Part shown: one piece after another, positions 1-64,000 of the stretch
Position numbering within the stretch: the stretch's first letter is position 1
Layout: every line of letters starts with the position of its first letter
Source of the DNA: Hydrolagus colliei
Lineage: Eukaryota
Direction of reading: 5' to 3'
NCBI GenBank assembly: GCA_035084275.1
Contig: CM068751.1
Location: forward strand, 19,468,001 to 19,532,000
Length of the DNA: 64,000 bases
Notes under the pieces: generated by a model
Databases searched by the model: none
What the model was told of the DNA's origin: nothing
Seen by the model: only the letters and a program-made list of their open reading frames with translations
Made by a program: the position numbers and the translations under genes

Positions 1-758
1 ATTTTATTTAAGGCACCTTCTCTAATATCTTGGTATTGTGCTATTCTTTCTGTGGCCCTGGTGGTTGACTCTTGGAAGCTGGAGGATGCCATCTTGTGCC
101 TTTCCTCTGAAGAGGATCTTAGGATTCATCTACCTCCTCCTCAGACATGACAGTGGGTTCTTTGTCCAATCATGGCTTTGCACGTGGATGGATCATCTGT
201 GTAGACATGAACATAGTGATTATCAATATCTGAGTTCGCACTGTGGCATGATCTGAGGAGGTGTTTTTAAAGGAGTGGATTTAGACACTTGCAAGTGTCG
301 GGCTGTGGGAATCATTCCCTGATGGTGGGCCATCTGTTCATTGGGCTCCTAGGCTCTCAAAACCCTGCCACTGTATGACTCTGGCCCATCTTATCTTTGG
401 GACATTTCCTTGATGCCTCGTAATTTCTGAAAACTGGGCAGCCGTCCTTTTCAGCATCGCTCCACTCCTATCTTTTGGCGACGCTAAGTTAACATGGTTT
501 AATTACCTTTTCTACTGAAGACTTAAAATGTGCTTTCATTTCCCATCACTTCTGTCTACAGGCCCAGCACTCAACTATTTTTCATTGCTGGGTTCCCACA
601 CAGGGAAATTCTATCCACACACCCCCACCCCCACCCCCATCCCACCCCCACCCCTCCCAACCCCCATCTCACCACCCTCCTGTTTCAAGGAATTTCAGTT
701 TGGGGGAATCTTTCAATAAACCAAGGCAAAATGTTCCCCGAGAGTCGAGGAAAGTCGT

Positions 759-1052
759 GGAGTCCTGTAGCTCAGTGGTTAGAGCACTCTCTTTACAAGC
801 GAGAGACATGGGTTCAATTCCAGGCAGGGTGAAACCTTGGGAGGAGTTTCCTTACTCCGCAAGCCTAATAATAATGCCTCCAAAAAAAATCTGTCATTTT
901 CAATCCATGACTGTTTGTGGGGACGCTGCTGTGCTCAATCGGCTGCCGCGTTTTGCCCGCAAAATATACAGTCAATTCTCTTTACAATATATTCTGTGAA
1001 GCGCTTTGAGACGTCTAGAACAGCACTGTATCAAATGCAAGGATTAGTATTA
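759..1052 (+). mobile_element. tRNA-derived Deu-domain SINE (dominant family of this window)
   Basis: A box TAGCTCAGTGG, B box GGTTCAATTCC, core GACTGTTTGTGGGGACGCTGCTGTGC, L2-like tail ending (TTA)n. Confidence 0.9.
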
Positions 1053-1217
1053 CAGTCTATTTGTTGTCAGTCAATCTGTGTCTTGTCTGTCTGGACCAAC
1101 ATTATAAAGTAATTAAGAATCCATACTCACAAATAGCTTTTACTGAACTATACAGCTGCCTCTAATTCCCTAGTCTGGCTCTGTTACCCTGGTGTCTCTA
1201 CAACCTCAGTGACTCTA

Positions 1218-1445
1218 TTATAATAATAATAATCCTTACATTTATGTAGCGCTTTCCGCATCTTATCGACGTGTCAAAGCGCTTCACAGAATACAGCAAC
1301 GTCCCAAGGTTGGGACCAGAGCGGGGGGGGGGGGGGGGGGAGGGGTCGGGGTAGGGGGGAAGGAGAGCAGGAAAACCGACTGTATATTTGTGGGCGAAAC
1401 GCGGCAGCCAAATAGCGCACAGCAGTGTCCCACAAACAGTCACGG
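1218..1445 (-). mobile_element. Partial SINE interrupted by G-rich L2-like 3'UTR piece
   Basis: SINE tail 1218-1295, GTCCCAAGG plus poly-G insert, SINE core resumes near 1378. Confidence 0.7.
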
Positions 1446-2407
1446 AAGTGGGACCAGGGGAGAAAGGGGGAAAAGAGGGCAAGGGGGGAGAGGGAGGGAA
1501 GTGTCCGGTGTCCATTACCACAATGTTTCTATTTCTCTAGTGTCTCTCTATTACACATTGCTGTACGCTCAACGACCATGGCGCTTTATCCTCTGCGTTA
1601 TTACCCCCATAATACCTACTGCCCCAGGATGCTGGCCGCCTGAAACTCCAGACCAAACCATTCCAAACAAAGGTCTGAGGGATCTAACCTACAGCCTGGT
1701 TAAAACACCTCTCGTCCTGCCTGTAGCAACCAGAGAACATGGCAATAACCAAACCAATGGACAAAACCTCGGGATTGTTTTACATTGCCTGTGGTGCTCA
1801 TCCTGTGGATGCTGGGTTTCGCCCACAAAATACACAGTCAATCCACTTCCCGGTATATACCCTGAGTCGCTTTGAGACGTCTCGAGTGACGTGATAAGGC
1901 ACCGTGTATATCAAACGTGAGGAGTCAAGCGGCCACTGGAAGGTGTCAATCCCAGGGTCCACCTCCAGTCATTCTGCTGAGTATTGATCGCCTCCCCCCC
2001 CAACCCCCACCCGCCCCCCCCCCACCCCCCCCCACCCCCCAAAGCGAAACTACTGCATTAACATCACCCCAGCACAGGCTTTGCTCTCTCAGCATTGCCT
2101 GCACAGCTCACAGTCAGACAGACAGACAGACAAGACAGTGAGAGGGAGAAAGAGATTGAGTGCATTAAGTCCATAGCATTTTCACTGATTGATGTAGATA
2201 CAGTAACTGTTTACAATGGTTCATAACATACGCTTTGGTGGTGGGTTGGTCTGAGGTCCAGGTCACAGTACAGGACATTCAGTCAGTGACAGAGAGAAAG
2301 ATTTGCCCCATTGTGTGCAGTTAGTTTATTAACCCCCCTCTCCCATGTGTGGCAATCACATTGCTGACTGGGGGGGGTTGGGGAAGAGAAAAAAAGAAGT
2401 CACTCAC

Positions 2408-2476
2408 CGCTTGTGTGGAGCTGAGCAAGGACAGGAACATAGACAGGAACATCAGGGACAGCCAGTGAGCTGACAT
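2408..2476 (-). CDS. col4a3: Collagen IV alpha-3, first coding exon (signal peptide MSAHWLSLMFLSMFLSLLSSTQA); rest of gene lies left of the window
   Basis: ATG at 2476-2474, 23 mostly hydrophobic codons, phase-0 donor GTGAGT at 2407-2402; head-to-head with col4a4 as in other vertebrates. Confidence 0.8.
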
Positions 2477-3180
2477 CTCTAGGCAGGTACAAGGTGGAGG
2501 GAGGGAGGGAGGGAAAGGGAGGCTGGTGATGGAGTTGGTGTTCAGCGTTGAGTAGCCAATGGTCCACCAAGCCTTGTTGGAAGAGTTGAGTGAGCGACAG
2601 ATCCCTCACACACACACAGAGAGAGAGAGAGAGAGCCAGAGATGTCCTTGCACCTTAATACCCAGTGCTGCTGAATCCCAATCTCCTTCAAGTCTCCCAT
2701 TTGTGGGTGAACACCAAATAAACTAGGAAATCACACATTCTCACCCTCTAGCTTTGTTGGCTCCTCCCCTGTAATCCGACAAGATCTCCTCCTCTCCCTC
2801 CCTCCTCACTACCTTCCACTGCTGTTGTCACATCAAAGGTGCATGGCGAGAGATATATTTTATATATATATATATGTATTACACATAGGTGCACACATGT
2901 GAGAGGGAGGGAGAGAGAGAAATGATGAGACAGGAGGGATTGGGAGGTCAGTGTTAGGGTGAGCAGCCTCTGGGAGGGTTCTCAGTGTTTGTGTGGTGGT
3001 GGAGATTGACTCTCTCTGTCTCTCACCCTCTCCTCTGAGCAATGGTGAAGATGGAGGGGTTGGCGTGGGGGGTGTTTGGATAGTGTCTTCAGGAACAGCT
3101 TCTGACAAAGTGCCCCCCCCCCCCCCCCCTACCCACCCTCCACTCCTCCCACCCCATCCTTCTCAACCAAGGCTGACATT
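2477..3180. promoter_or_regulatory. Shared bidirectional col4a3/col4a4 promoter and 5'UTR region; probable non-coding col4a4 exon 1 ending at 3180
   Basis: Lies between the divergent genes; CCCTCCC/GGGAGGG (CTC-box-like) tracts, CCAAT motifs near 2556 and 2678, strong + strand donor GTGAGT at 3181; TSS not determinable. Confidence 0.55.
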
Positions 3181-3792
3181 GTGAGTACCTTACCTGTCTG
3201 TCTTGTCTATCTGTCTGTGTGTGTATCTGTCCACAAGTGGAGTGGTCAATGAACCCCCCCCCCCCTCTGGCCACTGTTTCCTCTGGGCTGGACTGTTCCC
3301 TGGTTAGTCGTTGTCTGAAATGTTCAAGTTTTCTGGTAAACAGCCAATAAGTCACTGTTGTCTGAATTTCCTTCTGTTCACCACCCACCCCCCACACCCA
3401 CCTCTCTCCCCAACTTTCTCTCTCACTGCCTTATTTCCAGACCAGTGATAAGAAACATTATCTTCGCCAGTGAACTTTGCTCACCTATTTTCCTCCCTTC
3501 TTAGACAGTTCACGAGTCTTGATTGCGAGCTATGTATAAATGTACTGTGTGTGTGTTTGTGTGTGTATATATATATATATGTGTGTGTGTGTATTATACA
3601 TACAGTATGTTTTTGAACACCAAACCTGTTCAGATCATTTGCTGACTGATTGGCGTTCCAAGGAGGCGAAGCTGTAACATTAAATTGAAACACAAACCAA
3701 CAGATTTTTGCAATCTGATTTTTTTAAAAAAATCAGATTGCAAAGGATTATTAATTATTGTGGTGGCTGGATCTGTGTTTTTGTTTGCTGGT

Positions 3793-3823
<31 letters not shown>

Positions 3824-4034
3824 GGGGTGAGGAAAGATGTGAAGCTTTATGTTTCTATTTGATAATTCAAATGAAACCGAATGGGAAGGAGGAAAAAAAA
3901 AATGACCATTTATTTTGCGTTTGTTTTGAAGGTAGAGTGAACGTTTCTCACAGTTTGGAGTCGAAAGAGAGACAGACAGAGAGAGAGAGAGAGAGAGGGG
4001 GGGAAGCTGGCCTCAAGTACATTTAATCGAGTGA

Positions 4035-4087
4035 ATGGCGTTGGTCATTGAATTTATTATCAGCAGTGGCCCACCCTGTCACCTCTG
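4035..4087 (+). CDS. col4a4: col4a4 exon 2 coding part ([18 protein letters not shown])
   Basis: ATG 4035, phase-2 donor GTAGGC; split Trp codon as in mammalian COL4A4. Confidence 0.65.
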
Positions 4088-7000
4088 GTAGGCATTGATT
4101 TCTTACACACCACATCTGACAATCTGCCCCCTGACTTGCCAGTAACATGGATCATAATGATAATAATAATTCTTAAATTTAATATAGCGCTTTTCACATC
4201 TTCTAGACTGTGTCTCAAAGCGCTTCACAGAATATACTGTGAAGTGAATTGACTGTATATTTTGTGGGCGAAACGCGGCAGCCAATTGCGCACAGCAGCG
4301 TCCCCCCCCCCCCCACCTCCCACAAACAGTCGTGGATTGAAAATGACCAATTTTATTATCGTGTGTTTTTCTGTTGTAGGAGGGATTATTATTATTAGGC
4401 GCGTGTGTGGAGCAAGGAAACTTGCCCAAGGTTTCGCCAAGGATGCGTAGGGTTGCAATTTGGGGTTGCAAAGCTCCAAACGCCCATCATAGCAGATAAA
4501 CATGCAGCACATGTACACAATTCAGGCAACATGACATGATTCGGTCACACCAATGTGTCTTGTCTTCCACAATTGGAATTGTCAATCTGTAGAATTCTTC
4601 AGTAAAAGAAGAATTATTTATTTATGCTTATTGCAGTTGACTTTTTTAAAAAAAAATTAGCATTAATATCAATTTCAATAATTAACTCAATAATAATAAA
4701 TTCAAATTTAATTCAAATACAGTCCAAATCATTGACATTTCCCCCGTTTTGACCCCATAACAGGTTACTGTCACTATTGGTTCAACTCTTCATTTTGGGT
4801 GTGACTGCGGTAAGTAAGTGATGAGATTTGGTACAAATTTATCTAGAGTAGATCTAGCTTGTCTGTGGAAATAATCATTTTGGGAAGGGGGGTTGAATAA
4901 CTGGAGAAGTTAAGTGCAGAGAAAGATTCTCGAGTGATTTATACTGACTGCCTGTTAATCCTGTTTCACTCCCCACCTTTTGGTCAAATTTAGGGGAGCA
5001 ACAAAAAATTGAATCCTGTTAGTAATTAATAATGTAGACCATGTTTTGCGTTGTTCAGAACAGTAGAATCAGAGGACTTGGCGTGCGAATGAAGGGGGAT
5101 GAATTCATTAACATATCAGCAAGAAAACTTACAGTGAACAAGTGGTATATGTACGTAACAGGCTCTCTAAGGAGTCAGTGGAAACAGAAAGTGTTGATTT
5201 TTTCGAAAGCAAATTAGATTTAGGAAATAATATATTGAGATCTATATGGTGTGGGACCTGACATGTGCATGCAACTGGCAGGATGGTGGAAGGTGAACTG
5301 GATGGTCAACAACAACAACAATTTAGATTTATATAGCGCCCTCCACGCCGGACGGCGTCTCAGAATGCTTCACAATAGCGGATCGCGGGACCGAGCCAGG
5401 GGGAGGGGGAGGGGGAGGCAGTGTCCCACAAGCAGTCATAAAAAATGGGTGTTTTTTTTTTGAGGGATTATTATCAGGCATGTGGAGTACGGAAACTTGG
5501 CCAAGGTTTTGCCCTGTCTGGAATTGAACCCAGGTCTCTTCGTTTGTAAGGCGAGTGCTCTAACCGCTGAGCTAGAGGACTCCATTTAAAAACATCTGTG
5601 AAAATAATAATTTGGTCAAATTACTGTTTAGTTCCAAGAGTATAAGAGCACAATAACGATTAAAAACTCACTTAAAAAAAATTAAAGGTTGGTTTAGCAT
5701 GGAAGGAAGATTTTGGATCTTCTTTTGAGATCAAGGGAGCTAAAGGATAGTATTAGATGAGGAAGAGCTTTAGAGTGATGACAAGCACCCATCAGCAATA
5801 AGGGCAAGTAGAAACTTTGGAAATCTGCCTGTATACAACAACAACTTCGATTTATTTTCGATTTATAAATCCTGACCATCCATAACCCGCATTCGCCATT
5901 TTTCACGACTGTTTGTGGGGGACGCTGCTGTACGCAATTGTCTGCCACGTTTCGCCCACAAATATACAGTCGATTCAATTTATAGTATATTCTCTGAAGC
6001 GCTTTGAGACGTCTCGAAGATGTGATAAATGCAAGGATTATTTATTATTATTTATTATGTAACATTGTTGTTCTAACAAGCAATTGTTTTGGATGATCTT
6101 AAGCACGGTGATGGGTTTCCACATGTGTTAAGACACCCGGCTGACACCCCCCACTAAAAAAAACCGAATTCTGCCAATTTTGCAGCTACAAATTTGAAGT
6201 TCTTATCAAAACTCATGGAGGGTAGCCTATCTCTTAACCTCTGGGTTGATTTTGGTCCAGTGCTCAACAAAAAAAGCTTGGCACGCACAAACATCAGAGC
6301 AAAGCGATTTGAGATTCTGAAAAATTCCACACGAAGCAATGCATTTTAAAAGTAGAAAAACATTAGCTGCAGTTGTGTGTTTAATGGGTCATGCATGTCT
6401 TTGTTTAATTAGCTCTATATCTGATAAAAAAAACAGAATGTGCAAACAAGAACCTTGCCAGAACAGAATTATTCAGAGGAGAAAGTAGGGAGTGTGCTCA
6501 TTCACACCTATAAGAAATTCCAACAGCATTATCTTAAGAAAGGCTCCATTATTTTTTGTTATATCATTTTCTGTGGTGTGAAACTAATGCTGGGTCTTGA
6601 TATATACAGTATAATTAGAGTTGAGCAGTGGGAAAGGCTATTGTCACTGTGTATAGATCAAATAGAAACGCAATAGAAATTTAACTCCATTTAAATTACA
6701 GGCCTAAAGGCAATAGACATTCTGTTTTAAACATGTTATGAATTAGAAAATAAGATAGAGTTGTAAAGAGTAAATGGATCTGTATATTTGTATTAAATCA
6801 GAAATCTGTAAATACTGTGTCTGTATAATTATATTTCGTAGCTATTTATCTTTATAATATACGTTGACATTGTCATGACGTAGTAACTTGTAGAGTGACG
6901 AGCACCAATTTAGTGATGTTGACCTAACTTAATAAAAATGTTGATTCCAGTTCAGCTACAAGAAATAATTAGTTTATCTGTCAGATTCCTTTCCAAAGCA

Positions 7001-10000
7001 TGGAGCCAAATTTACTGTACATTGGCATGTACTCAGCAACAACCAATTACATTAGTACAGGGCATTTCACATTGGGAGTACGTCCCAAGACACTGGACAG
7101 TCAGGATTTGGACCCAAGGTTGGGATCAAGTGGGGTGGAGGACAGGGAGGGTAGGGTGACAAAAGGAATAGTTGAAGTTCAGGGTATTGAGACGGGCCCT
7201 GAAGGGGGCAAGGGAGGAGCGAGGCAAAGGGATTGTGGGATCGAATGCCAATGGTGGGGGCCAGGAGGCTGAAGACCTGATCGCCAATGGTGGAGTGGGA
7301 CACGGAGCAGATCAGAGCCCGCTGAGCGAATGGAGTGGACAGTTCTGTATGAAGCTAGCAGGTCACAGAGGTAGGGAGGAGCAAGGCCGTGGAGGGGTTT
7401 GAAGGCTTGACACACTCTTGCATTCAGTGTCAGGTTTGGAAGTTGACTATGATTCTTTAGCAAAATTACGCTTGAAAGTCATATTTAAACTCATCCTAAC
7501 TTGTGAAACTCAATTCTTCTCCCACACTTTCTTTCTTGCTCCACAGCAACTTTTTTTTGGTCTTGATTTTATTGGTATTTTCAGCACTATGGTCAATCAC
7601 CAGCTCGTATACTCACGTAGACCAGTGGTGCCCTCTCTCCTTCTCTGGCTTTCTCTTGTAACTAAGCCCAGTTATACCTTTTCCCCCCTGACCCTTGACC
7701 TTATCCCTACGTCTTATCTTAGGAATGTATTTTCCCTCTTTGTCCTCTCTCCAGATAATTAGTTATTGTTCCTCAGAGGCCATCTGTTCGATTCCCAGAC
7801 TCCCGTTATCTCAGGGGTTCTTATCTGCTTCTCTATTTTCCTTTGGTGGGCTTTGTTTATGTTCCCAACCTTTCTGTTGATCATGTTTCGACCTCTAGTC
7901 TATCAATTCTATAATACTCTTTTGTACAAGAATATTTTGGACATCATCCCATGTTTTAAGGCTCACGTCCCACTACCTACCTGGTCTGGAGGTTGTAAGG
8001 TATGCAGCTGATAATTTCAACCGGTGTGTGGTGTATATACAGGACATCTAGACATAAACAGTGGGGTATTGCCTGTAGACTTGTGCGTCACTAGGTATAG
8101 AATTGCTGGATTTTAATCACATGCCAATAAGATACAGTGCTAAATTATATCTCCCGAGGCTCGGTGACATGTCTGGATCTGTCGTAGTGACTTGTCTGCA
8201 ATGTTGTTGCAATTGGATAAATTGTAATTATAACAAAAAATTATACCATGTTTGATAACTGGGCTGATATATGCAGAACATTCCTCTGTTTTAAATCACT
8301 GCCAGCTTGCAATCGAACCATGACACGATGCAGATAGCATAGTCGTGGCACCTGGAGTGTCTTGCGATTACAGTCCTCACATCACACGTCAACAAAAAGA
8401 TCTCAGGAACATGGTGGGCATCCATGGGGAGTGTGCGAGTGTGATCTCTGAATCAGACATCTACCAGTGTCTGTACCCTTTACGTTGTACAGTATATGCT
8501 GTCGCTTCGATCTTCCTTCTGACTCACCCCGCACAGTGGCATATAGTAGTAGATCCACAAGTGCGAGGTGCCCCTACTTCTTCTTTACATGTTAGACGTT
8601 TGACTTTTGAAGAGGATAAAAGCTCAGCTGATTCTGTCCTCAGCTGAGATCCACCCATATCTTTTTGAGCTGGGAGGGTGGTAGTCGATGGGGGTGGGGG
8701 GGGGTCAATTGAACCTTAGCATATCTCCGCTTTGAGCCTCCTGGTCGGGTAATTGTAGCCTCCGCTTCCCATCCCAGCTGAGATCTCCAAACCGAAGACT
8801 ATTTTCGATCCTCCATTTTCCATTGAGAGAAATTGTTGCGATACTGTTCTGAAGCAAGTTTGGAGCTCCTGCAGCTCAGTGGTTAGAGCGCTTGCCTTAG
8901 AAGCATGAGACCTGTGTTTCAAATTCAGGCAGGTCAGGGCGAAACCTTGAGCAAGTTTCCTTACTCCACACACACACCTAATAATAATGCGTCCAAAAAT
9001 AAAACCCCACAATAATAAAAATTGGTCTTTTCAATGCACGACTGTTTGTGGGGGACGCTGCTGTGCGCAATTGGCTGCCACGTTTCGCCCACAAATATAC
9101 AGTCAATTCACTTGACAGTTTACTCTGTGAAGCGCTTTGAGAGGTGGATAAGATGTGAAAAGCCGCTACATCAAATGCGATTATTATTAAGTTTGTCTCA
9201 CTGCCTGTAGAGTATGTGAGAAACAATGGCCGCGCACTGTCAGGTTAGGATTATTCCAGAGAATAGTATTTGAGCAAAACCCTGTTTTTAGTCCTCGCGA
9301 AAAAATGATTCACAGTGTTATACACTAATATACAGGTCTCAGTAGCAGAACAGATTACTTTTAACACATTATCCCATTCCTTTTCTGTCCCATCCTCCAT
9401 CTTTCAGCGACAGATCTAACCGGTCGAGAATCTCGATCTGATTGCGTGATTTATCTGCAGTTAATGGATTGTCAGTCTCCAAGGTAAAATTCCAGTCTGA
9501 ATATTCAGGCTTGAAGCCTCAGCAGTTACGAACTGTTCTGGGATATTTTCTGTCAGTAGAGAGTTGGTGATTACAGTATATATATATATTTTTGAGTGTG
9601 GGTCACAAAGGTAGGAAGGAGACCCTACCACCATTGCTGGTCGGGATTTCAGTCTCTCAAAACCCTAAACCCCCACAACCATTTGTAACTCCACCCCATG
9701 ATCCCTTGTTTCCTTCAAGGTGGAACTCCCGTAGCTCAGTGGTTAGAGCGCTCGCCTTAGAAACGTGAAACCTGTGTTCGAATCCAGGCAGGTCAGGGCG
9801 AAACCTTGAGCAAGTTTCCTTACTCCACACACACACACACACCACACGCCTAATAATAATCCGTCCAAAAAAACACAATAATAAAATTGGTCATTTCAAT
9901 CCACGACTGTTTGTGGGGGGGGACGCTGCTGTGCCATTTTGCCGCTTTACGCCCACAAATATATATACAGTCAATTCACTTTACAGTATATTCTGTGAAG

Positions 10001-13000
10001 CGCTTTGAGATGTTGATAAGATGTGAAAAAAGCACTATATCAAATGCAATGATTATTATTGAGGCACTTCTCAAGACCCTCCTCTTCAACCACCTCTTCG
10101 TCCACCCTCCTAACTCTGCCCTCCCTGTCCTCCATCCCTCCTGATCTCAACCCACTGCTCGGGTCCAAATGCCTGATTGTCCGGTGCCTTGGGACGTCCT
10201 CCCAAAGTGAAAGGCACTATATACCTGTCATTTATTGTCGTTGTTAGAAGGTAATGTTTGCTCACACTGTAGACATAAGGGGGAAATCATTTTTGACATC
10301 AACTGTTTATTCTAGTTAGAGACTGCTTTTTGCGTCCGGTGAACCTCGTGGCTCTTTACTTTCGGGGGCAGTTACACTAAGTCATCTGTGATCACTGTCC
10401 GCCCAACACACGTGTTCGTCACAGTAGAAATGATAAGGTTGGACTGCTATCGCAGAAAACAAATGGAAGTGCGGTTACAGTAGAAGGTGATAGTTTAGCT
10501 ACAGTCGAGTAAATATGGCAGTGGTTATGGCAGAGGTAATAAAAGCAGCATTGCTTTTAATGTTGGTTTAATGTCATCGATAGTACATTAAAGTAACTTA
10601 TTTTATATTGATTGGAACGTCATCAGAGCGTGATCTAGTTGCGCACACGTGCTGGGTTGCATTCAAGTGCAGCAGTGGTGATGGGCTTGTTTGGAAAGGC
10701 TGTGTGCGGCCTGTGGTTGCTGTAGATATTTGGCAGCAATGCCATTCCCAGTACGTCCAGAGTACGCATTTCAGTCCTGAAATAGATACAACAATATTCA
10801 GTGGCAAGAGTGAGATCTGCTGCCCAAAGTGTGATCAAAATAGGCAGGAATATGTTACATAATCTGAGCGCAGTGACTGAGGCACAGGTTCACACATGTC
10901 AGGTAACTTTTGAACTACTGCTAGCAATTCATCTTGAGTGAGGTCAGAGTGAAATATCTTTCTGCAAGGGTAGAGAATGCATGGTAGAGAGTAGAGATAA
11001 AGATTGGAGCACGAGACAAGATCCAAAGACAGATCTTAGGATGAAGAAAGCTTTTTAGCTCATTTAATTTCACCTTTCCCAGTCCCCACACCCTCCTGGG
11101 TTTTTTTGCTTCCCAAGTATGCAGTGTTTAGGAAGAGGTTTGTATAATTGAGTGGAGAGTAAAACTCATAACCTTTGGAGAGAAAGGAGGTATGAATTTG
11201 AAGCCTTTTCAAATTGGGATACCAAGGCATGGGTCAAGGCCAAAAGAGATGCCTGTAAGGTTGAAAAGAATGGGAGATGAACCAGGATATTATATGGCGA
11301 CACCAAGGGATTGACAGATTGGAGGAGGCGGGGAAGACTGAGGGTTTCACAGTACAGTATTTACATTCTAGGAAAGAATGAATCAGGGTTGGAAATGGAA
11401 CAACACACTTTTGGTTTTAACAAGTGAAGGAGTGGGATGGTTTGTTTGAAGCCTGCGAGGGCTATAGGGGAGAGGGTAAAGATATATTTTATAAAAATGA
11501 AATACACATGTATATATTTAGAGAGAGAGAGATGATATTGGAGACAGCAACAAGCTTTTTCTGTGTGCATTTTATTATACTCGCAGTGGAACATATTCAA
11601 GATTGAGATTGACAGATTTCTTATGGACAAAGGGATTAAGGGATATGGGGAAAAAGGCGGGGCAGGTGGAGATGGATTAGAAGATTAGCCATGATCCTGT
11701 TGAATGGCGGGGCAGGCTCGAGGGGCTGAATGGCCTACTCCTGCTCCTTATTCTTATGTTCTCATGTTCTATGTGATAATTGTGATTTAGGACAATATGT
11801 TGACATGGAATTTGCACCTTTATTTTCACCAAACGCCCCTGTATTCTCTAACTCTTCCTATCAGGATGGTTTTATGTTTTTTTTGTGTGCTGTGTCTCAT
11901 CAGGTGATTTTTGCTCTTTCAGAGTCACATCCAATATACTGGGCCCTGTGATGGAAGAGACTGCTCGGTTTGTCAATGTTTCCCACCTAAAGGATCCCGG
12001 GTAACGTAAAACACTTAATAAAAACCTGCAGTAATTGTGTCGTGGCCTTCTCTGTGATCGAGCGAAAGGAACTTCCGCGCCTTGCAGGATAATGCTTCAC
12101 GTTTGTAAATGTACCGCACATGCCGTGCGCAATTGGCTGCTGCGTTTCGCCCACAAATACACAGTAAATTCACTTTACGGTATATTCGGTGAAGCGCTTT
12201 GAGAAGCGTCCAGAAGGTGGTCTATCTGTGGGGATAGCCTGCTCTCATCCCTCTATATAATACCCATCATGTCATCCTCCCATCGCAGCATGAAACTGCT
12301 TTGTAGTTAATTCAAATGACCTGGTCTCGATACCCCCACCTTTCTCGCACCTTGTTCCAGTCATTTATCCGTTCAATCCCATTTCAAATCTCCTATCTTT
12401 GTAAGGTCTCTTCAGAGTCACTTTTTCTCGAGGCTGAAACGTGTTAGCTTTTCCAATGGTGGGTCGTAACTCACTGTCAAAGTCTTGTCCATTCGGGGGT
12501 CAGGTGATAGTATAATCCTTGCATTATGATATAGCGCTTTTCACATCTTATCGACGTCTCAAAGCGCTTCACAGAATATACTGTAAAGTTAATTGACTGT
12601 ATATATTTGCAGGCAAAACGCGGCAGCCAATTGCGTACAGCAGCGTCCCCCACAAACAGTCGTGGATTGAAATGACCAATTTATTATTATTGTGGTTTTT
12701 TTGGGGGAGGGATTATTATTAGGCGTGTGTGTGGAGTAAGGAAACTTGCTCAAGGTTTTGCCCAGACCAGCCTGGATTCGAACACAGGTCTCACGGTTGT
12801 AAGGCGAGCGCTCTAACCACTGAGCTCCAGGACTACAGTTACTTTTGCAGAGTAATTGCTCTACAATCGAGAACTTTAGACGATCTAAAGCGCTGGAGCC
12901 TAAACACAAAGGTTAGATTCCACCTTTCAAACTGTGGTGTATCTGTCATTATATACCTTTTTAATCTTGTCAGGGCATTTTCAGTTTCAGTTGGCACATC

Positions 13001-16000
13001 TCCCCTATCATCAGGTGTCAGGCGTTTACTGAGGAGGTGAGTGAATGTACTAATGCTGTGGTACACACACCATTGCAACAAGTTTAGTGCGCACAAATCT
13101 TCCATTGATATGTTTGCCCGATATCGGTTGGCCTGGGCCTGTGTTACATTATCAAAAGAAAGGAGAAGGTTTCAGAAACAAGCTGAGGCTCGCGGACGCG
13201 GGTTAGTGATGGAGGAGCTGATACCTTCCAGCCTGGGATAGGTTCAGGTTGCGTATCTGCTGACAAGATCGACCGAGGCACGCGATAAACGGCAGGTGTT
13301 TGGAGGGGGCGGGTACGCAGAGTTTTCTCATTTCGACTGCGGCATTGCACAGACCAGACAGTCAGATCTGTGCCAGGTCATGACCTGAGAAGCGCCAACA
13401 GGGCTCATGGCACAGAAGCAAAGACAATAAGACCCCATCATGGAGCTCCTGTAGCTCAATGGTTTAGAGCACTCGCCTTACGAGCGTGAGACCTGTGTTC
13501 AAATCCAAGCAGATCAGAGGCAAGTTTCCTTACTCCACACACACGCACACACACACAACACACACACACACAACACACACACACACAAACACACACACTA
13601 ATAATCCATCCCAAAAAACCCACAATAATAAAATTGGTCATTTCAATCCATGACGGTTTGTGGGGGACGCTGCTGTGCGCAATTGGCTGCCGCGTTTCGC
13701 CCACAAATATACAGTCAATTCACTTTACAGTATATTCTATGAAGCGCTTTGAGACATCGATAAGATGTGAAAAGCACTATATCAAAATACCAGTATATGA
13801 TTTGCATTGGAAACAACAACTTGCCTTTATACAGTGCCTTTGACTCAGGGCGAGTCTCGGAGCATTTAAACAGTGGCACAGCTTGATGCCTGGTCAAAGA
13901 GGAAGGTCTTCAGTTGCAATCTAAAAGAGAAGAAGGAGGAGGCGAGGAAGCCACATGTTTAGGGGTGGTTCAGCATAGTGAAGTATATGTATATACGCCA
14001 GACGTATATACATTATACCAGACGTATATTCAGGGTGACGTCTCATAATGCAAGTGTTTCACAGGATTTAATGTAAAGTACAGTTATTAAATCAGAAGTA
14101 GGATTTACAAAAACGTTCCCTGGTTTAGATTTTCCACGAAATGTCCTCCACTCTGCCCGGTTCAGAGATTCCTAATGTTTTGATTGCGTTCTGATAACAT
14201 CAGATTAGCTACACACAGTAATCAGAGAGCAGGTGTCCATCAATACATTATTAGCCCAAACTCATTCACATTCAGTTTGCCTATCTTGATTTTTTTAAAA
14301 GATTTTGGTCACAAATCACTCCTATCTACTTCCATATATATCTGATAGTAGTAAAGGCTTGCCCGTGACTCATAGTTTTATTGAAACAGTCAGTGTTGTT
14401 ACATACAACCACAAAAAAATTACATTTATATAGAGCTTTTCATGTCAGGAGGACATCCCAAGGCATAGTCAGTGCTGTTGTATACACAGTCAGTTTGTTA
14501 CATACACACAGTCAGTGATATTACACGCACAATCAGAGTGCTGACTAGGATCCAGGGTGTATCTCTGCGGAATTTTCTCCCAGGATATATAAGTTAGTGA
14601 GTGTGGTGAAGTCCGTGTCAGGTTTTATTGTTCAGAGCTCCAAGACACCGCCCTGTGTGAAGGGAAGTTGTTAATGTTGTTGTTGCTGTGAGAGTAGGGA
14701 GCAGGCATGACGTCCTGAATCTCTCTTTCTCGTCGTGTGCCAATGTTTGTACGAGTGTGACCAAACGCACGCAAACCACTGGGTCTGATACGCCCAGCTC
14801 ATGGTATGTTGTTCCATAGAAATCCATTTTCAATGAACTAGCTTTGCCCCCAAACCAAAAAGATCTTTCTGCTGACATTCCATTTGTTTGAGTTCTGCCA
14901 TTTGCATAGCAAAGAGAGTGTTACGTAAGACTGAGCGCAATATTCTAAAGGGTTAAAGGGGGTGATTGTATCGTTCTTAAACCAACCAAGAATTGAATGC
15001 ATAGCCTCAACAATAACTTGCACAGAAATCACGACTGGCAGCTGGATTAAATCACAGATGATATCTGCAGGTGACATACAATATATATATATATATATAT
15101 AAATAAAAAAACTATTGAGTCAGTAAGAAAAATTTGATTATTTCAGAAGAAAGCGACACAAACTCCTCCAAACCCCCCCCAAAAAAAGCTTTCACTGCGA
15201 CTATGATTCTTGTTAAGATCCTATACATTCCAATAGTTCATCTGTAGCTGTGCATTCTTATCAGCACAAACATCTCTGCTCTAACAGATATGGCCTTTTG
15301 CACATCCGCTAGCGTTTCTGGAATGAATTGCCAATAGGAAGACTGTCTGTACCTGCCCCTTTCATCCGCGCACGGTCTCTACTCAGTTTCTTTGCACGCA
15401 GGTGCACCCTCCTGTGTTTGGAACAAGGAGTGGGGTGGGGGGAGAGTGCTGTTTCCACTCCCTCGTCTTTTCTTTATAGATGGAGTCTCCTTTAGCTCAG
15501 TGGTTAGAGCACTCGCCTCACAAGCGTGAGACCTGGGTTCGTTTCCAGGCAGGTCAGGGCGAAACCTTGGGCAAGTTTCCTTACTCCACACACACACACA
15601 CACCACTCGCCTGATAATAATCCCTCCGAAAATAAATCAAACAATAATAAAATTGATCATTTCAATCCACGACTGTTTGTGGGGGACGCTGCTGTGCGTA
15701 ATTGGCTGCCGCATTTCGTCCACAAAATATACAGTCAATTCACTTTACAGTATATTCTGTGAAGCGCTTTGAGACGTCGATAAGATGTGAAAAGCCGCTA
15801 TATCAAATGCAAGGATTATTATTATTATTATTGTTATTGCGATAGCTTCAAAGCTTAAAAAAGCTTTGGGAAACCAGCCATATGTAATTCAAACTGACTT
15901 TGTATGCAAGCTTATTGCTTGTACGGAAATTATATTAGTTTGGGAAGTTGCAGACTGGTTATTACTAAGCAGAGGAACACAGCGGTGGTAAAACTCACTC

Positions 16001-17005
16001 GCAGTCAGGAAGATGAAGGAAATGTCACTCTGGTACAGCAGAGGGTGCTCTTCACAAGATACACAAGACGTTACTCTTAAAGTCTAACCCGTGTGAAAAC
16101 CTGCTTTGAGAGCATTTGGAGCCAACAGTGAGTTTGCTGGTTAGTAAATTCACTGCCTTTGGTGAGGCTGCCATGGTGGTGGGGGGGAATAAGGTGCCAC
16201 TGCCGGCCAAGGTCAGGATTCAACCAACCATCCCAGGGTTGGTGAAACAGAAAGTTTGGCATTTTTCAATGCCTTTTCCTGTATTTTCACTAATATTCCA
16301 CCACCCACCCCGCCCCACCACCCACCCACCAATCGTACGTCAAAACTGCTTGAAATAGGTTCTGTTTCTGAATTCTGAATTGACCGCTTTGGGCGAACGT
16401 TTGACATTTTCAAACCTCAGCGTTTTTTTTCTGTGTTTGAAATTCAGGGCCATCCAGGTTTGTTGGGGACACCAGGCCCTCCGGGCTTACCTGGAATACC
16501 AGGACCCCAGGGCCCTCAGGGAATGAAAGGACAAAGAGGGGAATCTGCATTGTTTGGTCCACGAGGAAGGAAAGGGGATCAGGTGGGTTCCAATGACACA
16601 TATGACTGATCATGAAATTCTACTGGTAAGCACACCGTAGGCTGGGTTTGCCCACGATGTGGTGGCTCAAGGTACGTAAACTTGATGGAGAGGCCTGGGA
16701 ACAGGTCAACAGCTCATCCCACCAGCTATCGTAGAAGTGCAGAATCTCACAGCACAGAAGGAGGCCATTCAACATCTGTCTGTTGCGCTTGGTGACATCA
16801 CCCGCAGTCATCGGGGGGGGGGGGGGTGAGGGTCAACTTCCATATATCTGCCGATGACACCCAACTCTTATCTTTCTATCTTTTTATTTCCATCCAGCGA
16901 TCCCTCCGTCTCGCCCCCTCCCTGGCCTCCTTCAAGTCCCACCTTTTGTAACTATTCTTTCCCCCCCCCCCCATTATCGCCTCCCCCCCCCCCCCCACCC
17001 ACCCT

Positions 17006-17044
<39 letters not shown>

Positions 17045-19469
17045 CAGAAAGGAAAAAAAGAAAATCAGGTAAATTTGTGGGTGGGTGGGATAATGTAGTT
17101 AAGCAAAGATTTCCATTCCTGTTCATAGTCCAGAACTACCTCTCATCACGCAGGGTCCTTTGGGAAGACCTGGCTTCCAAGGAGTGGATGGCATTCCGGT
17201 GAGTATGTTCATTCTAACCTTTCTGTTTCTGTCTTCTGTCTACACTGTTGCTGAGTAAACCAAATGTACCTGGATCAAACAAACTGCCCGTTACAATTTC
17301 TTGTCACTTTCTTTGCCCCAGGGCTTTCCAGGAGTGCAAGGCCCAAGAGGTCACCCTGGACTAGATGGCTGCAAAGGTTCAAGAGGAGATCCTGGCATCC
17401 CAGGGATTGGTGGATCATTAGGAGTTCCCGGTTTGCCTGTAAGAATTCAGTTCAATTTCAGTTGAGTTGTTCGTACGGGAGATTGACTAGACTAGCTCGA
17501 CTGCGCACAACATTAATTGAGTTCCATTAATCGAGATTTACAGAGTGCTTTGAAAGCCCCCAATGACTGCCAGGGCTAATAGGTAGCAGAGTTGAGGGAA
17601 ATACCCATGCCTGCAAGTGACACCAATGCGTCCGATAGATTGGTGAGCCATCATCAACACCTTGGAATCCTGTCGACCTGGCTGGTTTCATCAGGAGTAT
17701 TTATACTCCTTCGGGTATCTCTACCCGAAGAAGGGACTTTGTCGACACGGTGCTCACCTTTTTTCAATCTCAAAAGAGATGAGTGAGTAGGGCCAGTCCT
17801 GATATCAACTCCGAGCCTTCTGGTTTACCATGTGCTTACTATTTCACTGTGTGATGAACTTCTCAGAAATATTGTGTGCCAACAAGGCGTCTAAGTCATA
17901 TAATATGGAACTAATGTTATTGCCACAAAACTCTTCAATAGGTCCACCACTCCAAGCTTTTAGCATCTCAAATTCCTCACAGCGTCTTATCTCGTACCAC
18001 CCCACCTTACACAATATCTGCCGCCCTTCCACGAGAGATCAATACCTCAGTTCCTATCTCAAATGGCGGTGGTGGGAGGTTTAATCGGATCTCCCTGATG
18101 TTAATCTAAAGTCCGGCAACACCAAAGGTTATTATCAGAATAAAGCATAGAGAATGCAAGAGGTTAGGAGATGCAAAGATGATGTTAAAACATCAGGTTA
18201 CGCAATGAATTAATAGTACAATTGACATTTTGAACCTAAAATGCAGTCTTCATTCATTTCTACATTGCATTTTTCATTTTTCTGAACATAGTCAGTACTG
18301 TGCATAGAAAAATATGTCTATCAGCTTTGTACCATAATATATTAGTACAAATCTTGCGAGAAGTTATTAGCACTGATCATTAAACTCTGGTTTGCCTTTC
18401 ATTTGACTATGTTTTCACTTTTTTTGTATTTGTTTTACAGGGATTCCCAGGGTTGAAAGGCGCAAAAGGAGTTTCTGTAATTGCTACTTCTGCCGAAAAT
18501 GGTCTACGAGTGAGTGTTTTACTTAAAGCCCTGATCAATGCTGCTCCCGGCACTATCTTTACAGTAATGACATGCGAATCACTATATTATTTACACATAA
18601 TCACTTAGATAATGATGCAGTTGTGAAGTCAATGGACTGAAATTTGAATTCAAATATCATTTTAGCAAACGCTAATGCTGATATAATGCGATTCATCCCC
18701 GTTTTTCTCCCTTTCCCCGAGTTTCTTTTCGTGTGTCTGCCTTATCCAGGCAGGTCAGGGGGAAACCTTGGGCAAGTTTCCTTACTCCACACACACACGC
18801 AATCGGCTGTCGCGTTTCGCCCACAAATATACAGTCAATTCACTTTACAGGATATTCTGATGATAAGATGTGAAAAGCGCCATAAGAAAATGGAAGGACA
18901 ATTATTATTATTAGTATTATTATCCTTCTTCTCAAACATGGGAAGTTGAAACTTTCAGAGTGCAGCAAACACTGAAACATCAGGATTCATAATATCGTTC
19001 AAACTGATGCTTGTTTCCGGACAGAATATGGCGCTTGTCAGACAAAAGCATACGTACTACACATGTCATACACAAAAGTATTTCAGGTGGTTGGTAAAGG
19101 TTGATCTCCAAGCAATGTATTGTAAAGTGAATTGACTATATTTCCTTCCACAAAATATACAGTCCATTTGCTTTACAGTATATTCTGTGAAGATGACTTG
19201 GAGATGACTCAATGGCCTGATGAGGCCCTCTATCAAATGAAAGCTTTAATATTTTGATTAAGATGCATAATGTGACTGTGAATTCTCTTGTCATTAGGGA
19301 GATCGGGGAGCATCAGGAAAAAGAGGGTTGAGAGTAAGTAACTTTTAAGAATTTCACGAGTTCAAACATTGGATTTAAATGCTGTAGCTCAGTGGTTAGA
19401 GCACTCGCCTTACAACCTGTGTTCGAATCCAGACAGGTCAGGGCGAAACCGTGGGCAAGTTTTCTTACT

Positions 19470-19515
<46 letters not shown>

Positions 19516-22500
19516 TCCTAATAATAATCCATCCAAAAAAACCCCACAATAATAAAAATTGCTCATTTCAATCCACGACCGTTTGTGAGGACGCTGCTGT
19601 GCGCAATTGGCGCGACTCGCCCACAAATATACAGTCAATTCACTTTACAGTATACAGTAAAAGCCCGTTTATCCATGACCCAATCAACCGGATTGCGTGA
19701 CCTCACTCTTGAGGCAATTCCCCATTCCAGCAATTGCCAAATACGCACTTACTAAACTTACGAACTCTGGGTTTTTATCGATCATTTTACCGAGTGTGTT
19801 GGAATCTTTATTGGTAAGTGTCCATTCTGTTACTATTTCATGTATTATTAATATAGTATGTTTTAAAATAAGTCATTTTGGGGGGGTTTTGGGAACTTGC
19901 CGCCCGATAATCCGACCCAGTCAATTAGTCGACGCTCCGGAGGGTGCCGGATAAACTGGCTTTTACTGTATTCTGTGAAGCGCTTTGAGAAGTCGATAAC
20001 ATGTGAAAAGCGCTGTATCAAATACAAGGATTATTATTATTATTATTATACTAAAGGAGGAACGAAGCAAAAGTGTAAATATTGTTTCAAATGCAAATAC
20101 CTATTGCCATTTATGCATTTATTGAATGATTCTCAACTTGGTTATCCCTCCTCCTTGACCCATCTCTTTCCACTTTCAAATCCCACCCAAAGACCTTCCT
20201 TCCTGAAGACCTGCTGAGATGCTACAGTATCAAATCCAAGGATCGCGATTGTTATAACTTGCTCAGTCACTGGATTCCCTATAAAAGCATAGATAGAGAA
20301 AAGCAAAGGACATTGCTGTCCACCAAATAAACTCTTGTACTTTCCTCCCTAATTATCTCCACAACAGGGTCCTCCAGGTATGGTGGGTGCTGAAGGTTTT
20401 GTTGGTTCTCCTGGCCTCCCAGGTACCCAAGTGAGTACAGTCTGAACAGTCCCGATATTCCAACTATTTCCCTGCAAAACCCCAAAGTTGGTTTCGCTGC
20501 TTTCTTTTGTTGAAGCAACAGAAGCTTTCATAAAGTTGATGGTTAGACACACATAGAATGAAGCAATTGCTAACTTACTATTGGCCAGAGTGTCACAACA
20601 ACAACAACAACAACAACAACACAAACAAACAAACAAAATTACACTTGTTAGCCTGTCACGTCAGGAGGACGGCCCAAGGTGCTGGATATCATAGCTATCC
20701 AGTTAAATATAACAATGTTATGTACTGGGCTCAATTGGTATTGTCTGCGTTGATCAAATGCTGCAGATATAATATCGAGAAATGGCCCATGTGGATGAAC
20801 AGCAAATTCATTCTAGACCCAAGTATGACCCTAAATAGTTCAATTACCAAAGAACAGTGAAACACTTCAACTCAGTCATCAAGGAAGGGTGGAACATGGA
20901 TATTACCAAATACTAATTATTGAAACACTACTGAAAAACTTTTATCTGGTGCCGGGAATCTTACACGAGCAGAGGTAACTGATCTACAAAAATCTACAGC
21001 ACTGATTTACGGGGTTTGTCTGGAAAGGTCTTGTCTCTCATCCACTGAGAGTATTGATCCATTGGGGAACCATATGTACAACAGCGACAACATAATTATA
21101 TTTACAGAGCGGCTTTCACGTCGGGAGGACATCGCAAGGTGCTGAACAGTCAGGTCTGGACTCGAGCAAAGGGGAGAGGGGCAGGGTAGGGGGGGAGGGG
21201 TGGGCGGGAGTGAGTTCGGAGGTGGGGGGAGAGAGTTGGGAGGTCCACAGAAGGTTGAATATGTGTAGCCCTGATCGTGGGAAAGGGAGACCGGCAACAA
21301 TGAAGCTAAATGGATTCTGGCCAATTTCAGGAATAGTTTGCAGTCGGACATGTCAGCACATGTACAGTAAGGTGTTGTCAGAAACAAACGCTGAAGCCAA
21401 GATGTAAACACACAAAAAAAAAAAACCTTTTCAGAACACACACAAATCTGTGCAGTCTAAATGCTCCCAATAAAATTAGTGTTTTCGTTCCACCCCCCCG
21501 ACCCCCACACAATATTAAACTCTGACTTTATAACAATTAAAAATGTCTTTCCAGGGTGATCCAGGATTCCCAGGATTACAGGGTGAAGCGGTGAGTCAAA
21601 TCAGTTTTTTAATAATGTATCTGAATGAACAGAAGCTAGGCTGGGTTTCCAAAAAAATGTACTTAAAAAAGTTAGTTACCAGAATTCTGTTTCTGCTGTA
21701 GGACTGCACTAAGCTCCTGTAAGCTTTTAACACCGTCACAGTTGTTTGTGTGAAAGTCAAGCTGCAGCTGAGGTTTTCTTCTGATGTGAATTGAAATTCT
21801 AATAGGATTGACGGCATTTCTTTTCGCAGGGCAATCAAAGGATGGGATTGAAAGGGCGAAAAGGTCGACAGGTAAGCCACCATAGGTCGCGTTTGCACAC
21901 TTCTAACTCATTCAGGCTTATATATATTAATATATATATATATACACCATAAATATTATTCACCCCCAAATATGCAGTTAATTCACTTTACAGTATGTTC
22001 TGTGAAGCGCTTTGAGATGTCGATAAGACGTGAAAAGCTGTATACCAAATGCAAGGATTATTATTATATACAGATTTATATAACAACAACTTGCATTGTA
22101 TAACACCCTTCACACAGAGTGACATCTCGGAGCACTTATATCGCTTATACTTTACAGCCGGTAAAATTATTTGAGACAATTTTCGTTGTACAGGATTTTT
22201 GGACTGGTCACCAGTCCCCCGAGCATGGAATAGTCAACAATACTTCATAAGTACAGTACCTGCCGCTGAGCTTGATAATGTCATTATTGCCTGTAGTGCC
22301 ATCCACAGGCCTACAGCAATAAGTGCAACACTGGCTTCAAAAATTGCCCTCGCTAAATACTGGCTGTGTGGGTCACAAGCAAATTAACACTCGAAAGAGA
22401 AATAATTCCTCCCCTCCTATCCCCTCCCCCCACCCCTAGTTTTGGCCTTCATGTCTTATAATATAAGGTTGAGCAAAACTGTCTTCTGAAAAGTCTTCTC

Positions 22501-25500
22501 TCCAGTTTTAACTTGAAAGAAAATTTAAAATTGATTCAAAAATGTATTGATGAAAAATTCATCTGTGAAAACATGCTTCCAAATTAACACTGAATTCAGG
22601 AATTTTTCACAGTTTAGGAGTTTTTCCACAGTTGTGTGCAATGTTAAATTGAAGACTAAATTATCTTCTGACAACAACTACTCTACAGTATTTATATGGC
22701 GCCCTCCACTCCAGAGCGCTTATAGTCTAAGGCTAGGTGTACCTCGGAGCCTCAGTTATTTAATAGGGTTGTAAGTTTTTCTGCTGCTATTTCAGATTAG
22801 CAACACTCGTTGTTTTATTTCTCAGCTCCGGTTTTAAACCATCTTGTTCCTTGTCCCCCCCGCCGAGCGATCAGTTTTGAAGGTTAAGAACAGTCAGCTA
22901 CCCACTGTAGTGCAAACGCTATTTTACACCGTTCATCGATGAAGGGGACACTGATAACCGAGAGCTGAACGCGGTGCTTTTGGCTGCAAGGTTGCCGTTT
23001 CTAGTTGGTCAGCACTCTCTCTCTCTCTCTCTCTCACTCTCACTGTAGACAAAACCATTGTATAACGATGGTAAGTTGCTCTATCTGTGTAAGTGTGAAG
23101 GTCTAGACTGAAGGAACACTGATAGACAAGGAAATAGGCATACGGGAATCCACAGTATACCACAAGACAGTCAACCCCATTTCGTTTGACTCCTGTTATT
23201 GGTGCCTTTAGCTTTCATCTCATCAACGTTATTTTTGAGATGATAGTATCCAATAACAAGTCATGTACTGTCAGTCCTGTGCTTAACATTTAACTCGTCT
23301 TACCAATTTGGGCTCATTTCCTTTCCCGGGTGTTGGTGTGTCGGTCTGTGTGTGTGTTTCGTTCTCTTGATGTTCAAAATATTTACTCGCTTCTTTCCCC
23401 CACCCAACCAACAGGGTGAACAAGGTGATTTGGGACCCCCGGGGGAATCTCAACTCATTGAACCTCCCGAAGTGATCATCCTTGAAGGAAGTCAGGTATA
23501 ACAAGCAATTGATAGCTGCCTTACGGGCGGGTTGAGACACAGAAACATCAGTAATCTCAAAGGCTTCTGAGTATGTGCCTCTACCTCTGTTCCTCAAACC
23601 ACACTCTTACACCAGCCAGCTCACAGGCTATTTATTAGTGTGAGCGTTTACTCTGGTTTCCAACCAGGACTTTATTGTAAGAACATTTACAGGACGGAGT
23701 GCACTCGATTGCGTTTATGTTCTCATTATTTCAGTGATGGTGCTTTCTTTAGAGGTTAATGTGAGGGTTGGGTGAATCACACTTATTTATAAAACTAACA
23801 GTCAATGTAGCAAATTATAGAATATCCTATAATCAGCATTTTTTAATTATATGATCAGATAATTAAAGGAACCTGTATTTTTCTAAATACACCTGGATTT
23901 GCACTTATATTGTAACCCCAAACCTGCAAATTAGTCAGTATTGTCCTTTGACTAAGGGTTTACTTTACGCTGGCAGATTCATTCTAATGTCGTCTGTGCG
24001 ACCGGCAGCAAAGGGGGAGAAACCAAGGCCTGCTGGCTGCACGGAGGACATTAGAATGATTGTGTCTGAATAAAGTCCCCCTGAGAGGATATGAGACAAG
24101 GCAACAAGGCTGTAACCGGAGCTCCTGTAGCTCAGTGGTTACAGCACTCGCCTTACAAGCCCAAGACCTGTGTTCAAATCCAAGCAGATCAGGTCATGGC
24201 GAAATCTTAAGCAAGCTTCCTTACTCCACACACACACACACACACACACGCGCCTAATAATAATCCTGAAACCACAATAATAGAATTGGTCTTTTCAATC
24301 CACGACTGTTTGTGGGGGACGCTGCTGTGCCCAATTGGCTGCCGCATTTCACCCACAAATATACAGTCAATACACTTTACAGTATATTCTGTGAAGCGCT
24401 TTGAGACGTCAATAAGATGTGAAAAGCCGCGATATCAAACGTAGGGATTATTATTATTACAAATGAAATCCTTTTAAAGTTTGTCTTCTTTGAAGACAGT
24501 TTCTAGGCACACAAAATAACCCTGTAACTATTGTATACCCTCTTATTCCCAGGAAAGTAGAGATTCACTTCCCCGTTGTCAAACATCCAGGGAACAGGCA
24601 AAGCACAAAATTACCTCGGTGGATAGATTAAATGTTGATAAATCTTTTAAGAAAGACTTTTTCTTTTCTCTTACAGGGGGATAAAGGTCTCCAAGGATTG
24701 ACTGGGCAGATGGGAGATCCTGGACCTGCTGTGAGTAGGGAATATTGTTCTGCACAAAAATATAGAATTTTAATCCGACACCTTTTTAAATTCTTGTGAA
24801 TATTAATTCATTTGCAACTGATTGTTGGGATTTTTCAAAAAAATATGGAAAGATGTTCTGAGGCTCTCACGCCGAATGGTGCAAGGTTCATTAAATGGTA
24901 TTGTGGAGCTCCTATAGCTCAGTGGTTAGAGCAGTCGCTTGACAAATGTGAGACGTGTGTTCGAATCCAGGCAGGTCAGGGTGAAACAGGCAAGTTTCCT
25001 CACTCCACACACACACACTCCTAATAATAATCCCATCCGAAAAAAAACACAATAATATAAATCGGTCATTTTCAACCCACGACTGTTTGTGGGGGACACT
25101 GCCGTGAGCAATTGGCTGCCGCGTTTCGCCCACAAACATAGTCAATTCACTTTACAGTATATTCTGTGAAGAGCTTTGAGACGTCTAGAAGGCTGTATCA
25201 TATGCAAGGATTATTATTATTATGATAAGGTCCAAACATCTTAACGTTTGTCATCAAACCTCACTCTTAAGCTAAGTTAATCACCGTGTAACACCGCAAA
25301 ACTGTGAGGACTGACAAACGCTGTCAGTGCGTCCTGCCCTTTCCTGCAACCTTCACCATTGTGAACCTCATTCTAATTGACTGTAAATCGCGTTTAATTA
25401 AAATAGCAGCACCACCGCAGGATGTTTGATTTTTTTCTAATCTCTAAAGCTGCCGATCGCTCTGTTCACATTTGTATGGGCCGGGCTTCAGATTTCCTAA

Positions 25501-25834
25501 CGGTTTTCACTGGCACAAATTCAGTCACTGACCACAGGTTTTTAAATCGTGTCCAGGGTGTTTGTGACGACTGTTCGCTCCTAAAAGGGGAAAAAGGCTA
25601 CCCGGGTTTCCCTGGACTGCAGGTAAGCAGCAGCTCTGATTTCTCGGCTCTGGCTGATTCCCAAGTTCCACATAGATAGAGTGACAAAGTCAACACATTA
25701 TTGTCCTGATTGCCCCATGTTGTGAGGGGGTGTGTCATGGCTCCCGTGGTTTAGAGCGCTCGCCTTACAAGCGTGAGGACCTGTGTTCGAATCTAGGCAG
25801 GGTCAGGGCGAAACCTTGGGCAAGTTTCCTTACT

Positions 25835-25901
<67 letters not shown>

Positions 25902-28900
25902 ATAATCATCCAAAAAAAACCCCCCACAGTAATAAAAATGGGTCATTTCAATCCACAACTGTTTTTGGGACACTACTGCTGTGCGCAATTGGCTGCCGCG
26001 TTTTGCCCACAAATATACGGTTAATTTACTATACGGTATATTTTGTGAAGTACTTTGAGGCGTCTAGACGATGTGAAAAGCGCAATGTCAAATGCAAGGA
26101 TTGCAAATCACATATAGCTAAATTCAACATACACACACACACACACACACACGTAATGTACAGGAAATAATGCAGAGAAGACACTGATTAGCAAGATGTT
26201 GAATAAAAAAAACACTCTAGACCACAAGGAAGGTGAAGGAAATCCATCCTGAAATCCATCATCGTGATCAGAGATTATGGTAATTGCAGGAAACGGAATT
26301 CATTGCCTTGCTCTTTAGAGGGTTAAGGGACATTGGGGGGCAAATCAAAGAGAAGCTACTCTGAATCTAGACTGGACTGCAGCTAACGTGGGAATGTTTG
26401 ATGTCCATCATCCACATCTCTCGGGCTCGATAAGCGTAATACAAAATGGCAAATGTTTTTAAATTGTTAAGCGTGACGCAGATTGAATCGACGCAGTGAC
26501 GATGGATTTGTTGTTTTTCAAGGGAGTTTCCGGGCTGCCAGGCAGGACAGGACTCTATGGGAGAAAGGTACGCCAAAAATTGTTGACCTCATTCCAATTT
26601 ATGTATCTTCGTCCTGTAATAAGTGTTGTGTGTATGACTGGTGAGACATTGTTATTTAGTGAATAACATTCTTGCTACTCCAGAGAGAGAAAAGTTCATC
26701 TGGATCATTTCTCAAAGGTGTAGGAAGCATTAGCCTCTGCATTGGTTAAGCCAGTGAGTTTGTGCGTTAATACTGACACAGACACTTTCTTGGTCGATTG
26801 GTCATTGCTTTATGGTTAACCTTTTTGGTCAACCATGATGCATTGAGCTCCTAAGTTTGATGCTGTACAGGGCAATGCAGGGAAAACATCCTTAGCTGGC
26901 AGAACCACAGCAAATACCAATGATCATCCGACCAACAGAGTACTGTGCTCAGGTGGAATCAGTGGTTAGAGCACTCGCCTTACAAGCGTGAGACCTGTGT
27001 TCGAATCCAGGCAGGTCAGGGCAAAACCTTGGGCAAGTTTCCTTACTACACACACACACACACACACGCACGCACGCACACACGCACGCACGCCTAATAA
27101 TAATCTGTCCAAAAAAACCACAAGAATAAAAATGGGTAATTTTCAATCCGCGACTGTTTGTGGGGGACGCTGCTGTGCGCAATTGGCTGCCAAGTTTTGC
27201 CCACAAATATACTGTCAATTCACTTTACAGTATATTCTGTGAAGCAGCTTTGAGACGTCGATAAGATGTGAAAAGCTGCTATAGCAAATGCAAGGATTAT
27301 TATTATTACATCTTGTTTAAATGGAGATTTGAGCTAAAAGACAAATATACCATAAGCTGTCCTTTTTCATATATTCCCGTCTTTGCAAATCTAACTCATG
27401 TTTGCTATTCATTTAAGGGACCTGACGGGCTGAATGGAAACCCTGGAGTAAACGGAATCCGAGGCAAACAGGTAAACAAGTTAACTCTTACTGCGCAAGG
27501 CATTTGTCAGACGGCATCTAAAGCACTATTTGCAGTCAACCGGTTGCAAGAAGGTCTCATAACTGCACCTGTGAGTTACTGTAAAGGATTTTACGTATCA
27601 GTAAATTAAATGAAGAGAAAGGGAGAAGAGACTGGGCTTGTTCTCTTTGGGAAAGAGATGACAAACGTTCTTAACTGGAGCTTTAAAAAGGCTTAATATT
27701 TGCGGTGATTGCTTCAGTGAAAGAAAGCTTCCACTGAGTTGCAATGTGGACCAGATATTTCAAGCTATGTTTGCAGATATTTCAAGATATAATGCGCACA
27801 TTATTTAAGAGGGAAAGTGTAACGGGAGTAGGACTATCTGGGAATTGCTCTAGAGCTACAGTACTCTAGAGTTAGGCTGTGTGTTGCTCTGTACCTTGCC
27901 TGTACAGACTGAGCTGGTGTTAGTTTGGCTTACAGAGCCAGCCCAAAACATGGTTAAAAACAAGATTTCTTGTTAAGATGTACAAATATAAGCGCAGTAA
28001 CTACATTTTCTAAGATTCCTTCAAACACTTCCCCATTAACTTAAAACGATTGAATTTCACGGATGTGGGTCACCTATGGACGAGAGTCGAGGAGGGAGGC
28101 TGCATGAATGTTGTAAATATCTCGTGTCTCTCTCATTTACTTTAGGGAGACTTTGGTGCACCTGGGCTTCCTGGCGCCCCAGGACTTGATTTCATGTTTT
28201 GTGACTTTGAGGAAGGTAGGAATCCTTTTTTCTCCAAATAAAACTTGTCACTCACTCCTTGGATATTTGTGGGCAAAATTTGGTTGCCACTTTTCACCCA
28301 CAAAATACAGACAGCCACATCAATTTACAATGTATATCATGCAAAACGCTTTGAGATATCTTGATAACATAAATCAAATGAAAGTGTGTTGCTCAGTGGT
28401 TAGAACACTTGCCTTAAAAATGAGAGACCCAGGTTTGATTCCCGGTAGGGAGAAACCTTGGGCACGTTTCCTTACTCCACAGATCTGATAATAATTCTTC
28501 AAGAAAAAACAATAAATTGGTCATTTCAATCCACGACTACTGTTCGCTGCTGTGCGCAATTGGCTGCCGCGTTTTGCCCACAGATATACAGTCAATTCAC
28601 TTTACAGTGTATTCTGTGAAGCGCTTTGGGACGTCGAGAAGATGTGAAAAGCGCTATATTATTATTGTTATTATCCCAATGAAGCTGACAGTTCCAAATA
28701 CTGAGCATAAATGACTGAATTCCTTTATATGATATGAGTAGAAATTTACTTAAGTTCTTATTGGAAGTTCTCACAAACCATCCCTCTGCAATAAACAGCA
28801 GGGCCTGGCTCAAGTTGTTGTAAAGCCACTACCTTAACTCATCTATTGCAAGTTCTTAACCTATCAACCTATCATCCTTCCTGGGTCATAGATTGCACCA

Positions 28901-31900
28901 TTAGCAAGGAGCTCTCATCCTTACTTGTCGTGAGTTACATCAACAACAGCAAAGTGCGTTTGTATAGCACCCCCAAGTTGGGAGGACATCCCAAGGCTCT
29001 GTAGTGTCAACAATAAGCTTATCCAAAGAAATCAACAACATTTAATTGTCAATGTTAATGTTTCAAACCAACCAAATAAAACTGTTTGGATCTACAACTG
29101 ATCATCAATCCAAGTTCTATTAAGTATTTTCGTTCAAAACTGACATTCACCTTCTTGCAGTTTGGGAATGGTTACTTGAATGTGATTGATTAAGCCAATG
29201 CCCTGTGTTGGAACACCTTTTCAAGATGACAATGATGATTGAATGGGACGTACATTATGTTATGAATCAATCTGTGCCGCAGGTTTGCCAGGAGACCCTG
29301 GTGACACTGGTTTACCGGGTAAATACGGAGAACCGGGAGCTCTCGGAGTTACTGGTCAACCAGGCAGAACGGGTGACCCATCTGGACCTGGTAGGATCTT
29401 CAACCTACTTTTACTTCAGAGAGTTATTTAACAATTCTCATTATCCTTCAATGAAAAATGTATACCCTTAAAGTCTTGCAATACCTAAGGGTTTATTGGT
29501 CACACAGAGGCTTAAACACTCTGCCCTTTCAGGTCAGGGATTGGTCTCAATCTAGCCTGTGTTTAATTAATTGTGTATTTTCTTTAAATCAAATTGTGTA
29601 TCTATTGCAGGTTTCCCAGGCCATATGGGGTTGCCTGGTGCGTCAGGTCCTAAAGGAATCAAAGGCGATCCTGGAAGAACATTGATGAGTACAGCAGTGG
29701 GCAATCCGGGCCCCATTGGTGCTGTAGGATTGCCTGGCCCTCCAGGAGCAAAAGGGTACACAAGTATGTGAACATATAATCACAAGGATAATAATGCCCA
29801 TCTTAGTCAAAAGGCTTGTTAGCTTTAGGCTCGTCAGAAGTTTAAGTGGTAAGGAATGATTTTCAAGGAAGGATTTGAAGCCCCAAATTGGTCACCAACA
29901 AAGAGTAGCAATGTGTCCAAATACTCTCTTCCATTTCTCTGTGATAGGTACAAGGTTCTTGTGTCAGCCAAGGTGGTTGATGGATACTAGACCCACTGCT
30001 AGTAATGCCAGGCCATCCAAGTTCCTGGAGCTCCTATAACTCAGTGGTTAGAGCGCTCGCCTTACAAGCGTGAGACCTGTGTTCGAATCCAGGCAGGTCA
30101 GGGCAAAACCTTGGGCAAGTTTCCTTACTCCACACACACACACACGGCTAATAATAATCCGTCAAAAAAAAAAGCACAATAATAAAATTGGTCATTTCAA
30201 TACACAGCTGTTTGTGGGGGACACTGCTGTGTGCAATTGGCTGCTGCGTTTCGCCCACAAATATACAATCAATTCAATTTACAGTATATTCCATGAAGAG
30301 CTTTGAGACGTCTAGAAGGCGTGAATAGCGCTGTATCAAAATGAAAGGATTATTATTACTATGATAGCTTCAAAGCTTAAAAAAGCTTTGGGAAACCAGC
30401 TACTGTATATGTCATTCAAACTGACTTTGTGTGCAAGCTGCCAATATCTTTTATCTGTTTGGAAGAACAGGCTACATTTGTGATTCTCATGGATTCCAAG
30501 GTCCACAAGGTCCAAATGGATTCCAAGGACCACGAGGTCACCGTGGAATATTTGGTGCGAAGGGTAAGTGCTCTGTGGCCACAAGCAATATTGCTGGTAG
30601 CCAGAACAGGAGGCGTGAAATTCCGAGAATTGCTTGCTAATCAGATAAAATAATCCAATATATCTGCAGTCAACGCACAACCAATATTCAGTTAACAGGC
30701 CGTTGATTAATCAGACCAATTTGCAAGAGCAAAGTTGTTGTTGAATGAACTTTTTTCTGTTTGGACAGGAGATACCGGGGATTGTGCTTGTCTTCCATCA
30801 AGTATAGGTAAGCCTGGAGAACCTGGTCAACCTGGTATACCAGGACAAGCTGGAGATCCTGGGAGGAAGGGAGAGTTGGGAGACCTGGGCCCGGCTGGCA
30901 CTTTTGGATCTCTAGGACCCCATGTGAGTGTATTAGGACCATCCAATGGTTTATAAGAGATACCCAATAGTTAATGTTCTATGATATTATTTATTGATGT
31001 ACTTATAGCATGAAGATATTACAAAAAAAACTATAGATTGGATTAATTCTATCAATTGCATTCAACGCAACATGCATTGTATTTGGTGGTAAGTCTACTT
31101 GAACATTGGGATAAGATTGGTACTCACTGAGACAGGGACGCTCTCCTTCAATCCCGTGACTGACATTCGATTTCAACCCACACTGAAGAGGTGAAAGTTC
31201 CATGACACATGTGTTCAGGGAGACTGAATCTAGTTAAAGCGTTCTTTAACTAGAGGGGAAAACTGCTCCAGTAATGACAAAATAAATGTAAAAATCTGAA
31301 TAATAATACAATTGACACTGTTTATAAATCTGAATGTTATTCTGTAATCCGACAGGGATCTCGAGGACGAGATGGTCGAGTTGGTCTAAAGGGGCAGAAA
31401 GGAGAGTCGAATGGAGGAAATAAGAGAGGTAAACTCCTGTAGCTCAGTGGTTAGAGCGCTCGCCTCGCGACTGAGAAACCTGGGTTTGATTCCCAGCCGG
31501 GCAAAACCTTGGGAAAGTTTCCTTACTTCATACGCCTGATAATAATCCCTCAAGAAATAAAAAACAATAATATATTGGTCACTTCAATCCACAACTGTTT
31601 GTGAGAGAATGCTGTGTGTAATTGGCTGCTGCGTTTTGCCCACCAGTATACAGTCAATTTACTTTACGGTATTAACTTCAGTGAGAGGCTGGGTAAGGCA
31701 GTAAAACAGTAAAATGTGTTTGTGTCTGTCTACGTCAGGAGAGAAAGGAGACCAGGGTGATTCAGGATTTTCGGGAGCTCGAGGAAACCTAGGCCAGCCT
31801 GGTCCAAATGCAGACCCAGGATTGCGTGGTTTACCTGGATTACATGTAGGTACTGTTCTTGTAAATGAATCTAACCCATGTTGAGTTTCATTCAGCCTCA

Positions 31901-34900
31901 GCTACAACACTCTCTCAACAACACTTAAATTGTTACACATACAATTTTAAAAAATAAAAAATTCTTATAGAATAGTCGCAATACTCTGTCGCATTCCTAA
32001 CCTTTATTTTCAAGCCTTTAATGATAAGACATCAGAGAATGTTAGGCATCAGAGAATGGAAGCTGTGGGGTCAGTACCACAGTGCACACAGCAGGGTTAC
32101 CTACTGAACCCTGCACGGATGCCCAGAATTATAGCTGCAAGGTTGTGTTTGGGAATGAGCAGATCTATTTTTGTTCTACATACAAAAATGCTGGGTGTAT
32201 TTTTGAGGGCAATCTAGGAATTAAAAAGTTTGGAAGTGTTTCTCCCTGTCGAAAGCAAATTCGATCAGATTTCTTTTAGGAAATAATATCGTGGGATAAG
32301 GATATAGTTTGGGGCATGACATATGCGTGCGACTGCCAGGATGCTGGAAGGTGAATTGGATGGATCTCGGTCTTCTTTCGGCTAGCAATTCCTAAATTCT
32401 TACGGAAATGGCCAGGATTGGGAAGGACTATTACAGTCTATGTGGGCAAGGACAGCTCTGAACAATATCTGTCGCCCAAATCCTTTGCATCAACAATATC
32501 CAGATTTCCTGCCTTCCCTTAGCAAACCCTCTAAACTAACTAAACCTAAATAGATTTTTTTCCCACTCCATAAAGTTTGGATTATCTCTTTAAGAAACTG
32601 ATGTGTGTGTGTGTTTTTAAAACCTCTGTATTGTATTTGTTCTGTTTAATCTTCTAGGGTGACACGTCCAAGGGATTTCCCGGGATCTTGGGTTTGCCTG
32701 GATTCCCAGGATCTCCGGGTATCCGAGGGGCCCCTGGGCCCCGGGGTGTGGGTTACCCTGGCAAAAAGGGTCATGAGGGACCTCCCGGAGATCTGGGTTT
32801 TCCAGGACTGCAGGGTTTCCCGGGGCCAAAAGGCCCAAACGGTAAGGCAATAGATACGTTCATGTGACTATTTTCTTTCAAATGCAAGAAAGAAGTAGCT
32901 CGGTGGTTAGGGCACTCGCCTTACAAGCGTGAGAACTGTGTTCGAATCCAGGCAGGTCAGGGCGAAACCTTGGGCAAGTTTTCTTACTCCAAACACACAC
33001 ACACACACCTAATAATAATCCGTCAAAAAAAAACACACAATAATAAAATTGGTCATTTCAATCCACGGCTGTTTGTGGGGGACGCTGCTGTGCACAATTG
33101 GCTGCCACGTTTCGCCCACAAATAGATACAGTCAATTCACTTTACAGTATATTCTGTGAAGCGCCTTGGGACGTCGATTAGATGTGAAAAGCGCTCTTAT
33201 CAAACGCAAGGATTATCACTTTTATTAGTCCTTCATCTAGAACATTATTCTGCGTTGTTAGAAATGCTTTTCATAACAGTTGCCTCAGATCTATGTTCAG
33301 GGATGTAATCTCACATCAAAATGACAGATCGGGTGGGCAGCCGGCTATAGCTGAACACTTTCTGTTCTCTTCACATCAGAGCAATTCCCTGACCTATCTA
33401 ACGTTTACAGGTGGTGAGTGCAGAGTTGACCTTATTGACTAAGCTTTGTAATGTGTCATGAGTCCCATAGGGGGAAGGAGCTCTGTGTGTAAGTCACGGC
33501 TCACGGTGTATAAATGCGACAAAGTTGATAATACATGAATGAATGTAGTACGTGTTATTTGTCGTCTGTACAAAAGAAAACTTTGAGCCGCCATGGCAGC
33601 AAACCCTGGGAAGTGCTTTGAGAGTTCCTCCAATGTGAAAGGGCTCTGCGTCAAATGCAAAGATTATAATTTATTTTCTCTTGACAGGGAGTCCTTCAAT
33701 CCCTTCTGGTTCGATTCCTGGTGCGGCAGGTCCAAAAGGAATGCCAGGACCTCCAGGTAAGCTTTACTTTTTAATGCGTTTGACATCGGTTGGAGGTCTT
33801 AACAAACTCTTAACTGCTAATACTAACTGCTATCCTTCCCGTCCAAACTTAAATATCAGCAAATCAGGTTAATCAGAATTTGTGTGAGAATATTTGTTAT
33901 TTTCAGGGATCGTAAGTATGTTACTTGTTTTGACAAATTCTGTTCTGAATGCCAATTGGCTGTGTTTTTGGGGCAATGCAAGGTAGTCAAGGTCATCGAT
34001 GATTCCGTGCCAGTGAGCGACCAGCCTTATCGAGGATATCTATTGAGTAGTTTTCCAAGATCTTCACCGTTTCCACATATTATTTTATTACACTCCAAAT
34101 AAGTATTATTAAATCACTGATGATATATATTCAAATATTCACCGCACTTTGAGAGAGTTATTGGAGTGTTCTGGCCAAATAACCATCGAGTTAGCCCCGG
34201 CAGGTTTTTGTTTGCAGTTCATTGCTAACATACAGCAAAGGCTGAAAGAGTAGCATGGGTGACTGACCGGACACCACTGAGAGAGCAATGATCTGTATGA
34301 TTGTCCTAATGCATTCATTGTATTCCCTTTCTCAGGGAGACAAGGTTCTCCAGGGCCTCTGGGTAAACAAGGAGACTCGGGCTTCAATGGGCTTAGGGGT
34401 CAAAAAGGGGACCCAGCCCTGAATGGATATCCAGGACCCCCAGGTAATACCAGAGAGAGCAACTGCCAATGGCAGCTCCATTCACATAGGACTCGCGCAG
34501 TTCTGCTACTCAGTGGTTAGAGCATTCGCCTTTATAAGCGAGAGACCTGGGTTCAATTTCAGGCAGGGCAGGATGAAACCTTGCGAAAGTTTCCTTACTT
34601 CACACACACACACACACACACACACACGCGCGCGCGCCTAATATTAATCCCTCAAACAAAATAATAAATTGGTCATTTCAAACCACAACAGTTTGTGGGG
34701 ACGCTGCTGATTGGCTGCCGCGTTTTGCCCATGTATATACAGTCGATTCACTTTACAGTATGTTCTGTGAAGCGCTTTGAGACGTCTAGAAGACATGTAA
34801 AGCGCAATATCAAATGCAAGGATTATTATTTTGTGTGTGTGTGTGTGTGTGAGAGAATTGTACTCTTATAATAGTAAATAATAATAATAATTTCCTACGT

Positions 34901-37900
34901 TTAGGAGATGTAAGCTTTACTCTTGGGAAGGGAAGAAATTAAGCTCTTAGAAAATGTAATAGTGTTTGAGAATAGTTCAGTGAAACACTTGGGAAAAGAG
35001 TAGGTGATACTGTATTTGGTTGGATACAGAATACGAGAATGAGTAAAGTCCTCGCATTTGGGAAAGGAATGTTGGTGACTTATATAGAGCATTACCAGGG
35101 AAAGCAGTGATACTATCATTTGAGGAGGTAGTAATGACTAGGAAATGCATCAGACTAGGAAATGCAACAGTGCTTCACACTCCAATTTTCTAGGTGTACA
35201 GTGTTTGGCTAGTTTGACCAGAGTTTCTGATCTCTATTTCACCAATTACTGACTGCTCAGTTTTTTCATAGGTTTCCAAGGAAATAATGGTGACCGAGGT
35301 CCTCAAGGACCACAGGGGGCATCTGAAGATGGCATTCAAGGCCTTCCTGGTAGTCCGGGCATTCCGGGAGAAAAAGGACCTCCTGGCACTACATCTGAGA
35401 GCCTTCGAGGCCTTCCTGGCGAGATAGGCAGGCAAGGCTCAGATGGAACAAGAGGTTCTCCCGGTGACCCTGGCAGTAGAGGACAGTCAGGTACATTTGA
35501 AGAGCTATTATAGTTTCTGTTAATCACTTGCAGTCCAGCCAGTTAATGGACTCAGTCCAGTGAATGAATTAAAATTTACTTGCGTGAGTTTCACTGCTTG
35601 TAGTCAAATTGGGAATGACCTAAAATAAGTTAATTGCAAAGTGAACCAAGAAGTTATGTTTTATGAATCGAAGTCTAATTTGTTTCCGTTGCTAAGAAAC
35701 AACGATTGACCTTCTCCCTCTGTAGGACGACATGGACCTCCAGGATTCTCAGGTCTGAAAGGAATTGAGGGTGACCAAGGTCAGAGTGGATTCCCAGGAT
35801 TGGGTGGGCCACCAGGCTTTCCGGGAGATCAAGGACAGCCAGGTCCAACTGGCCTTCCAGGGCTTCCTGGTTTACGAGGCAACCCAGGTAAAAGGTGTTT
35901 AAGGCTACTGAGTAGGGGGGAGATAGCGCACGCGCAAATTGTATTTGTAGAGGTGTCTTTCACGTCGGAGGGATGTCCCAAAGCGCCGTGGACAATCATG
36001 GCTGTGCACGCGAGGTGGGGAGTTCTGATTAGGAGGAGTCGAGTGAGGATGAGGGATAGGAGGGTGCCTAAAGGTATGGTTGAAGAGGAGGGTGTCGAGA
36101 CACGCCTTGAAGGAGGCAAGGGATATTAATGCAGCAGTGGTTTCAGCACGTTACAAAACTCCCAATGTTTTGTTGGCAGGTTTTTCTCAAAAAGGATTGC
36201 GGGGAGATCCCGGTACCTCTGGCCCAGCAGGAATGAAGGGTCTACCAGGAAATAGAGGGAGCCCAGGAAACCCTGGAATAACTGGGATGCCAGGCCAGGT
36301 TGGCTCTGTAGGCGCCAGTGGATCACCAGGGCTACATGGCCCAGGCGGTAGGTATATGTAATGCAAAACTACGTATACATAAATCATCACAAGGTATCAA
36401 TAAAAATAAACGTGTTGACAATAACAATTTGCAATTATAAAGCACTCTTCGGAGAGCTTGACAGTGGGAGAGTCTTGACAACGAGCCAGGAGGGGACACG
36501 TAAGCACGATCAAAACGGGAAGGTCTTCAGGTGGGATTTGAAGGTAGGGAGGGGAGGGAGCAAGGTGGATGGATCAAGGGAGAGAATTCCAAGAGTTTTG
36601 GAGCACAGTCTGTAAAGGTACAGCCACCGATCGAGTGGAGGCGACGGAGGACAAACAGGAGGCCGGAGCTTGCCGAGCAGAGGCAAACGGGTGGTGGAGA
36701 GGCAGGTCAAATAGGAAGTGCGAGGGCATTGAAGGGATTTGCAAACGAACCAGAGGATCTGCGTAACAATCTATTCAGTAATTGGGAGCCAAGTGGAGCC
36801 TGGCAAGGACTGGTGTGATGAGGGTACGGAGTTTTGTGCAGGTGAGTATCCGAGTGGCAGAGTTTTTTTGAATGAATTGGATTTTGTGTACGGTGGAGCT
36901 GGGGAGACCAGCGAGCAGGGCGTTGGACTAGTCCAGCCAGGAAGTGATAGAGGCACCAAGGAGAGTTTGGGCGGTGTTTGTTGTGAGGGACGTCTGACCG
37001 AACGGGAAATTAGTTGTGTACTGCATCTCTCACCAAGTTTATTCCTTGCGCGGACTAGGTGGCAAAGGGAAGGAAGGCATTATGGGATTTCCAGGCACCC
37101 CTGGTTCGTTTGGGCTTCCAGGAATAGAAGGATTACGAGGACCTGTTGGAGATGATGGAGTGAGAGGCGCCAGTGGCGCGGCAGGATGCCACGGAGATCC
37201 AGGTAAGAGAAATCAGGTTTCCTAAAGCCCCAAATAAAAGCAAGAGTCGCTGGGAACACTCAACAACAACAACAACTTTGATTTATATCGCGCCCTCCAC
37301 ACCGGACGGCGTCTCAGAGCGCTCCGAAGGGATTTGAAAATGAATGAGAGGATCTGCGCATCAATCCATTCGGTAATTGGGGGGGGAGAGGAAAGCGGGG
37401 GAACGGCTTCAGGTTCAATTCCCACTGACCTGACACGTTCACCCACTTTCCTCTCTCCATAGATGCTGCCTCACCTGCTGAGTGTTGCCAGTGACTCCTG
37501 GTTTCATTTCAGATTTGCAGCATTTGTAGTATGCATTTTGCCTTATTTTGCCTTGGGCCACAAATACATAGAGTCACCTCACTTTACAGTATATTCTGTG
37601 AAGCGCTTTGAGACGTCGATAAAATGTGAAAAGCCGCTATGTATATCAAATGCAAGGGTTATTATGATTATTATTATGTTTCCTAAAGCCGGAATGCTCT
37701 TAAAAATGTTCAAATACAGCACTCCAGGCATAATACAGTGAATGCAAGCTTCTTAACGACACCCAAAAGATGAACTCGGAATGTGGAGAATTATATGAGA
37801 TTAAGCTTTGTCCTATCATACAGGGCGCTGCATCTGTTTTTGCTGATGACATGTCTGCCTGCTTATAGATCTGCTAGATAATCCTGCGTCTGAGTACTTC

Positions 37901-40900
37901 CAAATCCACACAGATATGTGTATGTTATTCAGCGTGTTGTTGCTGTATGGGGGAAATGGATCAGGTACTCACTGTCTCAGTCGTGAACAGTACAGTTAAC
38001 ACTGAGAGAGGCTCAGGATTGTATTGCCGTGTGGCCATCATAATAAACTCCTGTGTAGAGATCAACTGGATCATCCCGTGTCTTGTTCGGAGTTCGGTGT
38101 TTATTCTAATTCTTTTAAACTAAAGGTGTGGAGCTCCTGTAGCTCAGCGGTTAGAGCGCTCGCCTTACAAGCGTGAGACCTGTGTTCGAATCCAGGCAGG
38201 TCAGGGCGAAACCTTGGGCAAGTTTCCTTACTCCACACACACACACACACACCTAATAATAATTCCTCCCCTCCACCAAAACAATAATAAAATTGGTCAT
38301 TTCAATCCACGACTGTTGTGGGGAACGCTGCTGTGCGCAATTGGCTGCCGCGTTTCACCCACAAATATACACAGTCAGTTCACTTGCTTTGAGACATCTA
38401 GAAGATGTGAAAAGCGCTATATCAAATGTAAGGATTATTATTATTATGTTTTAAAGCTCACTCAGAAAGCTCTCACTCCTGGATTATCCGGGGAAGTTTA
38501 TTCATACTGTAGGATACTTTTTCTAAACCCCTGGAAATTATTCACTCTGAAGCAATCCGAACTGATATACCTTTCTGAGTTATCCAAAAAGATTGATAAT
38601 AATAATAATACTAATAACACTTTGTTTCAGGTTTAAAGGGAGACCCTGGCGATGAAGGATATGTCAACGTCTTATACGAAAAAGGTTCTCATGGAAACCC
38701 AGGTGCTCTTGGTATTAAAGGGTTTACGGGACCGAGAGGTAAGGAAGACATTTTGTTATTCAACGCAGTGTTTTTTTTTAAATTTGCCCAAGACGTTAAA
38801 AGAACAGCTTATTAGCTGACCAGATTTCACTGAATCTTAAGTGTGTCATATTGGATAAGGGTTTGTATGCAACCCACCAGACCTGTGCTAAAGGAATGGG
38901 GTGAGAACGAAATCCCAGCCCAGTGAACATATCCACTGACCCGGGGCAGGTCATGAATGAATCGGCAACGTGACCAGCGGCTGAGCCAAGGAATTGAAAG
39001 TCAAATTGTTATTCAACAGAGTTGGAGAGCGTTGAGTTGACGCTGAGATAAGAGGCAGATACCATTGTCTCCTGACAGCCAGATGAGCTAGTGCTGGCTC
39101 CTGCCTGTTTTTTTTTACGTGGCTATATTTTACTGCTTGTGACTGTTTCAGGTCAGAAGGGGTTACCTGGGAATCCAGGAACAGCGGGCTTTCCTGGCAA
39201 ACCCGGTCTCCCAAGCTTACAGAAAGGAATTCAAGGCATAAATGGTCCTGGGGGTTCACCCGGACGACAAGGGTTTCTTGGGCAAAAAGGTCCACGAGGC
39301 ATCGTTGGATTTCCTGGAATGTTTGGCGAGAAAGTAAGTATCTGAACTCGACGGGGATTCTTTCATCGGACTTTTGTTTTGATCACAAACACTCTTGTGT
39401 TCACAAAACCGTTGAGTTTGTTTACAGTCTAAATCGACCTGTGTTTACAGTCTAAGTTGACTCACCCACCCCACTCTGCCCCCTCTGGAACTCCATCCCG
39501 CAGAGCTTCTGCCTCGCCCCCTCCCTGGCCTCCTTCAAATCTCGCCTCGAGTCTCTCCTCTTTGATGGAGCCATTAGCAACTCCTAATTTCCCGCACCGT
39601 CCTCAGCTCAGGTCTGAAGCAGTGACTGTCAAGCGCCTTGGGACGTCTTGCTGATGTGAAAGGCGCTATACAAGTGTAATTTTGTTGTTGTTGTTGTTGT
39701 GTTTAGGGTGATCTCGGGGAGTTGGGACAGCCTGGATTGCCAGGTATTCCTGGTTGTAAAGGTTCAAAAGGTAAGAGTCCAGATGATCTGTCCTTGCATC
39801 TGACCAACCATCACTCTCACCTAAACTGAGGCTTTAAGTGACCTTAATCTTGTAACAACAGCTTCTCGATCTCAAATTCGGACATCGAGTTAGTTAGGAG
39901 ACCGGCAGTTTTTTTTTCGTGTATGCGTCTGGAACAATCATGTAATTATACATAATGATTTTTTTTACACAAAATCTCTTGTTATTTTGCTGTCACTTGA
40001 AGTAGGTAAAAGGGTCCTAGTTGCCATTGTAGGATTGCAATCTCTCTGGCTTTCCTTACTCGGAGAAGCGCAGGGAGGGGCTGGATGTGTGGAATAGCTG
40101 AGCGCAAGTGCAAAATTGGTTGGTTTGATCACCGAACCTAAAAACCTGAAATTGATTTTAAAAAGAATTAAGCAGACCATACGAGCCATTGTTATACGGT
40201 ACAAAGATTTGCAAACTGATCTGATGAAATCTGGCCCTTTCAAAGCATCCAAGTGAAATGACACTGTGATATCAATACAGTACCTGTGAATAAGATTACA
40301 TTGCCCACAAATAATATTAAATTATCAGCCTCACGTAATGCCACCACAGAGTACAGTAAATGCGAAAAGTAATGCTCTCTGGTTAAGTGGATTGTAGAAT
40401 TACATTACATTATAAAGCATTTTGAGTTCACACATGCAGCAAACATAACGTGTAACTTATTATCTATTTTTTTTTTGCAATACGCAGGCCTGTGTAGCTC
40501 AGTGGTTAGAGCACGTGCCTTACAAGTGTGAGACCTGTGTTTGAATCCAGGCAGATCAGGGCGAAACCAAGGACACGTTTCCTTACTCCACACACATGCC
40601 TAATAATAATCCCTCCCCCCCCAAAAAAAACCCACAATAATAAAATTAATCATTTGAATCCACGACTGTTTGTGAGGAATTGGCTGCCGCGTTATTATTT
40701 TTAATAATGTTATTATTATTAAATAAAACTACAAATAAGGTCCTCGTTTTCAGGTGACCCAAGAGTATGCACCAGTTTCCCAGGAACTCCTGGTCCAAAT
40801 GGCCCACCGGGTGATGATGGAGAGTCAGGTAAAGGATTATTATACAATTCGGAGTTCCAGTGTTCCTGTCACACATTGGGACATTATTTCATACAACCCC

Positions 40901-43900
40901 ACACCTGAACTTCAGGCTCAGTCCAGACTGACGGCCCAATGCAGTGCTCAGATGAGATGCTAAACCGAGTTCCCCAGTAGACATTAAAGATCCATGGGCA
41001 CTAATCATTACTCCAAATAAAATCGGTCATTCAATTCATTGCTGTTAGTGGCACATCGCCGTGTGCAAATCGGATTCTTCTACCGATACACTGTCGTTAG
41101 ACTTTTACAGTAAACTCTCCGCTGTATTAAATTCACGGCTTACCGTTATTTTGATTACGGGGTTTCACAGCCCAAATTGCGAGTCCCAACTTTCTCCCGA
41201 GTTATTACGGCCGTTACCACAACACGGCTCACACTGGCTGAACGTTAATCACAGTCGATTTAGCGTGAAATATGACACGTAACACATTCATTGTTCCCGG
41301 ATATAGTTTGCTGGCTTTATGCCCCCGGCCCCAGCTCCCACCTAACGTCAACCTCAATGGCAAAGTCAGTGAAACTGGGCCCACAACTGGACTTCCCCAT
41401 CTGGGCTTTCAGTTGTTAGTTAATGAGATGCTGTTGCTCGAGTGACTTCGCTGATCCTCCTCACACTGCGAGCCGAGGTAGAATAAACTAAAGTCAAATT
41501 ACTTTTTTTTTTTTGGTGGAATAGGTTGCCAGGGGCCGTCGGGAGACGCTGGCCGTTCTGGCGCTGACGGGAGCCCAGGGGTACCTGGAGCCAAGGGAAT
41601 GATGGGTTCCCTCAGAGTGCCAGGCTATCCAGGTTCGTGTCATCACTTTGTAGGTTATGGAGAAGCACTTTGTTGATCTTCTACCGGCTAGATGTGGAAA
41701 GGCAGAGGCAAAGGGAGACTGGCGGGTGGGTGTGGGGGAGGAGACAGTACGACAAGGGAGGTTTGTCAGCGGTGGATGTAGAGTAAATAATCGTTGTCCT
41801 CACCTTCAGGCAATCAAGGACTTCCAGGAGATCCAGGAACACCAGGAGCCCCAGGATTGCCTGGGCCTCTGGGAAGAAAAGGCGCTGAAGGACGTCCAGG
41901 CTCAGCAGGTGCCAACGGTAAATAATAATAATAATAATAATCCTAGCATTTGATATAGCGCTTTTCACATCTTATTTACGTCTCAAAGTGTTTTTTTTTT
42001 TGGACGGATTATTATTAGGTGCGCGTTTGTGCGTGGAGTAAGGAACCTTGCCCAAGATTTTGACCTGATCTGCCTGGATTCGAACACAGGTTCTCGCGCT
42101 TGTAAAGCGAGTGCTCTAATCACTGAGCTACAGGAGCTCCGTGGGGAGTCTCTATGGGGATACGGCTAATGACTTGATACCTCAGCGTTTCAATGATTTA
42201 AGAAACTACTGGTGGCAAATCACGCTTTTATTAAATCAGCAATAAAGAAAAGCTTTGAGACGCAGTGTTTCAAGAAATTTGCGACCCAATTGAATAACAC
42301 ACTCACCGTTTCATTGTAGGTCAACCCGGGCCACCTGGTTTAAATGGTTTGGATGGTTTAACAGGAGAAAAAGGAATGCGCGGAGAACAAGGTAAAGGTT
42401 ATACTGTATAGTTACTGTTGCCGATAATAAAACAGTAATTAAACCTACCAAACGTTCTCTTTAGACCTGTATCAGTCACGAGCACTGGATACCAAGATCA
42501 CTGGCACCAAATTATTGTCTACGATTTAAATTATGAAACCATAGACAAATTATTGTCTATGGTTTCATAATTGTATAGTCTTCTATTGGAACCGTACAAC
42601 TACAATAGGAATTACTCTTGCATTTGAAAACAGCGCCTTTCACATCAGGAGGGTTTTAACCCTTCTGATTCAGACATGGGAATGGTACCTAATGAGCCAG
42701 GCTGACAACAACAAAATTCCACTTGTATAGCGCCTCTCACGTCAGGAGGACTTCCCAAGTCATGGACAGTTACTGTGTCAGACCCGGGATGGGGTGATGG
42801 GTGGGGGAGGAGGGATTAGGAGGGATTAGGAGGTTCCGATTGGACCATCGAAGAGGAGGGTTTTGAGGTGGGACTTGAAGGAAGCCAGGGAGTGGGTGAG
42901 GCGGAGGGAATGTGGGATGGAGTTCCAGAGGTCGGGGGCAGAATCATACGACACAAAGTGCATAACTGTGCCCTGTGGTTTCTTTTACGATCAACTTGAC
43001 ACGATGTTAGTTACATACCCTCTGCTCTATCGCTCACTTTATTAAGTCAGCTTTCACTGTTGTGATTGTGTAAAGGTCCCAGCAAAACTGGACCTCCAGG
43101 TAATCCAGGATCGCCTGGATCTCAAGGAGAACGTGGGCCTCCAGGAACTCCAGGGAGGACTATTCCTGGGTACACGGGGAGAACAGGCCAACGAGGACCA
43201 TCAGGTAGGGAAGTGTATTAGCAAATAACATCAGTTCCGACTGCTTTGATTTCAGTACTGCGGAGAACAGTACAATTTTGACACAATAATAATCTGTAGT
43301 GGATAAATTAAGCGTTTTTTTTTTAACCAATGAATGTGCAACAAATATTGGTAATTCTCGATGGGATTGTTTGCTGCTGATCTCATCTCATTACAAACAC
43401 AAGTTGGAAGAACGTCACCATGGTTATATACCATTAATACCGTCGCTCTTCCCATAAAGTGATGAATTTTCTACTTGTGCCAGTTGCATTCAGTGACAGT
43501 CACACTTCAATACTGCGCCGATCTTGGTGTTATTCTATCGAGAAGCTGTCCAATTTGTGAATATTATACAATGTTGGTGTATCACAGGCTACTGGAGACT
43601 GTCAAACTGATTACTGGATACGTAGACACATACTATTTCTAAGCTCTCTATGGGACATGTGATGACATCTCATGGGTCTTTGAAAATTGCATATGTGGTT
43701 CAGTGTTGCAGTGCTTTGGATATAATAATAATAATCCTTGCATTTGATGCATACCACTTTTCACGTCTTTTAGACGGCTCAGGATAGAACTCAATAGTCC
43801 TGGAGTCCTGTAGCTCAGTGGTTAGAGCGCTCGCCTTACAAGCGTGAGACCTGTGTTCGAATCCAGCCAGGTCAGGGCGAAACCTTGGGCAAGTTTCCTT

Positions 43901-46336
43901 ACTCCACACGCCTAGTAATAATCCGTAAAAAAAAAACATAATAATAAAAATTGGTCATTTTAATCAACAACTGTTTGTGGGGGGACGCCGCTGTGCGCAA
44001 TTGGCTGCCGCGTTTCGCCCACAAATATATACAGTCAATTCACTTTACAGTGTATTCTGTGAAGCGCTTTGAGGCACAGTCTAGAAGACATGAAAAGCGC
44101 CATATCAAATGCAAGGATTATTACTATTATATGAAGAGATCTAAGATTAATGTTGCCATTGTTCCAAGTTGCTTTGCCAGCTTTGTGTGCTTCTTACTTT
44201 TCTTCGTTTCGCGCTTGAAAGAGAATGTGTTGAAATGCTTTAATTGTTCACCTTTTCTGGTTTGCACTGTTCCACCTGTCTCTGCTCCATCACGCGAATC
44301 TTCACGATCCCCTTGCTGTTTCTTTGTGGGCTTTTTAAACCAGGCAATCCAGGTGAGCATTTACCATGATATCATTCCGTTCAAGATATTAACTGATGAT
44401 CAGTTTCTGTCTCAAATGAGTGCTTTTATCTTTGTGTTTTATCATGTGAATGTGTCATTCCCCCTTGACTTTATGAGTTACTCCAGGCAGTAAAATGGAG
44501 TGGTGGCGGGAGGTGGAAATCAATATGAAGTGGCTATAATTGTGACTCATAACTTACGGAACTGGGTGCATATTGTATGAGTATGTGATTCTACAAGACT
44601 CCACAAGAACAATATTCCTTGTATTTGGTGTAGTGCCTTTTCACATTGAAAGGTGTCTGTCTCGTAGCCCTCACAGGAGGTCTCACAATTCTAATGAAAA
44701 TTCCAACCAATCTTCCCAGTGTTTACAGTAAAAGGGGCAATGTTTTTACTGTGCCCTCGGTCCCCAATTCTGGACAAAAGAAAATGTCAAACTACATTAC
44801 AGCGTTTTGAGACATATCAACGACATGATAAGGCACCCTATCAAATGCAAGGATTAGTATTATTATTATTAAAATAACCTTGGATAAGTTTACCTCGGGA
44901 GACTACGCTTGTTGTCAACATCATTGGTAGCAGAGATATTCCATCCATCAACTATGTTATCCACATAGGGGGTGATGACAGGAGTCATACACGACCAACA
45001 AGAAGACGGTATTGTATGCTTTAAATAACAACAACACATCTCCCTCTAAAATAAATTCAACATTTGAGGTCGCTATTATGGATAAATACTTTAAAGCAAA
45101 TGATATGAGAATTAATCACAGTATTCTAGAAAATAATAGACCCAAATAATATGATGGCAATTACTACTGAAATATTTTGGGGATAAAAATGGATTTTTAA
45201 AATAGTATACACAGAAGTGCACCTTGATAACACAGACCGATGTTTAAATATGACCAATAATAATTGTCCTTGATCTACAGGAATGCCGGGGACACCAGGA
45301 ACGCCGGGACCGGAAGGCCCTCCGTGTGATATAGTATCTATTGGATCTCGAGGAGATAATGGACCTGCAGGACTTGATGGCCAACCAGGTATAGACATTG
45401 CTAGAGTAATGTGGAGTCCTGTAGCTCAGTGGTTAGAGCACTCACCTTACAAGCGAGAGACCTGGGTTCAATTCCAGGCAGGTCAGGTCGAAACTTTAGG
45501 CAAATTCCCTTACGCCACACGCCTAATTGGTCATTTCAATCCAAAGACTGTTTGTAGGACAATTACTGTGCGCAATTGGATGCCGCGTTTCGCCAACGCA
45601 GTCAATTCACTTTGCAGTATATTCTGTAAAGCACTTTGAGACATCTAGGAGTGAAAATTATAATATAATAATATAATAATCCTTGCATTTGATATAGCGC
45701 TTTTCACATCTTATCGACTGTGTCTCAAAGCGCTTCACAGAATATACTGTAAAGTGAATTGACTGTATATCTGTGGGCGAAACCCAGAAAAGCATTTTAT
45801 CAAATGCAAGGATTATTATTATTATAATTATTACTGCCAACTTAATAACCATCCAAATAATTGACAGTTGCGTGCATTTCACCCCATGAATTATGACTTC
45901 GGTCTCAGAATCTGCCCCATTGACCAATTTACCATTCATCGATTTAGCAGTCGACCGCAAATTTTATATTGATTGATTTTGTTGTGTTGTAGGTCCTCCC
46001 GGTTTACCAGGAGATCCGGGTTCCTCCTTACAGCCGATGAAAGGAGATCCTGGTGATCCAGGCCTGCAGGGTTTCTTTGGTCCCAAAGGGCTCGCAGGAC
46101 ATCCAGGCACTGATGGCTTCGATGGTTTTCCAGGGTTACGTGGTCAAAAAGGTAAATGTTCCGAGTACAATGTCAGTCCCGCTCCACGTTTCTTTTCGTC
46201 CTTTCTTTGTGGTCGGCCAAGTACTGTGTAGAGTCCTGGAGCTCAGTGGTTAGAGCACTCGCAAGCACTGACAAGCGCGAGACCTGTGTTCAAATCCAGG
46301 CAGGTCAGGGCGAAACCTCGGGCAAGTTTCCTTACT

Positions 46337-46376
<40 letters not shown>

Positions 46377-49300
46377 CTAATAATAATAATTTCTAAAAAA
46401 AAAAAAAAACCCTGTATATGTGTGGGCGAAATGCAGCGGCCAGTTGCGCACGGCAGCGTCCCCACAAACAGTCGTGGATTGAAATGATGAATTTTATTAT
46501 TATGGGTTTTTTTGGGGGGGACAGATTATTATTAGGCGCATGTGTGTGTGTGCGTGTGTGTGTGTGTGTGGAGTAAGGAAACTTGCCCTGCCCTGCCTGG
46601 ATTCGAAACACAGAGTCTCACGCTTGTAAGTGCTGGCGAGTGCTCTAACCCCTGAGCTACAGGTGACTCCTTTTGTTGAATGTCCAAAATGGTATCAGTG
46701 TTTTATGATTCAGACGACAGTTACCCTCTCTTATGTTCTTGTTTGGCACGAAGGTGAGATAGGATACAATGGGTCATTCGGGTTCCCTGGCCTGGACGGA
46801 TTTCGCGGAGATCCCGGTGATGCGGGTGAACGTGGTGACTGTGGATCACCGGGAACTCCAGGTCGGTTATTTTTGCTCCCGTCTACTGGCTCATCGAACC
46901 GCGGACTAGTGGCAACTCCACACAAGAATAACGCGAGTGTTCGAAAAGGCTTTTCCGATGTTACACACAGCAGCTAAAACACCGTGTGTTGCTGAGGCTG
47001 CCTGAAAATATTTCCGGCAAAAAAACAGTGATGTAAATACACAGAAGGCTATTCTAATATGGTCTTGCCTACATTCTCACCCTTGAATTTTTACTCGAGG
47101 AATGTCTGTCTGGCAATCTGTACCATATGTATGCATGTATGTATATATATACACCAACCTTTATTTAATCTACCTATACAGGATAATACTGTACTGTGAA
47201 ACAATTCCGAGCCACATCTCAGGAAGAGATGAAGGTGAAGACTTTGCTACAACAACAACAGCAACAACTACTTGCATTGGTTTAGCGCCCTCACTCCACG
47301 CCAGACAGCGCCTCAGAGCGCTTCACAATAGCGGAGGCCGAGCCAGAGGGAGGGAGGGGGAAGGTGACCCTAGGCGTGGTCGAACAGAAAGGTCTTCAGG
47401 AGTGACCTGAAGATGGAAAAGGAGGGGGTAGAGGCCAAGGCAATGAGGGAGGGAGTTCCAGAGTCTCGGGGCGTAGTGGCTGAAAGCACGGCCGCCGATG
47501 GTGGAGCGGAGGATTCGGGGGGAATGAGGAGGAGGTCAGACCCAGTAGAACGGAGGCAGCGGATACTGCTGTGTGGAGAGAGGAGAGGTTAGAAAAGTGG
47601 GGGTGGGTGTGCAGAGGAGAGGAAGGACTTAAATACAAGTGGAGGGATTTGCTCTAACGGTTTATGTAGCCATCTCAATAGCTTGTATTATGTTAAATTA
47701 GTTTAATTGTGTTTATTTTCAAGTTTTGCGTGAGATTTTCACTTCAAGGCTGTACAGTATTGAGACATTTCTCCCCGGCTACTGTTTGTTTTTACTGTTA
47801 TAACCTGTATCTTCGCAGTATTCCTTGTGGCTTTCAAATAATAATGTTTTTTAAATGGTCTCCTAAATGTGCTGTTTGTTTACGAACTGGTATATTTATC
47901 ATTTTAATGCGCCGTTTTAATTTGTTTCCGAACGCACAGTGCAGCTTAATCAGTATGCATCCATTTGACTGAGATGCAGAGTAGACCAATATCTATCTTG
48001 GCACGTGACATATATTGATAATCAGTCACGCTCCCCTTTTAATTCCCAAACCCTTGATATTCCCTATTTGCATGTGGTTAAGACCTTATCTGTGTGATTG
48101 ATGTATCGCCCCCTGACAGATGCAACTCTCCGTGATTGATGTATCGGCTTGCGTCTGATTTATCACTCCGTTATTACGTTAATTTGCTTTAATCGTTTAC
48201 TTGTTTTCACTTCCATGTCTGCGACTCTCTGAATTACAATTTCCCAATCGGGCGGTACGTACTTGCCCCTCCGGAAACCCAGGGACCCCAGGTGAGAGAC
48301 CCAGCGAGCTGTGAGAGGCAGGGGTTGACTGGCGTTTGTTGTTTGGCGTCAGCTCTGCGGTTTCATTTCCCTTCGTAACTCTTCGTGTCTCTTCGTAACG
48401 TGTTATCGTAGTAATAATAACGAGTAAGGTTTGCAAACTGCGGTTCTCGCTTTGATTCAAAACCGCGTCATTCAAAAGTAACTTGATGATGTAAATGGTA
48501 GGACTGGAGGTTTGGTATTCTGCAAAGATGAGGTCAAATGAGCCAAAGTGTTTTGTTAAAAAAACAAAAATCTGAACGTCTTTTGTGATCTTTGTGATTG
48601 TTTGTCGTTGAGTTACAGGTCCACCTGGTTCAATTATTTCTGGTCTCTGTCTGGATATGGAGGACTATAAAGGAGATAACGGGCCTTCGGGATTTCCAGG
48701 TCTCCCGGGATCAAGCGGAGCTATGGGATTACCTGGACTACGCGGCTCTACAGGTAACGGCTGTAAGGGCCCGAATGGTGGGTGAGCGGTGGCCGAGCAA
48801 CGAGTTGCTAGTTTATCCTAATTGGATGCCACGTGATAGGAAATCATACGGCAATGCAATGCCGGGCGGGCAATACGCACAGAACACAAATCCTCAAGAG
48901 GCGGAAATAAACAATCTGGGTGATTACGTTTCCTCTCCTCAGAAATGTACAGAGAGGCGGGGGGTGGTGGGGGGTGGGGGTGGGTGGGGGGGAGGGGGGG
49001 GGGAAGGGGGCTGGTATTCGGTTGCGGTTAATGCCCCACAATGTTGGGAAGCGGATCAAGAAAGAAAAGTGTTTTTCCGTTCCCGAATGTTGTTCATTTC
49101 GATGATAAAATTTACTAAAATCTAATCGCTATAAACCACTGAAAATAACTGGGATGACTGAGCACTATTTTAATCACAGGTATCCTTGCCTTAGCTACTC
49201 TGTGTACCTGAGGGACATATTCAGGTGTGGTGATGGGAGACATGCGTAATTGTTAACTATGTTTCATCATGTCTCGGATGGACATCCAGAGTAATTGTGC

Positions 49301-52300
49301 GCAAATGTTTCTGTAGGACCCAAAGGCACCATTGGGAAACCCGGCAAACCAGGATCTGGTTCTCTCGGCTTTCCTGGGGTATCAGGAGATCCAGGCCGGC
49401 CTGGGAGTCGAGGAATGGTTGGGGATCTGGGTAAGAGAAGATCCTGTTGGTAACAGGAACCTTTTGTCAACGTGAGAGAAACACATTCTTAATGAAAACA
49501 TCATCTGTTCCTTTACGCTTGGAGTTTGAATGTGTTCATCTTGATTTTGCCGTTTTCTGGAATGACTTCTGGGTATCTTAACGGTTTAGAATAAACCCTA
49601 ACGGTCCAGTGCATTCATCCTCACAACGTGAAATGTACTATATAAATATAAATTTTGTTGTTGCCTTCAAATTACTATTGAGCGAGACAGGCTGATGACC
49701 TGGACATCGGCTATTTCTTTGGCGCCAGGAAAGCCCGACGGAGGTTATGAAGCGAGTCAGTCCAGAGGGGCAAATTGAATTTCTTGCCCAGTAAATGTCA
49801 AGGTTCATATCCCAAATGAATCCGCTTTATAACAGGGTTTGACTGTATTAAGTGGATTTGTGAAGCTTTGTCCATTTTGGACGATTTTGGTATTTCAGCC
49901 GTCAACGTCTTATTTGCTAAAGCTGTAATGAACAGTAAATGCAATCGATTTATTCTACACTTCAGGTCCCTGTGGGCTTCAAGGGCGTCCAGGAGAGATA
50001 AGACCTTGTGGGTCTGCTGGTGGCTTCCTACTTGTAAAACATAGTCAAACAAACAAAGTACCCTCGTGTCCTCAAAACATGCCTAGTCTTTGGCATGGGT
50101 ACAGTTTGCTTCATCTGGAGGGACAAGAAAATTCTCACAGTCAAGATCTTGGTAAGTGTAGTCAGGATATTTACCTTGCATAATTATAAAACCCGCCCAT
50201 TGAACTTTTACAATATGTTATGTTCTACTGGAACATCGGTCAGTGATTCTGCTCAATGTTCTACTAGAAGATCGGTCAGTGATTCTGCTCAATTCTACTC
50301 GATAGAGTTGGGCAAGAATGGGGCAGAGAGGGTCACAAAGCTTGGTGGTGGGGGGAGAACATTGGAGAGTTTTGGATGATCTGCAGCCGACGGAGGGGGG
50401 AGTTGGGGGAGGCCGACAATCACGGTGTGGGTTCAGTCGAGCCTGGACGTGATGAAGGCAAGAATGAGAGTTTCAGCAGCCTGAGAGGATGTGAGGCAGT
50501 GGCGGAGTCAGGCAATGTTGCGGAGGTGAGGGAACGGCAAAGCTAGATGAAAATCAAAGGCCCATAGTGGGAGGATGAATCCAATCAAAGACCAGATGCT
50601 TCAGTGAATACGTGACATGGATCAGGGATTTAAAAATAATGCAGATTTTGAAAGGACAGGTTGAGAGAGGTAAGGAGTTCAATAGTTTTGAGGTCTTGGA
50701 GGTGAAAATGAGTTAGAATACAAACTACAGAACATAAGAATATCATTCACATTATATCTACATGCTTCTGACATGCCGACCTTCCATTACATGGTTAGGA
50801 AACCTTCACCCAAATCTCGGGAGTGTGTTTGCTATACAAGTGTAATTTTGTTGTTGTCACTAAATTCGGCAGCTGAAAAAAGGAAAGCTTATCTGTCCGT
50901 GTATGCTCAGTGACCCTCTCCACATAAGTGAGCGTCTAGGACAATTCGTCACGCCGCTTCCCACAGTCTTGTCACATACTTATTGATAACCGTTCCTGCG
51001 TTCTCGCTATTCTCCCCAGGTCTGGCTGGCTCCTGTCTGCCGATGTTCAGCACAATGCCATTTGCGTATTGCACCGTTGACGACGTGTGTCAGTATGCCA
51101 ATAGAAATGACAAAACCTATTGGTTGTCCACCACTGCACCCATGCCCGAGAGGCCGCTCATTGATCAAGAGATAGAGCCTTACATCAGCAGATGCTCGGT
51201 GTGCGAATCGTCTTCTGTCTCAGTGGCTGTCCATAGCCAAGATGAGACCGTTCCCTTTTGCCCATCGGGATGGAGAAGTCTTTGGGCTGGATACTCTTTC
51301 TTCATGGTGAGCAGAAATTCATTGAGAACCTAAGGAATTCGCTTGGCGACAGTAGACCGAGGTCCATCTAGTTTAGCTTTCGCCATCCTGGCGGTCGCTT
51401 GGTTGGCATTTTGTGAGTTTATTATTTGCTAGTTTATTCGCTGGCTTTACTATGTGTAATCATCATCGTCACTAATTCATGTTGAGGTTACAGATCCATG
51501 GTGGGTGTGGGGGGAGGTGGGTGGGGAGGGGGTGTACTGGAATCCATCAATGAGCACTGCGGTAAATCTCTTTCCCACAGTGTACATTTCTGTGTCTCTG
51601 GTGTTCACTGAACACGGCGAAAACGTTTTTCCCCACGAGGGAGTCAAATTGGAGGCTGGGTTGCTTTGGTTCCCATATTGCACCTCCACAGCGGGCGAGT
51701 TCATCAGTGACTGTGACTTGTTCTCGCTCCCTCTCCCCTTACCTCCTTCAACACCTTCCTTTTCAATTAGATCTTTGGTCACCTCACCCTGCCCTCCATC
51801 CCTCCTATTCCCAACCCCCAGCTCGGGCCCAAATTTCTGACCGTGCAGCGCCATGGGCCGTCCTGCCGACATGAACGGCGCTATTACAACTGTGATTTTG
51901 CAGTGGGTGTTGCTGTAGTGTCCCTGAAAACATGTGTCCCGCCTGCTGACTTTGTTCCTGTTTGAGGAAACCTTCCAAAAATTGGGAGCTGATGGGAACA
52001 AAGAAGAGGGCAGCAAAGAGTAAAAGTTGGAGGTGTTAAGTGTTTCAATTCCCAGTCCGGACGATTGAATAACAATAATAATCCTTGCAATTGATATCGC
52101 GGCTTTTCACATCATATCAACCTCTCAAAACGCGTCACAGAATGTACTGTAAAGTGAATTCACTGACTGTAAATATGTGGCCGAAACGCGGCAGCCAATT
52201 GCGCTCAGCAGCGTCGTCGTCGTCCCCCCACGCACAGCCGTGGGTTGAAAATTACCAATTTTTATTATTGTGGGTTTTTTGGTGGGGACGGATGGATTAT

Positions 52301-52604
52301 TATCAGTGTGTCACCTTCCTGTTTGCAGCACACAGTAACAGGCAGGGGCGGAGGAGGCCAATCCTTGATGTCACCGGGGAGCTGTCTAGAGGATTTCCGC
52401 TTGGCACCATTTATCGAGTGCCAGGGAGCCCGGGGAACTTGCCACTTCTTCGCCAACAAATATAGCTTCTGGCTAACGACAGTGCGATCGAACGAGCAGT
52501 TTGGTACACATGCCTCTTCAGAGACTCTTAAAGTGGGACACAGAGAGAGAGTCAGTCGGTGTCGAGTTTGCGTAAGGAATGAATGTGAGAACAAGGGGTG
52601 TTAA
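4035..52604 (+). CDS. col4a4: Collagen type IV alpha-4 chain, complete multi-exon gene (48 coding exons incl. two 9-nt microexons, about 5070 nt CDS, about 1689 aa)
   Basis: Signal peptide, 7S motif [13 protein letters not shown], Gly-X-Y exons with GT-AG introns in a continuous frame, NC1 with alpha-4-type motifs [36 protein letters not shown]; synteny with col4a3 and rhbdd1. Confidence 0.95.
4155..4440 (-). mobile_element. SINE copy, 5' truncated
   Basis: Reverse complement of family core and tail. Confidence 0.88.
4764..4809 (+). CDS. col4a4: col4a4 exon 3 ([15 protein letters not shown], signal peptide)
   Basis: CAG acceptor, GTAAGT donor, 46 nt, hydrophobic. Confidence 0.85.
5308..5583 (-). 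mobile_element. L2 3' tail fused to SINE 5' half
   Basis: (CAA)n tail and L2 end at 5308-5417, SINE head at 5418-5583. Confidence 0.75.
5895..6057 (+). mobile_element. SINE 3' half
   Basis: Core and tail match. Confidence 0.85.
7050..7420 (-). mobile_element. LINE2 3' fragment
   Basis: Translates [16 protein letters not shown]...IRSAG, typical L2 ORF2 C-terminus, then C-rich 3'UTR. Confidence 0.85.
8862..9190 (+). mobile_element. SINE, full length
   Basis: tRNA head, (CA)n, core, tail. Confidence 0.92.
9722..10245 (+). mobile_element. SINE full length (9722-10060) followed by L2 3' end (10063-10245)
   Basis: Family match; CTCAAGACCCTCCTCTTC and CTTGGGACGTCC...GAAAGGCACTATAT. Confidence 0.88.
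11590..11772 (+). mobile_element. CR1-type LINE 3' end (shark HER1-like)
   Basis: AGCCATGATC...GAATGGCGG...GGCTCGAGGGGCTGAATGGCCTACTCCTGCTCC and (TATGTTC)n tail. Confidence 0.85.
11923..12000 (+). CDS. col4a4: col4a4 exon 4 ([26 protein letters not shown])
   Basis: 78 nt, 7S cysteine motif, AG/GT. Confidence 0.95.
12511..12832 (-). mobile_element. SINE, full length
   Basis: Family match. Confidence 0.92.
13442..13786 (+). mobile_element. SINE, near full length
   Basis: Family match. Confidence 0.9.
15482..15838 (+). mobile_element. SINE, full length
   Basis: Family match. Confidence 0.92.
16448..16582 (+). CDS. col4a4: col4a4 exon 5
   Basis: 135 nt Gly-X-Y, AG/GT. Confidence 0.93.
17154..17198 (+). 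CDS. col4a4: col4a4 exon 6
   Basis: 45 nt [23 protein letters not shown]. Confidence 0.93.
17322..17438 (+). CDS. col4a4: col4a4 exon 7
   Basis: 117 nt, [21 protein letters not shown]. Confidence 0.93.
18441..18509 (+). CDS. col4a4: col4a4 exon 8
   Basis: 69 nt with interruption [18 protein letters not shown]. Confidence 0.92.
19298..19333 (+). CDS. col4a4: col4a4 exon 9
   Basis: 36 nt [20 protein letters not shown]. Confidence 0.9.
19381..20049 (+). mobile_element. SINE split by a MITE insertion
   Basis: Consensus CACTTTACAGTA-TA-TTCTGTGAAG is interrupted at the TA. Confidence 0.9.
19655..19968. mobile_element. Non-autonomous Tc1/mariner (pogo/Tigger-type) MITE, 314 bp
   Basis: 20-bp TIRs CAGTAAAAGCCCGTTTATCC / GGATAAACTGGCTTTTACTG (19/20 match), TA target duplication at 19653-54 and 19969-70. 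Confidence 0.9.
20368..20430 (+). CDS. col4a4: col4a4 exon 10
   Basis: 63 nt Gly-X-Y, AG/GTGAGT. Confidence 0.92.
21555..21590 (+). CDS. col4a4: col4a4 exon 11
   Basis: 36 nt Gly-X-Y, AG/GTGAGT. Confidence 0.92.
21830..21871 (+). CDS. col4a4: col4a4 exon 12
   Basis: 42 nt [22 protein letters not shown]. Confidence 0.9.
23415..23495 (+). CDS. col4a4: col4a4 exon 13
   Basis: 81 nt, LIEPP interruption, AG/GT. Confidence 0.92.
24118..24459 (+). mobile_element. SINE, full length
   Basis: Family match. Confidence 0.92.
24677..24730 (+). CDS. col4a4: col4a4 exon 14
   Basis: 54 nt Gly-X-Y, AG/GTGAGT. Confidence 0.92.
24905..25223 (+). mobile_element. SINE, full length
   Basis: Family match. Confidence 0.92.
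25557..25622 (+). CDS. col4a4: col4a4 exon 15
   Basis: 66 nt [30 protein letters not shown]. Confidence 0.9.
25739..26102 (+). mobile_element. SINE with expanded (CA)n
   Basis: Family match; (CA)n about 25836-25897. Confidence 0.9.
26523..26567 (+). CDS. col4a4: col4a4 exon 16
   Basis: 45 nt Gly-X-Y, AG/GTACGC. Confidence 0.88.
26955..27308 (+). mobile_element. SINE, near full length
   Basis: Family match. Confidence 0.9.
27418..27471 (+). CDS. col4a4: col4a4 exon 17
   Basis: 54 nt Gly-X-Y, AG/GTAAAC. Confidence 0.9.
28146..28215 (+). CDS. col4a4: col4a4 exon 18
   Basis: 70 nt, ends phase 1, AG/GTAGGA. Confidence 0.9.
28390..28673 (+). mobile_element. SINE, near full length
   Basis: Family match. 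Confidence 0.88.
29283..29390 (+). CDS. col4a4: col4a4 exon 19
   Basis: 108 nt, phase 1-1, Gly-X-Y. Confidence 0.9.
29611..29763 (+). CDS. col4a4: col4a4 exon 20
   Basis: 153 nt, phase 1-1, donor GTATGT. Confidence 0.88.
30026..30362 (+). mobile_element. SINE, full length
   Basis: Family match. Confidence 0.92.
30471..30563 (+). CDS. col4a4: col4a4 exon 21
   Basis: 93 nt, [21 protein letters not shown]. Confidence 0.9.
30769..30923 (+). CDS. col4a4: col4a4 exon 22
   Basis: 155 nt, C-A-C motif typical of alpha-4, AG/GTGAGT. Confidence 0.92.
31356..31428 (+). CDS. col4a4: col4a4 exon 23
   Basis: 73 nt, AG/GTAAAC. Confidence 0.9.
31433..31672 (+). mobile_element. SINE, 3' truncated, starting just after exon 23 donor
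   Basis: GTAAACTCCTGTAGCTCAGTGG. Confidence 0.88.
31739..31845 (+). CDS. col4a4: col4a4 exon 24
   Basis: 107 nt, AG/GTAGGT. Confidence 0.9.
32658..32841 (+). CDS. col4a4: col4a4 exon 25
   Basis: 184 nt Gly-X-Y, AG/GTAAGG. Confidence 0.93.
32895..33220 (+). mobile_element. SINE, full length
   Basis: Family match. Confidence 0.92.
33688..33756 (+). CDS. col4a4: col4a4 exon 26
   Basis: 69 nt, AG/GTAAGC. Confidence 0.92.
34336..34443 (+). CDS. col4a4: col4a4 exon 27
   Basis: 108 nt, AG/GTAATA. Confidence 0.92.
34500..34830 (+). mobile_element. SINE, full length
   Basis: Family match. Confidence 0.9.
35272..35490 (+). CDS. col4a4: col4a4 exon 28
   Basis: 219 nt, AG/GTACAT. Confidence 0.93.
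35726..35887 (+). CDS. col4a4: col4a4 exon 29
   Basis: 162 nt, AG/GTAAAA. Confidence 0.93.
36180..36347 (+). CDS. col4a4: col4a4 exon 30
   Basis: 168 nt, AG/GTAGGT. Confidence 0.9.
36415..36990 (-). mobile_element. LINE2 3' fragment
   Basis: Frameshifted L2 ORF2 C-terminal motifs on minus strand ([26 protein letters not shown]) plus tail. Confidence 0.85.
37059..37202 (+). CDS. col4a4: col4a4 exon 31
   Basis: 144 nt, TAG/GTAAGA. Confidence 0.9.
37445..37540. mobile_element. Penelope-like terminal repeat fragment (shark type)
   Basis: CTCTCCATAGATGCTGCCTCACCTGCTGAGT...TTTCAGATTTGCAGCAT motif recalled from chondrichthyan genomes. Confidence 0.55.
38130..38446 (+). mobile_element. SINE, full length
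   Basis: Family match. Confidence 0.92.
38631..38738 (+). CDS. col4a4: col4a4 exon 32
   Basis: 108 nt, AG/GTAAGG. Confidence 0.92.
39152..39333 (+). CDS. col4a4: col4a4 exon 33
   Basis: 182 nt, AG/GTAAGT. Confidence 0.93.
39460..39700 (+). mobile_element. LINE2 3' end with (TTG)n tail abutting exon 34 acceptor
   Basis: CTCTGGAACTCC...CCTTCAAAT...AAGCGCCTTGGGACGTC...GAAAGGCGCTATACAAGTGTAAT(TTG)n. Confidence 0.85.
39707..39770 (+). CDS. col4a4: col4a4 exon 34
   Basis: 64 nt, AG/GTAAGA. Confidence 0.92.
40488..40720 (+). mobile_element. SINE with internal deletions
   Basis: Head, partial core, tail. Confidence 0.85.
40754..40828 (+). CDS. col4a4: col4a4 exon 35
   Basis: 75 nt, AG/GTAAAG. 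Confidence 0.92.
41525..41632 (+). CDS. col4a4: col4a4 exon 36
   Basis: 108 nt, starts GCQG, AG/GTTCGT. Confidence 0.9.
41810..41917 (+). CDS. col4a4: col4a4 exon 37
   Basis: 108 nt, AG/GTAAAT. Confidence 0.9.
41920..42140 (-). mobile_element. SINE with internal deletion, tail abutting exon 37 donor
   Basis: (TAA)n starts within the first intron bases; head near 42140. Confidence 0.88.
42320..42391 (+). CDS. col4a4: col4a4 exon 38
   Basis: 72 nt, [16 protein letters not shown]. Confidence 0.92.
42529..42572. repeat. Perfect inverted repeat, 20-bp arms, 4-nt loop
   Basis: AATTATGAAACCATAGACAA-ATTA-TTGTCTATGGTTTCATAATT. Confidence 0.95.
43076..43204 (+). CDS. col4a4: col4a4 exon 39
   Basis: 129 nt, AG/GTAGGG. 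Confidence 0.92.
43802..44130 (+). mobile_element. SINE, full length
   Basis: Family match. Confidence 0.92.
44344..44352 (+). CDS. col4a4: col4a4 candidate extra 9-nt microexon (G-N-P) between exons 39 and 40
   Basis: aaccag|GCAATCCAG|gtgagc, phase 1-1, one Gly-X-Y triplet, AG-free pyrimidine-rich zone 44224-44341 upstream. Confidence 0.65.
45281..45388 (+). CDS. col4a4: col4a4 exon 40
   Basis: 108 nt, CDIVSI interruption, AG/GTATAG. Confidence 0.92.
45413..45830. mobile_element. Plus SINE interrupted before its tail by an inverted SINE 3' half
   Basis: + 45413-45650, - 45657-45783, + tail 45790-45830. Confidence 0.8.
45993..46151 (+). CDS. col4a4: col4a4 exon 41
   Basis: 159 nt, AG/GTAAAT. 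Confidence 0.92.
46217..46662. mobile_element. Inverted pair of partial SINEs filling intron 41
   Basis: + head 46217-46392, - copy 46412-46662. Confidence 0.85.
46754..46861 (+). CDS. col4a4: col4a4 exon 42
   Basis: 108 nt, AAG/GTCGGT. Confidence 0.9.
47245..47660 (-). mobile_element. LINE2 3' fragment
   Basis: (CAA)n tail, GAGGGAGTTCCAGAG, GGCTGAAAGCACGGCCGCCGATGG. Confidence 0.85.
48283..48291 (+). CDS. col4a4: col4a4 exon 43, 9-nt microexon (G-T-P)
   Basis: cccag|GGACCCCAG|gtgaga, AG-free zone 48120-48280; position matches the 9-nt exon 43 of human COL4A4 as recalled. Confidence 0.75.
48619..48753 (+). CDS. col4a4: col4a4 exon 44 (3' end ambiguous: 48753 or 48777)
   Basis: [12 protein letters not shown] motif; phase-1 donors GTAACG at 48754 or GTGGGT at 48778. 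Confidence 0.8.
49317..49430 (+). CDS. col4a4: col4a4 exon 45
   Basis: 114 nt, AG/GTAAGA. Confidence 0.92.
49966..50151 (+). CDS. col4a4: col4a4 exon 46 (helix/NC1 junction, GFLLVKHSQ...QDLG)
   Basis: 186 nt, NC1 start, AG/GTAAGT. Confidence 0.95.
50221..50298 (+). repeat. Tandem duplication, about 36-bp unit x2
   Basis: TGTTCTACT.GAA.ATCGGTCAGTGATTCTGCTCAA repeated. Confidence 0.85.
51020..51306 (+). CDS. col4a4: col4a4 exon 47 (NC1)
   Basis: 287 nt, LAGSCL...GYSFFM, AG/GTGAGC. Confidence 0.96.
51640..51915 (+). mobile_element. Degraded LINE2 3' end
   Basis: C-rich UTR, CAGCGCCATGGG...GGCGCTATTACAA tail. Confidence 0.6.
52068..52306 (-). mobile_element. SINE, 5' truncated, ending 22 nt before last-exon start
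   Basis: Family match. Confidence 0.88.
52329..52604 (+). CDS. col4a4: col4a4 exon 48 (NC1 C-terminal half, stop TAA)
   Basis: HT...[10 protein letters not shown]...[16 protein letters not shown]. Confidence 0.96.
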
Positions 52605-52638
52605 GGTTCTTTACCGGAGGGAAGCTGATGGGGATGAG

Positions 52639-52996
52639 AATAATAAATAATAATAATAATCCTTGCATTTGATACAGCGCCTTTTCACATCTTATCGACG
52701 TTCTCAAAGCGCTTCACAGAATATACTGTGAAGTGAATTGACTGTATATTTCTGGGCGAAACATGGCAGCCAACTGAGCACAGCAGCGTCCCCCCCACAA
52801 ACAGTTGTGAATTGAAATGAACAGTTTTTATTATTGTGTTTTTTTTTGGACGGATTATTATCAAGCGTGCGTGCGTGCGTGCGTGTGTGGGTGGAGTACG
52901 GAAACTTGCCCAAGGTTTCGCCCTGACCTGCCTGGATTCGAACACAGGTCTCACGTTTGTAAGGCGAGCGCTCTCACCACTGAGCTACAGGAGCTC
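52639..52996 (-). mobile_element. SINE, full length, immediately after col4a4 stop
   Basis: Family match; a second tail fragment follows at 52998-53070. Confidence 0.92.
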
Positions 52997-53749
52997 TATA
53001 ATAATAATAATAATATTTCTTGCATTTGATATAACGCCTTATCCCATCTTCTAGACATACCAAAGCGCTTCAATGTAATGGGTAGAGGCTTTCGTTTAAT
53101 TAAACATTCATTAACAATGCCAGGGCTCGCCAGCGAGGAGGGTGTTATATAAATGCAAGTTGTTGTTGCTCACAGTAAATCGATGAATCAAAACGAAGAT
53201 GAATACATTTTGTTCAAACAAACATTTACTTATCAATATAATTCAGATGAATTTAACTTGTAGATATCTATTTATATCTAAAATGATTGGTTCATATACT
53301 TACTTCATCTGTTCACAGCTTGTAAACAAACTTGTGTGTGTGTGTGTAAAAAAAATTGCAAGATCAAGCTTGTCAATGCCAACCATTTGCACAAAGAAAT
53401 TCTGTTGTAAGTTTATCCTTAGGTTAACAATAAACATTCCAAACAGTTCACTGTTATTAAAGCACGGAGGATGGAGGCAATTTGGTGACGGATGATTGAA
53501 AGAGAGAGAGAGAGAGAGAGATAATGCAGTGACAAGGAATCACCTCTTGAGTTCAAAGCTGCCCAGACTGAGGGATGAAAAGATCCGAGGTGGAATCAGT
53601 TTGCAAATTTCAATGCAGTCGTACAAACTGTCACTAATTGCGCACTAAATTGGCAACACAATTCATACAGGCGCTGAGTATGTCTGATGTGGAAAATATC
53701 AGGGTCAGACTGGGGCAGTCTGTGAGGGGAAGGAATGGCCTCTGGATTT

Positions 53750-54052
53750 GTAATAAGAATCCTTGCATTTTGATCTAGTGCTTTTCACGTCTCAAAGTGC
53801 TTCAGAATATACTGTAAAGTTAATTGACTGTATATTTGTGGGCAAAACACGACAGCCAATCGCGCACAGCAGCAGCATCCCCCACAAACAGTCGTAGATT
53901 GAAAATGATCAACTCTATGATTTTTTTTTAAAGGATTATTATCAGTCATGTGGAGTAAAGAAACTTGCCCAAGGTTTCGCCCTGCCAGGAATCGAACCCC
54001 AGGTTTCCTCGCTTGTAAGGCAAATGCTCTAACCACTCAGCTACTCGAACTC
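53750..54052 (-). mobile_element. SINE, full length
   Basis: Family match. Confidence 0.9.
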
Positions 54053-54427
54053 CAACATCACGATTGTGGTGGTAGGGGAGACGGAGGTTTCAAATCTCTT
54101 GCCTCAAAAGACAACGAATCCCCTTTCGCTTACCCCTCCCTCAAAATAGTGAGTTAAATTGAAAGAAACTTCCTCCTTGCCACATTTTTGAGTGTCAGAG
54201 TCTTTGGTAGAATTTTATTTCTATCGTCAGCCAAAAATCTAACTGAACCTTACTGAACGTATAAGCCACATTGTCTCAGTGAAAGAAAACAGTGCAATAG
54301 GACCGCGGTGATGTGGATTCTGATCCCATGAAAACAGCAGAGGAACAATTTTGTACCGAGATCTCAAAAAGAATAAGATTTACAGTTTACTTTGTTGATT
54401 TTTCAAGTCCTAGGCTATTCTCCAGAC

Positions 54428-54722
54428 CAGCAGTTCTCAACCTTTTTCAGTAATGTACCCCTTGTTAATTTTCAACATTATCGTGTAGCCCCTCACACAC
54501 ACACACACACTCACACACCCTCGTTCCACTTGCATTTTATGACCAAGCTTTTCTTATATAACAAAGTAACTAGCGACATACAAAACCAGGGGAATAACAA
54601 TTAAATATACAATTTGGAATAGTTATAAACGCTAAATAAATCAACGTATCATCACTGTACCTACCCCCTGGAAGTCATTTTGTACCCCCTGAGCCACCCG
54701 TACCCCTGGTTGAGAACCACTG
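54428..54722. mobile_element. Non-autonomous hAT (Charlie/MER5-type) MITE, 295 bp
   Basis: TIRs CAGCAGTTCTCAACC / GGTTGAGAACCACTG; 8-bp TSD CTCCAGAC / CTCTAGAT fitting the NTCTAGAN preference; subterminal GTACCCC repeats. Confidence 0.88.
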
Positions 54723-56277
54723 CTCTAGATGTCTCCATACGCTTAACATTTTTCCTTTAGAATATACAGGAAATTGTGAGTTGAGTGACAGAAATAACTT
54801 GAACTCCTAATTTCCCTAAAGACACGGTTGTCCCTCTCTTGTTTGTGTGCTCTCTCTCTCTCTCTCTCTGTGCAGTGTCAGTCAGTTACTGTACAGTATT
54901 TAATGCTATCTTGACATGCACATAAAATGGTGGTAACGCTTGCTATTGAATTCAGAGCTTGTCAGCGCTTAACATCGCATTGATTGGGAAAGCTGATTGG
55001 GGAGTGAAAATGCCGTCTGTTTTTCTTATTTAGGAATTTTATTTGAAGCCATTAAAATGTTCAGGGGACTGGATAACTTGAAACACCGAGGTACTGTTGT
55101 CGCTTCAAACTAACTGTAAATCAAATAAAAGGAGAGATTTAAAAGATCCGAGTAACGCAGATCAATATTTCACTTTTATTTGGGTCACATTCATGTCTGT
55201 GTGTGTGGTGTGTGTGACAATTTTAAAAGTGTAAATCAGGCTAGAGAGTGGTAGAAAGCCATTAAGATGCTACACTTACTATGTATAGGTCCCTGTACCT
55301 GATACCAAGCCAGACACATAGCATGAATTACCTCTCCAAGGCTCTTAACAACAAGAACAAATTACATTTGTACAGTACCTTTTACATTGGCTGAACAGTT
55401 AAGGATGTGCACCTGAGATGATAGAATTATGAGTACGTTATCAAGTTGTTTTCACTGTAAAGTTAAAGATTAAAAGTAAATGGTCTCCTCGTGTCTTTGG
55501 CCAACACACCCGCCAGAAAAAATTAGTCTTTGGTGTCTTTTACTTTGGTGGCTGTTTGTCGAGCACTGTTTTGGGGGACAAATCGGCTGCCACATTCACC
55601 CACTCTGCTTTACACTACTGTATTTCATTACTAATTGCTTTGAGGCGTCCTCCTGACGTGAAAGGCACAAAATACAAGGATTATCAATCTTCTGAAATGG
55701 CCTTGGTTGTTCATCCAGGTTTCTGTCAAGCTTCTCGTGGTCATCAACTTATACGATAATAATCGAAAGCTGGGTAGTGACTGATCGAAGGTGTAAATCT
55801 AACTATAGTGTATGGTTTAATATGCACTCCCCCCCCCACCTCCCGCCCAACTCATAAAATATCATGTTGTAGAAGTTTTGACTTTGACGTGTGTGACCTA
55901 TCGGTTTGCTGTCTTTTGCTGCTGAAATTCAGTAATCACTATCTATTCCAATTTAAGCACACATTCCACTTGAACCTGAACTCTGAGCGAGGCTTTGGAA
56001 TAAAGATGCAGTCAAACACAAGTGATCGGAATCCAAAGGAGGTAGTCATTTTTCACAAAATCTATTTCACTACAGCATGGAAAAAGGCTATCCCACTTCC
56101 CCCCCTCCCTCCCCCCCACCCCTCCCCCCCCATTCCTGGGTTATTTTAAGAGCTGCGGAGAACAGACTTCAAAGCTAAAAGTGAATTCAGCAATCCGCCA
56201 AATTCCGCATCAAATAAAACGCTACTCAGAAGAATAAATATAGACCAAGATGGAATGTCTCATATATGTTTAACGCT

Positions 56278-56640
56278 AACTAGTCCAGTGGTGTGGTAAG
56301 CGCACTCGCCCTCGCAAACGAGAAGGACCCGATTCCTGGACAGGGGTGAAACTTTAGAACACACCCTTTATTTACTCCGCACGCCTCTGTTTACACAGTA
56401 AATAGGAACTCAGTCGTTTGTCGGATCACTTTCCAGAGGCAATTAATCCCTCAAAATGAACGCGGTCGTTTGCTCAATCCCGCGGCTGTTTGTGGGGGTA
56501 TCGCTGTGAGCGGTCGGCTGACACCCTAGTTTTTTCACCCACAAATGGAAGTCAATCCACTTAACAATATACGATGCCAAGTGTTTTGAGCCACCTCAAC
56601 GATGCGTTAAGGACCTTTATTAAAATGCAATTACTATTAA
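56278..56640 (+). mobile_element. Older, diverged SINE subfamily copy with longer central domain
   Basis: Degenerate tRNA head, extra segment GCCTCTGTTTACACAGTAAATAGGAACTCAG, Deu-like core, tail. Confidence 0.65.
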
Positions 56641-57349
56641 TTTCAATAGTGTGTCCTCTACTGGGGTTGAGTGAGGGGAGCGGCGACGGGTTCGGCTGTA
56701 ATGCCCCCCCCCCCACACCCCCCCACAGTTAAACTCTCGTGCCAACTTACCGTACAAAATGAAGGAGTGTTAAACGAGGCAGCAGATGCTGACACACATC
56801 TGTCGAAGATGAGCATTTTTCTATTTCAGAAAGCGAAAGCCAATGCCAGGTTCTCGACGGCTGTAATTTCAAAGGGCGCTTTTTAAGTCGTTTACGCATC
56901 GGCAGAATCGAAACGCGGACAGACCTTTTTCTGATGCAAATACATGATTTCGTATCCGCGGGAAAGTACGTTTGTCACACTGACTGTGTTGCAAACTGTA
57001 TTTGGTGGGCGAAATGCAGCAGCCGATTAATCTGCGCGCGCAGCAGCGTCCCCAAAACAGCTGTGAATTGAGTGACCACACTTTTGTTGTAGAGGGGAGG
57101 CAGAATACAACACGCTTGTCCAAAATAAAATAGCAAAATATTTAGTACAGTATTTCTGACTATTTTAATAAATATTAAACCAGATGAGGGAGAAAGATTT
57201 CCTCCCCGCTGCAAATGAATTCCTGAATCGGTCTCAGACTGCCCTGTGTTGCCACCAGATGGCATGCAATACACATAGAGAGGCCACATCACCAGTACTG
57301 CACAAGTACCAGTTACTGTACATTACTGAGAAATAGCTGCTGGTTCCTG

Positions 57350-58046
57350 ATCAGAGCCCCCAAACCCCAAAGTCAACCTTCAGAGTCTCTCCATTGCAGC
57401 CTTTGAGAATTTGCAGGAATTCCTGTATTTTGGCAGGGGAGTCTTTAAGCCACTTTGCACCCCCTCCACCCCCCCCACCCACCCAACCTCTGGAACTCCA
57501 TCCTGCAATCCCTCCGCCTCACCACCACCCCCCCAACCCTCTCCCTGGCCTCCTTCAAGTCTCCCCTCAAGTCTCCTCTTCGATGGACCCATCGGCAACT
57601 CCTTATTCCCCCACTCTTCCCTCCCCCCCCCCCCCCACCCCCCCACCCGTGTCCTCAGCTCATGTCTGAAGCAGTGACTGTCCAGCCTCTTGGGACATCC
57701 TCCTGACGTGAAAGGCACTTTCCAAGAGTAATTTTGTTGATGTTGTTGTATTTTACATGTTAAGCGGCAATGTAAAAGGATACAGGAAGGAGAGCAACCA
57801 TCCTTACTCCACACGCACGCCTAATACTAACCCTGTCCAAAAAAAAACCACACTAATAAAAATTCATAATTTCATTCCACGACTGTTTGTGGGGAGGACG
57901 CTGCTGTGCGCATTCGGCTGCCGCGTTTCGCCCACAAATATATACAGTCAATTCACTTTACAATATATTCTGTGAAGCGCTTTGAGATGTGGATAAGATG
58001 TGATAAGGCGCGATATCAAATGCAAGGATTATTATGATTATTATTA
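57350..58046 (+). mobile_element. LINE2 3' end (57350-57750) followed by 5'-truncated SINE (57800-58046)
   Basis: L2 UTR with (TTG)n tail; SINE core and tail. Confidence 0.85.
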
Positions 58047-60420
58047 CTTCAACTTGCCATGTAGTCACTAAATCAGGCAGAACAAAGTTCAGCATCTCCA
58101 ACAAAACCTTCACTGCAGAAAAAGCTGTTGGCCATATTGGAACAAATATATTTATATCCAATGTAGGATTGAAGCAGGTAACACCTGGTATTTTCTCTTA
58201 AGATGAAGACTGTGGGCTTAAAACTAACATCACACAGAATTTCTGAAAGTTCTTGAGTCCGGATTTAGTTATTCCGCGGGCCTTTCCACACTACCGCGTT
58301 GGTGTTAAACCTTTACAAAGCAACTCACCTCGGGCCCCGGGGCCAGCCACGAGAAATGTGAGACGCGGAATTATCTGGTTAGCGCCACTGAAAATGTCCC
58401 TCGTTCTTTCCCGTGTGGTCTTTCTCGTCACGAATGATCTGCCCAACGAGATCTTGTTAAAAATATATATATAATTTTGTTTTTTTAAAAAAGGTGCCTC
58501 TCAGTTCATAAAATTCTCTGGAGATGTCAAGAGTCAAGGCAGAACAAAGCACCATTTTTTGTTTTTTTTACAGACTCGTATGCCTCATTTACTAGAAGCA
58601 ATTTACTGTACAAATGTGGCTATTCAGACTTCTGTGAAAGACAACAATATGGGTATCAATCTAAGAGGCTTTCATTCAGCAGTCTGCCAAAGGGTGTGCA
58701 GTGCCAAGGGGAACCCACTCAACACTGGTAGCAAAATGAGTTAGCGCCATACGGGATGCTTTTGTTTAGCCTGAGTGTGCTGAACACGCACAATTTAATA
58801 GTTAACCCTGTACTCTTTCGAGTCAAGCTTAAAAATGCTTAAAACATTGCCTTATATTTATAAACTATTACAGGCAAGGGTTTACATGATTATGAACTTT
58901 AATAAAAAACGTTTACATCGATGCAGTTATCACAGGCAAAACTGGATTTTTTTTTGGGGGGTGGGGGGGCGACTATCAGTGATTTAAAGGCTTAAAAAAC
59001 AACACAGGGCGGAAAGTTTTATATTGGAAAGTTATTTATTTTGCGTTTACTTAGGATTATGTCACGCAGTAAATCTAAAACGCTTGCCCTTTGTGAGTAT
59101 TCTCACCCAGTCACAAAGCCCTCCCTCAGATACAACACTCCACGTACTCACACACAAACAGTCGAGCCGGTTCGAGTGTGGTGATGTGATGCCATCATTC
59201 CTTCAGCTCATTGGGACACAGGGCACAATTGATGGAAGTTGGCAAGGCTCAAGTTAGTCATTGATAAACCTCATTAAATAGACCGAAAGACTGGGTGGCA
59301 TTAGCGAGCTGAGCTTCCAAGGTTTGCATTTGAATCCAACCCATGAGACTGATGGGCTAAAAGTCTCGTCAGTCTGTCTGTCTGTCTGTTGTGAAGTTCT
59401 ATGCAAAAAAAAAAAAAAGATTTTTTTGACAGCCTTGAGTAAGTTCATTGTGGCTCGGAGCTCACAGCACAAACACTGCTTGTTGCTTGGCAATTTGGCA
59501 ATCGTCCTCAAGAAGCCACGGAGTTATTAACTGGTTTACAAATGGAAAATGTCACAGGTGGGGGTGGGCGTAGGGGGGGGGGGGGGGGGGGAGGCACATT
59601 GTTTGGGTAGGAGATTGAGCTTTACTCTGCACATTAACATGTTCTATCTGCTCGGGGAGTGTTCAAAACCTTTTTTTTGGTGGGGGTGGAAGAGGGGGAT
59701 GTTAGCCGGGTGTTCTGGCAGATGTAGAAATCTATCACTGAGCTACATATGTATGAGATCTACTCGGGTACATTTGTGTGCTCTCTGTGCAGTGCTGTGA
59801 GACAGTGAGATTATATATTTGTAGAATTTAAGAATGATTCAGGTTTTTAGCAGAAATAGCATAAATTTGCTAGGAAGCAGCAGCATGAAGACAATGGAAG
59901 CTATTGAAAGCCTCAAACAGTGCCAATGACAATATTTGTGCTAAAGTACACAGAATGTCAGTTTGCCTTAACTTAAATAGATTTTCACCCTAATACTGTA
60001 CAGTAATTGATGTTTTGATCTATCCTTGGTCCTGTTGGGCAAATCTGGGCATATCACTGCGTGGAAAAATGGGAGAACGGCAGAAATTATATGAAGTGTC
60101 ACATTACCACGTCTCCCCCACAATGTGTTGTAAATGGAATGAAACATTAGTGCGCATGAAACGCTCGAGGCAGTATTTTCCTTTGCTGATGTAAGAAATA
60201 GTGCCATCAAATTCTCAAGAGTCTCATCGAACCGGCAAAAGCCACGATGCACTAAAAGGGAAGGGCAACTCTTGAGGATGGATATTATATATTACACGTT
60301 ATTGAATACGTTGAATAATCATCCGAGTCCTTCAAATGTAACAAAGTCAATATCTCAAAAGCATTTCACACAGAGACCACAGAAATGTATCTGTGCAGAC
60401 AGCATACATTGGTAGAACTA

Positions 60421-60748
60421 CAATAATAATCCTTGCATCTGATACAGCACTTTTCACATCTTATCGACGTCTCAGAGCGCTTCACAGAATATATTGTAAA
60501 GTGAATTGACTGTATATTTGTGGGTGAAACGCAGCAGCCAATTGCGCACAGCAGCGTCCCCCACAAACAGTCGTGGATTGAAATGACCAATTTTATTATT
60601 GTGTTGTTTTGGGGGATTATTATTATTAGGCGTGTGTGTGTGTGTGTGGAGTAAGGAAACTTGCCCAAGGTTTCGCCCTGACCTGCCTGGATTCCAACAC
60701 AGGTCTCACGCTTGTAAGGCGAGCGCTCTAACCACTGAGCTACAGGAA
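60421..60748 (-). mobile_element. SINE, full length
   Basis: Family match. Confidence 0.92.
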
Positions 60749-63437
60749 TGGTTCAGACACTTAAGGTTTGGATACTCTTGACAAATTGCATAAATCTTCA
60801 AATCTATGTATTTCATGAGGGTCTTACACATTCCTACTTTCTCCACAATTTGTATGTTTATTTATGGTAGAACTCCCAAGAATGTTAATTGCTAATTTGG
60901 GAAGTAACACCTTGACAAGGTGTGTGATTTATACCCTGGACTTGTATTTATCGACAGTATTACAGTCCTAGCTATGTATGTAGCATATCGTAAACCATCA
61001 TATAAAATTAAATATGATTTAATCAACACTGTGCAGTAATCTAATCTAATTCAATGCGGGTGCTGTGCTTTGTGACTGCAGCAAGCTGGTCATGTATAGG
61101 TATAGCTATCTACCAGCGCTGATTAAACTGGGTTTAAAGTTTTCCCTTTCTCCCTGCCTGCCCAACAAATCCAAGCCAAGCCTTACAGGTAGTTAAAAGA
61201 TGTAGGCCACTCATTACATGGGAGCAATCGAGGGGGATAAGCACGCACAGTCATTGCAAAATACCTGTAGTTCCAAGCACTGGGATACGAGACACACAAA
61301 ACACGTGTGCAGTTTAAACCTTAACAACCTACACCATGGATTCGCACAGACCGGACTGTGTGTGCATCACACACCTAAAGAGGCGCGTTTAGCAAAAAGG
61401 CTACTTAAAAGTTGGAATTTTTTTCTTTATAAAGTACCGCTTTGAAGAGATTTACAAGGTGGGTGCAGACAACACGGCTCCAGTTGCAGTAATATATATA
61501 TATATATATTTTTATTTGTATCCTCCCTCCAAAAAAAATACAAAAGAAAATCGCTTACACAACACCAGTTACATTACAAACTGCCTTTGAAGCTGAGCGA
61601 CAAAATTATCTCCCGTTTCAAAAGGTTTTCCAAATCAGGAAACTTGGCAAGTGTCTGTCATTTTGTGCCTTAGATGTGGTTAAAGGAAGAAATGAGGACT
61701 GTTAAACTCCAGCCGTATAGCTCAGCATTTCATTTTAACCTCTATCTTGTTCCCTGACCCATGTTTTCTGTGTATGACTGACTGCACATTCAATTTATTG
61801 CATACAAGTGTAATATCAGAAAGCTAGAAAGGCACACATTATTTAACGACGGTTAAGGCTCGTGAATAACTTTCGCGTCCACACGAAAGCTTTGACTTGT
61901 GACATGGTATTGATCAGTCTGTGTTGGGTTTGATTTGGTCATAATTTGAATCTGATGTTTTTTTCCCCAGTCAGAATATTAGATTGGGCTGGGAAGCAGT
62001 AGTAAAAAAAATTCAATTTGTAAGCAAAGATTCAGGTATTACTGAGGTAGAATACACAAACTTGTATCATCACAGATTAAAGTTACTTTCGCACGACTTA
62101 GAACAACTCAAATGCATTTTCAAAAACGTTTGATTTTTCAAAATTTCCTTTCAAACACAATACAGCGAATTATAAGACTGAAGATGCCGAGCACGAATAC
62201 TGATCCTATTTGATATGGGTCTTGTGAACGCTTTAGAACCATATTGGGTTTCCAGTAAGAATCTCTATGGTACAAAGGACAGGAATATCGTCTGGTTCAA
62301 TAATTTGGATGAGTTTCTCATTGCACATTAGTGGAGTAAAGAGAAACCATGACCAATGTACAGTATATTTCTCCTGTATAATTTTCTAACTCTTTAGGAG
62401 AAAGATGTTGCCTCATCTACACCCCCCCCCCCCCCCTTTTTGTTTAAGCTACGAGCTCAACCTCCGCTAAACAACTCATCAACAAAACTCACCTTCTGGC
62501 CTGGTCTTCTGCCCCGTTTATGGCAAAGAACAAACTTCCCTGACCCCAGCTGACGATAATAGAAGCCACTAATTATCAGCCTCTATTTGAATGGGGAGAG
62601 CAGTAAGTGGGCCAGAGTGAGGGCTTGTTAACAGTTACCTAACGGCACCTGTTACTGAATCAGTCAAAACGTTTTTTAATACATATATCGTGTGCTACTG
62701 TTCCAAACCCCTTGCCCTATCGCCCTCCCTCCCTATCACCCTCCCTCCCTCCCAAACACACACACAACATTATCCAATTAATAAAATATATCAAAAACAA
62801 TAATAAGCCCTTAAAGACAGAAACGCATATTGACGAGACAACTCCCCGAAGATTGTGTCAATATCATCTCCCACACAGAACTGTGTGTGTATGTATGCCC
62901 AACATATCTGTAATCGTAAGAAAATATATATATATCTTTTTCCCCATACTCTTGTAAATCCCTTCTGCTCTCCCCTACTGGAAAAATGCTGCTCTGTATT
63001 TGGAAAGGTAAAAATCTTCCTCAGTCCTCTGGAACTCGTCGTCCAAACAAAAAAACAGCAGGAGTTGTACTTTAGAGGAAAGTTTTCTTCGCTGACGCTG
63101 ACAACCTCACTAAGTCTCACCGAACACACAAGGTATAAAAGAGCGATGTAAACTGCACAATGGAGGTCAATAATTCACTGCTCTGAACAGGCCATTTGGG
63201 GGGAGTGGGATGCTTAAATAAATATATTTACATACTGTTGTGTACTTCTTCGATCCTGAACGCGTATTCAAATGAAACGAACAACAGTGTCCCCAGTGCT
63301 ATAAAGAGAAGCAAACAGGTTTTTGGTTTATAAAGAAAAGTGCAAAAAGAGTGCAAACAGCAATAATATGGCATCCAAACAAAAAAAAAGGCACAGGTCA
63401 TCCAAGAAGGCGAGCCGGGGGCGGGCGGGAGTCAAAA

Positions 63438-63538
63438 TCATCTGGCAAATCGGTTCAGTCGTCGCTGCCTCATTTCGTCTTCGCTCAATTGCCTTGCCGT
63501 CCGAGTGTTGCTTTGGCTCCTGCCATTGCGGGATCTCC
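63438..63538 (-). CDS. rhbdd1: Rhomboid domain-containing protein 1 (RHBDL4), last coding exon with VCP/p97-binding motif; rest of gene lies right of the window
   Basis: ttgcag| acceptor, phase 1, LSEDEMRQRRLNRFAR* resembles human SPEEMRRQRLHRFDSQ; convergent with COL4A4 as in human. Confidence 0.82.
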
Positions 63539-63771
63539 CTGCAATCACATTACATGAAAAAAAAAGAGGAAAAAATGAGCTTCTTGGGTTTATCAGGAAA
63601 TCACTGGTTTTCCAACAAAAAACATGACGACGACGACTCTTAACCGTTACTCTCAAGGTCAGATCATTTATCCGGCTCTTTTCGCAAAAGATTAATTGAC
63701 TCGACACTTGTTGTTTTCGCTGGGATTCTTTGCTACAAACCCAGTAACCTACAGAATGGATCTACCCTATT

Positions 63772-64000
63772 CCAGGCTGGGCAAGTTTCCTGACTTTACA
63801 TACCCAATAATAATAATAATAATAATCCCTCAAATTTGGGGGGGGCATTTCAATCCACGACTGTTTGTGGGGGACGCAGCTGTGCGCAATTGTCTGTCGC
63901 ATTTTGCCCACAAATATATACAGTCAACTTACTTTACATTATATTCTGTGAAGCGCTTTGAGACGCCTAGAAGACGTGAAAAGCGCGATATCAAATGCAA
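63772..64000 (+). mobile_element. SINE, partial, in last rhbdd1 intron
   Basis: Core and tail run to window end. Confidence 0.85.

Follow-up and report, generated by a model that had tools for sequence, protein, structure and literature searches.

The alpha-4 chain of type IV collagen in a chimaera lacks Met93 of the sulfilimine cross-link and retains Lys211. The gene lies in the window, by which we mean the whole stretch of 64,000 nucleotides that was analyzed. We give a probability of roughly 0.7 to the following reading. Paired alpha-4 heads would be held together without a sulfilimine bond, likely by chloride contacts and possibly by Glu93 with Lys211; the chimaera loss would be one of several independent ones, and alpha-4 can probably do without the bond.

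Met93 and Lys211 are the bond pair in alpha-1 numbering (Casino et al., PMC6211539). At the Met93/Met94 pair of the even-numbered chains, the window reads GAG AGG (Glu-Arg; 51148-51153, plus strand). The motif is therefore APMPERP, compared with PMMP in alpha-2/4/6 chains and APLPMMP in the solved human alpha-2 and alpha-4 structures, and it is carried by the frame 1 translation of 51001-51300 within the exon at 51020-51306. Positions were numbered by alignment to human alpha-1 (1li1_A; query residues 2-95 on chain residues 50-145), which includes a two-residue insert that is visible in the 6mpx alignment. In this alignment the Glu falls on Met93, the Arg on 94, and the remaining Met of APMP (ATG, 51142..51144, plus strand) on 89. 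The lysine of ETLKVG (AAA, 52530..52532, plus strand), placed from the last exon translation and the alignment count, falls on 211. These placements bear out the first-pass annotation, which had claimed that Met93 is absent, that Lys211 is kept, and that the APMP Met is position 89. The first Met of PMMP is kept in 91 of 91 alpha-2 or alpha-6 sequences, and the second in 90 of 91; this conservation, together with the alignment to alpha-1 Met93, favors the first as the bonded residue. The window lacks both, whichever one is bonded.

Logan contigs of four of the 11 listed runs (X1, X5, X6, and X7), none of which is recorded as RNA, were compared with the window. X1 and X5 are two samples of organism A from two studies, X6 is organism B, and the window itself may derive from X1. 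Over 50832-52103, the X1 contig (depth 11) has three other letters, two of them listed and both intronic, and the X5 contig (depth 44) has two, one of them listed and intronic. The unlisted letter in X5 cannot restore the first Met, because two changes are needed. The X6 contig, over 50854-51188, has nine differences, all listed and none within 51148-51153; one of them changes Pro88 to Thr. The Lys211 letters are identical in an X1 contig whose two differences are both listed and lie elsewhere. X7 was left out, with a depth of 3.6 over the codons and one of four differences listed. Joints within the contigs stem from repeats in DNA contigs and carry no splicing information. A single sequencing error had previously been judged unlikely, and the case is now stronger: three base changes would be required to turn GAG AGG into ATG ATG, the same codons occur in X5 and in organism B, and both Mets are also absent in Callorhinchus. 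Sequencing or assembly error at the two codons is thus excluded for practical purposes. The exon encoding the Met93 loop is under purifying selection, as shown by the nine listed differences between organism B and the window exon, of which seven are synonymous and two nonsynonymous (binomial P of 0.0005 under neutrality, or 0.0014 if one unlisted difference is nonsynonymous).

The layout of the window gene is the expected one, with a two-lobed NC1 domain after an interrupted Gly-X-Y domain. Three plus-strand exons encode the NC1 region. The first (49966..50151, AG..GT bounded) holds the final Gly-X-Y triplets, two Cys of the linker, and the NC1 start; the middle one (51020..51306, 287 bp, AG/GT bounded) encodes the Met93 loop and the chloride motif R76/D78; and the last coding exon (52329..52604) carries E175, R179, N187, Lys211 in a shorter loop, and the stop codon. 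They splice in frame and keep all 12 canonical Cys. Upstream, a rough model places 36 stop-free Gly-X-Y exons at 16448..49430 on the plus strand. The whole chain comprises 39 exons and 1511 residues, with 13 Cys before NC1; it picks stop-free exons by design, and the 5' exons and some small exons are missing from it. The labels "exon 47" and "exon 48" used in the first-pass annotation follow human numbering.

Phylogenetic placement identifies the gene as COL4A4, as had been proposed. The best match of the Met93-loop exon is Callorhinchus milii (88% identity over the exon). From a set of 259 proteins, including the spliced window NC1, we kept 236 near-complete NC1 domains and dropped 23 partial ones. 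In a FastTree phylogeny of the 236, the window falls in the human alpha-4 clade with a support of 0.971. An IQ-TREE analysis of 37 hand-picked rows, with three trait columns removed, gave supports of 99/97 for alpha-4, 100/98 for chondrichthyan alpha-4, and 100/100 for the window with Callorhinchus. The window NC1 stands apart from alpha-2 and alpha-6 in the trees.

Met93 loss in the sampled alpha-4 proteins is recurrent, and the chimaera is not unusual for this chain. Met93 is absent from 19 of 74 alpha-4 sequences (15 lack both Mets), which are top-scoring matches of alpha-4-biased queries and in which 11 of the 19 losses belong to one teleost paralog clade. It is absent from none of the 38 alpha-2, 53 alpha-6, and 34 vertebrate alpha-1/5-type chains and from 2 of the 37 remaining sequences; alpha-3 was barely sampled. 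Lys211 is absent from 15/74 alpha-4 sequences versus 0/125 alpha-2, alpha-6, and alpha-1/5-type sequences combined. Both residues are kept in 52 of the 74 and both are lost in 12; seven have lost the Met and kept the Lys, and three (Latimeria, Erpetoichthys, and Polymixia) show the reverse. Parsimony gives seven Met and five Lys changes on the 37-row IQ-TREE tree and six Met and seven Lys changes on the 74-row FastTree clade. Since 55 of the 74 keep Met93, the bond is not neutral everywhere. The loss had been presented as particular to this lineage, with the reservation that its novelty would be lowered if loss were common in fish alpha-4. That reservation applies: there is a published zebrafish precedent, and the 19 Met93 losses among 74 alpha-4 sequences amount to about seven changes.

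Met93 losses are found in holocephalans, a stingray, teleosts, songbirds, and mammal-like sequences. Among the elasmobranchs, five of six (sharks, skates, and Narcine) keep both residues; the Hypanus chain lacks both, with Lys-Ser at the Met pair and Thr at 211. Teleosts carry a pair of alpha-4 paralogs. One of the two retains Met and Lys in acanthomorphs; the other evolves fast and is without the first Met and, almost always, without the Lys. The window state (no Met at 93/94, Lys211 retained) is found again in two songbird entries, in a teleost protein (P0210), and in a mammal-like Logan protein (P0175). The latter reads Thr-Arg, is represented by 20 contigs, and clusters at 90% with dingo alpha-4; assignment to dog was rejected, as the dingo member of the cluster keeps Met-Met. 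In the mammal-like sequences P0175, P0174, P0268, P0269, P0281, and P0430, Met-Met is replaced by Thr-Arg, Leu-Met, Thr-Ser, Val-Met, or Ser-Ala, and the first Met is missing in 6 of 21 scorable, mutually redundant cluster members. Alpha-4 Met93 thus appears to be absent in some mammals. Met and Lys loss coincide by a raw Fisher test that ignores kinship (p = 7e-7), but an independent-pairs sign test on the tree gave no support (median p of 1), and correlated loss was not supported after this phylogenetic correction.

Two further features of the protein set were observed. P0062, from a cluster that includes Aldrovandia affinis, is an odd-type, alpha-3-like teleost NC1 without Met93 and Lys211. 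Five entries inside the alpha-4 clade (P0004, P0005, P0007, P0022, and P0049) are annotated as "alpha-2(IV)-like", so name-based surveys would miss them.

The closest published parallel is zebrafish alpha-4, whose NC1 is described as lacking M93 and K211 and as having an extra Cys (LeBleu et al. 2023, bioRxiv 10.1101/2022.08.14.503918); the same preprint infers from sequence that the zebrafish alpha-4 pair is un-crosslinked. As in the window, the sulfilimine Met is gone while other chains keep it, and NC1 has gained Cys. The two differ in that zebrafish has no Lys211 and has its additional Cys in the SM2 hairpin. In the window Lys211 is retained, positions 93/94 are Glu-Arg, and the C-terminal tail is the site of the added Cys. 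The holocephalan and zebrafish losses are independent. A literature search, with subscription journals and some supplements outside its scope, returned neither a report on a chimaera nor a survey of alpha-4 across vertebrates, and the zebrafish preprint was the sole alpha-4 loss that it returned.

Callorhinchus milii alpha-4 (P0003) is sister to the window chain, with 85% identity over NC1, and shares the absence of Met93/94, the presence of Met89, the shortened Lys211 loop, and a 10-residue tail with a Cys at +5. In both holocephalans the loop is shortened by two residues relative to the remaining alpha-4 chains, human included. However, Callorhinchus has Arg-Lys for Glu-Arg, Ser for Lys211, Gln for R179, and one tail Cys rather than two. 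Its Lys at 94 and Met at 212 look almost like the cross-link pair with its two residues exchanged; Met212 is also found in Heptranchias. The mammalian alpha345 NC1 hexamer (PDB 6WKU and 5NB1) contains the orthologous alpha-4, which shares the chloride-ring residues and the 12 canonical Cys. In contrast, the human alpha-4 motif is PMMP, and sulfilimines join its chains in alpha4-alpha4 dimers.

Each sulfilimine joins Met93 of one chain to Lys211 of the opposing chain (PMC13098435, PMC6211539), and Lys211 touches the loop around Met93 in the monomer opposite (PMC6211539). The bond is presented as conserved and essential, with up to six per hexamer (Clarke 2026, PMC13098435); Hydra and ctenophores are listed as exceptions, the latter having a cysteine loop (Fidler 2017, PMC5395295). 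Chloride alone is reported to assemble uncrosslinked alpha345 hexamers, which the sulfilimines reinforce (Pedchenko 2021, PMC8099640). All five residues given for the chloride ring (R76, D78, E175, R179, and N187; LeBleu et al., bioRxiv 10.1101/2022.08.14.503918) are present in the window, so chloride-driven assembly should work. An alpha4-alpha4 pair would lose both bonds if the register is homotypic, because Met93 is absent. The first-pass annotation had proposed such an un-crosslinked alpha-4 dimer. Its chemical part stands, as a homotypic Met93-Lys211 bond is impossible without Met93. Its premise, that alpha-4 faces alpha-4 across the alpha345 hexamer, is doubtful. Alpha4-alpha4 dimers are described from native mammalian glomerular basement membrane (GBM), but in the human crystal alpha-4 was paired with alpha-5 and the register was labile (Boudko 2021, PMC8093946), and shark kidney is reported to have alpha-4 and alpha-5 in separate hexamers and no alpha345 scaffold (Pokidysheva 2023).

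In the preferred reading, the ancestor of holocephalans would have lost Met93; Lys211 would then have drifted, as with the Ser in Callorhinchus, or stayed where an acidic partner faces it. Chloride-ring contacts would hold the alpha4-alpha4 heads, and the covalent load would pass to odd-numbered partner chains and to disulfides of the Cys-rich helix, where alpha-4 Cys have been described as lateral cross-links (PMC12141075). Partner chains could still cross-link, because an alpha-5-type chain of Callorhinchus (P0126), the single odd-numbered holocephalan chain in the set, keeps Met93 and Lys211. A Glu93-Lys211 salt bridge is a tentative element, in our view somewhat doubtful. All five alpha-4 chains with Arg or Lys at 93 lack Lys211 and the window, with Glu, keeps it, a charge pattern drawn from about two informative lineages. 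The most plausible view of Lys211 is that it is a leftover, because the sister taxon has lost it.

Retention of Lys211 would have a different meaning if alpha-4 faced alpha-3, alpha-1, or alpha-5 and its lysine accepted the Met93 of that chain, so that one of two bonds survived. The alpha4-alpha5 pairs and labile register of the crystal (PMC8093946), shark scaffolds unlike the mammalian ones (Pokidysheva 2023), and the seven of 74 alpha-4 chains that lost only the Met agree with such use. We consider it unlikely, as Callorhinchus has lost Lys211, alpha4-alpha4 dimers come from native mammalian GBM (PMC8093946), and the reverse state also occurs in 3 of 74, as expected from stepwise decay. General degeneration of the gene, of which the Met loss would be one part, is very improbable. 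The holocephalan branch is long by the standard of chondrichthyan alpha-4 (root-to-tip distances of 0.30 to 0.33, versus 0.10 to 0.23 in five of six elasmobranchs), the Met-less Hypanus reaches 0.33, and amphibians have lost COL4A3/4 (PMC12141075). However, the NC1 exons join in frame and none of the 12 canonical Cys is missing, synonymous differences from organism B are in excess (7:2), and NC1 is 85% identical to that of Callorhinchus; the stop-free 1511-residue model points the same way, weakly, since stop-free exons were chosen by design.

A replacement of the bond is conceivable through Met89 as sulfur donor or through disulfides of the C-terminal tail. The 10-residue tail (52572..52601, plus strand) brings NC1 plus tail to 14 Cys, compared with 12. 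Its first Cys (52584-52586, plus strand) lies five residues past the last canonical Cys and is common to Callorhinchus; the second, terminal one (52599-52601, plus strand) is present in the window only. Such a Cys tail occurs in 2 of 69 scorable alpha-4 chains, the two holocephalans; the other 67 tails have three to six residues, one with a Cys, and five chains were not scorable. Met89 is likewise limited to these two among the 74 alpha-4 chains, and both features share their branch with the Met93 loss. Ctenophores without Met93 and Lys211 use a Cys-bearing NC1 extension (Fidler 2017, PMC5395295), and zebrafish alpha-4 has its extra Cys (bioRxiv 10.1101/2022.08.14.503918). Even so, we regard replacement as quite unlikely. 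Met89 accompanies Met93, the documented bond residue, in 33 of the 34 alpha-1/5-type chains, and Callorhinchus has no Lys211 for Met89 to join; Met89 has at most a small chance of being a stand-in donor. Where the tail could be scored, none of the remaining Met-less alpha-4 chains has a Cys tail. The C-terminus of NC1 sits at the apex, remote from the interface between trimers (PMC8093946) and close to the two linker Cys, so a disulfide within the protomer is likelier than a substitute for the interface bond.

The holocephalan tail has 10 residues with two Cys in the window and one in Callorhinchus, whereas the ctenophore loop has 11 to 13 residues, three to four conserved Cys, and biochemical support (Fidler 2017, PMC5395295). 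The Z-appendage of human alpha-3 (PMC8100070) is also a Cys-bearing NC1 extension, but it is a pathogenic variant and the holocephalan tail is natural. A more ambitious scheme would have alpha-4 dropping the sulfilimine lock repeatedly, songbirds and some mammals included, with a holocephalan redesign by Glu93-Lys211 salt bridge and disulfide tail that converges on ctenophores; as a whole this is a long shot. At 49966-50012 (plus strand), two Cys flank the last Gly-X-Y triplets before NC1 in both holocephalans, and one is present in most elasmobranch alpha-4. These linker Cys are possible partners of the tail Cys.

Natural alpha-4 chains without the bond, in fish whose GBM is loose and apparently also in birds and mammals whose GBM is compact, suggest that the alpha-4 bond pair is optional. 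Optional bonds would bear on the reading of human COL4A4 variants at the cross-link residues; according to a consensus paper, substitutions at the sulfilimine Lys and Met have not been described (PMC8384871). The chimaera adds one more instance beside zebrafish, and the breadth of loss across alpha-4 is the more useful result.

The surroundings of the gene were also examined. The minus-strand exon at 63438..63538 fits what we take to be the C-terminal motif of RHBDD1 and is probably the last coding exon of this tail-to-tail neighbor. A PDB search with this exon gave no match. COL4A4-RHBDD1 synteny, on which the assignment also draws, has been published (Page-McCaw 2025, PMC12141075). For a head-to-head COL4A3, no minus-strand collagen exons were found in 1-16400, upstream of the rough COL4A4 model, from which the 5' exons are missing. 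A very high-copy interspersed repeat with AAT-rich ends, probably a SINE family, occurs at about 52050-52310, 52640-53060, 53750-54050, 57860-58040, 60420-60750, and 63800-64000, and the summed depth of X1 contigs exceeds two million at 52110-52199.
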